From assembly GCA_012295275.1 (NCBI GenBank), contig CM022667.1, positions 8,432,001 through 8,496,000 on the forward strand: a DNA stretch of 64,000 nucleotides, given 5' to 3'. Shown here piece after piece: positions 1 to 64,000 of this stretch. This stretch comes from Chrysomallon squamiferum (lineage: Eukaryota; Animalia; Mollusca). Every line of letters begins with the position of its first letter. The first letter of the stretch is position 1. A program made the translations under genes and the position numbers. The notes beneath the pieces are model-generated. The model was not told the origin of the DNA. It searched no databases and saw only the letters and a program-made list of their open reading frames with translations.

Positions 1-122
1 CCGTTGACAATCGCATCAACAATGTGTCTGTCAGTCCGAATGGGCGACATGTTGTTGCAGTGATGGATGATGGGACACTTCATGTTTACTGTGTTTTAGC
101 TTTGTCATCTGAACTGAACCAG
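1..122 (+). CDS. TBC1D31: TBC1D31 exon (partial; last WD40 repeat)
   Basis: Frame from 3: VDNRINNVSVSPNGRHVVAVMDDGTLHVYCVLALSSELNQ; donor GTAAAC at 123. Confidence 0.85.
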
Positions 123-230
123 GTAAACCACACTGAACTGTTCTGTGTGTTAGAAATACTAATTATTGTTAATTTCACTTTCTGATTATATAAGTAAAAT
201 TCTCATATTCAAACAATATTTCTGTTTCTC

Positions 231-309
<79 letters not shown>

Positions 310-2071
310 ACTCACTCACTCACTCACTCACTCCTTTCCTGACTTCATTTTTAACCAGTTTATTCTAAAGCTGTTTGTATTTACATTATTTGCTGTGGTT
401 TTGATCCCTCAGCCTCCTGCACCACTGGTTAAAGTTGTTATGTCCAACAAGATGTCCGAAACAACATCAACAGACACCAGTGTGAGAAGTCAGACGAAAT
501 CTCAGATGTCCAGAACCAGACCAAGCAGCAGGAAAAAATATCTTCAAGACAGTGATACAGTTAGTGATCATTTTTATACTTACATATAAATAGTGATTGT
601 GTTTACATACACTGTATTATATAAAAAAACAAAGATAGTGATCATTTATATATTTATATTTTATATAAATAAATAGTGATGGTATAATAGTTTATGTATA
701 TTATAAAATAAAAAGCTAATGATCATGTTTACAGATATGTAATTAGAATGTTTATCTACGATTTTCATTGATTGATTTTGTATTAGCAAATTAGTTGTGA
801 CATAAACATTTTGAACTTGTTGTTATATTTTAATATTTCTTGTTACAGAGTCTGGCAGGTGAACTTGATGTAGAAAAACTGTCCAAAATTTTAAGAGGTT
901 ATGGTGAATATCCTGCAAAATACAGGTGACAAAAAATATACTAATAATAAAACAACTATAAACATCAAACTAACAAGAAAATGTAATTTATATTTATTAC
1001 TGCATTTTATTTTTTTTATTATTTGTTTTCAATATTTGTTTTCAATTTTTTTTTAAACCATTTTTTTTTTTTTTTTTTTTTTTTTTGATTGTTTTGTTGT
1101 TTTTCTTAAACATTTTTTTTGTGACATAAAAAATTATAAGATTAACACAAGTCCATGATATTATAGGATTTTTTGTTTAGATTGTTTTTACATTTATATA
1201 TAATATTGATGTTTTATAATATTTTCTTGTCTGGCTTTATTATTAGCAAAGTAATATTTCTAATTACAAACAAATAAAATATGTTTAGGCTATTAATAGT
1301 AAATTCTTAAATACCTGATTTTGATTTCATATGTTTTATATCTGTTACAAATTTCATTTGTTGTTAAGATGTTCATACTTAAATTCTTAATATGCCATAG
1401 CATCTGATTTTTAATTTCATGTGTTTTTTCCTATTATGAAGCAAACTGATAAATAACTGTGTTTGTTGTTAGAATGTTCATCTGGAGGTCTGTGTTGCAT
1501 CTGCCAGAAAACCATGCAGCTTATGGTGCCCTTGTTGACAAAGGGTCACATCCAGCCTACTCAAAACTACACGAAGTTTATCCAATCAAAAGTCGAAAAC
1601 TGCTCAGAGTGTTACAGAGGTAAAGTTAAAAATTATATATATATACATTTAGTAATTGGGCAGCCCATGTTTATAATGAAATGACAAAGAAACTAAACTA
1701 GATAAATAAATAATTAAAAAAAATAATAATAATAAAATAAAAACAACATAATAAAATAAATAACTGCAAAAACTGATGTTGAATATGCACATAGCACTTT
1801 TTAAGTAACATTGTATTTAATTATTTAAGTAGTCAAATCAATTGATTAAAAAGTTTAATTATATATTTAAATGTTTTTTAAATCACTACTGTTATACCTA
1901 GATTCATATTTAGAAATCGATTTTGGTAAAATAAAACTTCTTTTTTTTATTTTATATTCATTAATTTCTAGAAATTATATTTTATTTTAGTTGAGGTTTA
2001 TATTTTTATTTAGATTGATCATTTTAAAATTAAGTTAAAAATTTTGATATTGTTATTATTTATGTATGTAT

Positions 2072-2134
<63 letters not shown>

Positions 2135-3254
2135 TGTTGTCATATTTTCAGAATTCTATCAGCACTTGCACACTGGTCTCCAATATTCGGAGAAACGCAG
2201 TATCTACCAATGTTAGCCTTTCCTTTTGTGAAACTCTTCCAGAACAACCATCTTGTGTGTTTTGAAATCATAGCCACACTTCTAGGTTAGATTAGTATAC
2301 ACATTCTAACCTGATTACCATAAACATTATTTTCTGTTGGTTTTTTTTTTCCATTTTTTTCAGACAAAAATTATTAATAATAGATTGATTTTAAATGATA
2401 GTTATTATTTTAATAGTTTAAAATAAGTGTATTAAAAGTATACAGAATACATAATTTTATTAATCATTTCATATCATTGTAGTTGGCATTTTTCCTTTTC
2501 TTTTCTCTTTTTTTTTTTAAACTAAAATTTCACCTACTGACATAATATTCAAAATACTGATACCATAGTTACTAACAGTCTGTTAATATGCTGCTATATT
2601 TACTATCAGTAATTAAAAAGATTTATAAAAATAATATTCATAACTGTTCTTGAACCTTTTTAATGTACTGATAATTTTTATATGGTTGAATTTAATAAGA
2701 ATTTTTTTTCTTTCTTTTTTAACTACTTTTATCTTTGTCAGTAAACTGGGGCTACCACTGGTTTGAGTATTTCCCCAACCCACCAATCAACATTTTGGCA
2801 ATGATAGAAAATGTGATAGCTCACCATGACCGATACCTGTTACAGCATTTTGTCAAGTACAGAGTGACGTCTGAGGTAAATTCCTACTTTTTCTTCACGT
2901 TTTAAATGTCTTAGAAACACCAGAAATAAAAAAAAATGTTTTATACTTCTCAGTCCCAGTGTTTATTTGGTTCTTGTTATGAGTTTTTGTTTTTGGTAGC
3001 AAAGTAAAAAGTTTATGAGAATTCATTGAGTGTGTCTGTTGTTACTATTATTATTTAGTTCATGAAAAAAACATCTGATTGAACTAAAAATGTGTTTAGG
3101 TTGTTTTTACATGCAATCAAGGTACACGTCAGAAAAAAAGCAAAGAAAAAAGCAGACAATCAGACTCAGTTGGCAAACATTTGCTTTCTTAGATGTTTTC
3201 AGTTTATTTCAAAACAGAACATTAAAAATAAGGGCTGGAAATTGTTTAAATATT

Positions 3255-3297
<43 letters not shown>

Positions 3298-6200
3298 GGT
3301 TTTTTTTTTTTTTCTTTTTAAAAAAAAAAAAAATTAACAAAAGTCCCCCCATCTTTTTTAAAGAAATTTAAAAAAAAAAAGTAATAATACAAAGAGTTAA
3401 TCTTCTGCTTCTGCAGATCATCAGTCAGTGATCTGTCACTTGATCAGAATTCACTGCACAAGCTAATCTAGCTGATCTGTGTATCAGACTAATTACAGGC
3501 TTGATGAGATGATTGCAGACTGATGTGATCAGGTGTCTGTCAGGAGGCTTGGACAGTACTAATTAGTAAAACAAAACAACATGACAGCACATTAATTTTG
3601 TTTTCATTCATTCATTCATGTCACATAAGTTGAATTCTGTCATTGGTGAACACATAATCAGTTGAGTGGAATTAGCTATGTAAGCTACACTGTGATTGGC
3701 CAGTTCTGCAGAGAACAGACAGTTCTGTTGGTTGTGAGCTAATTATGACAGTTTCTGCTCTAGTGTTTGAAAAGTCATTTTTATTGGACAGTTTTTGTAA
3801 TGAACTATATATTTATTTGATGAAAACGTTGGAACATTAGTCAGAGAGATTGACGAATTGTGACAGATCAGAATTCTGGCAGTCAGTTTGTGGTTTAGAG
3901 AGTTGTCTGTTTTTGTGATTTAAAATTTGAAGAAGTGTCATTGTCTTTATTAACCAAATTTATCTTGACAAAGTGGCAGAGTTTTTACTGAATTGTGTTA
4001 CACTGTTTTGTGTTTCAGTAACTCGTATGCTAGAGACAAGTTTCAGTAAAAACTAGATTAATAGTTTACATCAGTGTACAAGTTAAAGTGAATTGAATTT
4101 AAAAAATAAATAAAAAAAAAAGTTAAATTAAAATTCAGGAATGGCATCGATAGTAGACTTGCCAGTGGAGCACAGTAACTTTCCCGGAGGAAGACTGGTT
4201 CAGCTGTCGAGCAATCCGATGTTTTCTGCTCTGCAGCAAACTCTGCTGAGTGAGTGCAGTAAGACTCAGGCTGCAGAACAAGACTGTGGAGTGAAACAGT
4301 TCAACAGTGTGGGCGAGGCGCTGGGTGCCAGCATCGGCCTGTTTGACCAGAGCAGGGAGGAGATTGAAAATGACCCCTGTTTAAACATGAACTCCGCCTT
4401 CGCAGCAGTGCAGGAAGCTAACTTGCTGTCTGAGTTCCGACTGGTCAACGGAAACCCCAAAGTGTCTGAACTGCACCGTTTTTACACGGTCACTGCATGT
4501 ACATAGAGACAAAACGAAGCGAAGAGGTGGACCTGGTCAAGTCCTCGGGACTGGGGAGTTCATCTCTGCAGCAGAAACTTTACAACGTACATGCCAAGTA
4601 CGACAGAGACAGACTGCATCTGACAAACCGCGTCACTTCAAGTCTTCAGCTGCTGAAAGCGTCGATTCCTGTCCTGCCTCCTCACGAGATGTTTCTCAGC
4701 AGATCCAAGTCACGTCAGCTCAAACCGAAAGCCACGGAGCTGATGAACAGGTGGTATGATGACCATGTGGACAACCCTACCCCAACGACGAAGACAAGAT
4801 GATGCTTGCTGACAAAGGGGAGATAAGTCTTGCTCAGGTGAAGGCCTGGTTTGCTAACCGTCGCAACCGAACAAACAACACCAAGCCAAAACGACAGAAG
4901 ATGCAGGTTGAAAAGAAGCTGTTGACAATCTGCACAGAGCTGAAGACAGGTGCAGCAGCAGCGCCGAGGTTGTACGGTGACGTTATCACCCAGCTGTCAA
5001 ACATCGTCAACGGCGCCAACATTTTCAGTCAGAGACAGTTGATGAAAGAAACTCAGGAATCATTCTGAGTTGAAGACAAACAAACACTTCCAGTGTTGTA
5101 TAGTTCTTAGACGTTGTGCTATTTGTTAATAACTTGTTGATTTTAGTGTTTGTATATATCTGATGTTTGATTTTTATGGTTGTATATAGTCTGATGTCTG
5201 TGATGTCGAAACTCTTGTTTTTACCATATGATTAAACTGTGTTTGTTTTCAGATACTAGTTTTGTTCTTATTAATTTCTACACTGTAAAAAGTGCTATTT
5301 ATATACAGAAGTGATTTTTGCAATATCAGTAGATGTCTGTTTATGAATTTTCATATAAATTTTTTGTTAATTAAAAGCATACTGTTTTAACTTTACAAAA
5401 ATATCTCATATAATTTTATAAGTTTCAGTGTGAAACAACTTTGTTATCAGGTTGCTAGTCCAGATCTGACAGGAAACAAAGCAGCAATAAAAGAAAATAA
5501 TTTTTGTTTAGAAAATAAAAACACTCCCCTCCAAAAAAACAAAACATTCCTAAAAATATATATTTTTTTTTATATTAATTTTAATATCATTTTTTTTTTT
5601 TAATTATTTGAATTATTTATGTACAGAAATAAGAAGAAAAAAAACCTCTCATTCCATAAGTTTGTAAATCAATTTTTAGTGATTTTGTTACGTACTGGCA
5701 CTGATGTAGCGACGTGTGATGTTGTATCAAAATGTACTTCTAGGTGTATGCGTGGCCACTGCTGGAGAGTGTTTTCTCCGAGGTGCTCACTAAGGAGGAG
5801 TGGCTGATGCTGTGGGACAACGTGTTCAGCACTCACCCCTCGTTCCTGCTCATGCTGGTCGCAGCCTACGCGATCTGTGCCCGGGGACCCCTCATGCAGT
5901 GCAGGGAACTTGACGACTTCAAAGTCTGTGTTTAAACTCACCACTTTATTTTATTTCATATTATTATTTTATATTGAATTTCTTGAATTTAAAATGTCAG
6001 AGATATTGGAGAAGTTGGTGACACATAGCTAATTTATTTAGAATCAGAGTAACTGTTTTTTTTTTACAAGACCAGTTAAATATATAAATATTTACAAAGT
6101 TAAGTTGTGTGACTTCAGACAGATAAGCAAGTTTATTATTAGTTAATAGCAGTTTTAATCAAATAAGTATGTAATTAATGAAATAAACAACTTGACTGAT

Positions 6201-6903
6201 AATTTTATAAATATGATTGTAGGATAATAGATACGATATTTATATTAATATATTAATTACTATCAACTCTTTCATCTTAACTTCCAGTTGTATTGGGGTA
6301 GATGATTGTCAACAATATGTTTCCATGCTTTGCTCTTTCTGAAAGTTAACATTTAAAAATATTTTCAGTATTTTTTCCACCACCGCAACGCTGTTGATGT
6401 GAAGCAGGTGGTGAAGGAGGCGTACCGCTTGATGGAGTCGACACCCGACAACGTGCACCCCCGCAGACACATTGAAGAGTTCAAACCTCTCACCAAGGGA
6501 CTCTACCCAGTGTTCAACAAATATCCCAAGTTCATTGTCGATTACCAGGTGCAGTAAAACAGTTTTATCAAAAACAACCTCATTTATTGTTGTTTGCCAT
6601 GTAACAGTAAAACATTTCAATCCAGTACAAAGAAATTAATGTTTGATTACAAGATACAGCTAAACAAGAACAGCCAAGTTTATTATTCTTTACCAGTAAA
6701 ATATTTGTGAGGTTTTCATTTTCTTTGATGAATTAGGAAGCAGTGGTACATTTATTTGGTGTAGATATTAGTTAGCATTATCAGTGAAGAGAATATCTCT
6801 CAAACTTGACGTATGAAAAATCTACAGTTCTTTGTGATAAAGAATTTGATACCATTAATTACATAAAACAACAAACCAAAAAAAATAAAAAAGAGCAATT
6901 ATT

Positions 6904-6947
<44 letters not shown>

Positions 6948-9900
6948 TTAATTTTTTTTTTTTAAGGTTCAAGAAAGAGAGCGGATCAGACAAGAAGAAA
7001 TGGAATATTTACGACAGAAGTAAGTGCTTACTTATAGATTAAAAAGATAATGTATGTTTATTACAGGTATGTCACCAGGGAATAAACAGAATATTTTCAG
7101 TTTTTGATTTACATGTTTTTTTTAATTGTTTTTTTAAAGATGTGAATTTACAAGTTGTTATTTAAAAAAAAAAAAATTTAAAGCTACCTCATATTTTATT
7201 GTATTTGTATTACTATCTTTAGTTCACGGTTTTTATTAGAAGACATAGAATTTATTTTATACTGTTGTTTACTTGAAATGTTTGCAGACAGGTGACTCTG
7301 GAAGTTCAGAAGGAGACTTTGAAGAGGCAGCAGGAGGAGGAGGCCTGGTATCGCCAGGAGCATCTGCTGACAGAAGCGGAGGAGAAACGACGCAGGATGA
7401 TCCTAGAGGAAGAACAGAAACTAGTCGATCAGCGAAAACGGTACAATATAGCGTGAACTACACTGTCCATAGAGTGAACTACACTGTCCAGTAGGTACAG
7501 TGTAGAGTTAACTACAGAAAACATCAGTACATGTTCCAAAATAATCTGTTTTGTGTTTCAAGAGTGGCTTGTGATTCACTGAGATATGACAGATTTTAAG
7601 ATCTGTGCTTCTCATCTGTCTTGTTTTCCCATTCTGCCCCTTAAACAGATTTGTCAGTGGTTGAGATGTGTGCTTACTGTTTTAAAGGAAGATACTTTGA
7701 TATTAAATAATAAAGATGTTACATGGAATTGTTACAGCATTTCATTGTTTACTCAAATAAATAATATTTAAAATGTGTTGATAAAAAGTATTCAGTTTGT
7801 ACCAGATTACAATAAATGTAATAATACTCTGTTAGCCTGATAAAAGTGTTGTAAATTGAAAAACCCATCAAAGTTAAGAAAGATGTGATATCTGCAGCTT
7901 TCTAAAATGTGCACACACAGAGAATTCACATGCATTTTGCATCAAGACACGATTATCACTGTCATCTGACAGATTTTTTGAAATAGAATTTCCTGGACCT
8001 ACTGACCACACTTTTGCATATATACTGTGTTTGACTATGAGAATTACTGAAGAAAAAAAAGTACAGAACAGTACTCTATGGTTGTTTATAGAATTTTAAA
8101 TCATGGTTTAACAAGAATATAAAACTGCAGTGTTAAACAATGTTTTGTGTTTTCAGACTGTTTGCGATGAACAGAGAGGTGAAGCTGAAGGAGTTGCAGC
8201 TGCTGGATGCAGCTAGAAGGAAATTCTTACATTTCCAGCAGACGCAGAGAGAAGCTGAGCTGAAGAGACTTGATGATGAGATGCAGAGAAAGGTAAATCA
8301 TTCAATTAACATCTTACTGTGCCACTGAGTCCACACAGGAGTAGACAAAACAGAGTATGTGCTCTTCTCTGTACTTGTTTTATTTGATACTTCTAATAAT
8401 ATGTATTCATGACTATGCATGGTGAATAGATGTTTACAACATTTCCTCTGATAACATTGTGATGTCAAAAATATGTTTGTTTTCTAAGGCTTTGATGAGA
8501 GATCAGGAAACAGAGGCAGCTATTGAGGAGGCAGAGATAAAGAACATGGAACTGAATTTACAGAAGAAGATGTTTGAACAGGTGTGTATGATGTCAGCAC
8601 AGTGATTTGTCAGTGTGACCAGATACAAGTGTTGACTCACTTTTCTTTTTCTCTTTTAAATTAATCTTCTCAACTTTGGCTATGAGTGTTCTTAGATTAT
8701 TTACAGAAAGCAGTCTTGTTTGAACTCAGGTTAAGTTATTACACTGAACAGTTAATGTAGTGGTTACTAAAACTTCTCTTTATCTAACACTTAAGCTGAA
8801 ATGCCAAGCCTTAAGCTCAGGTTCTAAAAATAACTTGCTCTTCTTCAAAGTTCGATGAATGTTTAAAAATAAACAAATCTAGATATATATAAACATCTCA
8901 TTTTGAAATTGAAACTGTATAATTATACTTGTCATTTCTATCCTACTTCATTCATCATCATCATCATCATCATTATGCATATATAATGTCCCCTTGTTAA
9001 GCTAAAACCTTGTCTTGTTGATTCCACATGTTCCTATCATGCACTGTCCTCTACCAGGATTTCCCACAGTTTGATGTGTTTAATGTTTTATTGTCAGGAA
9101 CTGTTCAGGGAGTACAGTATTATCTTGCTACATGATTCTGTAGTTACATGCTTAATGTTTAATTACTAGGAACTGTTCAGGGAGTACAGTATTATCTTGC
9201 TACATGATTCTGTAGTTACATGTTTAATGTTTTATTACTAGGAACTGTTCAGGGAGTATGCTGTAGTTGATGTTTTATTACTAGGAACAGTCTGAGGAGT
9301 GAACAGGACCTGTTAGATGTTTTAAGCAGAAGGAGCTGGAAGACAGAATACAGGAACTGAGACTGCAGGCATCCAGTCTGAGAGAACAGGGACCTGCACC
9401 GCAAGCAGAAGGAGCTGGAAGACAGAATACAGCAGAGACTGCAGGCATCCGAGAGAGAGAGGGACCTGCAAGTGAGAAAGGTGAGAGAACAGTAACAACA
9501 CAAACACCTGCACAGTGAGAGCAAACTTTAGAGAGTAAAAGATTAAATGTTAACATTCCATGAGAAATCTGAACATAAAAACATTGATAATAAATAATAT
9601 GTTATTGTTGATCTTCATTGAGAATCACTCTGATATGTTTTTACACAAACATTTATGAGAATTACTCTCTGATACATTGAAGGAAATGTAGCCAGGACTG
9701 AATTTAGAAATGTTCAGCCCTGTTTGACAAGATTTAACGGACAATAAGAACTTCACTTTGCAACAATTTGTTAATGTTAATTAGATTTAATAATTACATA
9801 AATATAAATATGAAATTTTAACAAAAATAGATCCATTCCGAGATTCTGCAAAATTTATGTTTACTGTTTTTGAGTTTATGCCTAAGTAAAGTTCAGAGTG

Positions 9901-10293
9901 TAGAGAACTGTTGTAAAACTGGTTTTTAAAATGATGAACTTTGTGCTTGGTTCAGATGATGTCTCAGAAGCTGGCGCTGGCATCACAGAGGAACATTGAC
10001 ATGTGGGCTCACAAAGAGGTGAACCACAGACACCACGTGGAGGACTGTGAGAGAGAGGCGAGACAAGAGCAGGTAGGACTACTCCTTGTTTAGCAGTGAG
10101 CTTAACAGCTTGTCAGTCATGTTATTAGTAACAAGAGCAGGTAGAACTACTCCTTGTTTAGTAGTCAGAACTACTCCTTGTTTAGCAGTCAGAACTACTC
10201 CTTGTTTAGCAGTCAGAACTACTCCTTGTTTAGCAGTCAGGTTAACAGCTTGTCAGTCTTCAGTAACAAGAACAAATATATAATAACAATATG

Positions 10294-10333
<40 letters not shown>

Positions 10334-11677
10334 ACGTGCGTGCATTTGTGCATATGTTTATATACTGATGTTGGCATGCAGTCTTTGATACAGTGAATAT
10401 ATTGTCTTTGACAGCTTGCAAAGATTCATGCACAGAATCGAACACTGGAAGAGGAAGTTCAGAAGTTGATGAAGAAATGCCAGTTAGAGAGGGTAGGTAA
10501 CTCTGTACTTAATACATTTTTGAACTAGAGTTATCCTTTATCTTATCCTTAATAATTGTATTATATATGAATTTAGTTGTAATTTCACACTTGACAGTAT
10601 CAGAAATACTGTTATATTATTCAAACAGAAGATAAATTAACTGGCAGAGAAGAAATGATACTTTTTTTTATTGGTAGATATCAAATAATTCCAGCCCAAC
10701 TAAATTATTTTCTATTACTTTTACAGATTATTTTATTAATAATTAATAACAGCTGAATTTCTATGTAGTAATCTTTTAAAAATATGTCACCTTATTGTTG
10801 ATGTTTCTTTTGAACTTTGTAATGAGTCTTCTCATCAGGAAAAGTGAACACTGTAGAGCTATTAATTTTTTTTTTATCTCACCTCTTTCTGAAATACTTG
10901 ATGTTCTCTTGATGTGTGTATTAAGTGTGAAGCAGAAGGAAATTGCACCAGTTACAAAGGACTCATTTCGTCTTGAATACTCAGTCACTGTAGAGTTATT
11001 ACGTTCTGAAGTGTTGGCTGTTCCGCTGACGTGTGTGAGTTAATGTTTTGCAGGAGGAGGAAACAGCCGCTGGTTACCAAGGGCTGCAGAGACAACAGAC
11101 TGACGAGTCAAACAACTGCTTACTTCATCACATGGAAGGGGAGATCACTGCAGACCTGAAACATGTCAGAGACATCCATGACGATGTCATAGATGCTGTA
11201 CAACGTGAGTGATGTGTGTATGACGTCTGTCTCATACTGAGCTCTGATTTCAGGGACTATGTCTGATCAGAGTGATTAGATATTTGTAATTTGTCTGATA
11301 TTTTAAGGGTTTAGTTTATCAGTTTTATAACATTTAGTCTTTCATACAAAGATTTACCTGTTTTTTATTTATTTCAGAATAAATCTGATAAATTTTCTTT
11401 TCTTTTCTTGATTCACTGTTTTGTTGTGATTGTTCTTATCATTATAATCACTGTTAGTGTGGTTAACAGAATCATCCAAACGGCTTCGTTCTTTTTTTTA
11501 ATTAATGAAAATTATTTTTTTGTTGTATAGTGTCAGTATTACCTGTTATTTTCACAGGACATCAGACACCATACTTGAACAACAGTCACCTGCTTGATCC
11601 TCTACAGACTGAGGACTCCCTACTTACAACAAAAGGTGATTGTTGATGTAAACTATGTCTTACATTCATTTTTTTTT

Positions 11678-11714
<37 letters not shown>

Positions 11715-12297
11715 CTTTGATTTTAACAAAGATTTATTTCTGTTTATATTTAGATGTGGTAGGCTACATTAAGAATAGAATATAAAATAGAATACAATGA
11801 GAATATATAGTTTATTATTTATTTCTTAAAATTTAAAAGTAGATCAATATTGTGTGAAATTTTTATGAAATTTGTTTTGGTATTTATTTTTTTTAAAACA
11901 AAAGAAAACTGCATTGATTTTTCTTTCAACTAAATATTTAATGATTTTATTGTTTACTTTTATTTTTTTGTTGTTGATTTTGATTTTTTTTTTAATTTTT
12001 TGTTGTTGTTTTTTCTTTGTTTCAGTCAAAAGTACATTTTGGAAGTAATTAAAGAAAATCATTAAACAAATTAAAATGTCAATAATAAGGCTTAAAGCTA
12101 TGTAGCACTGTATACTGCAGAACAAATCTAAAAAAGACATTTGTCTTGTTGTTTGTTTAGTTTCGTTTGAGAGAAGTCGGAGAGCTTTTGAAGAGCAGGA
12201 AATGGCGCTGTTAGACGGAGTACGACAGCTGCGACAAAAGATGGCAGTGGAAAACAGAGCTAAGAAAGCTCCTCCACCATTACGACCAGAGGACTAA
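1..12297 (+). CDS. TBC1D31: TBC1 domain family member 31 (WDR67), 5'-truncated at the window edge. Exons: 1-122, 413-559, 849-925, 1473-1619, 2152-2285, 2742-2875, 5744-5923, 6369-6548, 6967-7019, 7288-7440, 8157-8292, 8489-8581, ~9098-9480 (disrupted), 9956-10072, 10415-10492, 11054-11204, 11558-11635, 12161-12297
   Basis: Hand-spliced GT-AG exons keep phase throughout. Last WD40 blade (VSVSPNGRHVVAVMDDG), then TBC domain (LRGYGEYPAKYRMFIWRSVL, LAHWSPIFGETQYLPMLAFPFVKLF, WFEYFPNPPINIL, YAWPLLESVFSEVLTKEEWLMLWDNVFS, YPVFNKYPKFIVDYQ), then a long coiled coil. TAA stop at 12295-12297. Confidence 0.93.
413..559 (+). CDS. TBC1D31: TBC1D31 exon (linker)
   Basis: CTCAG acceptor; PPAPLVKVV...QDSDT; donor GTTAGT at 560; phase 0/0. 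Confidence 0.8.
849..925 (+). CDS. TBC1D31: TBC1D31 exon (TBC start)
   Basis: SLAGELDVEKLSKILRGYGEYPAKY(R); phase 0/2. Confidence 0.9.
1473..1619 (+). CDS. TBC1D31: TBC1D31 exon
   Basis: MFIWRSVLHLPENHAAY...YPIKSRKLLRVLQ(R); phase 2/2. Confidence 0.92.
2152..2285 (+). CDS. TBC1D31: TBC1D31 exon
   Basis: ILSALAHWSPIFGETQYLPMLAFPFVKLFQNNHLVCFEIIATLL; phase 2/1. Confidence 0.92.
2742..2875 (+). CDS. TBC1D31: TBC1D31 exon
   Basis: NWGYHWFEYFPNPPINILAMIENVIAHHDRYLLQHFVKYRVTSE; phase 1/0. Confidence 0.92.
3420..3870 (+). promoter_or_regulatory. Putative promoter of the nested TALE homeobox gene
   Basis: TATATAT at 3806-3812 and Inr-like TTAGTC at 3837-3842 (about 30 bp apart). Reverse CCAAT boxes (ATTGG) at 3642, 3695 and 3783. 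Six TGACAG/CTGTCA sites (3433, 3537, 3582, 3637, 3746, 3861). Several TAATTA homeodomain cores. Confidence 0.5.
4141..5068 (+). CDS. Intronless TALE-class homeobox gene (spiralian SPILE-like), nested in a TBC1D31 intron; two -1 frame breaks near 4488 and 4776 (sequencing error or young pseudogene); ~309 aa if repaired
   Basis: ORFs 4141-4506, 4497-4802 and 4799-5068 join if one base is restored at each break. This gives KSRQLKPKATELMNRWYDDHVDN-PYP-NDEDKMMLADKGEISLAQVKAWFANRRNRT: a TALE PYP loop plus helix 3 WFANRR (Ala50). Confidence 0.88.
5744..5923 (+). CDS. TBC1D31: TBC1D31 exon
   Basis: VYAWPLLESVFSEVLTKEEWLMLWDNVFSTHPSFLL...DDFK; phase 0/0. Confidence 0.93.
6369..6548 (+). CDS. TBC1D31: TBC1D31 exon
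   Basis: YFFHHRNAVDVKQVV...PLTKGLYPVFNKYPKFIVDYQ; phase 0/0. Confidence 0.93.
6967..7019 (+). CDS. TBC1D31: TBC1D31 exon
   Basis: VQERERIRQEEMEYLRQ(K); donor GTAAGT; phase 0/2. Confidence 0.9.
7288..7440 (+). CDS. TBC1D31: TBC1D31 exon (coiled coil)
   Basis: QVTLEVQKETLKRQQEEEAWYRQEHLL...DQRK(R); phase 2/2. Confidence 0.9.
8157..8292 (+). CDS. TBC1D31: TBC1D31 exon (coiled coil)
   Basis: LFAMNREVKLKELQLLDAARRKFL...MQRK; phase 2/0. Confidence 0.9.
8489..8581 (+). CDS. TBC1D31: TBC1D31 exon (coiled coil)
   Basis: ALMRDQETEAAIEEAEIKNMELNLQKKMFEQ; phase 0/0. Confidence 0.85.
9098..9480 (+). other. TBC1D31: Scrambled TBC1D31 exon: 72-bp tandem copies of acceptor plus exon start, and a partial duplication of the exon body
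   Basis: AG|GAACTGTTCAGGGAGTA (ELFREY) at 9098, 9170 and 9242. AAGCAGAAGGAGCTGGAAGACAGAATACAG occurs twice. Only 9391-9480 (DLHRKQKELEDRIQQRLQASERERDLQVRK, donor GTGAGA) reads cleanly. Confidence 0.75.
9956..10072 (+). CDS. TBC1D31: TBC1D31 exon
   Basis: MMSQKLALASQRNIDMWAHKEVNHRHHVEDCEREARQEQ; TTCAG acceptor, GTAGGA donor. Confidence 0.75.
10063..10270. repeat. Minisatellite with 24-bp unit AGAACTACTCCTTGTTTAGCAGTC (x4), plus a duplicated donor site
   Basis: Direct reading; CAAGAGCAG|GTAG occurs at 10073 and again at 10141. Confidence 0.85.
10415..10492 (+). CDS. TBC1D31: TBC1D31 exon
   Basis: LAKIHAQNRTLEEEVQKLMKKCQLER; phase 0/0. Confidence 0.75.
11054..11204 (+). CDS. TBC1D31: TBC1D31 exon
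   Basis: EEETAAGYQGLQRQQ...VIDAVQ; TTGCAG acceptor, GTGAGT donor; phase 0/1. Confidence 0.72.
11558..11635 (+). CDS. TBC1D31: TBC1D31 exon
   Basis: HQTPYLNNSHLLDPLQTEDSLLTTK; phase 1/1. Confidence 0.68.
12161..12297 (+). CDS. TBC1D31: TBC1D31 last coding exon
   Basis: SFERSRRAFEEQEMALLDGVRQLRQKMAVENRAKKAPPPLRPED*; the VRxLRQ motif resembles the vertebrate C-terminus. Confidence 0.85.
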
Positions 12298-13168
12298 AAA
12301 TAACAAAAATAACTTACTCCAATCCAAGGAAAACAGGCCTAACTAGCTTACTCTTCATTATTTGATAACAAGATAAAAAAAATTAAAAAACTAGTTTTTT
12401 ATACCAGATACCAGGAAGAGAAAAAGAAAACACATTTTTGATGCTTTCTGAACCAGTCAGAAGAATTAATCTCGGAAAAATGTGAAAGTTAAAAAAAAAG
12501 ATATTTTTGTTTTAAAAACAAGATCTTCATTTTCCAGATAACCTTTAGAACGTTTCTGATTCATTGTTATTTCATAGCTTAAAGACTTGACCGTAGAAAC
12601 AGTTTCTGAAAGAAAAATGTTTGTGAGAAATGTTAGCTGGAAGTTAAGTCTTACCAAGGACTAAAGACTTTTCATCTTTGTAGTTTTGAAGATGTTTTTA
12701 TAAACACAAAGAATGTAATAAACCAATTTAATGTCTGCCTTATCAAGAGTAAACAATTCCATTTAACAACCAAAGATTTTTTTTTTTTTTTTTTTACAAA
12801 TTTTACTTTATCTCAAGTTCGGTTTTAATCACATGAATTGTGAACATGCAGATCTTTAAAAGTTGACTATCTCTTTTTCTTATAGCAGTCCACAGTATGT
12901 AAGTTAATGATGTGGACCTGTTTATTTTTCACTTTTTTCAACTTTAGTATTATTAAATAACGTCTTCTATCAAGTAATGTAAGATGAGTCAGTGTCGTGA
13001 TAAATAGTTTTGTTCAAAATGAGTGAATATAACCAAATACATAACTTTTTATAAATCTACGTTATTTAAAGGTAACAATGCGTTACAATAATACTAAAAA
13101 TGTAAAATAGTTTGATTTTTGTACAGGGTTAATAAGCACAAGAAATGCTTGTAAATTGATCTGTTTAA

Positions 13169-13174
13169 AATAAA
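13169..13174 (+). terminator. Candidate TBC1D31 polyadenylation signal
   Basis: AATAAA followed by a T/GT-rich tract, where the CpG-poor domain ends. Confidence 0.35.
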
Positions 13175-14284
13175 ACCAGTTTATTTATTATTTTGTTTTC
13201 TGTGCAGTGTTTGCAAGCATTAACATTTTTTTACATGAAAGGATTTTAATATCTGTATATTTGTATTTTGTCTTCAAAGAACCTTGTATAGGTCGGAATG
13301 TGCACAGATGCACGCACATACAATTGGATATTCAATTATTTTGTTCCTTTGCGCATTAAAACATGAATTTGCTTTCACACTTTCACGTCTGCGTTTCCAC
13401 GTGCACCATTTACACAGACACAATGTCCCCAACTTGAGACTATTTATGTTCTGACTTACCGGAAGTTACTCGAATTTTAATTTGTGAAATATTACCTAGT
13501 ATTTTCTATTTCACTTGTAATGTAATATAACGGTACAAGACAACTTACATTAAGGTAATGAAAAACAGTTTTTGTTTATCTTTTCTGATATGATTTTTAT
13601 CGAGATCGTAGGTACGAAGGGACATAACTCGCAAAGTCTGCACGTAGGATTAACTCTGAAATGCGCCATCTATGGGTGATCCATGTCGTTCGTCAGCCTG
13701 GTATTTCAGCTGGAAAATTATCGTAAATGTATAGTATAAATATTTAACTAATACTTTGGAAGTAGTAAATACAGTTTAGAGTTGGTGTTCGTATTTCATC
13801 TTTCCAAAAGTATTTTCTGATATGTTTTCTGCGTAGTGTTTGTTTAAAAGCCATAACGGGATTTTGCCAAATCAAATAAATAAAGAAAAGGTAAAAGTAT
13901 TTAATCTTGGTTTTTGATCAGTTCAGTGGCTTGTTTGATAACGTTTTAATTGTTTTGTTTTTTTATAAATTTATTTATTTATTCATTTTTTATTTTATTT
14001 TTTTATTATTTACATATATTCTGCATATCAGTGGTTTTCATCTTTAAATTGTTGTACAGATACATGCTTTGCATTTGTTTAATGAAAATGTGTGTTTAAA
14101 TTAATAACACATCAGTGAAGTATTTGTATCTGTTAGTATGTTTACGCTGAGAAGTTGATACCGGTTAACACTGTAGTATAGGACATATAGGATGCACAGG
14201 AACTACGGAAACACTGTTATTAAACAAGCTGTCATTACATGTTATTTCGTGTTATGTGGCGACAAATGTAGCAAAGAAACTGTA

Positions 14285-14521
14285 ATAACGAAAGAGCACG
14301 CTTAAGTCGCTAGTCATCGGCTATTTGTTTTTAATTAGCAGTAAGGTTTCTGTTGTACGCACATTCCCATAGGCAGGACTGTACATACCACAACCTTTTT
14401 ACAATTCTTGAGGAGCAATGACTGGAACGAAAACAGCTCAGTGGGTGCATCAAGAATGATCGATCTGACGTCACATCACACCAAGCGCAGACATTGTACT
14501 ACTAAGCTACGTCTCTCCCCC
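14285..14521 (-). mobile_element. Degenerate tRNA-derived SINE
   Basis: Minus strand starts GGGAGAGACGTAGCTTAGTAGTA (A-box-like), then AGATCGATCA (B-box-like). The body ATTAGCAG...CATACCAC...CTGGAACGA...AGCTCAGTGGGT resembles a gastropod SINE family as I recall it (not searched). Confidence 0.6.
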
Positions 14522-15000
14522 TATGTGACTGTAATATCAAATTGTTTCCTGTTCCAACAAGACCACAGAATTCGTTTGCCAGCGGCAGTTATAAAAATTT
14601 AATAAATAAATAAACAAACATCTAATTCCTAAACATTAATATTAAAATGTCTCAGAAGAACAAGAACGTGCAGAAAAAAAAAAAAAATAAATAAATAAAT
14701 AAATAAGTAGTAGCAGTAGAAGTAATAGTGTCAAAGTGAAATAATGAACTACAAGCATGGAATTTTTATACAACTATTTTTGTTGCATAATGAGTAACCA
14801 ACATCTGTTAAATCCTATTCTCAGTTATTATTTTAGTTAATTTTAAAATTTATTTTATTGTTTTCAAAATACATGACTCGTTCCAGATTTTGAACAAATT
14901 CTCGACAGCACAATGAATTTAATATGTTATATTAATATTCATTGTTAAATTAGCATAACATATTAAAAATTATCAATCAGTTCTGACATACGGACTTTAT

Positions 15001-15042
<42 letters not shown>

Positions 15043-15258
15043 CTCTCACTCTCTCGTTTTGTTCTGTGCAATATTTCGAATTTAATGCTACTTTTTTTAT
15101 GTATTATCATTAAACTCACTAATTAAACTCACTAATTACATTAATTAATAACGACATATGATGATGATAGATGACGGGCACTAATTTTATAATCTAAACA
15201 TTTTTACAACACTAAGGGTGGATAATTATAACGTAATAAAAACGATGACGTATGCTTA

Positions 15259-15303
<45 letters not shown>

Positions 15304-16182
15304 TATTATTATTATTATTATTATTTTTTTTTTTTTTTTACAGATTTTATTATTTCTTAATTCTATTCTATTATTAATAGGCAATAACTAAAGAGTTTAA
15401 TAGCCACTTTCCTGCCACAGTATTTATTAAATATTTGTTGAAAGCTGAAGTCCATGTAGATTATACATATACATGTACTCTTAACGATATGCTGTAATAT
15501 TATTGTTGCATTACCACGGCGATATTTTAAGAATCTACCTTGTTCATCCAAATAAGAACAAACTTTTGTGATAAAATTTGAATCACTAACAAAAGGAAAC
15601 TGATTACTTCATTGAACCATCTGTTATGAGATGTGTCTTTAGAATATAATTACCTGTTAAAAGTATTCGTATACGTTAAAAAAAAATAGTTCCTTGATAC
15701 TGACTTATTAATTATAATTATATCACTACATCTCCAAATATTTCTCACCCCAGTAATAATTTTAGTCCAGTTATTAGAATATGGATGTAATCACCAAAGA
15801 ATAAGCAGTTACATCGGGGAAAAAAGAGGGGAAAAAACACACATACACACACGCACACAATTTTTTAAATAAAGAAAACAAACCCAATTTGTTTGTACGA
15901 ATTAATTTTTCTCTGAAGATAGCTAAAGGGGGATTACTACGTTTTACTTATAAACAATCACCCATCGTCATCAAGAAACAAGGGAAGTAACTACGGTTAG
16001 CATTGAATAGGCGTATGTAAACAAATGTCTTGTCATTTATTTATTTTTTAATTATTATTATTTGAGTTTTTTCATTTTAATTCAAAAGCAATAAATTGTG
16101 TCCATAATTCTGTCATAAAAATTACCTTAGTTTACGAAAAATGACTACTAACAGTTTTACTTTAAGAATAATAAACAGATAG

Positions 16183-16213
<31 letters not shown>

Positions 16214-17078
16214 AATAATAATAATAATAAAGTATATATATATATATATTATATCATTCTTTTGTACACAAAACATTTTGAAACGGTATATTTAAATTAT
16301 TTATTTATTTTAAAATCATCATTGTCATTATTAATGTATGTATGCATTCGACCGCCTATTCCCGAGCACTGGTACGGTACATAATTAATATTAATTTAGC
16401 TCCGATGTGTATGTATCTGTTTCATAGTTCATTAGCATTGGAAACTCCTCCTGGTTATTTTGGTGCTGTATCAAATTAAAAATAAAATTAAACATGTATC
16501 ATTTATGACTCTGCCTTCTTTCACTGTGTTCTTGTTGTTGTCATTGTTTTTGTTTTATTGTTGTTGTTGCTGTTGTTGTTATTATTATTATTATTATTAT
16601 TTGTTTTCTAAACACAAATTTCTTATTGAAGAAAAAACTAAAAAAAAAAATAACGTAACTAGCGTGTCAGGATGCACGGAAGCGAACATTTTCTAAATTT
16701 ACTATTTTATTACTATTACCACTACTATTGCCATTACTATTACAACTATTAGACTACTACTGCTATTGCTGCGTTTGTTTTTGTTTTTGTTTTGTTTGTT
16801 GGGTTGGTGTGTTTGTTTGTGTGGGGTTGAACATGTAATAAGTAACAGATGTATTTGATATGTTTTCGTTAATTAATTATTTCTTTTTTTTCTTTTCTTT
16901 TTTTTAATAAAATGCATTATTTAATAAATGCATTATTTTAAGTTTTTGGATATTTATCTTAGACATATATATATATATATATATAATAAAATAAAAGGAA
17001 AAGAAAAGAAAACCGAAAAAAGAAAAGTATGTGAATCTATTCGCGAGGACGGGTTTTTCAGTATTTCTCTTTTGTAAT

Positions 17079-17140
<62 letters not shown>

Positions 17141-17246
17141 AATAATAATAATAATAATAATGTCACAGTATGTTTCCTCTCTTATTTTCAAATGTCCAAG
17201 ATTTGTGTTGTAACCATATAAAACAAATGTCTGAATGATCTCTCGA

Positions 17247-17353
<107 letters not shown>

Positions 17354-17373
17354 GTTTTCTTTCCGTATCTCAT

Positions 17374-17404
<31 letters not shown>

Positions 17405-17719
17405 TTGCATAATGGTCTGGCAGATTGGTTTTCAGTATTTAAATACTATGTAAATATTTGTCCTAGGTTCATTAAATAAATAAATTCTTCAAAAACATGC
17501 AAAATATGAAAATGTCATTTGGGTATCAGAATATGTCTGCTAATCAGTACAACAGCACAAAGAGTTTAAAATTCAAAGGAATAAATAAAAAATTAATTAT
17601 TTAGCCAAACCCACACAAAAATAAATTAATAAATATAAGTATTTATTTATAGATATATAGTTGTTTTTTGTTTTTTTTTAAAAGAAAGAAGAAACATTCA
17701 CCGCGTCACAAAGGTGTTG

Positions 17720-17758
<39 letters not shown>

Positions 17759-18078
17759 GATGTGTTCCTTCAGTTGATGATAATAATAGTAGTAATAATA
17801 ACAACAACAGCAACAAAAACAACAACATATTATTATTATTATTATTTTGATGATGGAGATATATTTGATGATGATAATAATAATGATAATAATGATAAAA
17901 TAATATAATAATGATAATGATAATAACAATAATTAGATAATAATAATAATAATAATTATGATAATGATGAAGATAATAATAAAAATATCGCAATTATATT
18001 AATAATAAGTCTACTAGTAGTTGTAGCAATTAATATGTTATTATTATTATTTATTATATTTATTTATTTAGTTATTAT

Positions 18079-18143
<65 letters not shown>

Positions 18144-18589
18144 AATTTGTTTATTTTCTTTCGTAAAATATTTATAATAAAAAAATAAAAGAATTCGCTT
18201 TTGGTGTTGCAGCAAATTATGTATTCTTTTCTTTTCACTTTTAAATTTTATTTCCTTTTTATTTATTTGTTTGTTTGTTTATTCTTTATTATTGTAAGAG
18301 TGAATGCGTCTTCTTCTTGTTGAATGGACGTCGGAATGTACGTCGTTGTGAAGAATTTGATGTATTATTAATATAAAAAAATAATAATAATAAAGTTAGC
18401 GACTGTAGAAAGTATTTACAATGTCGACATCATAAACAATATTACATTCCTGTTTTTCAAAACGTAAACGGGAAACGAATAACAATCTTGATCAAAGAAA
18501 AAAAAAAATAATATTCGTCTTTGAGAATTTTTTTTTTTAAATCCTCAGTCAACATGCAGTTTGTCTGTGAAAGGTGTCCCCGCATCAAC

Positions 18590-18800
18590 AAACAAACTCG
18601 GCTCCTAGTCGCGTCACTTCGTCCAAGTCCGCCGCTGTGTTTGTGTTCAGTGCGGGAGGAGGGTTCACCGCGGGAGGAGGGTTTACGCGCGAGTTTCTCG
18701 GTGCAGCGAGTGATCACTCGGAGCAGAACGTCACTGGTGACGCTAGCTCGCGCTCCGCCTCCGCCGCCTTTCCCCCTCATATCAGTCACTGCAGCGCTGA
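18590..18800 (+). promoter_or_regulatory. Aquaporin promoter (GC/CpG-rich island)
   Basis: Local GC/CpG peak, GC-box-like CCGCCTCCGCCGCC, and Inr-like TCAGTC at 18782-18787, about 190 bp upstream of the ATG. Confidence 0.5.
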
Positions 18801-18971
18801 GTTTTCATTTGCCAGTTTCTCATTCGCGGTCTCTCACCACAGTTATTTTCCTCTTTCACTCTCTCTCTGTTTTTATATATATAGATATATATATATATCT
18901 ATATATAGCTCGTAAGCGAAGAAAACTTGGCGTCTCTCCGGCTGAGCGAGTAGTGAAAAGCGTGTCTACCT

Positions 18972-19553
18972 ATGTCAAAGACTGAGAAGTTCGGCTGCTT
19001 GAGCACGGTCAGGATGGTTACGAGTATCGACGACATCCAGTCTCTGCGCTTTTGGAAAGCTATCGCTGCCGAGTTTTTGGGCACGTTTCTCCTCGTGTTC
19101 GTTGGATGTGGATCTACTATGTCCATCAACGACTCGGCGCCGCCACAGACTCCTCAGATCGCTTTCTGCTTTGGACTCAGCATCGCGACGATAGTGTGGA
19201 GCATCAACCACATCAGCGGCGGCCACATCAACCCGGCCATCACCATCGCTCTGTTTGCGACGAGGAAGATCAGTCTCGCTCGGGCTGTCTTCTACGTCAT
19301 CTTCCAGCTCGTCGGCTCCATCGTGGGTGCGGCGCTGCTGCTGGGCGTCACCCCCGACTCCAGGGTCGGCACCCTCGGGATGACGAGGCTCGCGCCCGGG
19401 ATGGACGCTGGAAAGGGTCTGGGGGTCGAGATCTTTATCACCTTCGTCCTCGTTTTCACCGTGTTCGCTTCGCTGGATTCCAGAAGAAAGGATCTGAACG
19501 GTTCAACTCCTTTGTCCATCGGTTTGTCTGTGACGATGTGTCACCTGTTTGCT
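18972..19553 (+). CDS. Aquaporin exon 1 (TM1-TM5, first NPA)
   Basis: MSKTEKF...MCHLFA; donor GTAAGT at 19554. Confidence 0.95.
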
Positions 19554-19774
19554 GTAAGTATTTTTTTTTTTTTTTACTTCGATTTCAGTACGTGTCTTAT
19601 TTTGATTTATAACAATATGTAGCTCAAAACGCTCCTGAGGTAGATAAAGTATATGATTAATATATAATGTGATTATTACCGTGAAAACTTTTGTCTAGCC
19701 AAAGACGTACAAACGCACACATAAACAGACTCAAAACCACATTTATGTGCCGTATCTTTCTTTATTTTAATGTC

Positions 19775-19859
<85 letters not shown>

Positions 19860-21661
19860 TATCAAATTAATATAAGAAAATTTGTAATGACCAACATTTT
19901 CTTGTTGCTATTACTGTTATTGTCATATTTAACACCTACCAGCTAGATAAATCACATAAGAAAATGGATTACACAGATAAGTTATCTTGTTTATATCATA
20001 AAGGTGTTACTTTAACCGGACTCGTAGCTGTTGTTTTCTTTAATTAAAATCAGGAAAACAGTCGTAAACGTGTGTAATGAAATGTGATAATTTTAACACA
20101 TTCAGAGTTCAGCGTTTACTGCGAGTTTTAAAAATAGTTTTGTTACTGATCAACGAATCACATCATTTCGTAACGACGACAACAGCTGTGTGTGGCTGAC
20201 GAGTTTTTCACGGCGTGAACTAATACTAATGGTGTTGATGAAATCATCGACAGTGAGCCTGCTCATCTCATTAGCATTGTTAACTGTATAAATTTAAATT
20301 TTTTTGATTATTAATATTATCTTTTTTTTTAAAGCTTAGTCTAAGCCTAGATACCTACAAACATACGTACATACATTCATACATCCACCTATCTATCCAT
20401 CCATCCATCATACATACATCCATAAGTAGATTCATCCATCCATCCATCCATACATACATATACATACATACATATACACATACATATGTACATACGTACA
20501 TAAAACATACATAATGCATACGAATACATATATACGTATATAGGAACATACAGATGTAAATAGCAGGCGGTTGTAAATATTATGTTTTTGTCTCGTCGTG
20601 GGTTCCTGACAAGTGAAATCTTTTATCCGTCTAAAAACTATCTAGATGCTGAATCTAACTAAATGTACATATGCCAGAAATATATACTTCCTTCAGCGTA
20701 TCAAAGACATCTATTTACATCTTGTAGATGCAAAATTTATATAACTGAAAATGACTTTCATAATGTATGCAATTTGGTTTAGAAATTAATATTGGAAGTA
20801 CTGTGTATTCTGGTACTGTTGTACTGTGTATTCTGGTACTGTAGTACTGAGTAATCTGGTACTACTATAGTACCGTATTCTGGTACTCTGGTACTATGGT
20901 AATAAATTATATACCCTAGTAGTTGGTTGGTATTATTCGATCCAGTATTATTCGATAACAGGCTTTTACAGTTGTCTTGTTTTTTTTCTCTCTCTCTTTT
21001 TGCATGTCCGCTTTTCATTTTGATTTCTTTTTTGAACCGACCTTAACTGAGTGTCAAGAGAATGGGCATAATAGCATTTCCCACGACCACTTACAGACAA
21101 CGAAAATACCCTCCACATCCGCACAATAATTGGAAATAAAAAGCCGTTTGTCATAAATCTCTATAGTAATTTCACCGGAAGCCGGATGTTGTTAGTATTG
21201 ATGTGTTTTCGTGAGTCACGTTATATCACAAATACGGCATCTTTGATGTTTTCTTTTCGGCTACTAACTTTAACGATTGCACTCTTCACTATTAAGTGTT
21301 TGTTTTGTTTTTTCAGTCGTTTGTACCACTTCGTGGTACTCTGCGGTTTTAAATGATCTGAATAACATTGCTGTAAATAAATTAAATATATGTTAATTAA
21401 CATTATTTCTTTTAAATAGACTCCAGTTTCATTATTATGATTATTATTAACAATGGTTTTTTATGTTTGTTTTTTTGCAACTGATCTTTCCATTACTACT
21501 ACAACTTCTATACTGTTACTACTACTACCACTACTACTACTACTACTACTACATCGCCATCTCCATCACTGCTATTTTTTCCTCCCTCCTTTATTTATAC
21601 TTTCTCTGACATACTGGTATACAGGCACACACAAACACACACAGCATATTCACGCATCCAA

Positions 21662-21725
<64 letters not shown>

Positions 21726-22287
21726 CTACGTGTATATAATTACGTTTTACACGTCTGTAACCAAACGCTTAAACATTTGGCCCCGAACATCACTTTCGAA
21801 CATTTGAACACGTGACGTCTTGCCCCGCTACAGATGTTCCGCCATTAAGACTTGAGTGTACGTCATAAACTAACATTAACAGTGGCCACGCGACGAGTTA
21901 ATACGAGTTTTACTACACTCTGCAGCAAATCAAACCAACAGCAGCAGCCTCTCAGGCCGTTCATATCTACTAAACGATAATAGTACCAAGCAGGCGTAGT
22001 TACGTCACGTGATCAGTTACCATGGTAAAACTGAACCCCCAATGTAGTATTGAGATTATTGTATTTTAATGGTGAAAACTGGAACAATTACATTCAGTGG
22101 ATGAACAATTTCTTTGAAAAGGTAGAAACGCTAGTTTTGTGACGGGTGTAACTTTAAGATAAAATTAATTATATTGGGGGCAATGTGTATATGTCTGTGT
22201 GTGTGAGTGTATATATAAATAAATAGATTTAAAATTAAAATCAACTGATTATGGGTTCGTCGGAAATTCTTTGATGTTTTAAAAAAA

Positions 22288-22322
<35 letters not shown>

Positions 22323-22790
22323 ATGCCAATAGGTTGGAATTGGTTTATTTTAAATTCTTATTTACGACAGGTTATAAATAAAACTCTTTTCTCTGCTTTA
22401 TTCTTATTCTTTTTCGTCTGTTCATCTTCGTTTTTGTTTTTTTCTGTTTTATTTTGTGTCTGTTAAACTCATCACTCTTCAAAATATTCCAGAAATGAGA
22501 AAATGGTGTTGTTGTTTTTTTTTTGTTGGTTTTTTTTTGACGTTTTCATCAATGATAAGTTTTCTTTTAAAGAAAACACTGTACTTGCTTTTATTCTCTA
22601 ACAAAAAACAAAAAAAAAAGCAGTTCTGAAATAGTTTGCAATAATAACCTGTATTCTGAGCGATATAGGGTTCCATTTTTAAAACTTAGAGAAAACGTTT
22701 GATAGTGCAAAGAAAGGAAGGTAGGAAAGAAAAGAAATGCTAATAATATAAAAGGAACAAATGCAGAAATGAAACACAGTAAAATAAATC

Positions 22791-22869
<79 letters not shown>

Positions 22870-24559
22870 AGCACAAGAATTCCAAGTTCTAATATAATTT
22901 ATTTTTATGAAAAATTTGTTTTATATTTACCTGTACGACACAGGTAAATGTAGGAATGAACAACAAAAGAAATAATGATTAGTAACTAAGTAACGCTTCA
23001 GTGACTAACAAGATTACCAAACTAGAACTGAACCCTGAATTCCCAGTGACACTAACAATGGCGTCTCACTGAAAACTCCGCGTGTGATGGACATTTCAAC
23101 AGATGACCGCGGTGTGTGTGTGATTGTCTACCGAGGCAGGAATCCCCGATAAGTGGAGCAAGTTTATATAATTATGTTATCTCAGTTTACAAGCGGAGTA
23201 AACACACCCACCAGCAGCTGACCCAACACTTGACATATCGTTCTATCTGTTTACATAAGTCAAGCTTCAGCATCCGTACTAGAACCGTACAAAAATACAA
23301 CATACGTTCTTTTACTATAAACTAATACAACATTCAACTTTACATCATGTTCAATACAAAAATACAACAAACATTCCTGTACTGTAAACTCAACCAACAT
23401 TTAGTTTTGCATCAATATTCAATAACATATACGTTCTTGTATTACAGGTGATACACACTACATTCATCCTCATATTACATCCAGTACAAAAATTAAACGT
23501 TCAATTCTGTATTATTTCCTATACAAGAATACAACATTGATCCTTCTATTATATCCAATACGAAAATTAAACATTCGTTCTTGCATTACAACTAACATAA
23601 AAATGTAAAATTCATACATGTGTTACCGACATTAGCACAAACTAAACAGAGCATTCATCCATGAAGTATTCTGTTTCACTACCAGTAACATCATCAACAT
23701 GTACCTATACAACACAAACGACTAACATACTCACTCCGCACACACACATTTTGTAATTTTGTAATTAAATAGATTATACTGATAGGCGCATACTAAAGCA
23801 TGAAATTATGGGCAAGAACGGAATATGTGAGCAATAATTCGAAATGAAACAGTATTGTACAACCAGATTATTCAGTCCTCTGAATATACAAATTAATGTG
23901 TAATAATATAATGTATACTGACAATTAATTTATTATTATTCTTATTCTTATTCTTCTTATTATTATTATTATTATTCAGTACATGTTGTTGCTTAGACCA
24001 AATAGTTCTGTATAATGTTATTTTTGAGAAATCGAAATATTCGGTCCATTTGTCGATGAAAGGAAAGAGACGAAAACACCAAATACAGAACTACAGCTGC
24101 GCCACCTACCATGAAGGCACGTGATGTCTGTAACCTGTTTTCACACAATATGGACCCATACTGTACAGCAAGGGTGGTTTCTGTCGACAACAGATTATTA
24201 GTTTACGAATAGATTATGCAGCTGCTTTCTCATCTATCTCGTGGCCGATGATTTAACTCTGCAACGTAGTCAAACGTCTGAACGTAAACACGACTATTAA
24301 ACCAGTTAGCCATGAAGTCTGAATATTTAATTACAAACGTTAGCGATATTAATAATATCGTGTGTTGTTTGTTTGTTTCACTTCGCGGTGTCTCCGTATT
24401 GCAGTCATACGTCTGACGCGCACTTATTATGTGTCTGACAGACAATTATTGTAAGTCTGTTTAATGTCAGAAAATGTCGGCTTGTTTATTAGGTCAGTAA
24501 ATTATGTTAGTAGCAAGTTTCGCGCATGCGCATTTGTTTATCTCAGCAGTTAAGTTATG

Positions 24560-24620
<61 letters not shown>

Positions 24621-26855
24621 AGCTTCGATTAATTTCAAAAATACATTCAGTTTAGTTAGATAATAATTTTTTAAGTTAACGTCACCCAAGTAATAGGGTA
24701 CGGGTAAAAATCAACGTTTTTTCTCTTTAGAGAGTACCTGCCGGTAATAATAATAATAATAAGTATGCATACATATAAAAGCAACTGTTAAAAGACGAAG
24801 GGATTTAAAATGATAGTAATAATAATAATTTATCAAATTTTAATGATGACTGGCGTATGCGTCATCAACCTCGATTTTCCATTTGAAGTAAGCGAAGCTG
24901 TTAACGACATCAGTGGTGAAACTGGGCCCAGTTTCTATTCTTGTGCCAAAGGCGTGATTTTTAGTGGCCAGATTTGTCAGAAAACGAGTTCCGCCCGAGA
25001 TAAGCTGATAAAAATTTGTACTTCCTTTTATTTTAGTAATTACAGTACTTACGTCTGCAAACAACGACCCGGTACCAGGAGATATGGCACGAGGGTCATG
25101 ACCTTTGACTTATCAGAGAAGGAAAAGATGACCTCTTGACGTTAATCACACAGCGTGGTACGTCATGTACACGTAACAAAAGGACGCTAAGAATATATAG
25201 CAATGACACAAATGTTCACAGAATAATAATATCTGTGTATAAGTAAAAACAGTGCTCTGTATTATTTGCCTTATAAAAAGTTACCTGAAACTAAACCATA
25301 AATATTTATTGCATATGAATATGGCTTTTAAAAAAAACCATGGTTCCTAAATTTATCATAAATTCTAATACATCAATTTATATTTATAATGTAATAGATC
25401 CAACCATGCAGGAGCGACCTTCAAGTTTGTTTATGATTTTACACGTATGAATAACAGTTATCTTTATTTACGTGTTAGATTATTATCATGTCTGACTATT
25501 AATCTATCGCAGGTAAATTACATATAATCTCGAAAGTTGAGTGCTTTTCAAAATGTGTTGCATGTGCTTACATAATACATTTTTATTATCAGTTATAATG
25601 TTATTTCAAATTTGTTTTCGGAGTTCGTCAGTCCATATCCAAAATCTTTTGACAGTATAAATTTCTTTCTTCTTCTTCTTCTTCTTCTTTATTTATTATT
25701 TTTGTTTTATTATCTTTATATTTTTTTTACGGTAAGATACGACCTGACTTCTCTAAATTCTAAACTAGTTTGTATTTTTCTGTTTCCATGGTGATACACA
25801 AACAGATTGTTTCTATAGTGATGCTACAACAGCAAATGCACTGTAAGCAAGTCACAACGACACCGAAACGTCAGTCAACAGTTGTTGTAATCTGTAATCT
25901 GACGTAATACAATCACGTACAAAGTGAAACCATAGTCTTTAAGAAACTTTACTCTGTACAGCACGGTATACTATACTAAATAATAACTTTTTTGGATAAG
26001 TAAAACAAGAAAGTTATTTGTTACTCGTCATTTATCAGACGTTTTTGTTTTTTTACAAAGAATAAACCTTTGTTTATGTTTATATTTTGGGGGGGTTACA
26101 GATCGTAGGTTTTTATTTATGGGCTGTTGCAGTCTAGTTTATTTTCTTTTTTTTTTTTTTTTTCTTTTTTTTTCATAGATTTCCTTTTTTCTTTGTGTGT
26201 ACACATACATACACACAAAGATTCATATTGTGAAATATTCATGGACTAAATTTACTGGAGCGTTCAGAGATAAGATTATGCCTTATTTAATATTATTCAA
26301 ATAACGTTCTATTTTGAGATATAAAACGATTTTTTTTTTTCGGCAACAAACAATTTGGTTTACATATTACGCAAAAACTTTCTAAATGTTTCTATTCTTC
26401 TTCTTTTTTTTTTTTTTATCTTCAATACAGTAAGTTATTCATGCAAAAGTTTCGTCATACAGAGTTGAATTGCCGACAGAATGAATAACTTGTTTACCAG
26501 CAAAACAGGCTGTGTCGCTTCACTTGTGCATTTATTTAATTTTAGGAGACGCCAGGAAAAAGATTTCTTGTTTGAAGTCAGTTAATGCATTTTTGATTTG
26601 AGTTGCATTTTTCATGATCACAAATAGAATTCAAGTAACCAAAAGAAAAAAAAAAAAAAAAAAAAGATATGTTTTTCTGCTTTTTTATTTGCAACTCTCT
26701 TTCTAAATCAGGACTTCATGCAAACCTAATAAAATTATGATTATAACCTTACAACAGTATAATTTCTGAAAACAACTTTTAAAATAATGACGCTAACTTA
26801 ACGTAATTGCACATGCGTTTCTGTAGTATGTGTATGTGTGTGTATATGTATATAT

Positions 26856-26902
<47 letters not shown>

Positions 26903-27097
26903 TACAGTGGTACCTCGACTTACGAGCAGTCGCCAGGTCAGTTCTTAATGGGGTGGTTCCGGGGGTGGGGGGTGGAATGGATTAATGGTATTTCAGTTAA
27001 TTTCAGTTGGAAAAATTGATTTGATATACGAGCAAATTGAGCAAATTGAGGTAAGAGCTCCCTCATGGAACTAATTAAACTAGTAAGTCAAGGTACC

Positions 27098-27160
<63 letters not shown>

Positions 27161-30100
27161 TATATATATATATATATGTATATGGAGGCATTTATGTGAA
27201 GAAAAAAATAAAACACCTAACCAAAAATATTTCAGAGTCCTTTTACTTTTAATGCATATTTTAGAGATTAACTTTTATATATTTTTTTTGACGTCAAATT
27301 GCTTCACCTGACTTTTGGAAGTTGCTGATTCTCTTTGTATTTGTTTTTATTTGTTAGTGATGCAACACGTGACACGAAGTCAGGCTGATGCACGCTGAAA
27401 TGTGCTAACGATAACGTCTGAAATATTAATTACTGGGAGGAAACGGTGCATGCATAGGTAGAAATATGCACGAATATATTTGTGTACCACGGTAATAGAT
27501 CAAATTTCCACACACCTAGAGGCTTTCAGGCCCGTTCTATAGTCCGTTTCGTTATTTTAGAGAACTGCATACATACATATATATATATATGTCCTGTACT
27601 CTTAGTGTGTTTGTCTTTCTGTCCATCTACGTATGTGTCTGTCTCTATGTCTGTCTATCTATAAACATAAAACCACACACATTATCTCTGTTTCTCTGTG
27701 TAATCAAATTTACTCTGTTTATAATCCTTATTATCATTTCTCTAACCGTGTATTTCTCTCTCAGTATATGTATCTAGCTCTCTCTCTCTCTCTCTATAGA
27801 GAGAGAGAGAGAAAGAGTGAGTGAGAGAGAGAGACCTAGACACATGTGTTTGTGTATACACACACACATGTATATATCTGTCTATCTGCTTCTGCCTATC
27901 TATCTGCATTGCATCTCCATACATCTACATACACATCTATTTCAGTCTAACGTGTCTTAACTGTTGGTTTGTGTATTACCATTATGTCTATCAGTTTACT
28001 TAGTTATCTTTGTACGTGCGTCCACATGTCTGTCTTTCTGTCAGCTGTCTGCCTCTGTGTTTTTCTTTGTTACAATCTATCATGTTTATCTCTTTCTACT
28101 TTACCATCTACCAGCTTCTATCTACGCACCTATCTCTCTGCATGTTGCTTTATCAAGAGGTTGTTGGATTTAGAAATCTGATCTGAGCGCAGTGACGTAA
28201 GTAAGTTTGGAGCTTAAACTTTTCAAACACGTGACCTTGTTGTCATAGTTTTATGCGGTTTCTCAGTGATGTATAGGAAAGGCTTAAGTATGACAGATAC
28301 CTGTACAAAAGGGCTAACAGACTATTTTGTATCTGTTTTGTACAACCCACTAGTTTAACACCGAGCATACATACATACATACATACATACATACATACAT
28401 ACATACATACACACACACATACAAACATACATACATACATATATATACAGAGAGAGAGAGAGCCATACACACATACACCCAAACACACATATGAAGATAT
28501 ACTTGTTTATTTTATACATAACAATGAAAAATAGTTCAATTAGTCACACAAGAAAAGAAAAAAGAAACGAAGACTAAACTGCAGCCCAGTTCTCAAGACT
28601 TTTCTGAACCTCCTGAGTACCTTTAATTACCGCCATAATTGTCACGATTTTCACTTCCTCTGTATGTCAAGTGACCACTTTAGCGGTCACAATTCTCAGA
28701 CTTATAAAAGTCTCTGATATATTGCATAATGTTTTATCAGGCCTGTGTAATGACAAAGCCTGGGTATCGACTAGAATATCATAGTTTAATATTCTTGAAA
28801 TTAAGACGGCACTGAAGAGATTGACATTAATATACAGCATAGTCCCACATCAGTGTTAGCCTTCACAAGCAAATGTTTTTAAAAAAAAACTTGAATATTT
28901 GATTTTCCTGATTTCATACATCTTCTTTTCTTCGTCTTTCATTGTTCTGTTTTGTTTTCTTGTTATTTTATGGGTGGGGGTTCTTTGTCTCTTTCTATAT
29001 ATATATATATCAGAAAAGCACGATAAAAAAAAAAGAAAGAAAAAAGCGTTGAAATATAGCGATTTTATTACTGTTCTTGCTGCTGCTGCTGCTGTTGTTG
29101 TTCTGTGTGTTTTTATAAACTGCGAATCAGGCATTGAGGGGAAATAAATACCTGAGTGAATTCTGGCTGAGAAAGACGGGTTTGGAATTGCGAGATGAGA
29201 GGGTAGTGGCGACACAGCCAATCTACAACGACGTTAACTTCATCTAACCCGACGCAGTACCACGCCAACAACAATATCACCATATAACCTCGACCAGGCA
29301 GAACATCATCATTCAACGCGCTGAAGACAACACCCTCGTACAGCTGTGGATAAACTAATTCCTGTTATACAGTGGTCGTATTGCGAAGTTTTATGTTCAG
29401 TTACCTTTTTAAACAAGTATCGGGCTATTCTGTTAGCCGTTAATTTAAATCCGAATGATTAGGCCACAGCAGTTTAATTTATAAAATTATAAGTGTAACG
29501 TACACTCTCTCACACACACACACACACGCACGCACGCACGCACGCACGCTCACATACATACACATTCGCGCACACCCACTGTACTGGAGCGTAAATGCAA
29601 TATACATAAATAACATCACCATGACAATAAGTAAATAGTAAACACGTGGGGCTGTTTGAAGGCTTACAAGGACGTCTGAGACTAAATTATAACTATGCAG
29701 CGTATCACTAACATCCTGACTCTCTAGCATAATAACTATCGCGGGCTTTGAACCAAAATCAAAACTACGTGCTGCACGATGGAATTATAAATATTAGAAA
29801 AGATGAGGAAGGAAGCAGGTACGTTTTGTTTTCAGAAATGGATCACATTTATCTCTCTCTTTTTACATCCTCTTTCTGTACACTTAGGTTATTTGCGGCA
29901 CTTACATTAAGTTCACTGGGTCCGCGTTTTGGCAGAGTCGGCAGGTAGAGAAAATAGATTAGTTTAGGAATGTCCTGTTAGTCAGCAAGAAAGCAGCCAC
30001 ATATTGCACACCGCTTTGATCGAAGAATCGTTACGCTAAGTAAAAAAAAAAGGAGAAAACACAAAAAAACAACGATGTTTACGACCGTATTGTCATGGAA

Positions 30101-30714
30101 ACAGGAAGACTCCTGTACAAAATAGAACATAAGAGTTTCTTCGGCGGTGAGCGGCGGTGACTACGGTTACATCCGCGGTAGAGAAAATAGTTCTTTGATA
30201 CCCTACGGAATTTGGCGATCTTCAACGAGCCGTATTTATTTTGTTTCTCGTAATTTTTAAACAAAACCTCAGATATTACAGGAATTTCTTTTTTCTTCAC
30301 GTTACACAGTCTGAACAGAGAAAGACAAAAAGGAAGATAAATATAACATCCATATACGACCTTGGTGACAAATTCTTTTCTCGTTTTTTTGTTTACCGGT
30401 GAAAACAAAATTAAAATCAGTTCTGGCTCACAAAATAACGTGATCTGATTGTGACACATCTTTTTACATTTTTGTTTTGTTACCATGTGTGCGTGCGTGT
30501 GTGTGTGTGTGTGTGTGCGTGTGCGTGTGTGCTAAAATGTATTTATTATTATTTTTTAATTAAGACACACACTTTTTATAATCTTAATTTAACAGACACC
30601 TAGGAAAAATAATATTTAAGTAAATACAATTAAATTATCAAAAAGTTATGGTCCTCTAAATTTTGTCAAATAAGGATTTATTTATTTACATACATACTTA
30701 CTTATTTAATTTTA

Positions 30715-30775
<61 letters not shown>

Positions 30776-30859
30776 CCTTTATTTACTTATTAATTTTAAT
30801 TCCAACTGTTTCTTTGTGCATTCGAACAACGGTTTTAGCGGACATGCAAAGATATTTTG

Positions 30860-30923
<64 letters not shown>

Positions 30924-31336
30924 CCAAAGTCACCCATCCCCTGTTAAACCGATGAAACAACATCGTACTTTTTTCCAAACAAAAAAACATTTGAGGTTAA
31001 AAGTTCACGGCCGTATTTGACATTTCGCGACAAGACGAAAAACGAAAAATCAATATTTAAAAAAAGAAACGTTTAAATTTAGGTTTGAATTGTGGAGGCA
31101 AAATGTATTTGAAACTTCACACTCTATCAACAATATTCTTATTTCATTTTGCCTGCCTTACCTTGATTCTCTGCTGGTTTGACGTCATCTGTGCATGCGT
31201 AGATGAGCACCTATCCTGTACAGAAAACATGACTTAATGTTACGAAGTAAATATGCATGATTATAGAATATAAAATAATATATAGACGGCTCTGCTTGTA
31301 CTTATCCAAAAATTTAGGCACTTAATTAATTAATTA

Positions 31337-31377
<41 letters not shown>

Positions 31378-32666
31378 AACTGTCACAAAACAAATAGTAC
31401 CTCCTCGTTATAATCTCGGTCAAGGGAGAGCACTGCGATGGAACTATAATATTAAAACAGACGAATTCATCTCGATTAGATCCAACACTTGTATTTCATA
31501 AAGTAATAATGTGCATAAATTTTCTAAATATTTACATAGTAGCAGGTGATACGTATTAAGATTCTTATTAATTTATTCAAATGCTTTTATTACTCCCACT
31601 GCTACTACAACAACAACAACTACTACTACTACTACAAGAACTACTATTGCTATTATAACAACTACTCATATTACTACATTCTGCTATCATTGCTACAACA
31701 TGTTACAGACATCACGTGCCTTCATGGTAGGTGGCGCAACTGTAGTTCTATATTTCTGTTCCTACTATTACAGCTACTACTACTATTACTACTATAACAT
31801 TTTCTTATTTCGCTATTTATTTATTTATTTATTTATTTATTTATTTTCAGGTTCCATACACTGGTTCCAGCATGAACACAGCAAGAAGTTTCGGCCCGGC
31901 TATGATCATGTGGAAGTGGGGCGACTTTTGGGTAAATTATCATCTCTAACTTCAAAAACAAAGTCGCTCAATTACGTGCATCATTTAAAAAGTTAATGCA
32001 GCTGGCGCCAAATCAAAAGAATAATATTTAATTTCACATTCATTAATACTTTTGCGTGTTCGTTATCTTAATTTCAGATAACAGACGTAGCTAATGCAAA
32101 AAAAAAAAAAAAATCAGTTTGTTGTTGCACTTTTAAGTATGTCTTTTGTGATACGAAAAAAACAGTGTAAACATATTCTGTATATTCTGTTTTTTATGTT
32201 TGAGTTTTCCCGGTTTATCATAATTAATAAAGACGAGCAAAATAATTAAGACCAGTAAAACTAACGAAGCGAGAGACGCCAACCTATGTTTTTCTGTCTA
32301 AAGAATGTAACTGTACCAAGACAAAGCATATATATATGTATATTTAAACTTCGTAACTTTAAACCTAAATTAGCAGAAGACGATAAACAAATAACTGTGT
32401 TATTTTCGTCTGTTCAGATTTACACGGTCGGACCGATCCTGGGCGGGCTTATCGCCGGACTGCTGTACGACACGCTGTTTGCCATGAACGCCTCGCTGGC
32501 CAAGGCCAGAGCCTGCATGCTGTCCAGTGACTACGACGACGACAAATACGACGCACAGAAAACCAGAATCCGGATACTGGAAGAGTGCGGGGACCAGGAA
32601 ACGATTAAACTGAAGGAAGCGGAAGATGGAAAAGCCGGTTCGGTGGAAGAGCAACCTACTAATTAA
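18972..32666 (+). CDS. Classical (AQP1/AQP4-like) aquaporin, 303 aa; exons 18972-19553, 31851-31931, 32418-32666
   Basis: AEFLGT, HISGGHINPAIT, VEIFITFVLVFTVFA, GSSMNTARSFGPA, WIYTVGP motifs; all junctions are phase 0; 12.3-kb first intron. Confidence 0.95.
20795..20900. repeat. Short minisatellite, ~23-bp unit GTACTGTGTATTCTGGTACTGT(T/A)
   Basis: About 4 diverging copies read directly. Confidence 0.7.
23285..23610. repeat. Old, diverged minisatellite (~35-40 bp; AAAATACAACAT..GTTCT motif)
   Basis: Recurrent AATACAACAT/AAATTAAAC...TTCT spacing with strong C-over-G skew. Confidence 0.45.
24081..24134 (+). repeat. 54-bp element, copy A (inverted partner of 31702-31755)
   Basis: AAATACAGAACTACAGCTGCGCCACCTACCATGAAGGCACGTGATGTCTGTAAC; 52/54 identical to the reverse complement of copy B. 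Confidence 0.9.
26905..27101. mobile_element. Non-autonomous Tc1/mariner-superfamily (pogo/Tigger-type) MITE
   Basis: 22-bp TIRs CAGTGGTACCTCGACTTACGAG / CTAGTAAGTCAAGGTACCATTG (3 mismatches). TA on the left flank; the right flank runs into (TG)n. Confidence 0.8.
31702..31755 (-). repeat. 54-bp element, copy B
   Basis: Reverse complement of 24081-24134; ends 95 bp upstream of aquaporin exon 2. Confidence 0.9.
31851..31931 (+). CDS. Aquaporin exon 2 (loop E, NTA motif)
   Basis: TTTTCAG acceptor; VPYTGSSMNTARSFGPAMIMWKWGDFW; donor GTAAAT. Confidence 0.93.
32418..32666 (+). CDS. Aquaporin exon 3 (TM6 and C-tail)
   Basis: IYTVGPILGGLIAGLLYDTLF...EEQPTN*. Confidence 0.93.
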   Translation: MYTVGPILGGLIAGLLYDTLFAMNASLAKARACMLSSDYDDDKYDAQKTRIRILEECGDQETIKLKEAEDGKAGSVEEQPTN

Positions 32667-34422
32667 ACTGAATTCTCGCGCGAAGCGAGATTTCGCGAGA
32701 TTTGCCTCCATTCAGGGGTTTTAGAAAGACAAGACTGAAAAGTGAAGTTCCCTGACCTTGATGGAACGTATTTTGGTGGGGGAAGGATGGGGTTCGAATC
32801 TGACATATTTACTTTCCAGAGAATATCCTTTACAAGTAAATTTTGAAAGTTAAAAGACAACTAAATTCTTAAAAATTCCAAATTAAATTAAATTTCTTTT
32901 CTTGCGGAATTGTAAATAGGCTTACACTAGCATTTAATATTTACTTATTTATTTATCTTTATTATTATTATTTTAATTATTGGTTTGAAATTTCTGGTTT
33001 TAGTTAATTATATATATATATATATATATAATGATTTTAAATTTTATATATATATATTTTCTGGCATTAAGAATACACTGGGAAGGATACAGGAAATTTA
33101 AATTTATATAATTATTCCAGATTGCCATTTACATTATTTTTAACTTTTATCATTCTGCCAGCTTATTTTACATCTCGTTGTACTTTTGTCTTTGCAGAAA
33201 TATTTCACTCAGGTTCATATAAATTATAATCTCAAGTAATGGTCTCTCTATAAAGGGCGCGTTTGTGCGCACAATTTGTGTATCCATAGCACAGACACGT
33301 TTAGTTACTTGTTCTTCATTTATATAATAATTAACATATTTTTTTATTAGTTAATTAATTAATTAATTAATTAATTAATAATGACAAAATGGGAAATATG
33401 CCAACGTTTGTGTTTTATTTCAAGGACACAAAGCTCTCAAGAATTTGCTGTGTTCATATGTTATTTATATTTTGGTTACAGAGATAAATAAAAAAAAATT
33501 AAAAACAACAAAAAACACACAAATGCAAAATGAAGAAATAGAGAAGTTTTTCACACAGAAAATTTACGCAACTGATAACTGATTATTAGAGGGAACACTG
33601 ATTTCACTACACAGAAATTATTTTTTTACCTTTTATTGTTTTTATTATTTATCGATTGATCTTTTATTCTTTTATTTTTACCAATTCTTGATTTCTCACA
33701 CATTTATATTTTTATTTCATAAATCTAAACATTTAGTGTAGTTTATGACATCTTTTCAAAAATTTCACGAACGATAAATGGAACTGTATGAAAACACATT
33801 AATATAAACAATAATATTATAAATAAATGCCTATATAAATTAAATTAAGGACATGTGCAGTTATGTTAATTTTGTAGGCCTACTTTTCACACGATTTTCA
33901 ATTAAATGCATTTACATTTATTTTGTCATTTAAGATTTTCCAAACTTTGCAAAGAATTAACGATATTTATATTTAAAACAGTCTCTATGAAGATTAAATA
34001 AGAATTTGTACATTTTTTTATAAGACAGGTCTCTTTGTTATTTAAAAAAAAAAAAAAAATTATTTGTATTTTCAATATTCGTTATACTGCGGCAATAACT
34101 ATATACATATATATAAATACATTTAATTATATTTATTTCAAAGTTTATACGCATCTTTTCACCTATTGCTCATCTGGATTTGGAAGACAGCTTATTATAA
34201 AATACAGCACTTGCGTACAACTTGTCTATTGTCGTCATTTTGGTTTATTAAAGGTACATGTCTGTAACGTTTGCGTATTAAAGGCACGCTACCGAAAACC
34301 TTACAACAGTAAGTAAATTCCAAAAACGTTATTTATCTTTTAGATACATACTGTCGTATCATATTTATATTAAAAGAAAGGCGCATTTTCTGAAATGAAT
34401 GAAACATTAATATACAGGAAAA

Positions 34423-34464
<42 letters not shown>

Positions 34465-34831
34465 TAAAACAATCTTAAGATTTAGTTTCTGTTTTTCATT
34501 TATAATGGTAACGATATAATCCAAAACAGTAAGTAAATAGTTTATTAACATACCGTTTAGTAAATGGACTTTATAATGAACTGATTTTTCTGTTTTGAAA
34601 AGACCCAGTCTTTTGTGCAAATAGTTTACGTAATATTATAGACTGGACAAACGTAAAATGTTACGTCGAATATCGTTGCAACGCAACTGACACTAAACAA
34701 ATGTGCTAATACCAAGTCAACGTAACGCGATTTAAATATTCTTAGATCGGGATTTTTTCAAATTATATATTTATATAATAAAAGCTATCAACAGTATTCT
34801 TAGTTCTATTCTTTATTTTATTTTTTATTTT

Positions 34832-34923
<92 letters not shown>

Positions 34924-37900
34924 ATTTTGAAAATCGGAGTCGAGAGAGGAAAACTGAAATATGTGCCTAAATAAATGCATTAAATAATAATAGTAGTAGA
35001 ATTTAGTTAGCAGTAATATTACATATATATTAACACCGGCAAATGCAAAGGGAAGTATTACTGGTACGAGTTATTTTCTCTACCACTGTATATAACATTA
35101 TGTTAAAAAAAAACATATTTTCTGCACAACCACTGTTTATTATATGTATATATGTATGTGTTCCAGGTAGCTGTATTTTACTCTGTGCCTTGCATGCCAG
35201 TATGTGTCACTTTGTTAACTTTTTATACAGTTTTCTACATATTTTATATACTCTACAAGCAAATGTTTCTTCAGGTTTTAATCTTTGGTTCTGTTCTTTT
35301 TAAAAGAATAAATTAGTCTGTTAGCTTCGTAGTTGTTACGTGTTGTTTTTTTTTTTTTTTACACTATGTAGTATGTTCACATCATCGTCATTATTTATAT
35401 ACTTGTTTATTATTCTTGTTGTTGACTTTATAACGACCAAAGAAAAATTATTTTACATATGTGAACAGCTAGGTATTTTCGCATCACATTTTTTGTCCAG
35501 CAACTGAAGTTTTGCTAGTTACGAGGATAGCATTCTCCAAACTGTGAAATAGCATTTCTGAAAACTAACCTGAAGCTGACTCTTATTTGCATAAATGGGG
35601 GAGGGGCGGAGGTGGGGCCGGGGATACGGGGGCTTTGGCTCGGTTAGAACATTGTAGTCCGCAGTAACAGCATCATTCAGGGACCGTTTATCAGTAGCTA
35701 CTCGGTATTGTTTCTCTGTCACTGAGAAGGTAAATACAAAATATCCATAGCTGCAATCTGTAAAAGAATAGCCTCGTTTTAGAATGCATCTCTCATTATA
35801 TCTAGTTCCTTGCTGAAGATTAAAAATGTGTCGAACACATTGTAAAATAAAACATTTCTGTTTACATTTCACTACGTTATTCTACAGACTGCGCTACTGA
35901 AGAGTTTGTGAAAGAGAAAACGAGAATTCGTAGAAAATGTGGTTGTACAGAAACGTGACGTATTACAGGTGAAATGACAATGTGAAATATGTACAAGGTA
36001 AAATGTAAAAGAAAAAAAAAAAGAAAAAAGAAATAAAACATTGTGCAAAGATTTAATTTATTGTTGATAAACAACAGTAATAATGTATTTACATTTAACA
36101 ATACATTTACTCAAGGCACTCTTATTCAAATAGAAAATATTTATGGACACTATCGGGATTAAACCGTTATTTAATGATTGTCAGTATCATGAAATAAACA
36201 GAAATAACTTAATTGTTTATAATTTTATACTCATGAATAATCACTTTTGATATCACACAGATAAATAAATAATATTAAGTAGAAGAAAAAAATTATAGTA
36301 AGTTATTAACAAGTTGCTCTTTAGGTTATTTATTTATTTTGTCCTAAGAACAGGAAAAACTAAAACTTTTATAACAGAATTATTTATTATTACATATTTG
36401 TACTAATGTATTAAAATATTAATTTTGTTCAGTGATATAAAAATAAATAAACATTTGCTTTAAAAAAAACAACATTTAACTGTTCAACATAACAATCAGA
36501 ACAAACAGATTTGTTTTTATTCGTAACAAAGTCAGTGTAATAACATGGATTTCTCAGTAACAGGATTTACCAATGATAGAAAATTAAAAACGGCTATTCT
36601 TCATAGTATAACAATTCTCAGTATAATTCAGTCACAATAAATAAAGAATACATACATTTAAATATTCACAAAAATATTTTGTTTTTTGCACAGTGAAATT
36701 AAATCACAGGACAGAATTATTGTGCAGTAAAAGAAGATTGCTAATGTTCAGATTTCAGAAAATTACTGATGCATAGCTGTCAAGAATCTGCAGTAAAATG
36801 ATATGTGTAAATATTAATTTTCATGTACACGGTTAATATTAGAGTAACAAAGGGATGTAGAGGTGTAAATTTAAAAATATTTTTATCATATATCCCAACC
36901 CTTCTCTGCTTCCATGTCTCTAGCACACATTCTGATTTCACACACACACTCACACACACACACACACGCACACACACGCACGCACACACACACACACAAA
37001 CACACACACATTCCATACAATCAGAAAAGATAAACACCATGATGCATGCTTATATTAAATACAAACACACAAAAACAAAATTGGATAATCACATGAGACA
37101 CAGAAAAGAAAAAGTGACTTCAACCATTAGGACACTTTCAATTCCATTTCCCACCACCGACTGAAATTAGGCCAAATATAAATCTGAACATTTTTTAAAT
37201 CAAAATCACAGACACTACAAAACTGTCTATATTAATCCTCAGAACTTTATAGACTGAATACAGCACATTTAAAATGATTTTATTTATAAATACATTTCTT
37301 CAGTACTGTTATATCGTATGGCAAGAACTTTTTTGCTGAAGTAATTCCCATTCTTCATGAAGAGATTCACATCATGAAAGTCACATTAACACATGATCTG
37401 AGTTGAGTAAACTACAGGTATTTGACAAGCTGTGTTACATGATGATTAAAAACACAGCACACTCAAAAACAGACATTCAGTCTATGACTGATAGCTGTAG
37501 TAACATTAATAAGAAGAGCTAAACTGAACAGTCTAACAGATGAAATGTGTGAGGAACGAATTCTGCTACTAAAGGTAAATTACAAATACTTCACTCATTC
37601 TTGTCAGTTATACTATCTGGAACTAACTGCAGAAATACACCCAGATGTTTTCTAAATCCTTAATACAATAATTTACTACTAAAAGACAACTCACATGAAC
37701 AGTTGTTTTGTGCTTATGATAACTAGCATATTAAACTGTTTGTCTAAACAGAAGCCAAAAATTTTGACTGATATAATTAAAAATCATTATTTGGTTTCTT
37801 TTTATATATACATGATTTTGGAAAATTAGAAATTTTATTAATGTATTAAAACATACACGTACTAGAAATAATCTAAAGTGATTACTTCTTTTGTACATTT

Positions 37901-38677
37901 GCAAATATTTCCGAATTTTTTTTTTTATGGTGGTCACCAATATTTGCTAACAATAAAGTTTAGCACTAATAATTATAACACTTTCCTGAATTATTTCATG
38001 ATGCCAGTTAATAAAAATGTAAAACAACCTGAGAGATACAAATAATTTACAGTAAACATTGTTTTTTTTATCTTTCCATACGTAAATTGATACAGTAAAG
38101 AAATGAGAAAAATGCAGACACTAGAATATTTCCTCATTCCTTTTTTACTTTATATTTATTAAAGGTTGAATAAAACGATCTGTTCTTACACTGTAAAATA
38201 ACATAAAAACTATTGCACAAACTGGTCAAATGAACTAATTTGCTTCATGTTCTCTTACAACATCAGCGGTGAAAATGATTTCTGAATGATCACATCTGCA
38301 TCATCAGAATCATTCAGTCATAACCAGACACCATGAGGTACTCAGAAAGAAAGAAAATCATTTCAAAGTGTCCTAATCATCACAATGCATTATCAGTCTG
38401 AAATCATTCATCATCATCCAATCAACATCACTGATTGTTAGAATATCATCATTTTTTTTTTTGTAACTGAATATTAAAATAATATCACTTCAGTCCTGTG
38501 ACAAAGATGTTATCACATATCTAAAAATTATCAGTCACCATTTTAATACTACAGTAATAATCAAAACATCTTTTCTCTTCTCTTTTTTTTTTGTTTTTTG
38601 TTTTTCATTCTCAAAAACATTAACACTGGAATTAACCTTTTAAATTTAATTCTGAAATATCATCATCATCATCATCG

Positions 38678-38921
38678 TCATCTTTTTTCATTCTGTGATT
38701 TAGAAACCAGCGTGGTTGCTTCATCAACATCGTCAGACAAGGTTTCAGACTCTGCATCGGAGCTGTTGTGAAAGACAAATTTGTTGATGGTGTTCTTCAC
38801 TTCGTTGGTGGCGGCTGTTTGTTTTCTGTTCTGACTGATGTACAGACAGACCAGACACATGTTGATGACGATGCTAACACACGCGACAATGCTCAGAACA
38901 ACTACACCAACAAGACACTTG
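38678..38921 (-). CDS. NAGPA: NAGPA last exon (TM and cytosolic tail)
   Basis: [28 protein letters not shown]...[19 protein letters not shown]. Confidence 0.85.
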
Positions 38922-39409
38922 CTGAAATTTTATAAATAAATAAATAAATAGCACATTTAGGTATTAATACAAATAAAATCCATCAGAGTAAACCTATAAT
39001 TCAACAAATAAATAAATAAATAAATAAAAAGGTAAGAAACATAAAAAAAGAATATAATCTTTTAATGGATTCTCTTTTTACTTTAGATATAGGAGCACGT
39101 TTTATCAATTATACAACAAAACTACACAGCAAGTATATAATTATATAAAAAAAAGTTTAAAAACAACAAAAACAAAAACATTTTTCCTATTTATCAATAT
39201 AAGTTCTTCATTTGTGAAACCAGTCATTTTAACTGACTGAAAAGAATCTGTTTAATTTTATGATTTATTAAAAAGTTAAGAATAAAAAAAGACGAAGTTA
39301 AAAACATACTTGTACTGGTCTGATTGGTTGACAACAAGATTTCTTTTCTTAATTATCTCTTCAGCTACACACGCACTGGCTGAAACAGGTCACAATATAT
39401 CAAAGATAA

Positions 39410-39469
<60 letters not shown>

Positions 39470-39477
39470 CCGTGTGT

Positions 39478-39526
<49 letters not shown>

Positions 39527-40953
39527 GGTGTTTGTGTGTGTTTGTGTGTGTGTGTGTGTGGGTGTTTGTGTGTGTTTGTGTGCACATGCATCTATATGTA
39601 TTTCAGTGAATATGTGTATGTATCTGTCTATATATGTGACTGTAGGTATGCATATTTGTGTGTGTGTCTAAATGTATATATGTATGTCTCTGTGTTGTTA
39701 TCTGTGTGTACTTGTGTGTGAATGTTTGTATATGTTTGTGAAACATGTGTGTAAGCATTGTTAAAAATGAAACAAAATCATGCTGACAAATTCTGCAATA
39801 TTTTTAAAAATCAATACATTCAATGAATATAATATCTGTATTTCAAACCATTATAATTATTATTTACCAAATAATCATATATAAAAATAAAAAAATTAAT
39901 TGTAAGAATGCAAATATATTTAACTCAGATGTTTGAAACACAAATAATTTCAACAAATGCTTCAAATGTAACATTCAGCAACAAATAACAATTAATAAAA
40001 ACTCACCTTGTTTCAGAGAAGCGTAGTCAGAGTTTGATACATTGTCACATGACCCAGTCACATGATCACAGAAACAACCCTGACTGTCGTCACACAAGCA
40101 CACACTTTGACATCTGACACCAAAATATCCGTATGGACAAACTGAAATTAACAAATTAAATTCCTCTGTCACTATTAAGTATTAGCAGATAGAAAACACT
40201 TGTAAGAGCAAGGTATTAATATATCATCTTAAATTTTATTCTGTATTCCAGCATTTTTGCTTTATAAATCAAAAATTTCTGCTATTTATCATTCTGTTTA
40301 TCTTATTTCTTTTTTTAATAATAATTTGTTTATTTTATATTAATATTTTTAATTTCACAAAGCCACTGAATATAAAAGAAATAAATTAAAAACTTAGCAT
40401 CAATTATTTGTGTCGTTTCTTTAAAATATTTTTTACAGTAAACCATTATTCTTGTTTATGACAAAATCTAAATTCAATAAAAAAATTAATTTAAGAAAAC
40501 AACTGAATTTAAATGAATTTCTGAGTAAATTAATTCTCCTAATCATGAAACGACTTTACTTCTGTTGAAATATAAAATTTTAAACTGAGTTCTCTGCTCT
40601 CTTACTTGACTGACAAAACTGTCCGGTATACCCTGCCCTGCATGTACATGCACCCGTGACGTGGTCACACACACCCCCATTCTGACACGCACACTGCTGT
40701 GTACAGTTCTGACCAAACCTCCCAGAGCGACACACCAGAGAACAGTTGTAACCATGCCAACCAGGATCACACAGACATCCCTCTGAAACAACAACAGATA
40801 ACCACCATCATGTATCTGTAACCATGCAACTATCAGCAAGGGACTTTTTTTTAAATAGATCCTTCCCATAAACTGGAATGCATATATAAAGGCCTTTACA
40901 TAAAACTTTCTTCAGACAATGACTGAAATTGTTAACAGACTTATATATATATA

Positions 40954-40997
<44 letters not shown>

Positions 40998-42212
40998 CTA
41001 AGAATGACTGATTGTGTAATCTGTAAGCCATTAGTGAATCAAGTATGACTAAAACCAGAAACAACCAAAAATTCTTTATAATAGCAACTTAATATATGTA
41101 TGTATGTATGTACTTATGTGTATGTAAGTTCAATAAATAGTTATTATATCAGTTTGTCTTATTCAGAAGGACAAACAAATCAAAACAAGACTAAAACAGT
41201 TTCTTACTGCCAGTGCAGTATCCTCGTCTGTTGCAATCATCTGGACATGACAGGATGTTACACTTTGGCCCTGACCAGTGTCCATGGCACACGCACTGAC
41301 CAAGCTGACACGTTCCGTGATGGTAACAGTCCTTCGGTTGACAGTCAGGTTCATGCACGCATACAATGGTCGACACATTGCGAGCACAGTTAAACCTCTT
41401 GTCTTCACTGGAAGGAAAACACAAAAATGTCAGTTTAGCACTGTTAATAAAGCTGGTATATAAATTTATAACAAAATACTTTATAAGTTTTATATTTATT
41501 TAAAGTAGCTGATAATGTTAATTTTACTTGGGGATGTACAAATTAATGATCAACAGTGACATATTGAACCACCTGCATTCTAAAAGTAAATCATTAATCT
41601 ACTGGTATATAAATAACACCATTAATGTACTAATAAATAAATACTGTATCATTAACCTACTGATAAATAAATACTGAATCATTAATCAACTGATAAATAT
41701 ATAATGTATAATTAATCTGCTGATAAATAAATAATGTTTAATTAAACTGCTGATGAATAAATAATGTATAATTAATCTGCTGATAAATAAATAATGTATA
41801 ATTAAACTGCTGATGAATAAATAATGTATAATTAATCTGCTGGTAAATAAATAATGAATAATTAATCTGCTGATGAATAAATAATGTATAATTAATCTGC
41901 TGATGAATAAATAATGTATAATTAAACTGCTGATTAATAAATAGTGTATTACAGAGACCAGTGATTATAAATAATCTGACTGATCTGGTAGGAAATAAAT
42001 AGCAGGTTGTTAATCTCCGGACAGGTAAGCCACCCACCATTTGTCTGACGGGTAGTTGATCACAGTCTGATTGATCACAAGGGTGGTTGATCCACCCCCA
42101 TCCAGGTTGACAGCATTCACAAAACCATAGTCTTTAAGAATCTCCGCAAACTCCCACAGGTTCACTCTGTAATACACACATACATAAATAAACAGATAAA
42201 TAAATAAATACA

Positions 42213-42255
<43 letters not shown>

Positions 42256-44283
42256 ATACATAAATAAGTAAATAAATAAATAAAGAAAGAAAGAAAGAAA
42301 GAAAGAAATAAACAATTAAAATTCAATAAAATAAAACAAAATTAAAAATAAATAAATAAATAAGAGAGTAAATAAATAAATAAATAAATAAATTAAAGGT
42401 TTAACATCTCTATTATCTAAGGTTTAGTCCAAATGAAAACCTTATGTTACAAACTTCAAAGCAAAAAAATATTTTAATTAACTAATATTTTTAATTATTC
42501 TGTAAAGTTAAACTTGAACATCATCCTAACAGGACAGCAGAAAATAACAAAACTGATTTCCCCAACATCTGAAAAAAACTGATAATAAACAATAAAAATT
42601 TATATTCGACCTCCAAACAGCTTTTCTTTCTTTATTATTCTAATTATTCTAATTAATTTTATTGCTATTGTTGGTTGTTGTTGTTGTTGTTGTTGCTGTT
42701 ATCATACCAACCCTGTGTTTGTCTGCGTCTTGCCTTCAATCTGCATAATCAACACATTCCCCTCTTTGTCATGACCAATAGCTGTCCGAGAGGACCTCAC
42801 GTCCACAAACTGCCTCAGCGTCCCTGAAATGTGTTTTTTAATTAGATGTTGGTTACATATACACGCACACACAGACAGGCAAATATTAGTATGTTCATTT
42901 TTTAATCTAAATTAGAGCTTTATCACGAAAACTGAATATTCACTGCAGATTCAACAGCTTGATGAAAAAAAGGACAGGCCTATAAAGTATAGTGAAGTCG
43001 CAGAACTGATTTTTCGGTATGTGTCAGTGGGAATTTTTCCCAATCTAGACACTGTTCCATTTCCATTAATTTTGTTTATCATGGTATTACATGCTTTCAT
43101 CTCTATAGAATGGTAGACGTTAGTTTACTCTCTCATATTATAACACAGAAAATAATTTTAATATATTAAATAGTTTCAAACTGAAACACACACCAGACAA
43201 AATATATCTGTGGAATTTTAAAATAAGATTACATAACCAACAAAATAAATATGTTCATCTACCTTAAAACCAAAGTGAATTGTTAACACAAAAACAGACT
43301 GAGGTGTCTTACAAATACTTTCACACATAAACTATCACCTGTTACTCTAATCTCTGATCTCACCTGTCTCTTCAGTGTCTGAACACTCAAATTTCAAACT
43401 TTCCAAAACATAGCTTTCTCCGTCTCTTAGCAACCAGAAGACCCCACCCACCAGCTGAGTAAAGTGTTGTGTAAGCAGGTCTATTTCTGATAAATATCTG
43501 AAATAAGTAACAAACATTAATAACATATATACACAGACAGACAGCCAGATAGACAAGTAGATGTATTTATTATTTTACTGTAAATTATTTAATAAAAGAT
43601 TTTCAACAAAGAAACCCCTAAAAATATATTCCTTTATGATGTTACAAAACAACATAACTGCCTATATTCATAGAAAATTAAAAAAATACACACCCAACAA
43701 AAATGTACCCGTCCATTGTAATCCCAAAGTGAACATTCTGAATTCCTCCAGAGTCTTGTACTAAGTGTCCATTACTAATTATGTTACCTGCAATACAATC
43801 AAATTAGTTTCAGTTTTACAGGTAACATAGAAACTTCTGAATTCTATAAACTAAATAAACAATGTCTGTGTGTATGTTTATAACAAATAAACACACATTC
43901 TTATTTCTATTTTTTTTTTTTTTTTTTTGAATTCTCATCTCTTTTCACAGCTGAGAGAATATTTTGATTATTATTATTATTATTAATTCAGATGGCGTGT
44001 GACTGAAAACAAAAGTGATTTAAACAACAGGTAACATGTGGCTATGTATCTACATTATTTAATTAATGAAACAAAGAGACTGCATAAATGTATGTTTTAG
44101 TAAAGACTGTATTTACAGGTAAAAATAAATCACCAAAAAAAAAAAAAAAATAATAATAATAATAATAAAATTTACAATATGAGGAAATGTATTCATTCCA
44201 AAATAAAGGCCATACTAAAAAATATTTATCTATGATGATTCAAAATATAAATTAACTCTCATTCACTCACTCTCTCTGTCTCT

Positions 44284-44336
<53 letters not shown>

Positions 44337-44348
44337 TGTGTGTCTGTG

Positions 44349-44405
<57 letters not shown>

Positions 44406-45400
44406 GTGACTGTATGTTACCAGAACAAATATTTAATTTGATATCGTTCTGGATGTCACATCTGTTTATGCACCAGCTGGTGATGTGATGCAGATTTTCC
44501 TCTTAAATATTAAATACTGTAATTACAGTGTGGAATTACCATAATCTACAAAGCATAAAACACTTGTCTACACATTACGTTAACAAACAAATATTATTAT
44601 TATCATACTAACATATTTTAGAAAAGCAGCTTAATGATACTTAGATACTTGAAATTAATTATTTTTTAAAAACATTATCTGACACACATACACACACACA
44701 CACACAGACACACACATACACACACAGACACACACATACACACACAGTCTGTTTTTCCACATAAACAGATATGTCACAGTAAGTACTATGAATGTAGATA
44801 TTTGATACTGGATGTATGTACTGTTTGAGTCAACCTGTCTTTGTTTTAATTAAACAAGCGTATACTGAATATTTATCTCTGCCATATGTTACCTGAGGTG
44901 TTTGTTTTTTTTGTTGTTGTTTTATTTTTGTTGTATCTGTGTATTATGTATACATATAAATATTTTTACATACATACATATATATATTATACACACACAC
45001 ACCTATTTGTTCACTGAAGCAGTGTTTATGTGTATGGATTACATATTTCCAAAGTACATATTTGGTCACAAACAGTGACCCTGACTTCTTTTCTTTCTTT
45101 TAATAAAAATATTATTTTATCTGAATATTTACATATGTATTATATATTACTATTTTGTTCTGCTACCAGCTTGTGATAAAACTGCTATATATGCACATAT
45201 ATATTATTTATCTAGAAACCTTTTAATTTTTATTCTAATGTTGTTTTTACAAAGTTTTTATATTATAATCCAACTGTATCTAACAAAATTTTAAAAAATT
45301 TTTTTTTTTGTTTTATATTTTTAATATATACACATAGTTCTGTGTGTGTGTGTGTGTGTGGCTCTGTATGTGTGTGTGTGTGTTTGAGTGTCTGTGTGTC

Positions 45401-45431
<31 letters not shown>

Positions 45432-46747
45432 CTATCTGTCTGTTGGTCTGAATGGTAAGTTATTTCTGATTCTCCTACAGAACGTATTTCTTATAAAGAT
45501 AAAACTTGATATTTCTAACTCTGGCTGATTTCTTACCTCGACCTATTTCATTAAGAGAAAGAACACATTTATTGCCCTGGCAATTTTTTTTTTAGAGTCA
45601 TAAGGTATTTCTTATCCTGACATATTTACTGTAGAGACATAACATCATCTTTCTTATTGTTTGTACTATTCATATTTATTATCACAACATAAGATGGTAT
45701 TTCTTATCCAGACTGTATGGATGTTTCATATTATATATTACCTGTCATAGTATTAGTTATACTCAACATAAACAAAACATTTATAATATTTATATCTGTC
45801 ATATTACTAGTTATACTCAAATATTTATCAAACATTTATACCTATGGTACTAGCTATATTGAAAATACACAAAACATTTATACTATTTACACCTGTCATG
45901 GTACTAGTTATACTGAAAATACAGGCTAGAGGAGCTCTGCAAGCTGAAGCTGTTTCTTACCGAGACACTGTCCAGTGTGTGTGTTGAAGAATCCTGCGTT
46001 GATGGCCAACCTGCAGCCAGCCTGTCTGCTGCTCACTTTGACCGTCGCTCTCGTCCCCCCACCTTTCCTACACGAACCTGGTGCCAGAGGTTCTAACACC
46101 GACAACGTCTTCAGCGGATCCCTGACCACTTCGTAACGCAGATTAACAACCCATTTGTTCCAGCCGTCGCTGACCTCGTGCAGGGAATGTTTAGAAACAA
46201 GAAAGGGAAGAATCGCGCTGTCTGATTTGTGTGCTTTGTGCCTGGAGTGGGTCACATTCCCGTATTTTACGTTCTGACATTCTCTGATGTGTCGATTTCT
46301 TCGAAGCTTTGGTCCATGGTGTCCAATGTAGGGAGTCAGCATGTCCATGCCATCAAGTGAATTATATCTGTAAGAAATTTAAAATTAACTCAACTGGCTG
46401 GAAAAAAATGGTTTAAAGATGTCTGCATGGTTCCGTATGATCTCTAAAAATTATAGGATTGCCGTATAAATATTTTTAAAGATATTCTTTTAAATAACTG
46501 TAATCTGTTGTTTAAGGAATTTGAAGAGGTTAATATTTCATTATTTCAAAGATGAAGATTTCTTTTTCAGTTACAGATGGGTTGAAATGAAATGAAAATT
46601 TGAACTTATGTAAAATAGTCACACAAATCAGGAGTCTTAATTTTTTACATAAATATAATTTTTCAGAATGTTGTAGTTTTACATGCACATGTAGATATAT
46701 GCTTACATGAATACATGCAGACATATGCGCACGCACGCACTCACACA

Positions 46748-46784
<37 letters not shown>

Positions 46785-47147
46785 GACATATATACAAACA
46801 AATATCTTGGGAACAGGACAGCACTGGATTCCAATCCTAATTTTCTAATATTTTTCTTCTTTCCAAAATACAGTTAAAAAGATTAATTTTACAAATGAAT
46901 AAATAAAAATTAAAAAGATTAAAAAAAATATTTTCACATACTAAATTAATCTTTTTTCCATTTTAATGCAGTTTTATTTTATTTTATTTTATTTTTTATA
47001 AAAAATTTTTCCAGATATTCGTAATAATATTGGTATGGATACATCATATACATAACCGTATTCAAAATACGTGTATTTTTTGTACCTGTTTTGTTGCTCG
47101 GCTTTTGTCATTGTAAACGCTATGATTATTATCAGTGTTGTTTTCAT
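38678..47147 (-). CDS. NAGPA: N-acetylglucosamine-1-phosphodiester alpha-N-acetylglucosaminidase (uncovering enzyme), 587 aa. Exons (minus strand): 47147-47086, 46367-45961, 43787-43694, 43497-43364, 42823-42712, 42166-42038, 41407-41208, 40782-40606, 40141-40007, 39379-39310, 38921-38678
   Basis: Signal peptide, furin-like RNRHIR|[70 protein letters not shown] repeats, TM helix and acidic tail. All phases match; 1764 nt in total. Confidence 0.95.
39310..39379 (-). CDS. NAGPA: NAGPA exon 10 (stalk)
   Basis: [22 protein letters not shown]; phase 1/2 bridges the neighbouring exons exactly. Confidence 0.8.
39411..39720. repeat. Long degenerate (TG)n microsatellite
   Basis: Direct reading. One of many simple repeats, e.g. 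(CT)n 233-305, (ATG)n 17079-17140, (GA)n 19778-19856, (ATT)n 34841-34921. Confidence 0.9.
40007..40141 (-). CDS. NAGPA: NAGPA exon 9 (EGF-like)
   Basis: [31 protein letters not shown]; phase 1/1. Confidence 0.9.
40606..40782 (-). CDS. NAGPA: NAGPA exon 8 (EGF-like)
   Basis: [58 protein letters not shown]; phase 1/1. Confidence 0.9.
41208..41407 (-). CDS. NAGPA: NAGPA exon 7
   Basis: [40 protein letters not shown]...; phase 2/1. Confidence 0.92.
41600..41945. repeat. Intronic minisatellite, 30-bp unit AATTAATCTGCTGATAAATAAATAATGTAT (~11 copies, decaying leftward)
   Basis: Direct reading; explains the spurious [10 protein letters not shown] repeat ORF. Confidence 0.9.
42038..42166 (-). CDS. 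NAGPA: NAGPA exon 6 (catalytic NLDGGGS)
   Basis: [42 protein letters not shown]; phase 2/2. Confidence 0.95.
42712..42823 (-). CDS. NAGPA: NAGPA exon 5
   Basis: [36 protein letters not shown]; phase 1/2. Confidence 0.92.
43364..43497 (-). CDS. NAGPA: NAGPA exon 4
   Basis: [30 protein letters not shown]...ECSDTEET; phase 2/1. Confidence 0.92.
43694..43787 (-). CDS. NAGPA: NAGPA exon 3
   Basis: [30 protein letters not shown]; phase 1/2 (absent from the ORF track). Confidence 0.92.
45961..46367 (-). CDS. NAGPA: NAGPA exon 2
   Basis: [13 protein letters not shown]...RNRHIRECQ...[12 protein letters not shown]...[15 protein letters not shown]; phase 2/1. Confidence 0.93.
47086..47147 (-). CDS. 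NAGPA: NAGPA exon 1 (signal peptide)
   Basis: [20 protein letters not shown](R); donor GTACAA; phase 2 matches exon 2. Confidence 0.8.
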
Positions 47148-47243
47148 TTCTCCGGTTTGCAGCAGAACGAAACATAGTCCATTCGTGCACGATTTGTCTG
47201 AGATATATCTCAAAAACAACTCTCTTCTCTTATCATCACAGTC

Positions 47244-47355
47244 GTCACGTGAAACTGAACAACGCTAGCTCAGAAATAGGAGAATACACACAACAAAACG
47301 TTAATTATAGAATCAAGCGTGACAGAGTGAAAATACAGTTAATCGTTCACGTGAC
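47244..47355 (-). promoter_or_regulatory. Two CLEAR/E-box (MiT-TFE/TFEB) elements upstream of NAGPA
   Basis: GTCACGTGAA at 47244-47253 and TTCACGTGAC at 47346-47355, each 9/10 to the GTCACGTGAC consensus, ~100 and ~200 bp upstream of the ATG. Confidence 0.65.
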
Positions 47356-48028
47356 ATAAATAGAAATAACGCATGACATACTCGCTGTGTTCGCACGATT
47401 TTTAATATTTCATTCCTATTACTTAGTTCTCCAGCTCGTCACAGTTCGTTTCCTGCTTGGCGTTTACTAAAAATAGTATTGGTTCTGTATCCGAAACGAA
47501 ACACAAAAATAAATAATGTAGAGTTATCTCTCTTGATTTAAGGCTGCTATAGTAGTCCTCGGATAACATTAATGTGTAGCGATGTGCTAAAAGTCAGACG
47601 TATTGAAAGGCGTAAAAAGCTCAACAGATGATGTGGTCGTTTCCAAATCTCCATAATAGCCAAAATATACAAATAAATAATCAATAACAATTAGAAGTTA
47701 AATAATATCAAATAGATAAAAACCTTAATGGTTTGTTTCCTCCAATTTGTTCCAAGGTTTGAAAATTGTGAGTCAGGAATTAACAATATTAATCATTACT
47801 ACGAAGAATTAAGTTTTAAGCTATCAAATTATGGTAATATATTATTTTTTCTTTTTCTGTCTCTCTGTCTTTGTGTGTGTCTGTCTGTCTCTCCGTCTCT
47901 TTTTCTCCCATAATCGAGTATTTCCCTTATGTGCAATAAAACATATATTATTTTTATTACCGTTTTCTTTTCTTTTTTCTTTTTTATTTCTGCCATATTA
48001 TTTCGGTATACTCAACAAACTTATGCTA

Positions 48029-48091
<63 letters not shown>

Positions 48092-48689
48092 TAGGTAATG
48101 ATATAGATATAAATATAGATATATAGATATAACACCAGAACTAATCAAACAAAAGTTTTAACGTTTAGTTTAAGTTTGAACAGTTAAGTTAATTGTGGTC
48201 GAAATCAAATTCTTCAGCCTGGCTGAATGGCCGATATGACAGACTGTAAAAACGAGACAGGTTATAAAATCGGAAAACCCACCAAGAAATAGTGTTTTAT
48301 TATTTAGATCAAATTAACAATAGATAAAATTAAATGTCCGTACCTGAAACAATTTCTCAGGGATCGATTTCCCACTTAACTCTGCATGGAGATTACTTTT
48401 TCAAACATTAACATACACACGTACGAAAACACATAAATAAACATATCTATAGGTAGAGATTCCTTCTCCTTTTTTTTTCTTTCTGTTTTTGTACCTTTCT
48501 TGTTATATACAGGTGTTAAACAACCGCTTATGTAGGTAAAATATTCTCTCCACTACAGGGAACAAACAATTTAGTGTGTGTTTTAATAGCGAATACAAGT
48601 TGCCGATTATTTTCATTTGGAATATTTATCGTTATTTCATTTTTAATCTTAAAGGTATACCTTTGGTGATATGAAGAAATAGTGCAAAT

Positions 48690-48846
48690 ATATGTATGTA
48701 TGTATGCATGTATTTTAGGATGTTGTCTTATGTACGTCTGGTTAGACTCTGCACATAGACAATATTTAAGAACGCACAGGCGCAGGAGGACAAAGTCCAG
48801 TCACGACCTCACAAACCCGTCAGATGCCGCTGACGAGACTCGAACG
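48690..48846 (-). mobile_element. Possible 5'-truncated SINE remnant
   Basis: Minus strand begins with B-box-like GTTCGAGTC, has a GC-richer body and ends in an (ACAT)n tail. Confidence 0.3.
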
Positions 48847-48864
48847 TAATATATATAATTTTTG

Positions 48865-48920
<56 letters not shown>

Positions 48921-49149
48921 TATGAACCAGACGATCATACCTAACAACAAAAGAACACATTTAAAAATTATCCATTTTATTTTGTCTTTATTAGAGTGGC
49001 GGATCAGTTACTCTACATTTTGTGTTACCAGTAAAAATATTTAATATTCCTTGAAATATGTCATTTAAAATAATTTCAAAGTTAAATGAATTGGCGACAA
49101 TTCTTTGTGTCAAATATTAAGTATATGAGCAGCACCTTTATTATAAAAA

Positions 49150-49201
<52 letters not shown>

Positions 49202-50513
49202 GTAATCGTTCAACGAATATTTACATAAAGAAAAAAATATGGTCTGAACCTTTTCTCCATCAGTTTGTAAAAATATGTTTAATTATAATTTTCTATTTTT
49301 ATTACAACTATTAATTACTATTTATATATATATATTTTTTTTAAATTGAAATTTATGGAGAATATGTTGATCGGGATAAAATGTTTTCAGCAGATTTATT
49401 TCCAGTTCGAGATGGTGCCCATCGCAAAACTGTCAGATTTATCAAATGTTGAAGTTCGGGTTTTTGCTTTTCTTTTTTCCTGTTTCTGAGAAAGTGCAGA
49501 ACAAAAAAAATTCGTACCGCTAGCTGAAAAAGAGCACGACGCCATGTAAATTCAGACACAAAATGTTTGACGAGTGTTTTTAACTAAATCATTTCTTTCG
49601 TCCGTATGTCCGTTTTAACATCGATCAGCAAATAAAAACAACTGATCTTGAAAGCTTGCGTGTGTGTATGTGTGTGTGTGTGTGTGTTTACGTCCTTCAT
49701 AATACGCTTAGACAAATAAAACAATAAAATATCTTACACCCTTGGACATTAAGCAATGTACTTGCACACCAGTCTTTATTATTTTATTTCAACGGCATGC
49801 CGTTTTTGTTTACTGTTTTTTATAACCTGTGACAAAATGGTGGGGAGGTGCCAGACTCACGGAGGTACAGAGATAAAACACTATTGTACACCGAGTTCCC
49901 GAACTGTGCTCGTAAAACGTTCAATGATTTATATGCATGCACGCAGCTATTGACTTCGATAAATAACGTGGAAATAATCTTTCACTACCAGTGTCACCTG
50001 CTCCTGCACTTTTCTCCGGCTATAAAAAAAACCCCAACAGAACCGCAGCGCGTATTCGATCGAATGTGAAATACAAATAAAAGTGTCACAATAACTCAGG
50101 GATAGTAACACCGAAGAAAGGAACGACAATCGTTGCAAAGTCGAATGATTCGCGTTATTGTAGCAGTCTTTTGAGTAAACACGATTTAGCTGCGCCATAA
50201 ACAGATAATATTAACAAAAGAAAGAAAGCTAAAAAAATGAATAATATAAATAAAAATAAAAATAAAAATAGGAAAATAAAATGACTGTTTGTTGGTCTAA
50301 AGGTGTAATGTTGCTACCGTTCAGATCAGTTTTTTCGTGCTTTTCTTCGCCGAAGGACGTTAGAATGTTATTTTAAAGGTAAGCTGAAATAAGTATTAAA
50401 ATTATTCATTTATTGTTAAACTAAGAGATAATCGAAACATTTTTGAGTTTCTTAAAGAAAAGTTCAGTCATAACAACCATAATAATATTTTATATGTTTT
50501 ATTATCATTATTT

Positions 50514-50576
<63 letters not shown>

Positions 50577-51291
50577 GTATAGGATAATGGGAATCGTAAT
50601 TATTTATATTTTCATGTGTAGAGTAGGAGGAACTCTATGTATCTATGTTTGTTTGTTTGTGTTGATACACATACAGTTCGATCCACAGATAATACACAAT
50701 AAATGTAGCATTTATGTATTTATTTATTTATTGTTATTGCTATTATTATCATTATTATTGTTATTATTATTATTATTATTATTGTTATTATTATTATTAT
50801 TACTATTATTATTATTTTGTAAATTGGTTATTTAATTATTGTAAAGTATTCGTTTGTAATTTATCATATTAAAATAATATATATATATATATATATGATT
50901 TGTCTGTTAACTTTTAGAAAGAAAATATCAAGATTAATATCAACAAAAATTATGGAAAAGTGATTTTGTCACAAACTGAAACTTAAGACTATTGATATAA
51001 TTTCTGAAAACTTATTTTCTTCTGTCCAAAGCTTCATTATTATTTGCTAAAATTCTTAAAATTATTTAAGATCATTACATTTAATATGAAAATTGTTCAG
51101 TACATGTAATTATTAAACCACTAATTTCAAATATTTTTGACATATATGCCGTATTCGTTATCTTGATTTATAAAACATAATAAACACAAATAGTTTAAGA
51201 AGAATTTGTTCTTAAAACGTCTTATTCAAATTGCCCCTCCATACTTTCAAAATGGCACCTACAATTTTCATTGAAAAAAAAAAAAAAAATT

Positions 51292-51346
51292 TTTTTGCCT
51301 CAGATTAAATTTAATAGATACCATATAATTTAATCTGAGGCAAAAA
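51292..51346. repeat. Perfect 20-bp inverted repeat with 15-nt spacer (hairpin)
   Basis: TTTTTGCCTCAGATTAAATT (51292-51311) / AATTTAATCTGAGGCAAAAA (51327-51346). Confidence 0.9.
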
Positions 51347-52047
51347 TTTAAACAACACTCATTAATTTACCATCATTTCTGTATATTCCTTTACTGAGAC
51401 TGATTGACATTTTAACCTTAAATAACGTGAGAATTCGACAGTCAATTTTTCTATTAAAGAAAAACAAAGAAAAAATGCTAACATTGTCCTCTTTCTTTTT
51501 TTACCCGTGACATTTTTACCCTTCGCTTTTTATTTTATTTTTTTTTATTTTTTTTTTTTTACTTCTTTCATATTTGCGTTTGGCGTTTGTGTGTATGCGT
51601 GTGTGTGAGTTTACAATTTTCAAGCTTATATGTTTATAAATAGCATTTTAAAAATTTAATTTATATTTTAATATGTATCTTAAATTAACTAAATATTTCA
51701 TTGCAGCAATGGAGATAATACTTTATTACTTTTTTATTCTCTTATAAAATACAGATGTCGTGATCCCCTTGGTTAATTTAATCTATAAATATTTATTAAA
51801 CAGTTTCCCATTTCAGGGTTTGAATTTCAAGTATAATTGTCATATGTATTTAGAAACTATTATTATTATTATTATTATCACGTCTTTTTTATTCCCATTA
51901 AAATAAGAATAAAAATAATATTACCTCTAAATAAAATGAAATAAACATATATAAAAATGTATTTGTGAAGTATTAAACCTAGCTGTATTTAATTATTTTA
52001 TTCTTTGTGTAATTCGTCTCTCTCTTTCTCTCTCTCATTCTATCTTC

Positions 52048-52095
<48 letters not shown>

Positions 52096-52273
52096 ATGCT
52101 TGTCAGCGCGCGTATCTGCATTAGTGAATATATTTTTTTGTATATGTGTATGTGTTTTTTGAGTGAAAAATATGTTATTTTTTGTAATTACAGTCTAAGA
52201 TGTCAACCAAGAAGTGTCCGTCCGAAGTTACCAAAAAAGGTCACTGTTACAGTTTTTGTAATTACAGTCTAAG

Positions 52274-52331
52274 ATGTCAACCAAGAAGACCAAGACACCG
52301 AGCAGTTACCAAACAAAGGTCACTGCATACA
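52274..52331 (+). CDS. Candidate alternative first coding exon A of an unidentified gene
   Basis: TTACAG acceptor ending at 52267; ATG at 52274; MSTKKTKTPSSYQTKVTAY; GTAAGT donor; phase 1. Confidence 0.35.
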
Positions 52332-52788
52332 GTAAGTCATGAAATATAATTATTTATTCAATACTTTCCAAAATTTCATAAACCATGAGAGAGAGACAAT
52401 GTTTGACAGAGAGAGAGGTCATTAATTATGGAAAAACAACATAAACCATGTTAGGCAATGTTTGACAGGGTTCAGGTCTTTTTCTAAATATATATTATAC
52501 CCATTACACTGTTATAATACAACTTTATTACATCTGAACACCTTTTGTGAAAACAGAATTACTGTACTGTGAATATAAAATATCATATAAACAATCACTG
52601 AAAAAAGAAAAATTGATTATTAAAGAAGTATATCCCGGTTATACGATTATTGATAGCTATAGCGCTTATTTGTAAGAAAGGAAACTCATTTTTTATCTTC
52701 GTGCATATTAAATAATTAATATATAAAATACAAAAGTACTGCGCCCGAAATGACCTCAAGAAATTTCCAAAATAAAATGAAAATGGAC

Positions 52789-52825
52789 TCTCGCGAGATT
52801 CTGTTGCTAGGATGCAAGATGGCTA
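52789..52825 (+). promoter_or_regulatory. Core-promoter motif cluster
   Basis: Perfect TCTCGCGAGA palindrome (52789-52798), X-box-like GTTGCTAGGATGC, YY1-like CAAGATGGC. Confidence 0.55.
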
Positions 52826-52919
52826 CGCTATAAGAATGTTTACAGTCTATCATAGATAAAAGAACAAATAAAAAGTGAAGTAAAGATTTATTGCATATCA
52901 ACAATATACTGACATTACA

Positions 52920-52974
52920 ATGAGCAGCAAACTGAATCCAAAAGCGTCTAAAAAGGATCGCCCACGATCCACTG
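52920..52974 (+). CDS. Candidate alternative first coding exon B of an unidentified gene
   Basis: ACAATG context; MSSKLNPKASKKDRPRST; donor GTTAGT; phase 1; ~100 bp after the promoter motifs. Confidence 0.4.
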
Positions 52975-53803
52975 GTTAGTATGATTTTACTGTATATTCG
53001 CCCTGGTGCCCCACATTTACCAATCCTTTACCATATTTCATTGATAACCTATTTTCGTTGGTTTAGTTTTACGAAACGTGGATGTTTTTAAATGATCAGT
53101 CAAATATAATGAAACCTTAGCATTTTTTTCATAAATTGATCGAACACAAAATATATAATTTCTTCTAAATAAGAATCGAATTGAATAAGCAAATATTATT
53201 ATTCAATTAATATAATAAAATATTATTTTTGTTATGAAATACTATTTTATTTAAACGTCTTTACGTTTGATTTGTGTAACATAATTATTTTAATACACCA
53301 GTATTGTTATACAATATTAATATCAATGTCATTATAATTATTTTAATATACCAATACTGGTATATAATATTGACTAATACGTCATTAGTACTGTTCTGCT
53401 GACAGTGTATTAATTACATTGTTACAATCCTTGACACCGAAAAAGAACCCTTCTCTTTACACATTATAACACTGCATTACGTCATCTACACATTGTTATA
53501 AAATACACATTATTACATTGTATCTAATATCATATTTTAAGTATATTTTTTAATTTGTTACTATTCTAAATTATTACACTGATTGTATATTTCACTGAAC
53601 TGTCACATAATTGTATAGGTTATGATGTATACTATTGATTAGTGGAATAACTTTCCCATGACTGCACTTCTAAATCACTCTGTTATAAAACTTGTATAAT
53701 TACTATTACTATTACTCCTACTGCTGTTGCTGCCCTGTTGCTGTTGTTGTTGCTGCTGTTGCCACTACTATTTTTTTAATAATAATAATAATATTTATAA
53801 ATA

Positions 53804-53834
<31 letters not shown>

Positions 53835-56800
53835 ATTTTTATTATCAAAAACAATATTTTTAATTAATAAAACAAAATAACATTAATGAAATAAAATATA
53901 TCACACTATTTATTTACTCATTCATTCCTTCTTTCATTTATAATTAATATAGATTTAATTTTTATATAAACTATCATATATAACAAGTATTCTCCATAAT
54001 ATGAAAAATATAATCAAGAACAACCCATGTAGCAGTTTAGTTTCCTCATTTAACAGAAACACGAAAGTGACGGTTAATAAATTATATCTAAAGGTTAGTG
54101 AAATATTATTTCACTCATTTTATAAAAAGCCTCATCAACTTCATATTTTCTTTAACCATCTCAGTTTTACAGTTTTCACATTTCTGTTAGCATTCACAAA
54201 TTTTTTTTTTTAATTTGTTGATTGTAGGTCATCCTTTTGTGCATTTAAACAATTAAAATAGCATTTGTTACACAGTTTGTTAATTTTTTAGTTGTGGATG
54301 AAAATTTCTCTTTTCTAGAGTCTGAGGGTACAACAATTAAGTTTTGTCAGTAAATTCAGTTTTTAGTGTTTGATGTTATGGAAGTATTATCTTAATATGT
54401 ATTTGTTATTGAGCAAAAAAAGCAAGTAATAACAATTATAATAATGATGATGATGATAATGATAAATAAATAAATAAATAATAAATGAATAAAGTAAAAA
54501 AAATTAAAAAAAAAAAAAAAGCATTTTAATTAAAATCTTTTATTTAACAAATTAATCTTACCTCCAGACATTTTAAACTGTGTAATTTCACTAACTTATA
54601 TAAAATAACTTACCACAGTTAATAATTTTACCTTGTTTTACAATCCCTAATAATGTATACAAAATAAATAAATAAATAAAATGTACTATGTATTATTTCA
54701 AACAGTAAGCAAGACTTTAAAAAAAGTAATAATAATTTTCTGTTGCAACATATACTCACAGTAAAGTTCACATCCTTGAACAGTCTGGTTCTTTTCTAGC
54801 CTGTGAAATATCTGAGTTATTGTATCAGCCTGGTGTGCAGTATCTCAGTATCATAACCTTTATGTGCCAATAAAAGATTACTGTTTCTTGATCATGTCCT
54901 GAAATATGTGATTAACGTCCAATCCTCTATGTCTCTAAACATCAATGAAAATTAACTGTTTTTGAAAAACCATTAATCCTTTCTGATTGTTAATCTTAAA
55001 TCACTTTGTGACAGCCACAAAATCTTAATGAACTTACTTATGGCAATCTGCATGTGTACGTTTTACACCTGTTGATGAAAATGTAATTAGATTTTGCTTT
55101 GATGTTGATTTGCCCCCTGTCTCAGAGACAGGTGTTATCTGAAATGTAAATAATTGTCTGATACAATCAGTTGTTGACACAAACATGTCTGTTCTGACCA
55201 ACTCGTTGTAAATTGATTTAGAAGTAAGTGAGAAATTTACAGAATTAATTCTATTGTACATATAGCACTGTTTTCAACTGAAATATCAAAAATTCCCTCA
55301 CAGACTGGGAGATGTACTACAACTCAGTCTTTTTTGGTTTTTGCTTCAGACTCGTATTTTCACTGTATGAGATTAACAAATGAATAAAATTATTAGTTTA
55401 TTATCATACTTTATTATTAGAAAAGGTTGTTGTTTTTTCAGGCATCATCTGATGATGTACACATGCACATACATACACAAATACATATAAGTCACACACA
55501 TTTACATAAATATGCACACAGACACAATATATGGAAGGATAAAACACAAGTTTGATATCAGTGCTACTTAAAATGCTTATTGCTATGGTTACTGGCACAG
55601 GAACTATACCAGTGTGCATTGCATGACAGCCATTTTGTTTGGTTAGTCCTAAATGACTAAATAAAATAAAAAATTATATTAATGTATGTTTTAATTTGTG
55701 AAATTCCTTCTACCAAAGAAATAAATCAAATTTATATTTAGACAATTAATAAAACTCAGTCAGTGATTAAGTTTATTAGCTAATATTAAAAATATAAATG
55801 TTTTTTAAAACACGAATGTTATTTAATATAATAATATAGCAGATTTATGCTTAGCGGACTGAAAAAACAAAGCATTTGATGTGGTGTGAAAAAAATATTT
55901 TTGTCAATTTGTAGTATCCAAATGATTGGAAAAGCTAATTTATCAGTTTTCTGTGATACTGTGCAGGTCTAACATTAACATGTTATAAATGTGTGATGAA
56001 AACAATTATCTTCGGCATTCAAGAATGACATAACGAAAAGTGTATAAAATATGCAAATAAATTTCTAAATTCGATCTTATGCAATTATAGATAATAGTTT
56101 TTATTAAATATTCATATCAGTTTTCCTGCTAATAAAATTTTTCTATTTATTTTGTTCCTTATTCTTTCCCCAACTGACAACAATCATGCAAATATATTTA
56201 TTGATGGGGTTTTTTTTTCTAGAGCTGACATTTGTCGTTTTTTTTTGTCTTTTCAATTACAATTTTCTCTTGCATGTGTTTCATTCTGTTTGATTGGTGC
56301 TGTGGGCTGTGGAGTCATTTGTCATGGAAATGAGGAATAATTCAAGAAAGTGGCTAAACAGAAAGAATTTTCTGATTGGTTTCACTTCATCATGGCAGTC
56401 GATTACCTGCACATTGATTCTAATTATGCAACACACCTGTTCTTAAGTGTTTCCTTTCTCAAACAAACCCAGTCTTTAGTTTACTGAGTGAAAAAAACTG
56501 CTTTGTTTGTCTCAGTGGAAGTAAAACGAGAATCAAGGTAACAAACACTCGAATGTTTCGCACGTATTGACTTTGTTGTATCTCTGCCTCTCGTCAGGTA
56601 ATAAACAGATTTGTTCAAACACGTTGCATAATTTTTTGAGTGTACTTCTGAATCTTTAGCACTGCCACTAGAGTCTGCGTCATGTGAGTATAAATATAAT
56701 AAACAGCACCGTCCTTTCATCAGCAGGAATATTTTGTTAAATGAGATGTGGAGTTCCTGACAGAGTATTTTTGTCACTTTCTGAAATGTAACACATTTCT

Positions 56801-57161
56801 GCTCTTCACATCAAAGAATTAATGAAGTTTAACATTTTTTTTGTGTACTGATGTAAGAAATGTTTCACTGGAATGAAGTTTCTTCTGAAGGAACAATAGA
56901 TCTGAGTTTTCTTAATATTGCAGAAATATAAATCATGGATTTTTGATTTTTGCAAACCTTCATTCTTGGAAAAGTGGTGTTATTAACGAGTTATATATAA
57001 TTCTTGGGTTCAGATATATACATGCCATATTAATGAAAACTAACATCTTTTTTTGGCAACAGGATGTGAAAATAATTTTCAAAGCATAACAAATTTTGAT
57101 GTTTATTACAAACCAAACATTTTTCAAGCATTGTGGAGGTTTCAATATTGTAGTTTTGGTA

Positions 57162-57278
57162 TTTGTCCGAACACAAAATTTTAAAAACTTCTATTTGCTA
57201 AAGAATTTCAAGTAGTACAGTTTGTCCAAACACAAAATATTAAAAACTTCTTTTTACAAGAATTTCAAGTAGTACAGC
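57162..57278. repeat. ~59-bp tandem duplication
   Basis: TTTGTCC(G/A)AACACAAAAT..TAAAAACTTCT...AAGAATTTCAAGTAGTACAG occurs twice. Confidence 0.75.
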
Positions 57279-59156
57279 TTTTTCTGAATACAAGTATTAT
57301 ATGTTTTCATTTTGGTTTCAAACTTCTTCAGAGATTTTGACTCTTTTATATATCGTATAATCATGTTTCTATAAAGCCCAGCATTTTGGGGGGGTTTTCT
57401 TTAAGTAATCACTGTGCCTAATTTGCTTTTAATTGATTTGAACTGAAAGGATAAGAGATTCCGAGTTTTGTAAACACAGTAGAACTGCCAGCACTGTTTC
57501 GCTGTGTTTATACAAACCTAACACATTTTGTTGCTCAACAACTCATCAATGAGTAAATGTGTGTTTGTGTGTTCACTGGCAGTGGACTTTTGTTCAAAGG
57601 GTGAGAGATTTTGTAAATATTGAGGGTGTGCCAGCAATCTGTGGGCCTGGTGAACTCTAACTCCTGTGGTGTGATAATACTTGGCATCTAGTAATTCACA
57701 CACTGTGCTGCCAAACTGAGTGTTTATTGCACACTCCACAAGAAACAACTGAGGTGAAATGACTGGTTTCCAGTGGTTTGCTTGTTACAGTTATTAGATT
57801 TGACTGGTGTTTTTAATGTTGTTTCATTTTAGAATTACTTTATATAACTGATTATATATTATTTATTGTTCAATGTTGGGTAAAAGCTACTTCATAATTT
57901 AAATATAATTTGATTTATTTTCATGCTGATAAAAAGCTGATTCATGATTTTAAACATTAATCTGATTGTTTTCCATATTGTTTTACCTTATTTAAAATTC
58001 ATAAATTAATAGAATTTTGTATTACTACTTCAAAGTAAAATAGAATATTTAATTAAAATATTATCTACAGAAGTTGTATTGCTGCTATTACACAAAAGCA
58101 TTAATATACAAGATTATAAAGTTTTTAAAAAAAGTAGTCTTTGTGAGGTATATCACCCATGTACTTAGTGAACTTTTTTCATTTTATCACAACACAGGTG
58201 TGTTATTATCATTAGTTTTTATTCTCTTGTCCAATTTGTTTGCTGAAAAAAAAATGATCTAACTCTGGAGTTTGAATGGCAGGTATTGTGACAAACCGAC
58301 TAATCTAAAATTGCATATTCACAATTCAGATCACTCTCATCATATGCAATCAGCTCAACAGATTTATTTTCATTTTCTGCTTTCTGCCACTTCACAATAT
58401 CCCAGTTGGAAAATCTTGTATGGTACAATTAGTCATCTTCATAAAGTGAATTCACTCCCAGCCAGAGGCTATAGAACACAGTGATCAGAAAGTTGTTTGA
58501 GTCTCTGTTTGTGCGGTGGTGAAAGGATATGTCAGTTGGTGTGAGCAGGGGTACAATACGAGATTGTATCTCATGTTTTTGTTTGCGGCCTTTGGGGAGA
58601 GGTCCTGAGAGTTAGCATTATTTGACTGAGGGAATCGCATAATGATAAACTCTCTGTGTTGTCAGAGAGTTCAGAAAAGAGAACAAAATGAGTTCCTTTC
58701 AGAGATAAACAGTTCAGTGCTGCACTCTTGTAACCATGGAACTTCCTGCTAGAAATGATAAATGATATTTCGTTATAATGATGTTTACTGTTTGCCCTGA
58801 TGCAGGCAGAATGTGATTATAGTGAGCCCTGCGTATGGGGTATATTATAATTATCTCTTACATAAGCTGGTAATGAGATTCCTGTTGGATACAATTAGTT
58901 AATTTTCTCATTACATATACAAAGGATATATAATCCCAGTGATATACGTGAAATATGTCCCGTTTGCTTTCTGCATTAAGAATCATTCTCAAATTGCTTC
59001 AGTTATCTGCAGACCATGGTCACGAAGTTACATTTGACTTTTTATATCACAAATACTCTTACCAGGCAGTAAGTGTGAACTGATCTGGAAGTAATGTGAG
59101 TTTCTTCGCTTTCTCATTTTCATCTTAACACATAGAATATTCATTCATTCTTGATA

Positions 59157-59400
59157 ATGGAATCAAAACCTCAAACACAGAAAACCAAGGAAGAAGATGC
59201 AGCAGAGAGGCAGACAAAACGTACAAAGACTCTGAAGAAATCTGCTGCTGCTTCTGCGAGACTGGGAAACAGGTCAGTGGAATCAAAACATGAGACGTTG
59301 ACGTCGAGGTCGGGTGATTCCTCCGGCCGATGTCGACCCAGTGCTCGACCCAAAGTCATGTCCAGGTTGAAGAAGTCAGTGAGAATTATTTCAATGATAC
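59157..59400 (+). CDS. Candidate coding exon C of an unidentified gene (basic, low-complexity N-terminus)
   Basis: GC-richer open frame MESKPQTQKTKEEDAAERQ...KVMSRLKKSVRIISMI; donor GTACGT at 59401; phase 1. Confidence 0.55.
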
Positions 59401-61568
59401 GTACGTACCACATTTGTCAGTCTGTCAGTCCGAATGTGACAGTTGTTTTTTTTATTTTGTAATGTTTTTGTAATGTTTTTTGTGGGGTTATTAACCTGAT
59501 TTTTTCACAATAGAAATTAATATTGGTCAGAAATTAATCAGTTAGATGATTTTTAATTTTTTAAATTTATTTATTTGTTTTAATTTATTATTATTTATTA
59601 TTTATTATTTATTATTATTATTTAATATTATTATTATAATTTATTTTACACACACACACTATACACTATACATTTTGTGAGGGGGGTTTATGTTTGGTGG
59701 GAGTGATGTGTAATTAAAATACTAGATAACTTTGTACAAATTAAATTAGTATCTAATCCATCCTATTTAAAATAATTTACTGTTTGTTGTTTATTTATTA
59801 TTATTATTATTATTATTATATGTTATTTTATTTATTTATTTTTATCTCTTTAAACATGCACATAGTCAATTATCTAAGATCAAAAAAGTTAAAAAAAACA
59901 ACTTTTATTTATTTATTGTGTTATTTTGGGTGGAGTATAGATGTTCACTGGTATAAATTAGTACAGACATATTTTAGAGAATGTCTTTCTTACTAATAAA
60001 CCCAGTGAAGTTTTATTTTTGTAGTCTGATTTGGGGAGTTTGGATAGAAGGTAGCCAGATTTTATTTGTATTTCCAAATATTAATAGTTTCTTTTCTAAA
60101 CTGTTTAATCTGTGTTGTTCACAATATTTAAAACGTTTATTTATTTGTTTATTTATTTATTTGTTTGTTTATTTGTTTGTTTGTTTGTTTGTTATGTAAT
60201 GCTGGATGGTGATACAAAAGATAAAAATGTTATAAGACTAGGTTTTTGTCAGATAACAGTGTTAGAGATATTTGCTCTCTGATTAGTATCTTTTATTTAA
60301 TTTTTGATTCTATTCAAATTTGCTGTTCTAACCAAATACCTGAACTAAATTTTGTTCCCATAATGACACAAAAATGTGATTGTTTTGATACAGCAACAGG
60401 ACAAGCACCAAAACAAATAAAGAAAGAAAGAAATGATGATGATAAATAAAACATTAATAACACAGAAAAACTTAATAAACGGAGAAAGAAAGAAATAATT
60501 TAAATAATAGTAATGATGATATCTATACCTTTATTATTATTATTATCATCATCATCATCATCATCATATGTGTGTAATTATTATTTAATATCAAGTTAAT
60601 ATATGAATCAAAACATTAACAGCATTTAATAATGACCAGTGATATATGAATAATACTCATTAAATATAATACACTTATAATATTTTATAATTCTTAGCAT
60701 AATTATGAGTCCGTATTTTACGATATAATTATATTGAAGCAGGAACAAATAAACAACATAAACTGAGTTTGAAAAACAGTTTGAACACGATTAGCAAAAC
60801 GTCAAGTAAGACTGAGTAACCCTAATGTAATTCTTGTAATTATTCTGAGTTTAAACAAATTTCAAGAAAACATTGAAATGTGTTAAGGAATGAACATCAT
60901 GAGCTCTGTATTTAGTATGTTTTATGTGTTCTGAATTGTAATTAAACACACGCACAAACAACATATATGAATACAAAAATTAATAATGCCATTACCTCAG
61001 CAACAACAACAACAATAAATACTACCATAATCATTGTCACTACTACTAAAATAATAATAATAATAATAATAATAATACCATTACCTCAACAACAACTACA
61101 AATACTACTACTAGTATAGTTAATAACAGTTACAATAATAATAATATCACAAAAACTACTACAGTTAATAATAATAATAACAAGTAACAAAGAAATTATA
61201 ACAGAGAATAAAAAAATTAAAAAAATTATAGGTAAAACTATCTGCTTTTGGCTTTCTTTCATGAAAACATTTAATTTATACTGATCTAATTTTTTTTTTT
61301 TTTTTTTTAATTTAAAGAAAAAATCAACAGAAACTTGCAACATTAATTATCTTGATGTGTTGTAGCTATCACTTTCTCCTATCCCAGACTGTATACAATT
61401 AACTTGCACTCTCAAGCTCTGCCAGCTTTTGGAGTTGTCTTTTCTTTCTTTTTTTTAAACAAATGTGACAGAGGTTAATTGAAAATACAAAGCATTTAAA
61501 AGTTGTACTTACCAGCCTTTCTACATTAGCCAGTCATTGTTTTGTTTTTTTCTTCTCTCTATCAGTTT

Positions 61569-61604
<36 letters not shown>

Positions 61605-61830
61605 TTCCAATGATATACTTCTGGTGTAAAAAGAAAGGAAGTCTGTTGAAAGAACTTAGAAAGATTTAAATCTGAGATTTACTGAGTGTCATTGTGCAGT
61701 GTTTCTTCTTTTTCGAGTGTGAAATAATGAAAGGGAAAATATTCTCAGTACCGTAGCTAACAGCAGACAGATTTTTAAATGATTCTTTCTACAGACAGCA
61801 CAGCACTTACCATGCACTTTGATACACTAT

Positions 61831-62084
61831 CTGTGGTGTGCAGTGGCCCCGGGTATCCAAATGTGGGGGGAGAGGCATCTAATCAGAGGAAAGAACTTAA
61901 CAGAACTTGGTTGATTTATATTTAAATCGAATAAAGTGTTTATTTTATGTTTCATCTGTGTTTACATATTCAAAATATCTTCCTTTCTCATAACATTTCT
62001 CAGTAGTAGGCCTTGTATTTGAGTCTTAGGGGCATACAATCAAGGAGTTGGCCCTGGGCATCACCAGTCCTCTGCACACCACTG
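61831..62084. mobile_element. Non-autonomous hAT-type MITE (254 bp)
   Basis: TIRs CTGTGGTGTGCAG / CTGCACACCACTG (12/13). Flanking 8-bp target duplication TACACTAT / TAGACTAT (7/8), the TSD length typical of hAT. Confidence 0.7.
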
Positions 62085-62299
62085 TAGACTATTGTAAACA
62101 AATGGCCTTAATTAGAAAAGGTGGCCAGACATAATGATGCAGTGTATGAACAGAATGGGATGGGTCAGTCATAATAACTCAATGAATGAAGTGAGCAGGA
62201 TGGACCACTCATATCAGTTCAGTGTATGAACTCAGTAGCATTATCCACTTGTAATAGCTGAATGGTTAAAATGAGTAGTGAATTTATAGACCATGTGAC

Positions 62300-63850
62300 A
62301 ATCATAATAACTCAATGTATGAACTGAGTATAGACTACGTGACAGTCACAGTAACTCAGTGTGTGAACTGAGCAAAGACAGCATGACCAGTCACAGTAAC
62401 TCAATGTGTGAACTGAGCAAAGACAGCATGACCAGTCACACTCAGTGTGTGAACTGAGCAAAGACAGCATGACCAGTCACAGTAACTCAGTGTGTGAACT
62501 GAGCTTAGACAGCATGACCAGTCACACTCAGTGTGTGAACTGAGCAAAGACAGCATGACCAGTCACAGTAACTCAGTGTGTGAACTGAGTAAAGACAGCA
62601 TGACCAGTCACACTCAGTGTGTGAACTGAGCAAAGACAGCATGACCAGTCACACTCAGTGTGTGAACTGAGCAAAGACAGCACGAGCAGTCACAGTAACT
62701 CAGTGTGTGAACTGAGCAAAGACAGCATGACCAGTCACAGTAACTCAGTGTGTGAACTGAGCAAAGACAGCATGACCAGTCACAGTAACTCAGTGTGTGA
62801 ACTGAGCTTAGACAGCATGACCAGTCACACTCAGTGTGTGAACTGAGCAAAGACAGCATGAGCAGTCACAGTAACTCAGTGTGTGAACTGAGCTTAGCAT
62901 GACCAGTCACAGTAACTCAGTGTGTGAACTGAGCAAAGACAGCATGAGCAGTCACAGTAACTCAGTGTGTGAACTGAGCAAAGACAGCATGACCAGTCAC
63001 AGTAACTCAGTGTGTGAACTGAGCTTAGACAGCATGACCAGTCACACTCAGTGTGTGAACTGAGCAAAGACAGCATGACCAGTCACAGTAACTCAGTGTG
63101 TGAACTGAGTAAAGACAGCATGACCAGTCACACTCAGTGTGTGAACTGAGCAAAGACAGCATGACCAGTCACAGTAACTCGGTGTGTGAACTGAGCAAAG
63201 ACAGCATGAGCAGTCACAGTAACTCAGTGTGTGAACTGAGCAAAGACAGCATGACCAGTCACAGTAACTCGGTGTGTGAACTGAGCAAAGACAGCATGAG
63301 CAGTCACAGTAACTCAGTGTGTGAACTGAGCAAAGACAGCATGACCAGTCACAGTAACTCAGTGTGTGAACTGAGCTTAGACAGCATGACCAGTCACACT
63401 CAGTGTGTGAACTGAGCAAAGACAGCATGAGCAGTCACAGTAACTCAGTGTGTGAACTGAGCTTAGCATGACCAGTCACAGTAACTCAGTGTGTGAACTG
63501 AGCAAAGACAGCATGAGCAGTCACAGTAACTCAGTGTGTGAACTGAGTAAAGACAGCATGACCAGTCACAGTAACTCAGTGTGTGAACTGAGCAAAGACA
63601 GCATGAGCAGTCACAGTAACTCAGTGTGTGAACTGAGTAAAGACAGCATGACGTCACACTCAGTGTGTGAACTGAGCAAAGACAGCATGACCAGTCACAC
63701 TCAGTGTGTGAACTGAGCAAAGACAGCATGAGCAGTCACAGTAACTCAGTGTGTGAACTGAGCAAAGACAGCATGACCAGTCACACTCAGTGTGTGAACT
63801 GAGCAAAGACAGCATGACCAGTCACAATAACTCAATGTGTGAACTGAGCA
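62300..63850. repeat. Minisatellite array, 45-bp unit ACTCAGTGTGTGAACTGAGCAAAGACAGCATGACCAGTCACAGTA with 41-bp variants, ~35 copies
   Basis: Direct reading; near-identical units, degenerate copies back to ~62130, internal CTCAGT/ACTGAG stem. Confidence 0.95.
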
Positions 63851-64000
63851 CAGAACCTCCAACCAATGAGTTAGTAGTAAGAAAGCTTTAAAAAAAAAAA
63901 AAAATGTTTATTACTTGTGTATCTGTTGTGTGACTTGTTAACCAAGGTGTTGATTTACTGTTGGTGGTAAACATCTCTGCTTCATTTGCATGCTTGAAAA

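Follow-up and report, generated by a model that had tools for sequence, protein, structure and literature searches.

The stretch of DNA analysed here (the window) comprises 64,000 nucleotides of Chrysomallon squamiferum contig CM022667.1. It carries on the forward strand, on which all features lie unless stated otherwise, the 3′ two thirds of TBC1D31, a gene reportedly linked to ciliogenesis, as the title of a paper has it. A tblastn search with TBC1D31 of Gigantopelta aegis gave 18 exon-like matches between positions 3 and 12291, with 91–100% identity around the TBC domain. One exon (2741–2875) ends with the residues VTSE in phase 0 and the next (5744–5923) begins with VYAWPLL; the intron between them (2876–5743, GT..AG) measures 2868 nt and is the longest of 17, the other 16 spanning about 196–809 nt by approximate exon ends. 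Inside this intron, and on the same strand, lies a second gene (the guest), whose coding part is a single exon at 4141–5068. Both the same-strand nesting and the intronless coding part had been proposed in an earlier note on this DNA and are borne out. In contig 23 of RNA run X7, position 5923 is spliced directly to 6369, and the 1965 letters that precede 5742 fall outside 3400–5741. From this contig we infer that the host mRNA is spliced across the guest; since splicing would remove the whole guest from the host mRNA, both genes could work from one locus.

Elsewhere, the window contains an aquaporin (MIP family) gene, with matches at 18957–19622 (first coding exon, E 1e-53) and 32265–32666 (last exon, weak), and a tandem array at 62308–63854 made of about 36 copies of a 45-nt unit (89% matches, with higher-order periods of 86 and 217 nt). 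Two exon-like ORF ends on the reverse strand (45926–46378 and 40543–40911) had no Pfam match at E 0.01; one of them is cysteine-rich, and one bears what we take to be a NAGPA-type motif. A transposon origin of the guest was considered and rejected, as no transposase family was found among the window pieces with Pfam. A second copy of the guest was not found within the window.

The guest is written in three ORF pieces (4132–4506, 4470–4802, and 4763–5068), the third of which matches Homeobox_KN (Pfam, E 7.9e-11). When one unknown base is added at each of the two frame breaks, 4141–5068 becomes an ORF of 930 nt encoding 309 amino acids with a single, terminal stop, so that the earlier reading of the three ORFs as one protein of about this length holds. 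An N-terminal helix motif conserved in the SPILE D clade occupies residues 19–43 (4195–4269; 42.5 bits with a profile of 20 homologues, and visible in the alignment). It is followed by a modified PADRE region at residues 83–177 (4387–4670; 108.6 bits, E 1.7e-33), predicted to form a three-helix bundle whose helices have high pLDDT in the model of the homologue P0001, by a TALE homeodomain at residues 187–249 (4698–4885), and by a D-clade C-terminal region of two helices at residues 250–296 (4886–5026). The homeodomain reads ...WYDDHVDxPYP...QVKAWFANRRNR, with the three-residue loop extension (PYP) of the TALE class, helix 3 QVKAWFANRRNR, and alanine at position 50. Thus, the Ala50 TALE homeodomain and the helical block upstream of it, both noticed previously, were recovered, the latter as the PADRE-like region.

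The frame breaks themselves did not survive comparison with short-read contigs. One C is absent behind position 4486 (4484–4488), and one base is absent in a run of C (4774–4778). Seven of the ten sequencing runs listed contain part of the stretch; X1–X4, from two studies, and X5, from a third, are DNA-like short-read runs of organism A. The contigs of X1–X4 have an additional C behind 4486 and an additional base at 4774–4777; that of X5 has an extra C at 4774, and its additional base across 4486 was judged from the record length. The extra base is therefore present at each break in all five DNA-like organism-A runs covering the stretch. For instance, both haplotype contigs of X1 over 4401–4517 hold 118 letters on 117 places, and both haplotype contigs of X4 over 4655–4807 hold 154 letters on 153; in X2, the first extra base is listed at a depth of 2 of 4 only. 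Because five runs of one and the same organism show the additional base at each position in their short-read contigs, both breaks are assembly errors and not features of the organism. If the assembly was built from one of the runs X1–X5, as may be the case, this reading would only gain by it. In the joined frame there are at least 21 coding differences, and 18 of the 21 listed are synonymous and 3 non-synonymous (pN/pS 0.047; binomial P 8e-8 for an expected synonymous share of 0.28 under transition weighting). The guest is under purifying selection. In addition, a contig of organism B (run X9) matches 4731–5055 with 50 differences and 5 gaps, and probably represents an orthologue.

A search with the middle ORF piece yielded a single protein, P0001, and a search with P0001 yielded 23 proteins, 21 of which are full-length relatives. 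The named relatives include the Nipponacmea 'Spiralian-TALE-D homeobox protein' as well as mollusc proteins called PBX-like or extradenticle-like. With P0001 the guest protein shares 67% of its residues, and with NfSPILE-D 49% over 298 amino acids. In a tree of 35 full-length D-like proteins (P0022 and P0023 excluded), the guest joins P0001 (100/100), NfSPILE-D (99/96), and two abalone proteins (95/91). The homeodomain phylogeny that the earlier note had called for, made from 260 homeodomains with no named PBX, MEIS, IRX, or MKX rows, places the guest in a group of 36 rows (all 35 D-labelled rows and one other) with an SH-aLRT of 88, under the starred threshold, its nearest rows being P0001 and NfSPILE-D. 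Three profiles made from 20 D homologues including NfSPILE-D and leaving out P0001, one each for the N-terminal motif, the helical region upstream of the homeodomain, and the C-terminal block, all score the guest with the D group; on the C-terminal block the guest reaches 81.1 bits and the highest-scoring non-D protein 39.6, and the score of the upstream region refers to the D-homologue profile, not to the published PADRE alignment. Pattern scans of genome contigs (128 matches) and viral contigs (137 matches) contained no relatives. The 20 clusters named include no named D-clade protein of heterobranch snails, chitons, or cephalopods, a sample too small to speak for a loss in these groups.

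In the accessible portions of PMC8524836 and its supplement, to which all statements cited from this source are limited, the D clade is described as single-copy in five species, conserved outside the homeodomain, provided with a modified PADRE domain, and maternally expressed. NfSPILE-D is listed there as PADRE-positive, and three homologues of the guest (CAC5404865.1, XP_022344456.1, and XP_021352393.1) are labelled D-clade. Among the D-clade homeodomains in the supplement are some from two vent snails and from Lottia, two of these given as coordinates without a gene model, so the guest homeodomain may already be catalogued there. PADRE was defined, and early expression of oyster TALE1 reported, in PMC5322547 (accessible portion). 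As far as PMC6118893 was accessible, its TALE-XVIII unites NfSPILE-D with genes of annelids and brachiopods, and its TALE-II includes CgTALE1; the limpet and bivalve D genes were later merged on sequence similarity (PMC8524836). Judged by its sequence, the guest is the orthologue of the known single-copy spiralian SPILE-D. The proposal of a SPILE-type TALE gene thus stands, and that of a product of lineage-specific expansion is to be given up, since the guest groups with a single-copy clade that includes NfSPILE-D. Likewise, the idea that annotation overlooks this gene on account of its frame breaks needs rewording: the copies of other molluscs are annotated, but under PBX-like or extradenticle-like names, and the breaks belong to the assembly.

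Like NfSPILE-D of the limpet (BAW32718.1; TALE-XVIII of Barton-Owen et al., 2018), the guest has about 300 residues and one Ala50 homeodomain. With the D clade as a whole (MvSPILE-1, CgTALE1, PfTALEHD8; the bivalve members being TALE-II) it shares the modified PADRE region and the N- and C-terminal blocks, but it has R after Asn51, where K is commoner (4 versus 29 of the QVKAWFAN homeodomains counted), and a longer linker from the first motif to PADRE. The SPILE A/C, B, and E genes are also spiralian-restricted TALE genes of early cleavage, with a PADRE-like region in A/C and most B members (PMC8524836, accessible portions). The guest differs from SPILE B (TALE-IV), which has two homeodomains, by its single one in 309 residues; from SPILE E (TALE-III), which has no PADRE, by its PADRE-like region; and from the multi-copy, zygotic SPILE A/C by its D-type flanks. 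As to PBX/extradenticle, MEIS, PKNOX, and TGIF, the common TALE fold and about 40% identity are confined to the homeodomain, whereas the helix-3 residues differ and a PBC/MEIS N-terminal domain was undetected in the guest.

The structure model of P0001 (mean pLDDT 69.5, pTM 0.40) contains three confident helices at residues 129–219, the homeodomain at 240–289, and two C-terminal helices. It aligns with Meis2 and Exd (Z 10.8 and 10.5; rmsd 1.1 and 1.2; 55 and 58 residues aligned, respectively), and fold searches matched TALE structures by the homeodomain only. For the PADRE-like region, feature comparison gave no usable Atlas match and structure matches were helical and sub-threshold only; VIA-align returned helical bundles of a generic kind (at best Z 9.5 with an rmsd of 3.5 and 87 aligned), a measure uninformative for such bundles. 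The homeodomain is predicted to bind DNA. The N-terminal domains of PBX and MEIS are helical, and by analogy with these the PADRE-like bundle, together with the C-terminal helices, probably provides partner or dimer surfaces. Among the more distant proteins, P0193 (460 aa) groups with a D-like homeodomain of Owenia and scores 59 bits for the PADRE-like region, but is longer; several representatives of the set P0160, P0162, P0165, P0179, and P0193 have 4–10 matched homeodomain-like stretches.

Accession numbers generally follow the order of genes in the genome. Eight named molluscs with both SPILE-D and TBC1D31 records were compared on this basis, and in five of them the two accessions adjoin. 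The host comes directly first in Haliotis rufescens (XP_046367086/087), Mizuhopecten yessoensis (XP_021352391-392/393), Ostrea edulis (XP_048752581/582), and Crassostrea virginica (XP_022344455/456). In Mytilus coruscus, TBC1D31 is split into two half-models (864 and 866) with SPILE-D (CAC5404865) interleaved; the first stops and the second starts at reference residue 558, the position of the host intron in the window. In Haliotis cracherodii and Argopecten irradians both genes are on one chromosome, judged by sequences of identical length, with non-adjacent accessions, and Crassostrea gigas is not comparable, its records coming from different annotation releases. The expectation of a homeobox in the orthologous intron of other molluscs is therefore supported by the five species and left at the level of the chromosome in two. 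Furthermore, a D-clade protein and an exon call for TBC1D31 occur together, paired by identical size, on each of three ENA contigs (2,129,677, 1,329,537, and 778,293 in size), and six of the 11 partial TBC1D31 models checked (P0061, P0127, P0117, P0123, P0124, and P0130, from Batillaria, three Mytilus species, and Argopecten) break at residue 557/558, in five species. Accession order and sequence size thus point to nesting in other species, most strongly in M. coruscus. Among the loci L001–L006, neither tblastn nor profiles found TBC1D31 exons, L001–L003 (2.6–3.6 kb) being too short to reach them. Taken together, SPILE-D has likely resided in the host intron since gastropods and bivalves split, and the shared location supports a single orthology group for the D genes of both classes.

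The nesting of SPILE-D in TBC1D31 was not found in the openly accessible literature searched, and 'TBC1' and 'nested' are absent from the two supplements of PMC8524836 examined. The gene itself is of a known kind, and its location in the TBC1D31 intron is the new part.

A second host was encountered at locus L004 (20.7 kb), where an intronless D-like ORF (9930–10883, P0156) lies on the same strand inside an intron of VPS16. The nested pair spans 1006–16924 on the forward strand, and the ORF stands between consecutive VPS16 exons, with Vps16_N positions 347–391 upstream of the ORF (E 2e-12), 388–409 downstream (E 0.095), and further Vps16 matches on both sides; the intron extends from about 5729 to 14151 (8.4 kb) and has GT..AG ends. 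P0156 falls outside the mollusc group (97/94) in the full-length tree, among long branches including Owenia, and L004 is probably from an annelid or similar organism. The coding region is intronless in the window and in L001–L004, and likewise in C. virginica, where 903 nt encode 300 amino acids. An intronless coding part is a trait of a retrocopy; no parent gene was identified, and poly(A) or target-site traces would have eroded. Since the intronless form is found in two hosts, introns would have been lost before at least one of the two insertions took place; a move at the DNA level then accounts for the location no less well than retroposition. The retroposition into TBC1D31 that the earlier note had suggested thus found no support.

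A candidate promoter or enhancer lies at 3400–3900, with six TGACAG/CTGTCA, three TAATTA, and three CCAAT motifs, a TATA-like TATATATT at 3806–3813, and an initiator-like TTAGTC at 3837–3842; a candidate 3′ UTR extends over 5069–5520, with AATAAA at 5486 and 5514. TGACAG is known as a TALE binding site, and 3400–3900 holds the densest TGACAG/CTGTCA cluster of the window, possibly reflecting input from TALE factors or autoregulation. Such a cluster arose in 1 of 2000 shuffles and ranked top of 635 windows, figures to be read with the choice of region and motif after looking; it is absent from L001–L004, which have one site each per 1 kb. CCAAT boxes cluster upstream of the gene in L001–L003 (7 of 9–10 sites each). 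A strong acceptor-like sequence occupies 4001–4018, 120 nt upstream of the SPILE-D ATG and directly followed by TAA, and a donor-like GTAAGC is found at 3680. RNA covers the guest coding region in two contigs, 4315–4475 (161 nt) and 4812–5081 (270 nt), at a depth of 2–2.7. They come from X7 and X6, non-embryonic-looking libraries, and could derive from DNA or host pre-mRNA, so that they give a weak hint of guest transcription. The guest shares with same-strand nested genes of introns in general the intronless coding part and poly(A) signals of its own inside the host intron, and differs from them in being a developmental transcription factor, apparently kept in one intron across two mollusc classes.

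We then weighed other explanations of the locus. With two frame breaks in the window, the copy of this individual could be taken for a frameshifted pseudogene or a null allele. However, both breaks are single-base losses at C positions that the contigs of five runs do not have, the joined frame shows no premature stop and a strong synonymous bias, and the D clade is single-copy in all five species tabulated in the accessible portions of PMC8524836, which makes this reading very improbable. NCBI names of the type 'pre-B-cell leukemia transcription factor 4-like' would make the guest a diverged paralogue of PBX/extradenticle, a view just as hard to sustain. Indeed, the top match among solved structures is the PBX1 homeodomain (E 1.3e-18), but that match is limited to the homeodomain, position 50 is Gly in PBX1 (WFGN) versus Ala in the guest (WFAN), and homologues with such names have the same accessions as those classed D-clade in PMC8524836. 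Moreover, no PBC-domain Pfam match was found in the window pieces, whose splitting lowers the sensitivity of the search, or among the best 25 of 38 families of the 21 homologues. A real, intact, and selected SPILE-D orthologue is, in our judgement, almost certain.

How this orthologue is expressed, and why it stays where it is, leaves more room for alternatives. The host transcription unit could express SPILE-D as an alternative last exon, by splicing from the donor at 2876 or 3680 to the acceptor at 4018 and polyadenylation at 5486/5514. The pyrimidine-rich sequence ending at 4018 resembles the host acceptors, orientation is the same here and in L004, and the location has been retained over a long evolutionary span. 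On the other hand, a phase-0 host donor joined to 4018 runs into a stop at once and would leave SPILE-D a poorly translated downstream ORF, the TATA-like site at 3806 argues for a separate start, L001–L004 have no AG acceptor just before the ATG, and two RNA runs, with nil cover there and hence little weight, contain no joint into 4018 or 4138; we consider this arrangement improbable. More likely, the guest is a regulator of cleavage stages that is supplied maternally, as its orthologues are, and has a promoter of its own. As for the location, the nesting may be real and old but neutral, a compact intronless gene having landed once and remained in place since any move would disrupt the host gene. 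This receives slightly better than even odds: a relative in VPS16 means that TBC1D31 is not required, and no conserved non-coding sequence was found between the window flanks and L001–L006. It is compatible with an old nested SPILE-D under its own promoter and competes only with a functional link to the host. Two unrelated hosts, both on the same strand, would be a notable coincidence if insertion were random, although only two contexts were read as DNA. A rather doubtful idea is that SPILE-D genes travel repeatedly as same-strand passengers in housekeeping-gene introns (of TBC1D31 in gastropods and bivalves, of VPS16 in another, probably annelid, lineage), using oocyte transcription or open chromatin of the host for maternal loading; functional coupling of SPILE-D to its host is unlikely to a similar degree, and the benefit from host germline expression suggested in the earlier note found no support. 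If the recurrent-passenger idea were true, a regulator of fate in spiral cleavage would have changed hosts and kept its nested way of life.

Our preferred reading, to which we give a probability of about 0.8, is that of an intact nested SPILE-D at an old location, transcribed from its own promoter and loaded into the egg. SPILE-D is maternally expressed in limpet and mussel, NfSPILE-D is confined to four animal-pole blastomeres at 16–32 cells, and a function in quartet specification is ascribed to NfSPILE-A to D (PMC8524836, accessible portions, the last citing Morino et al., 2017). The intact single-exon gene would have been in the TBC1D31 intron since the ancestor of gastropods and bivalves. 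Its mRNA, likely made from its own promoter, would, extrapolating from these orthologues (PMC8524836), be loaded into the egg and then become confined to micromeres of the animal pole, with the protein helping to specify quartet fate there.

The orthology of spiralian TALE genes is notoriously cryptic, and a shared TBC1D31 intron is an independent marker that favours the merger of the limpet and bivalve D genes once placed in TALE-XVIII and TALE-II. The same address offers a simple route by which SPILE-D can be located, or its absence recorded, in the genome of any mollusc, and it explains an annotation trap, namely the TBC1D31 models cut at the host intron in several assemblies and the two published D-clade entries given without a gene model. 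Finally, with VPS16 as a second host, one can put to the test why a maternal gene lives in introns.
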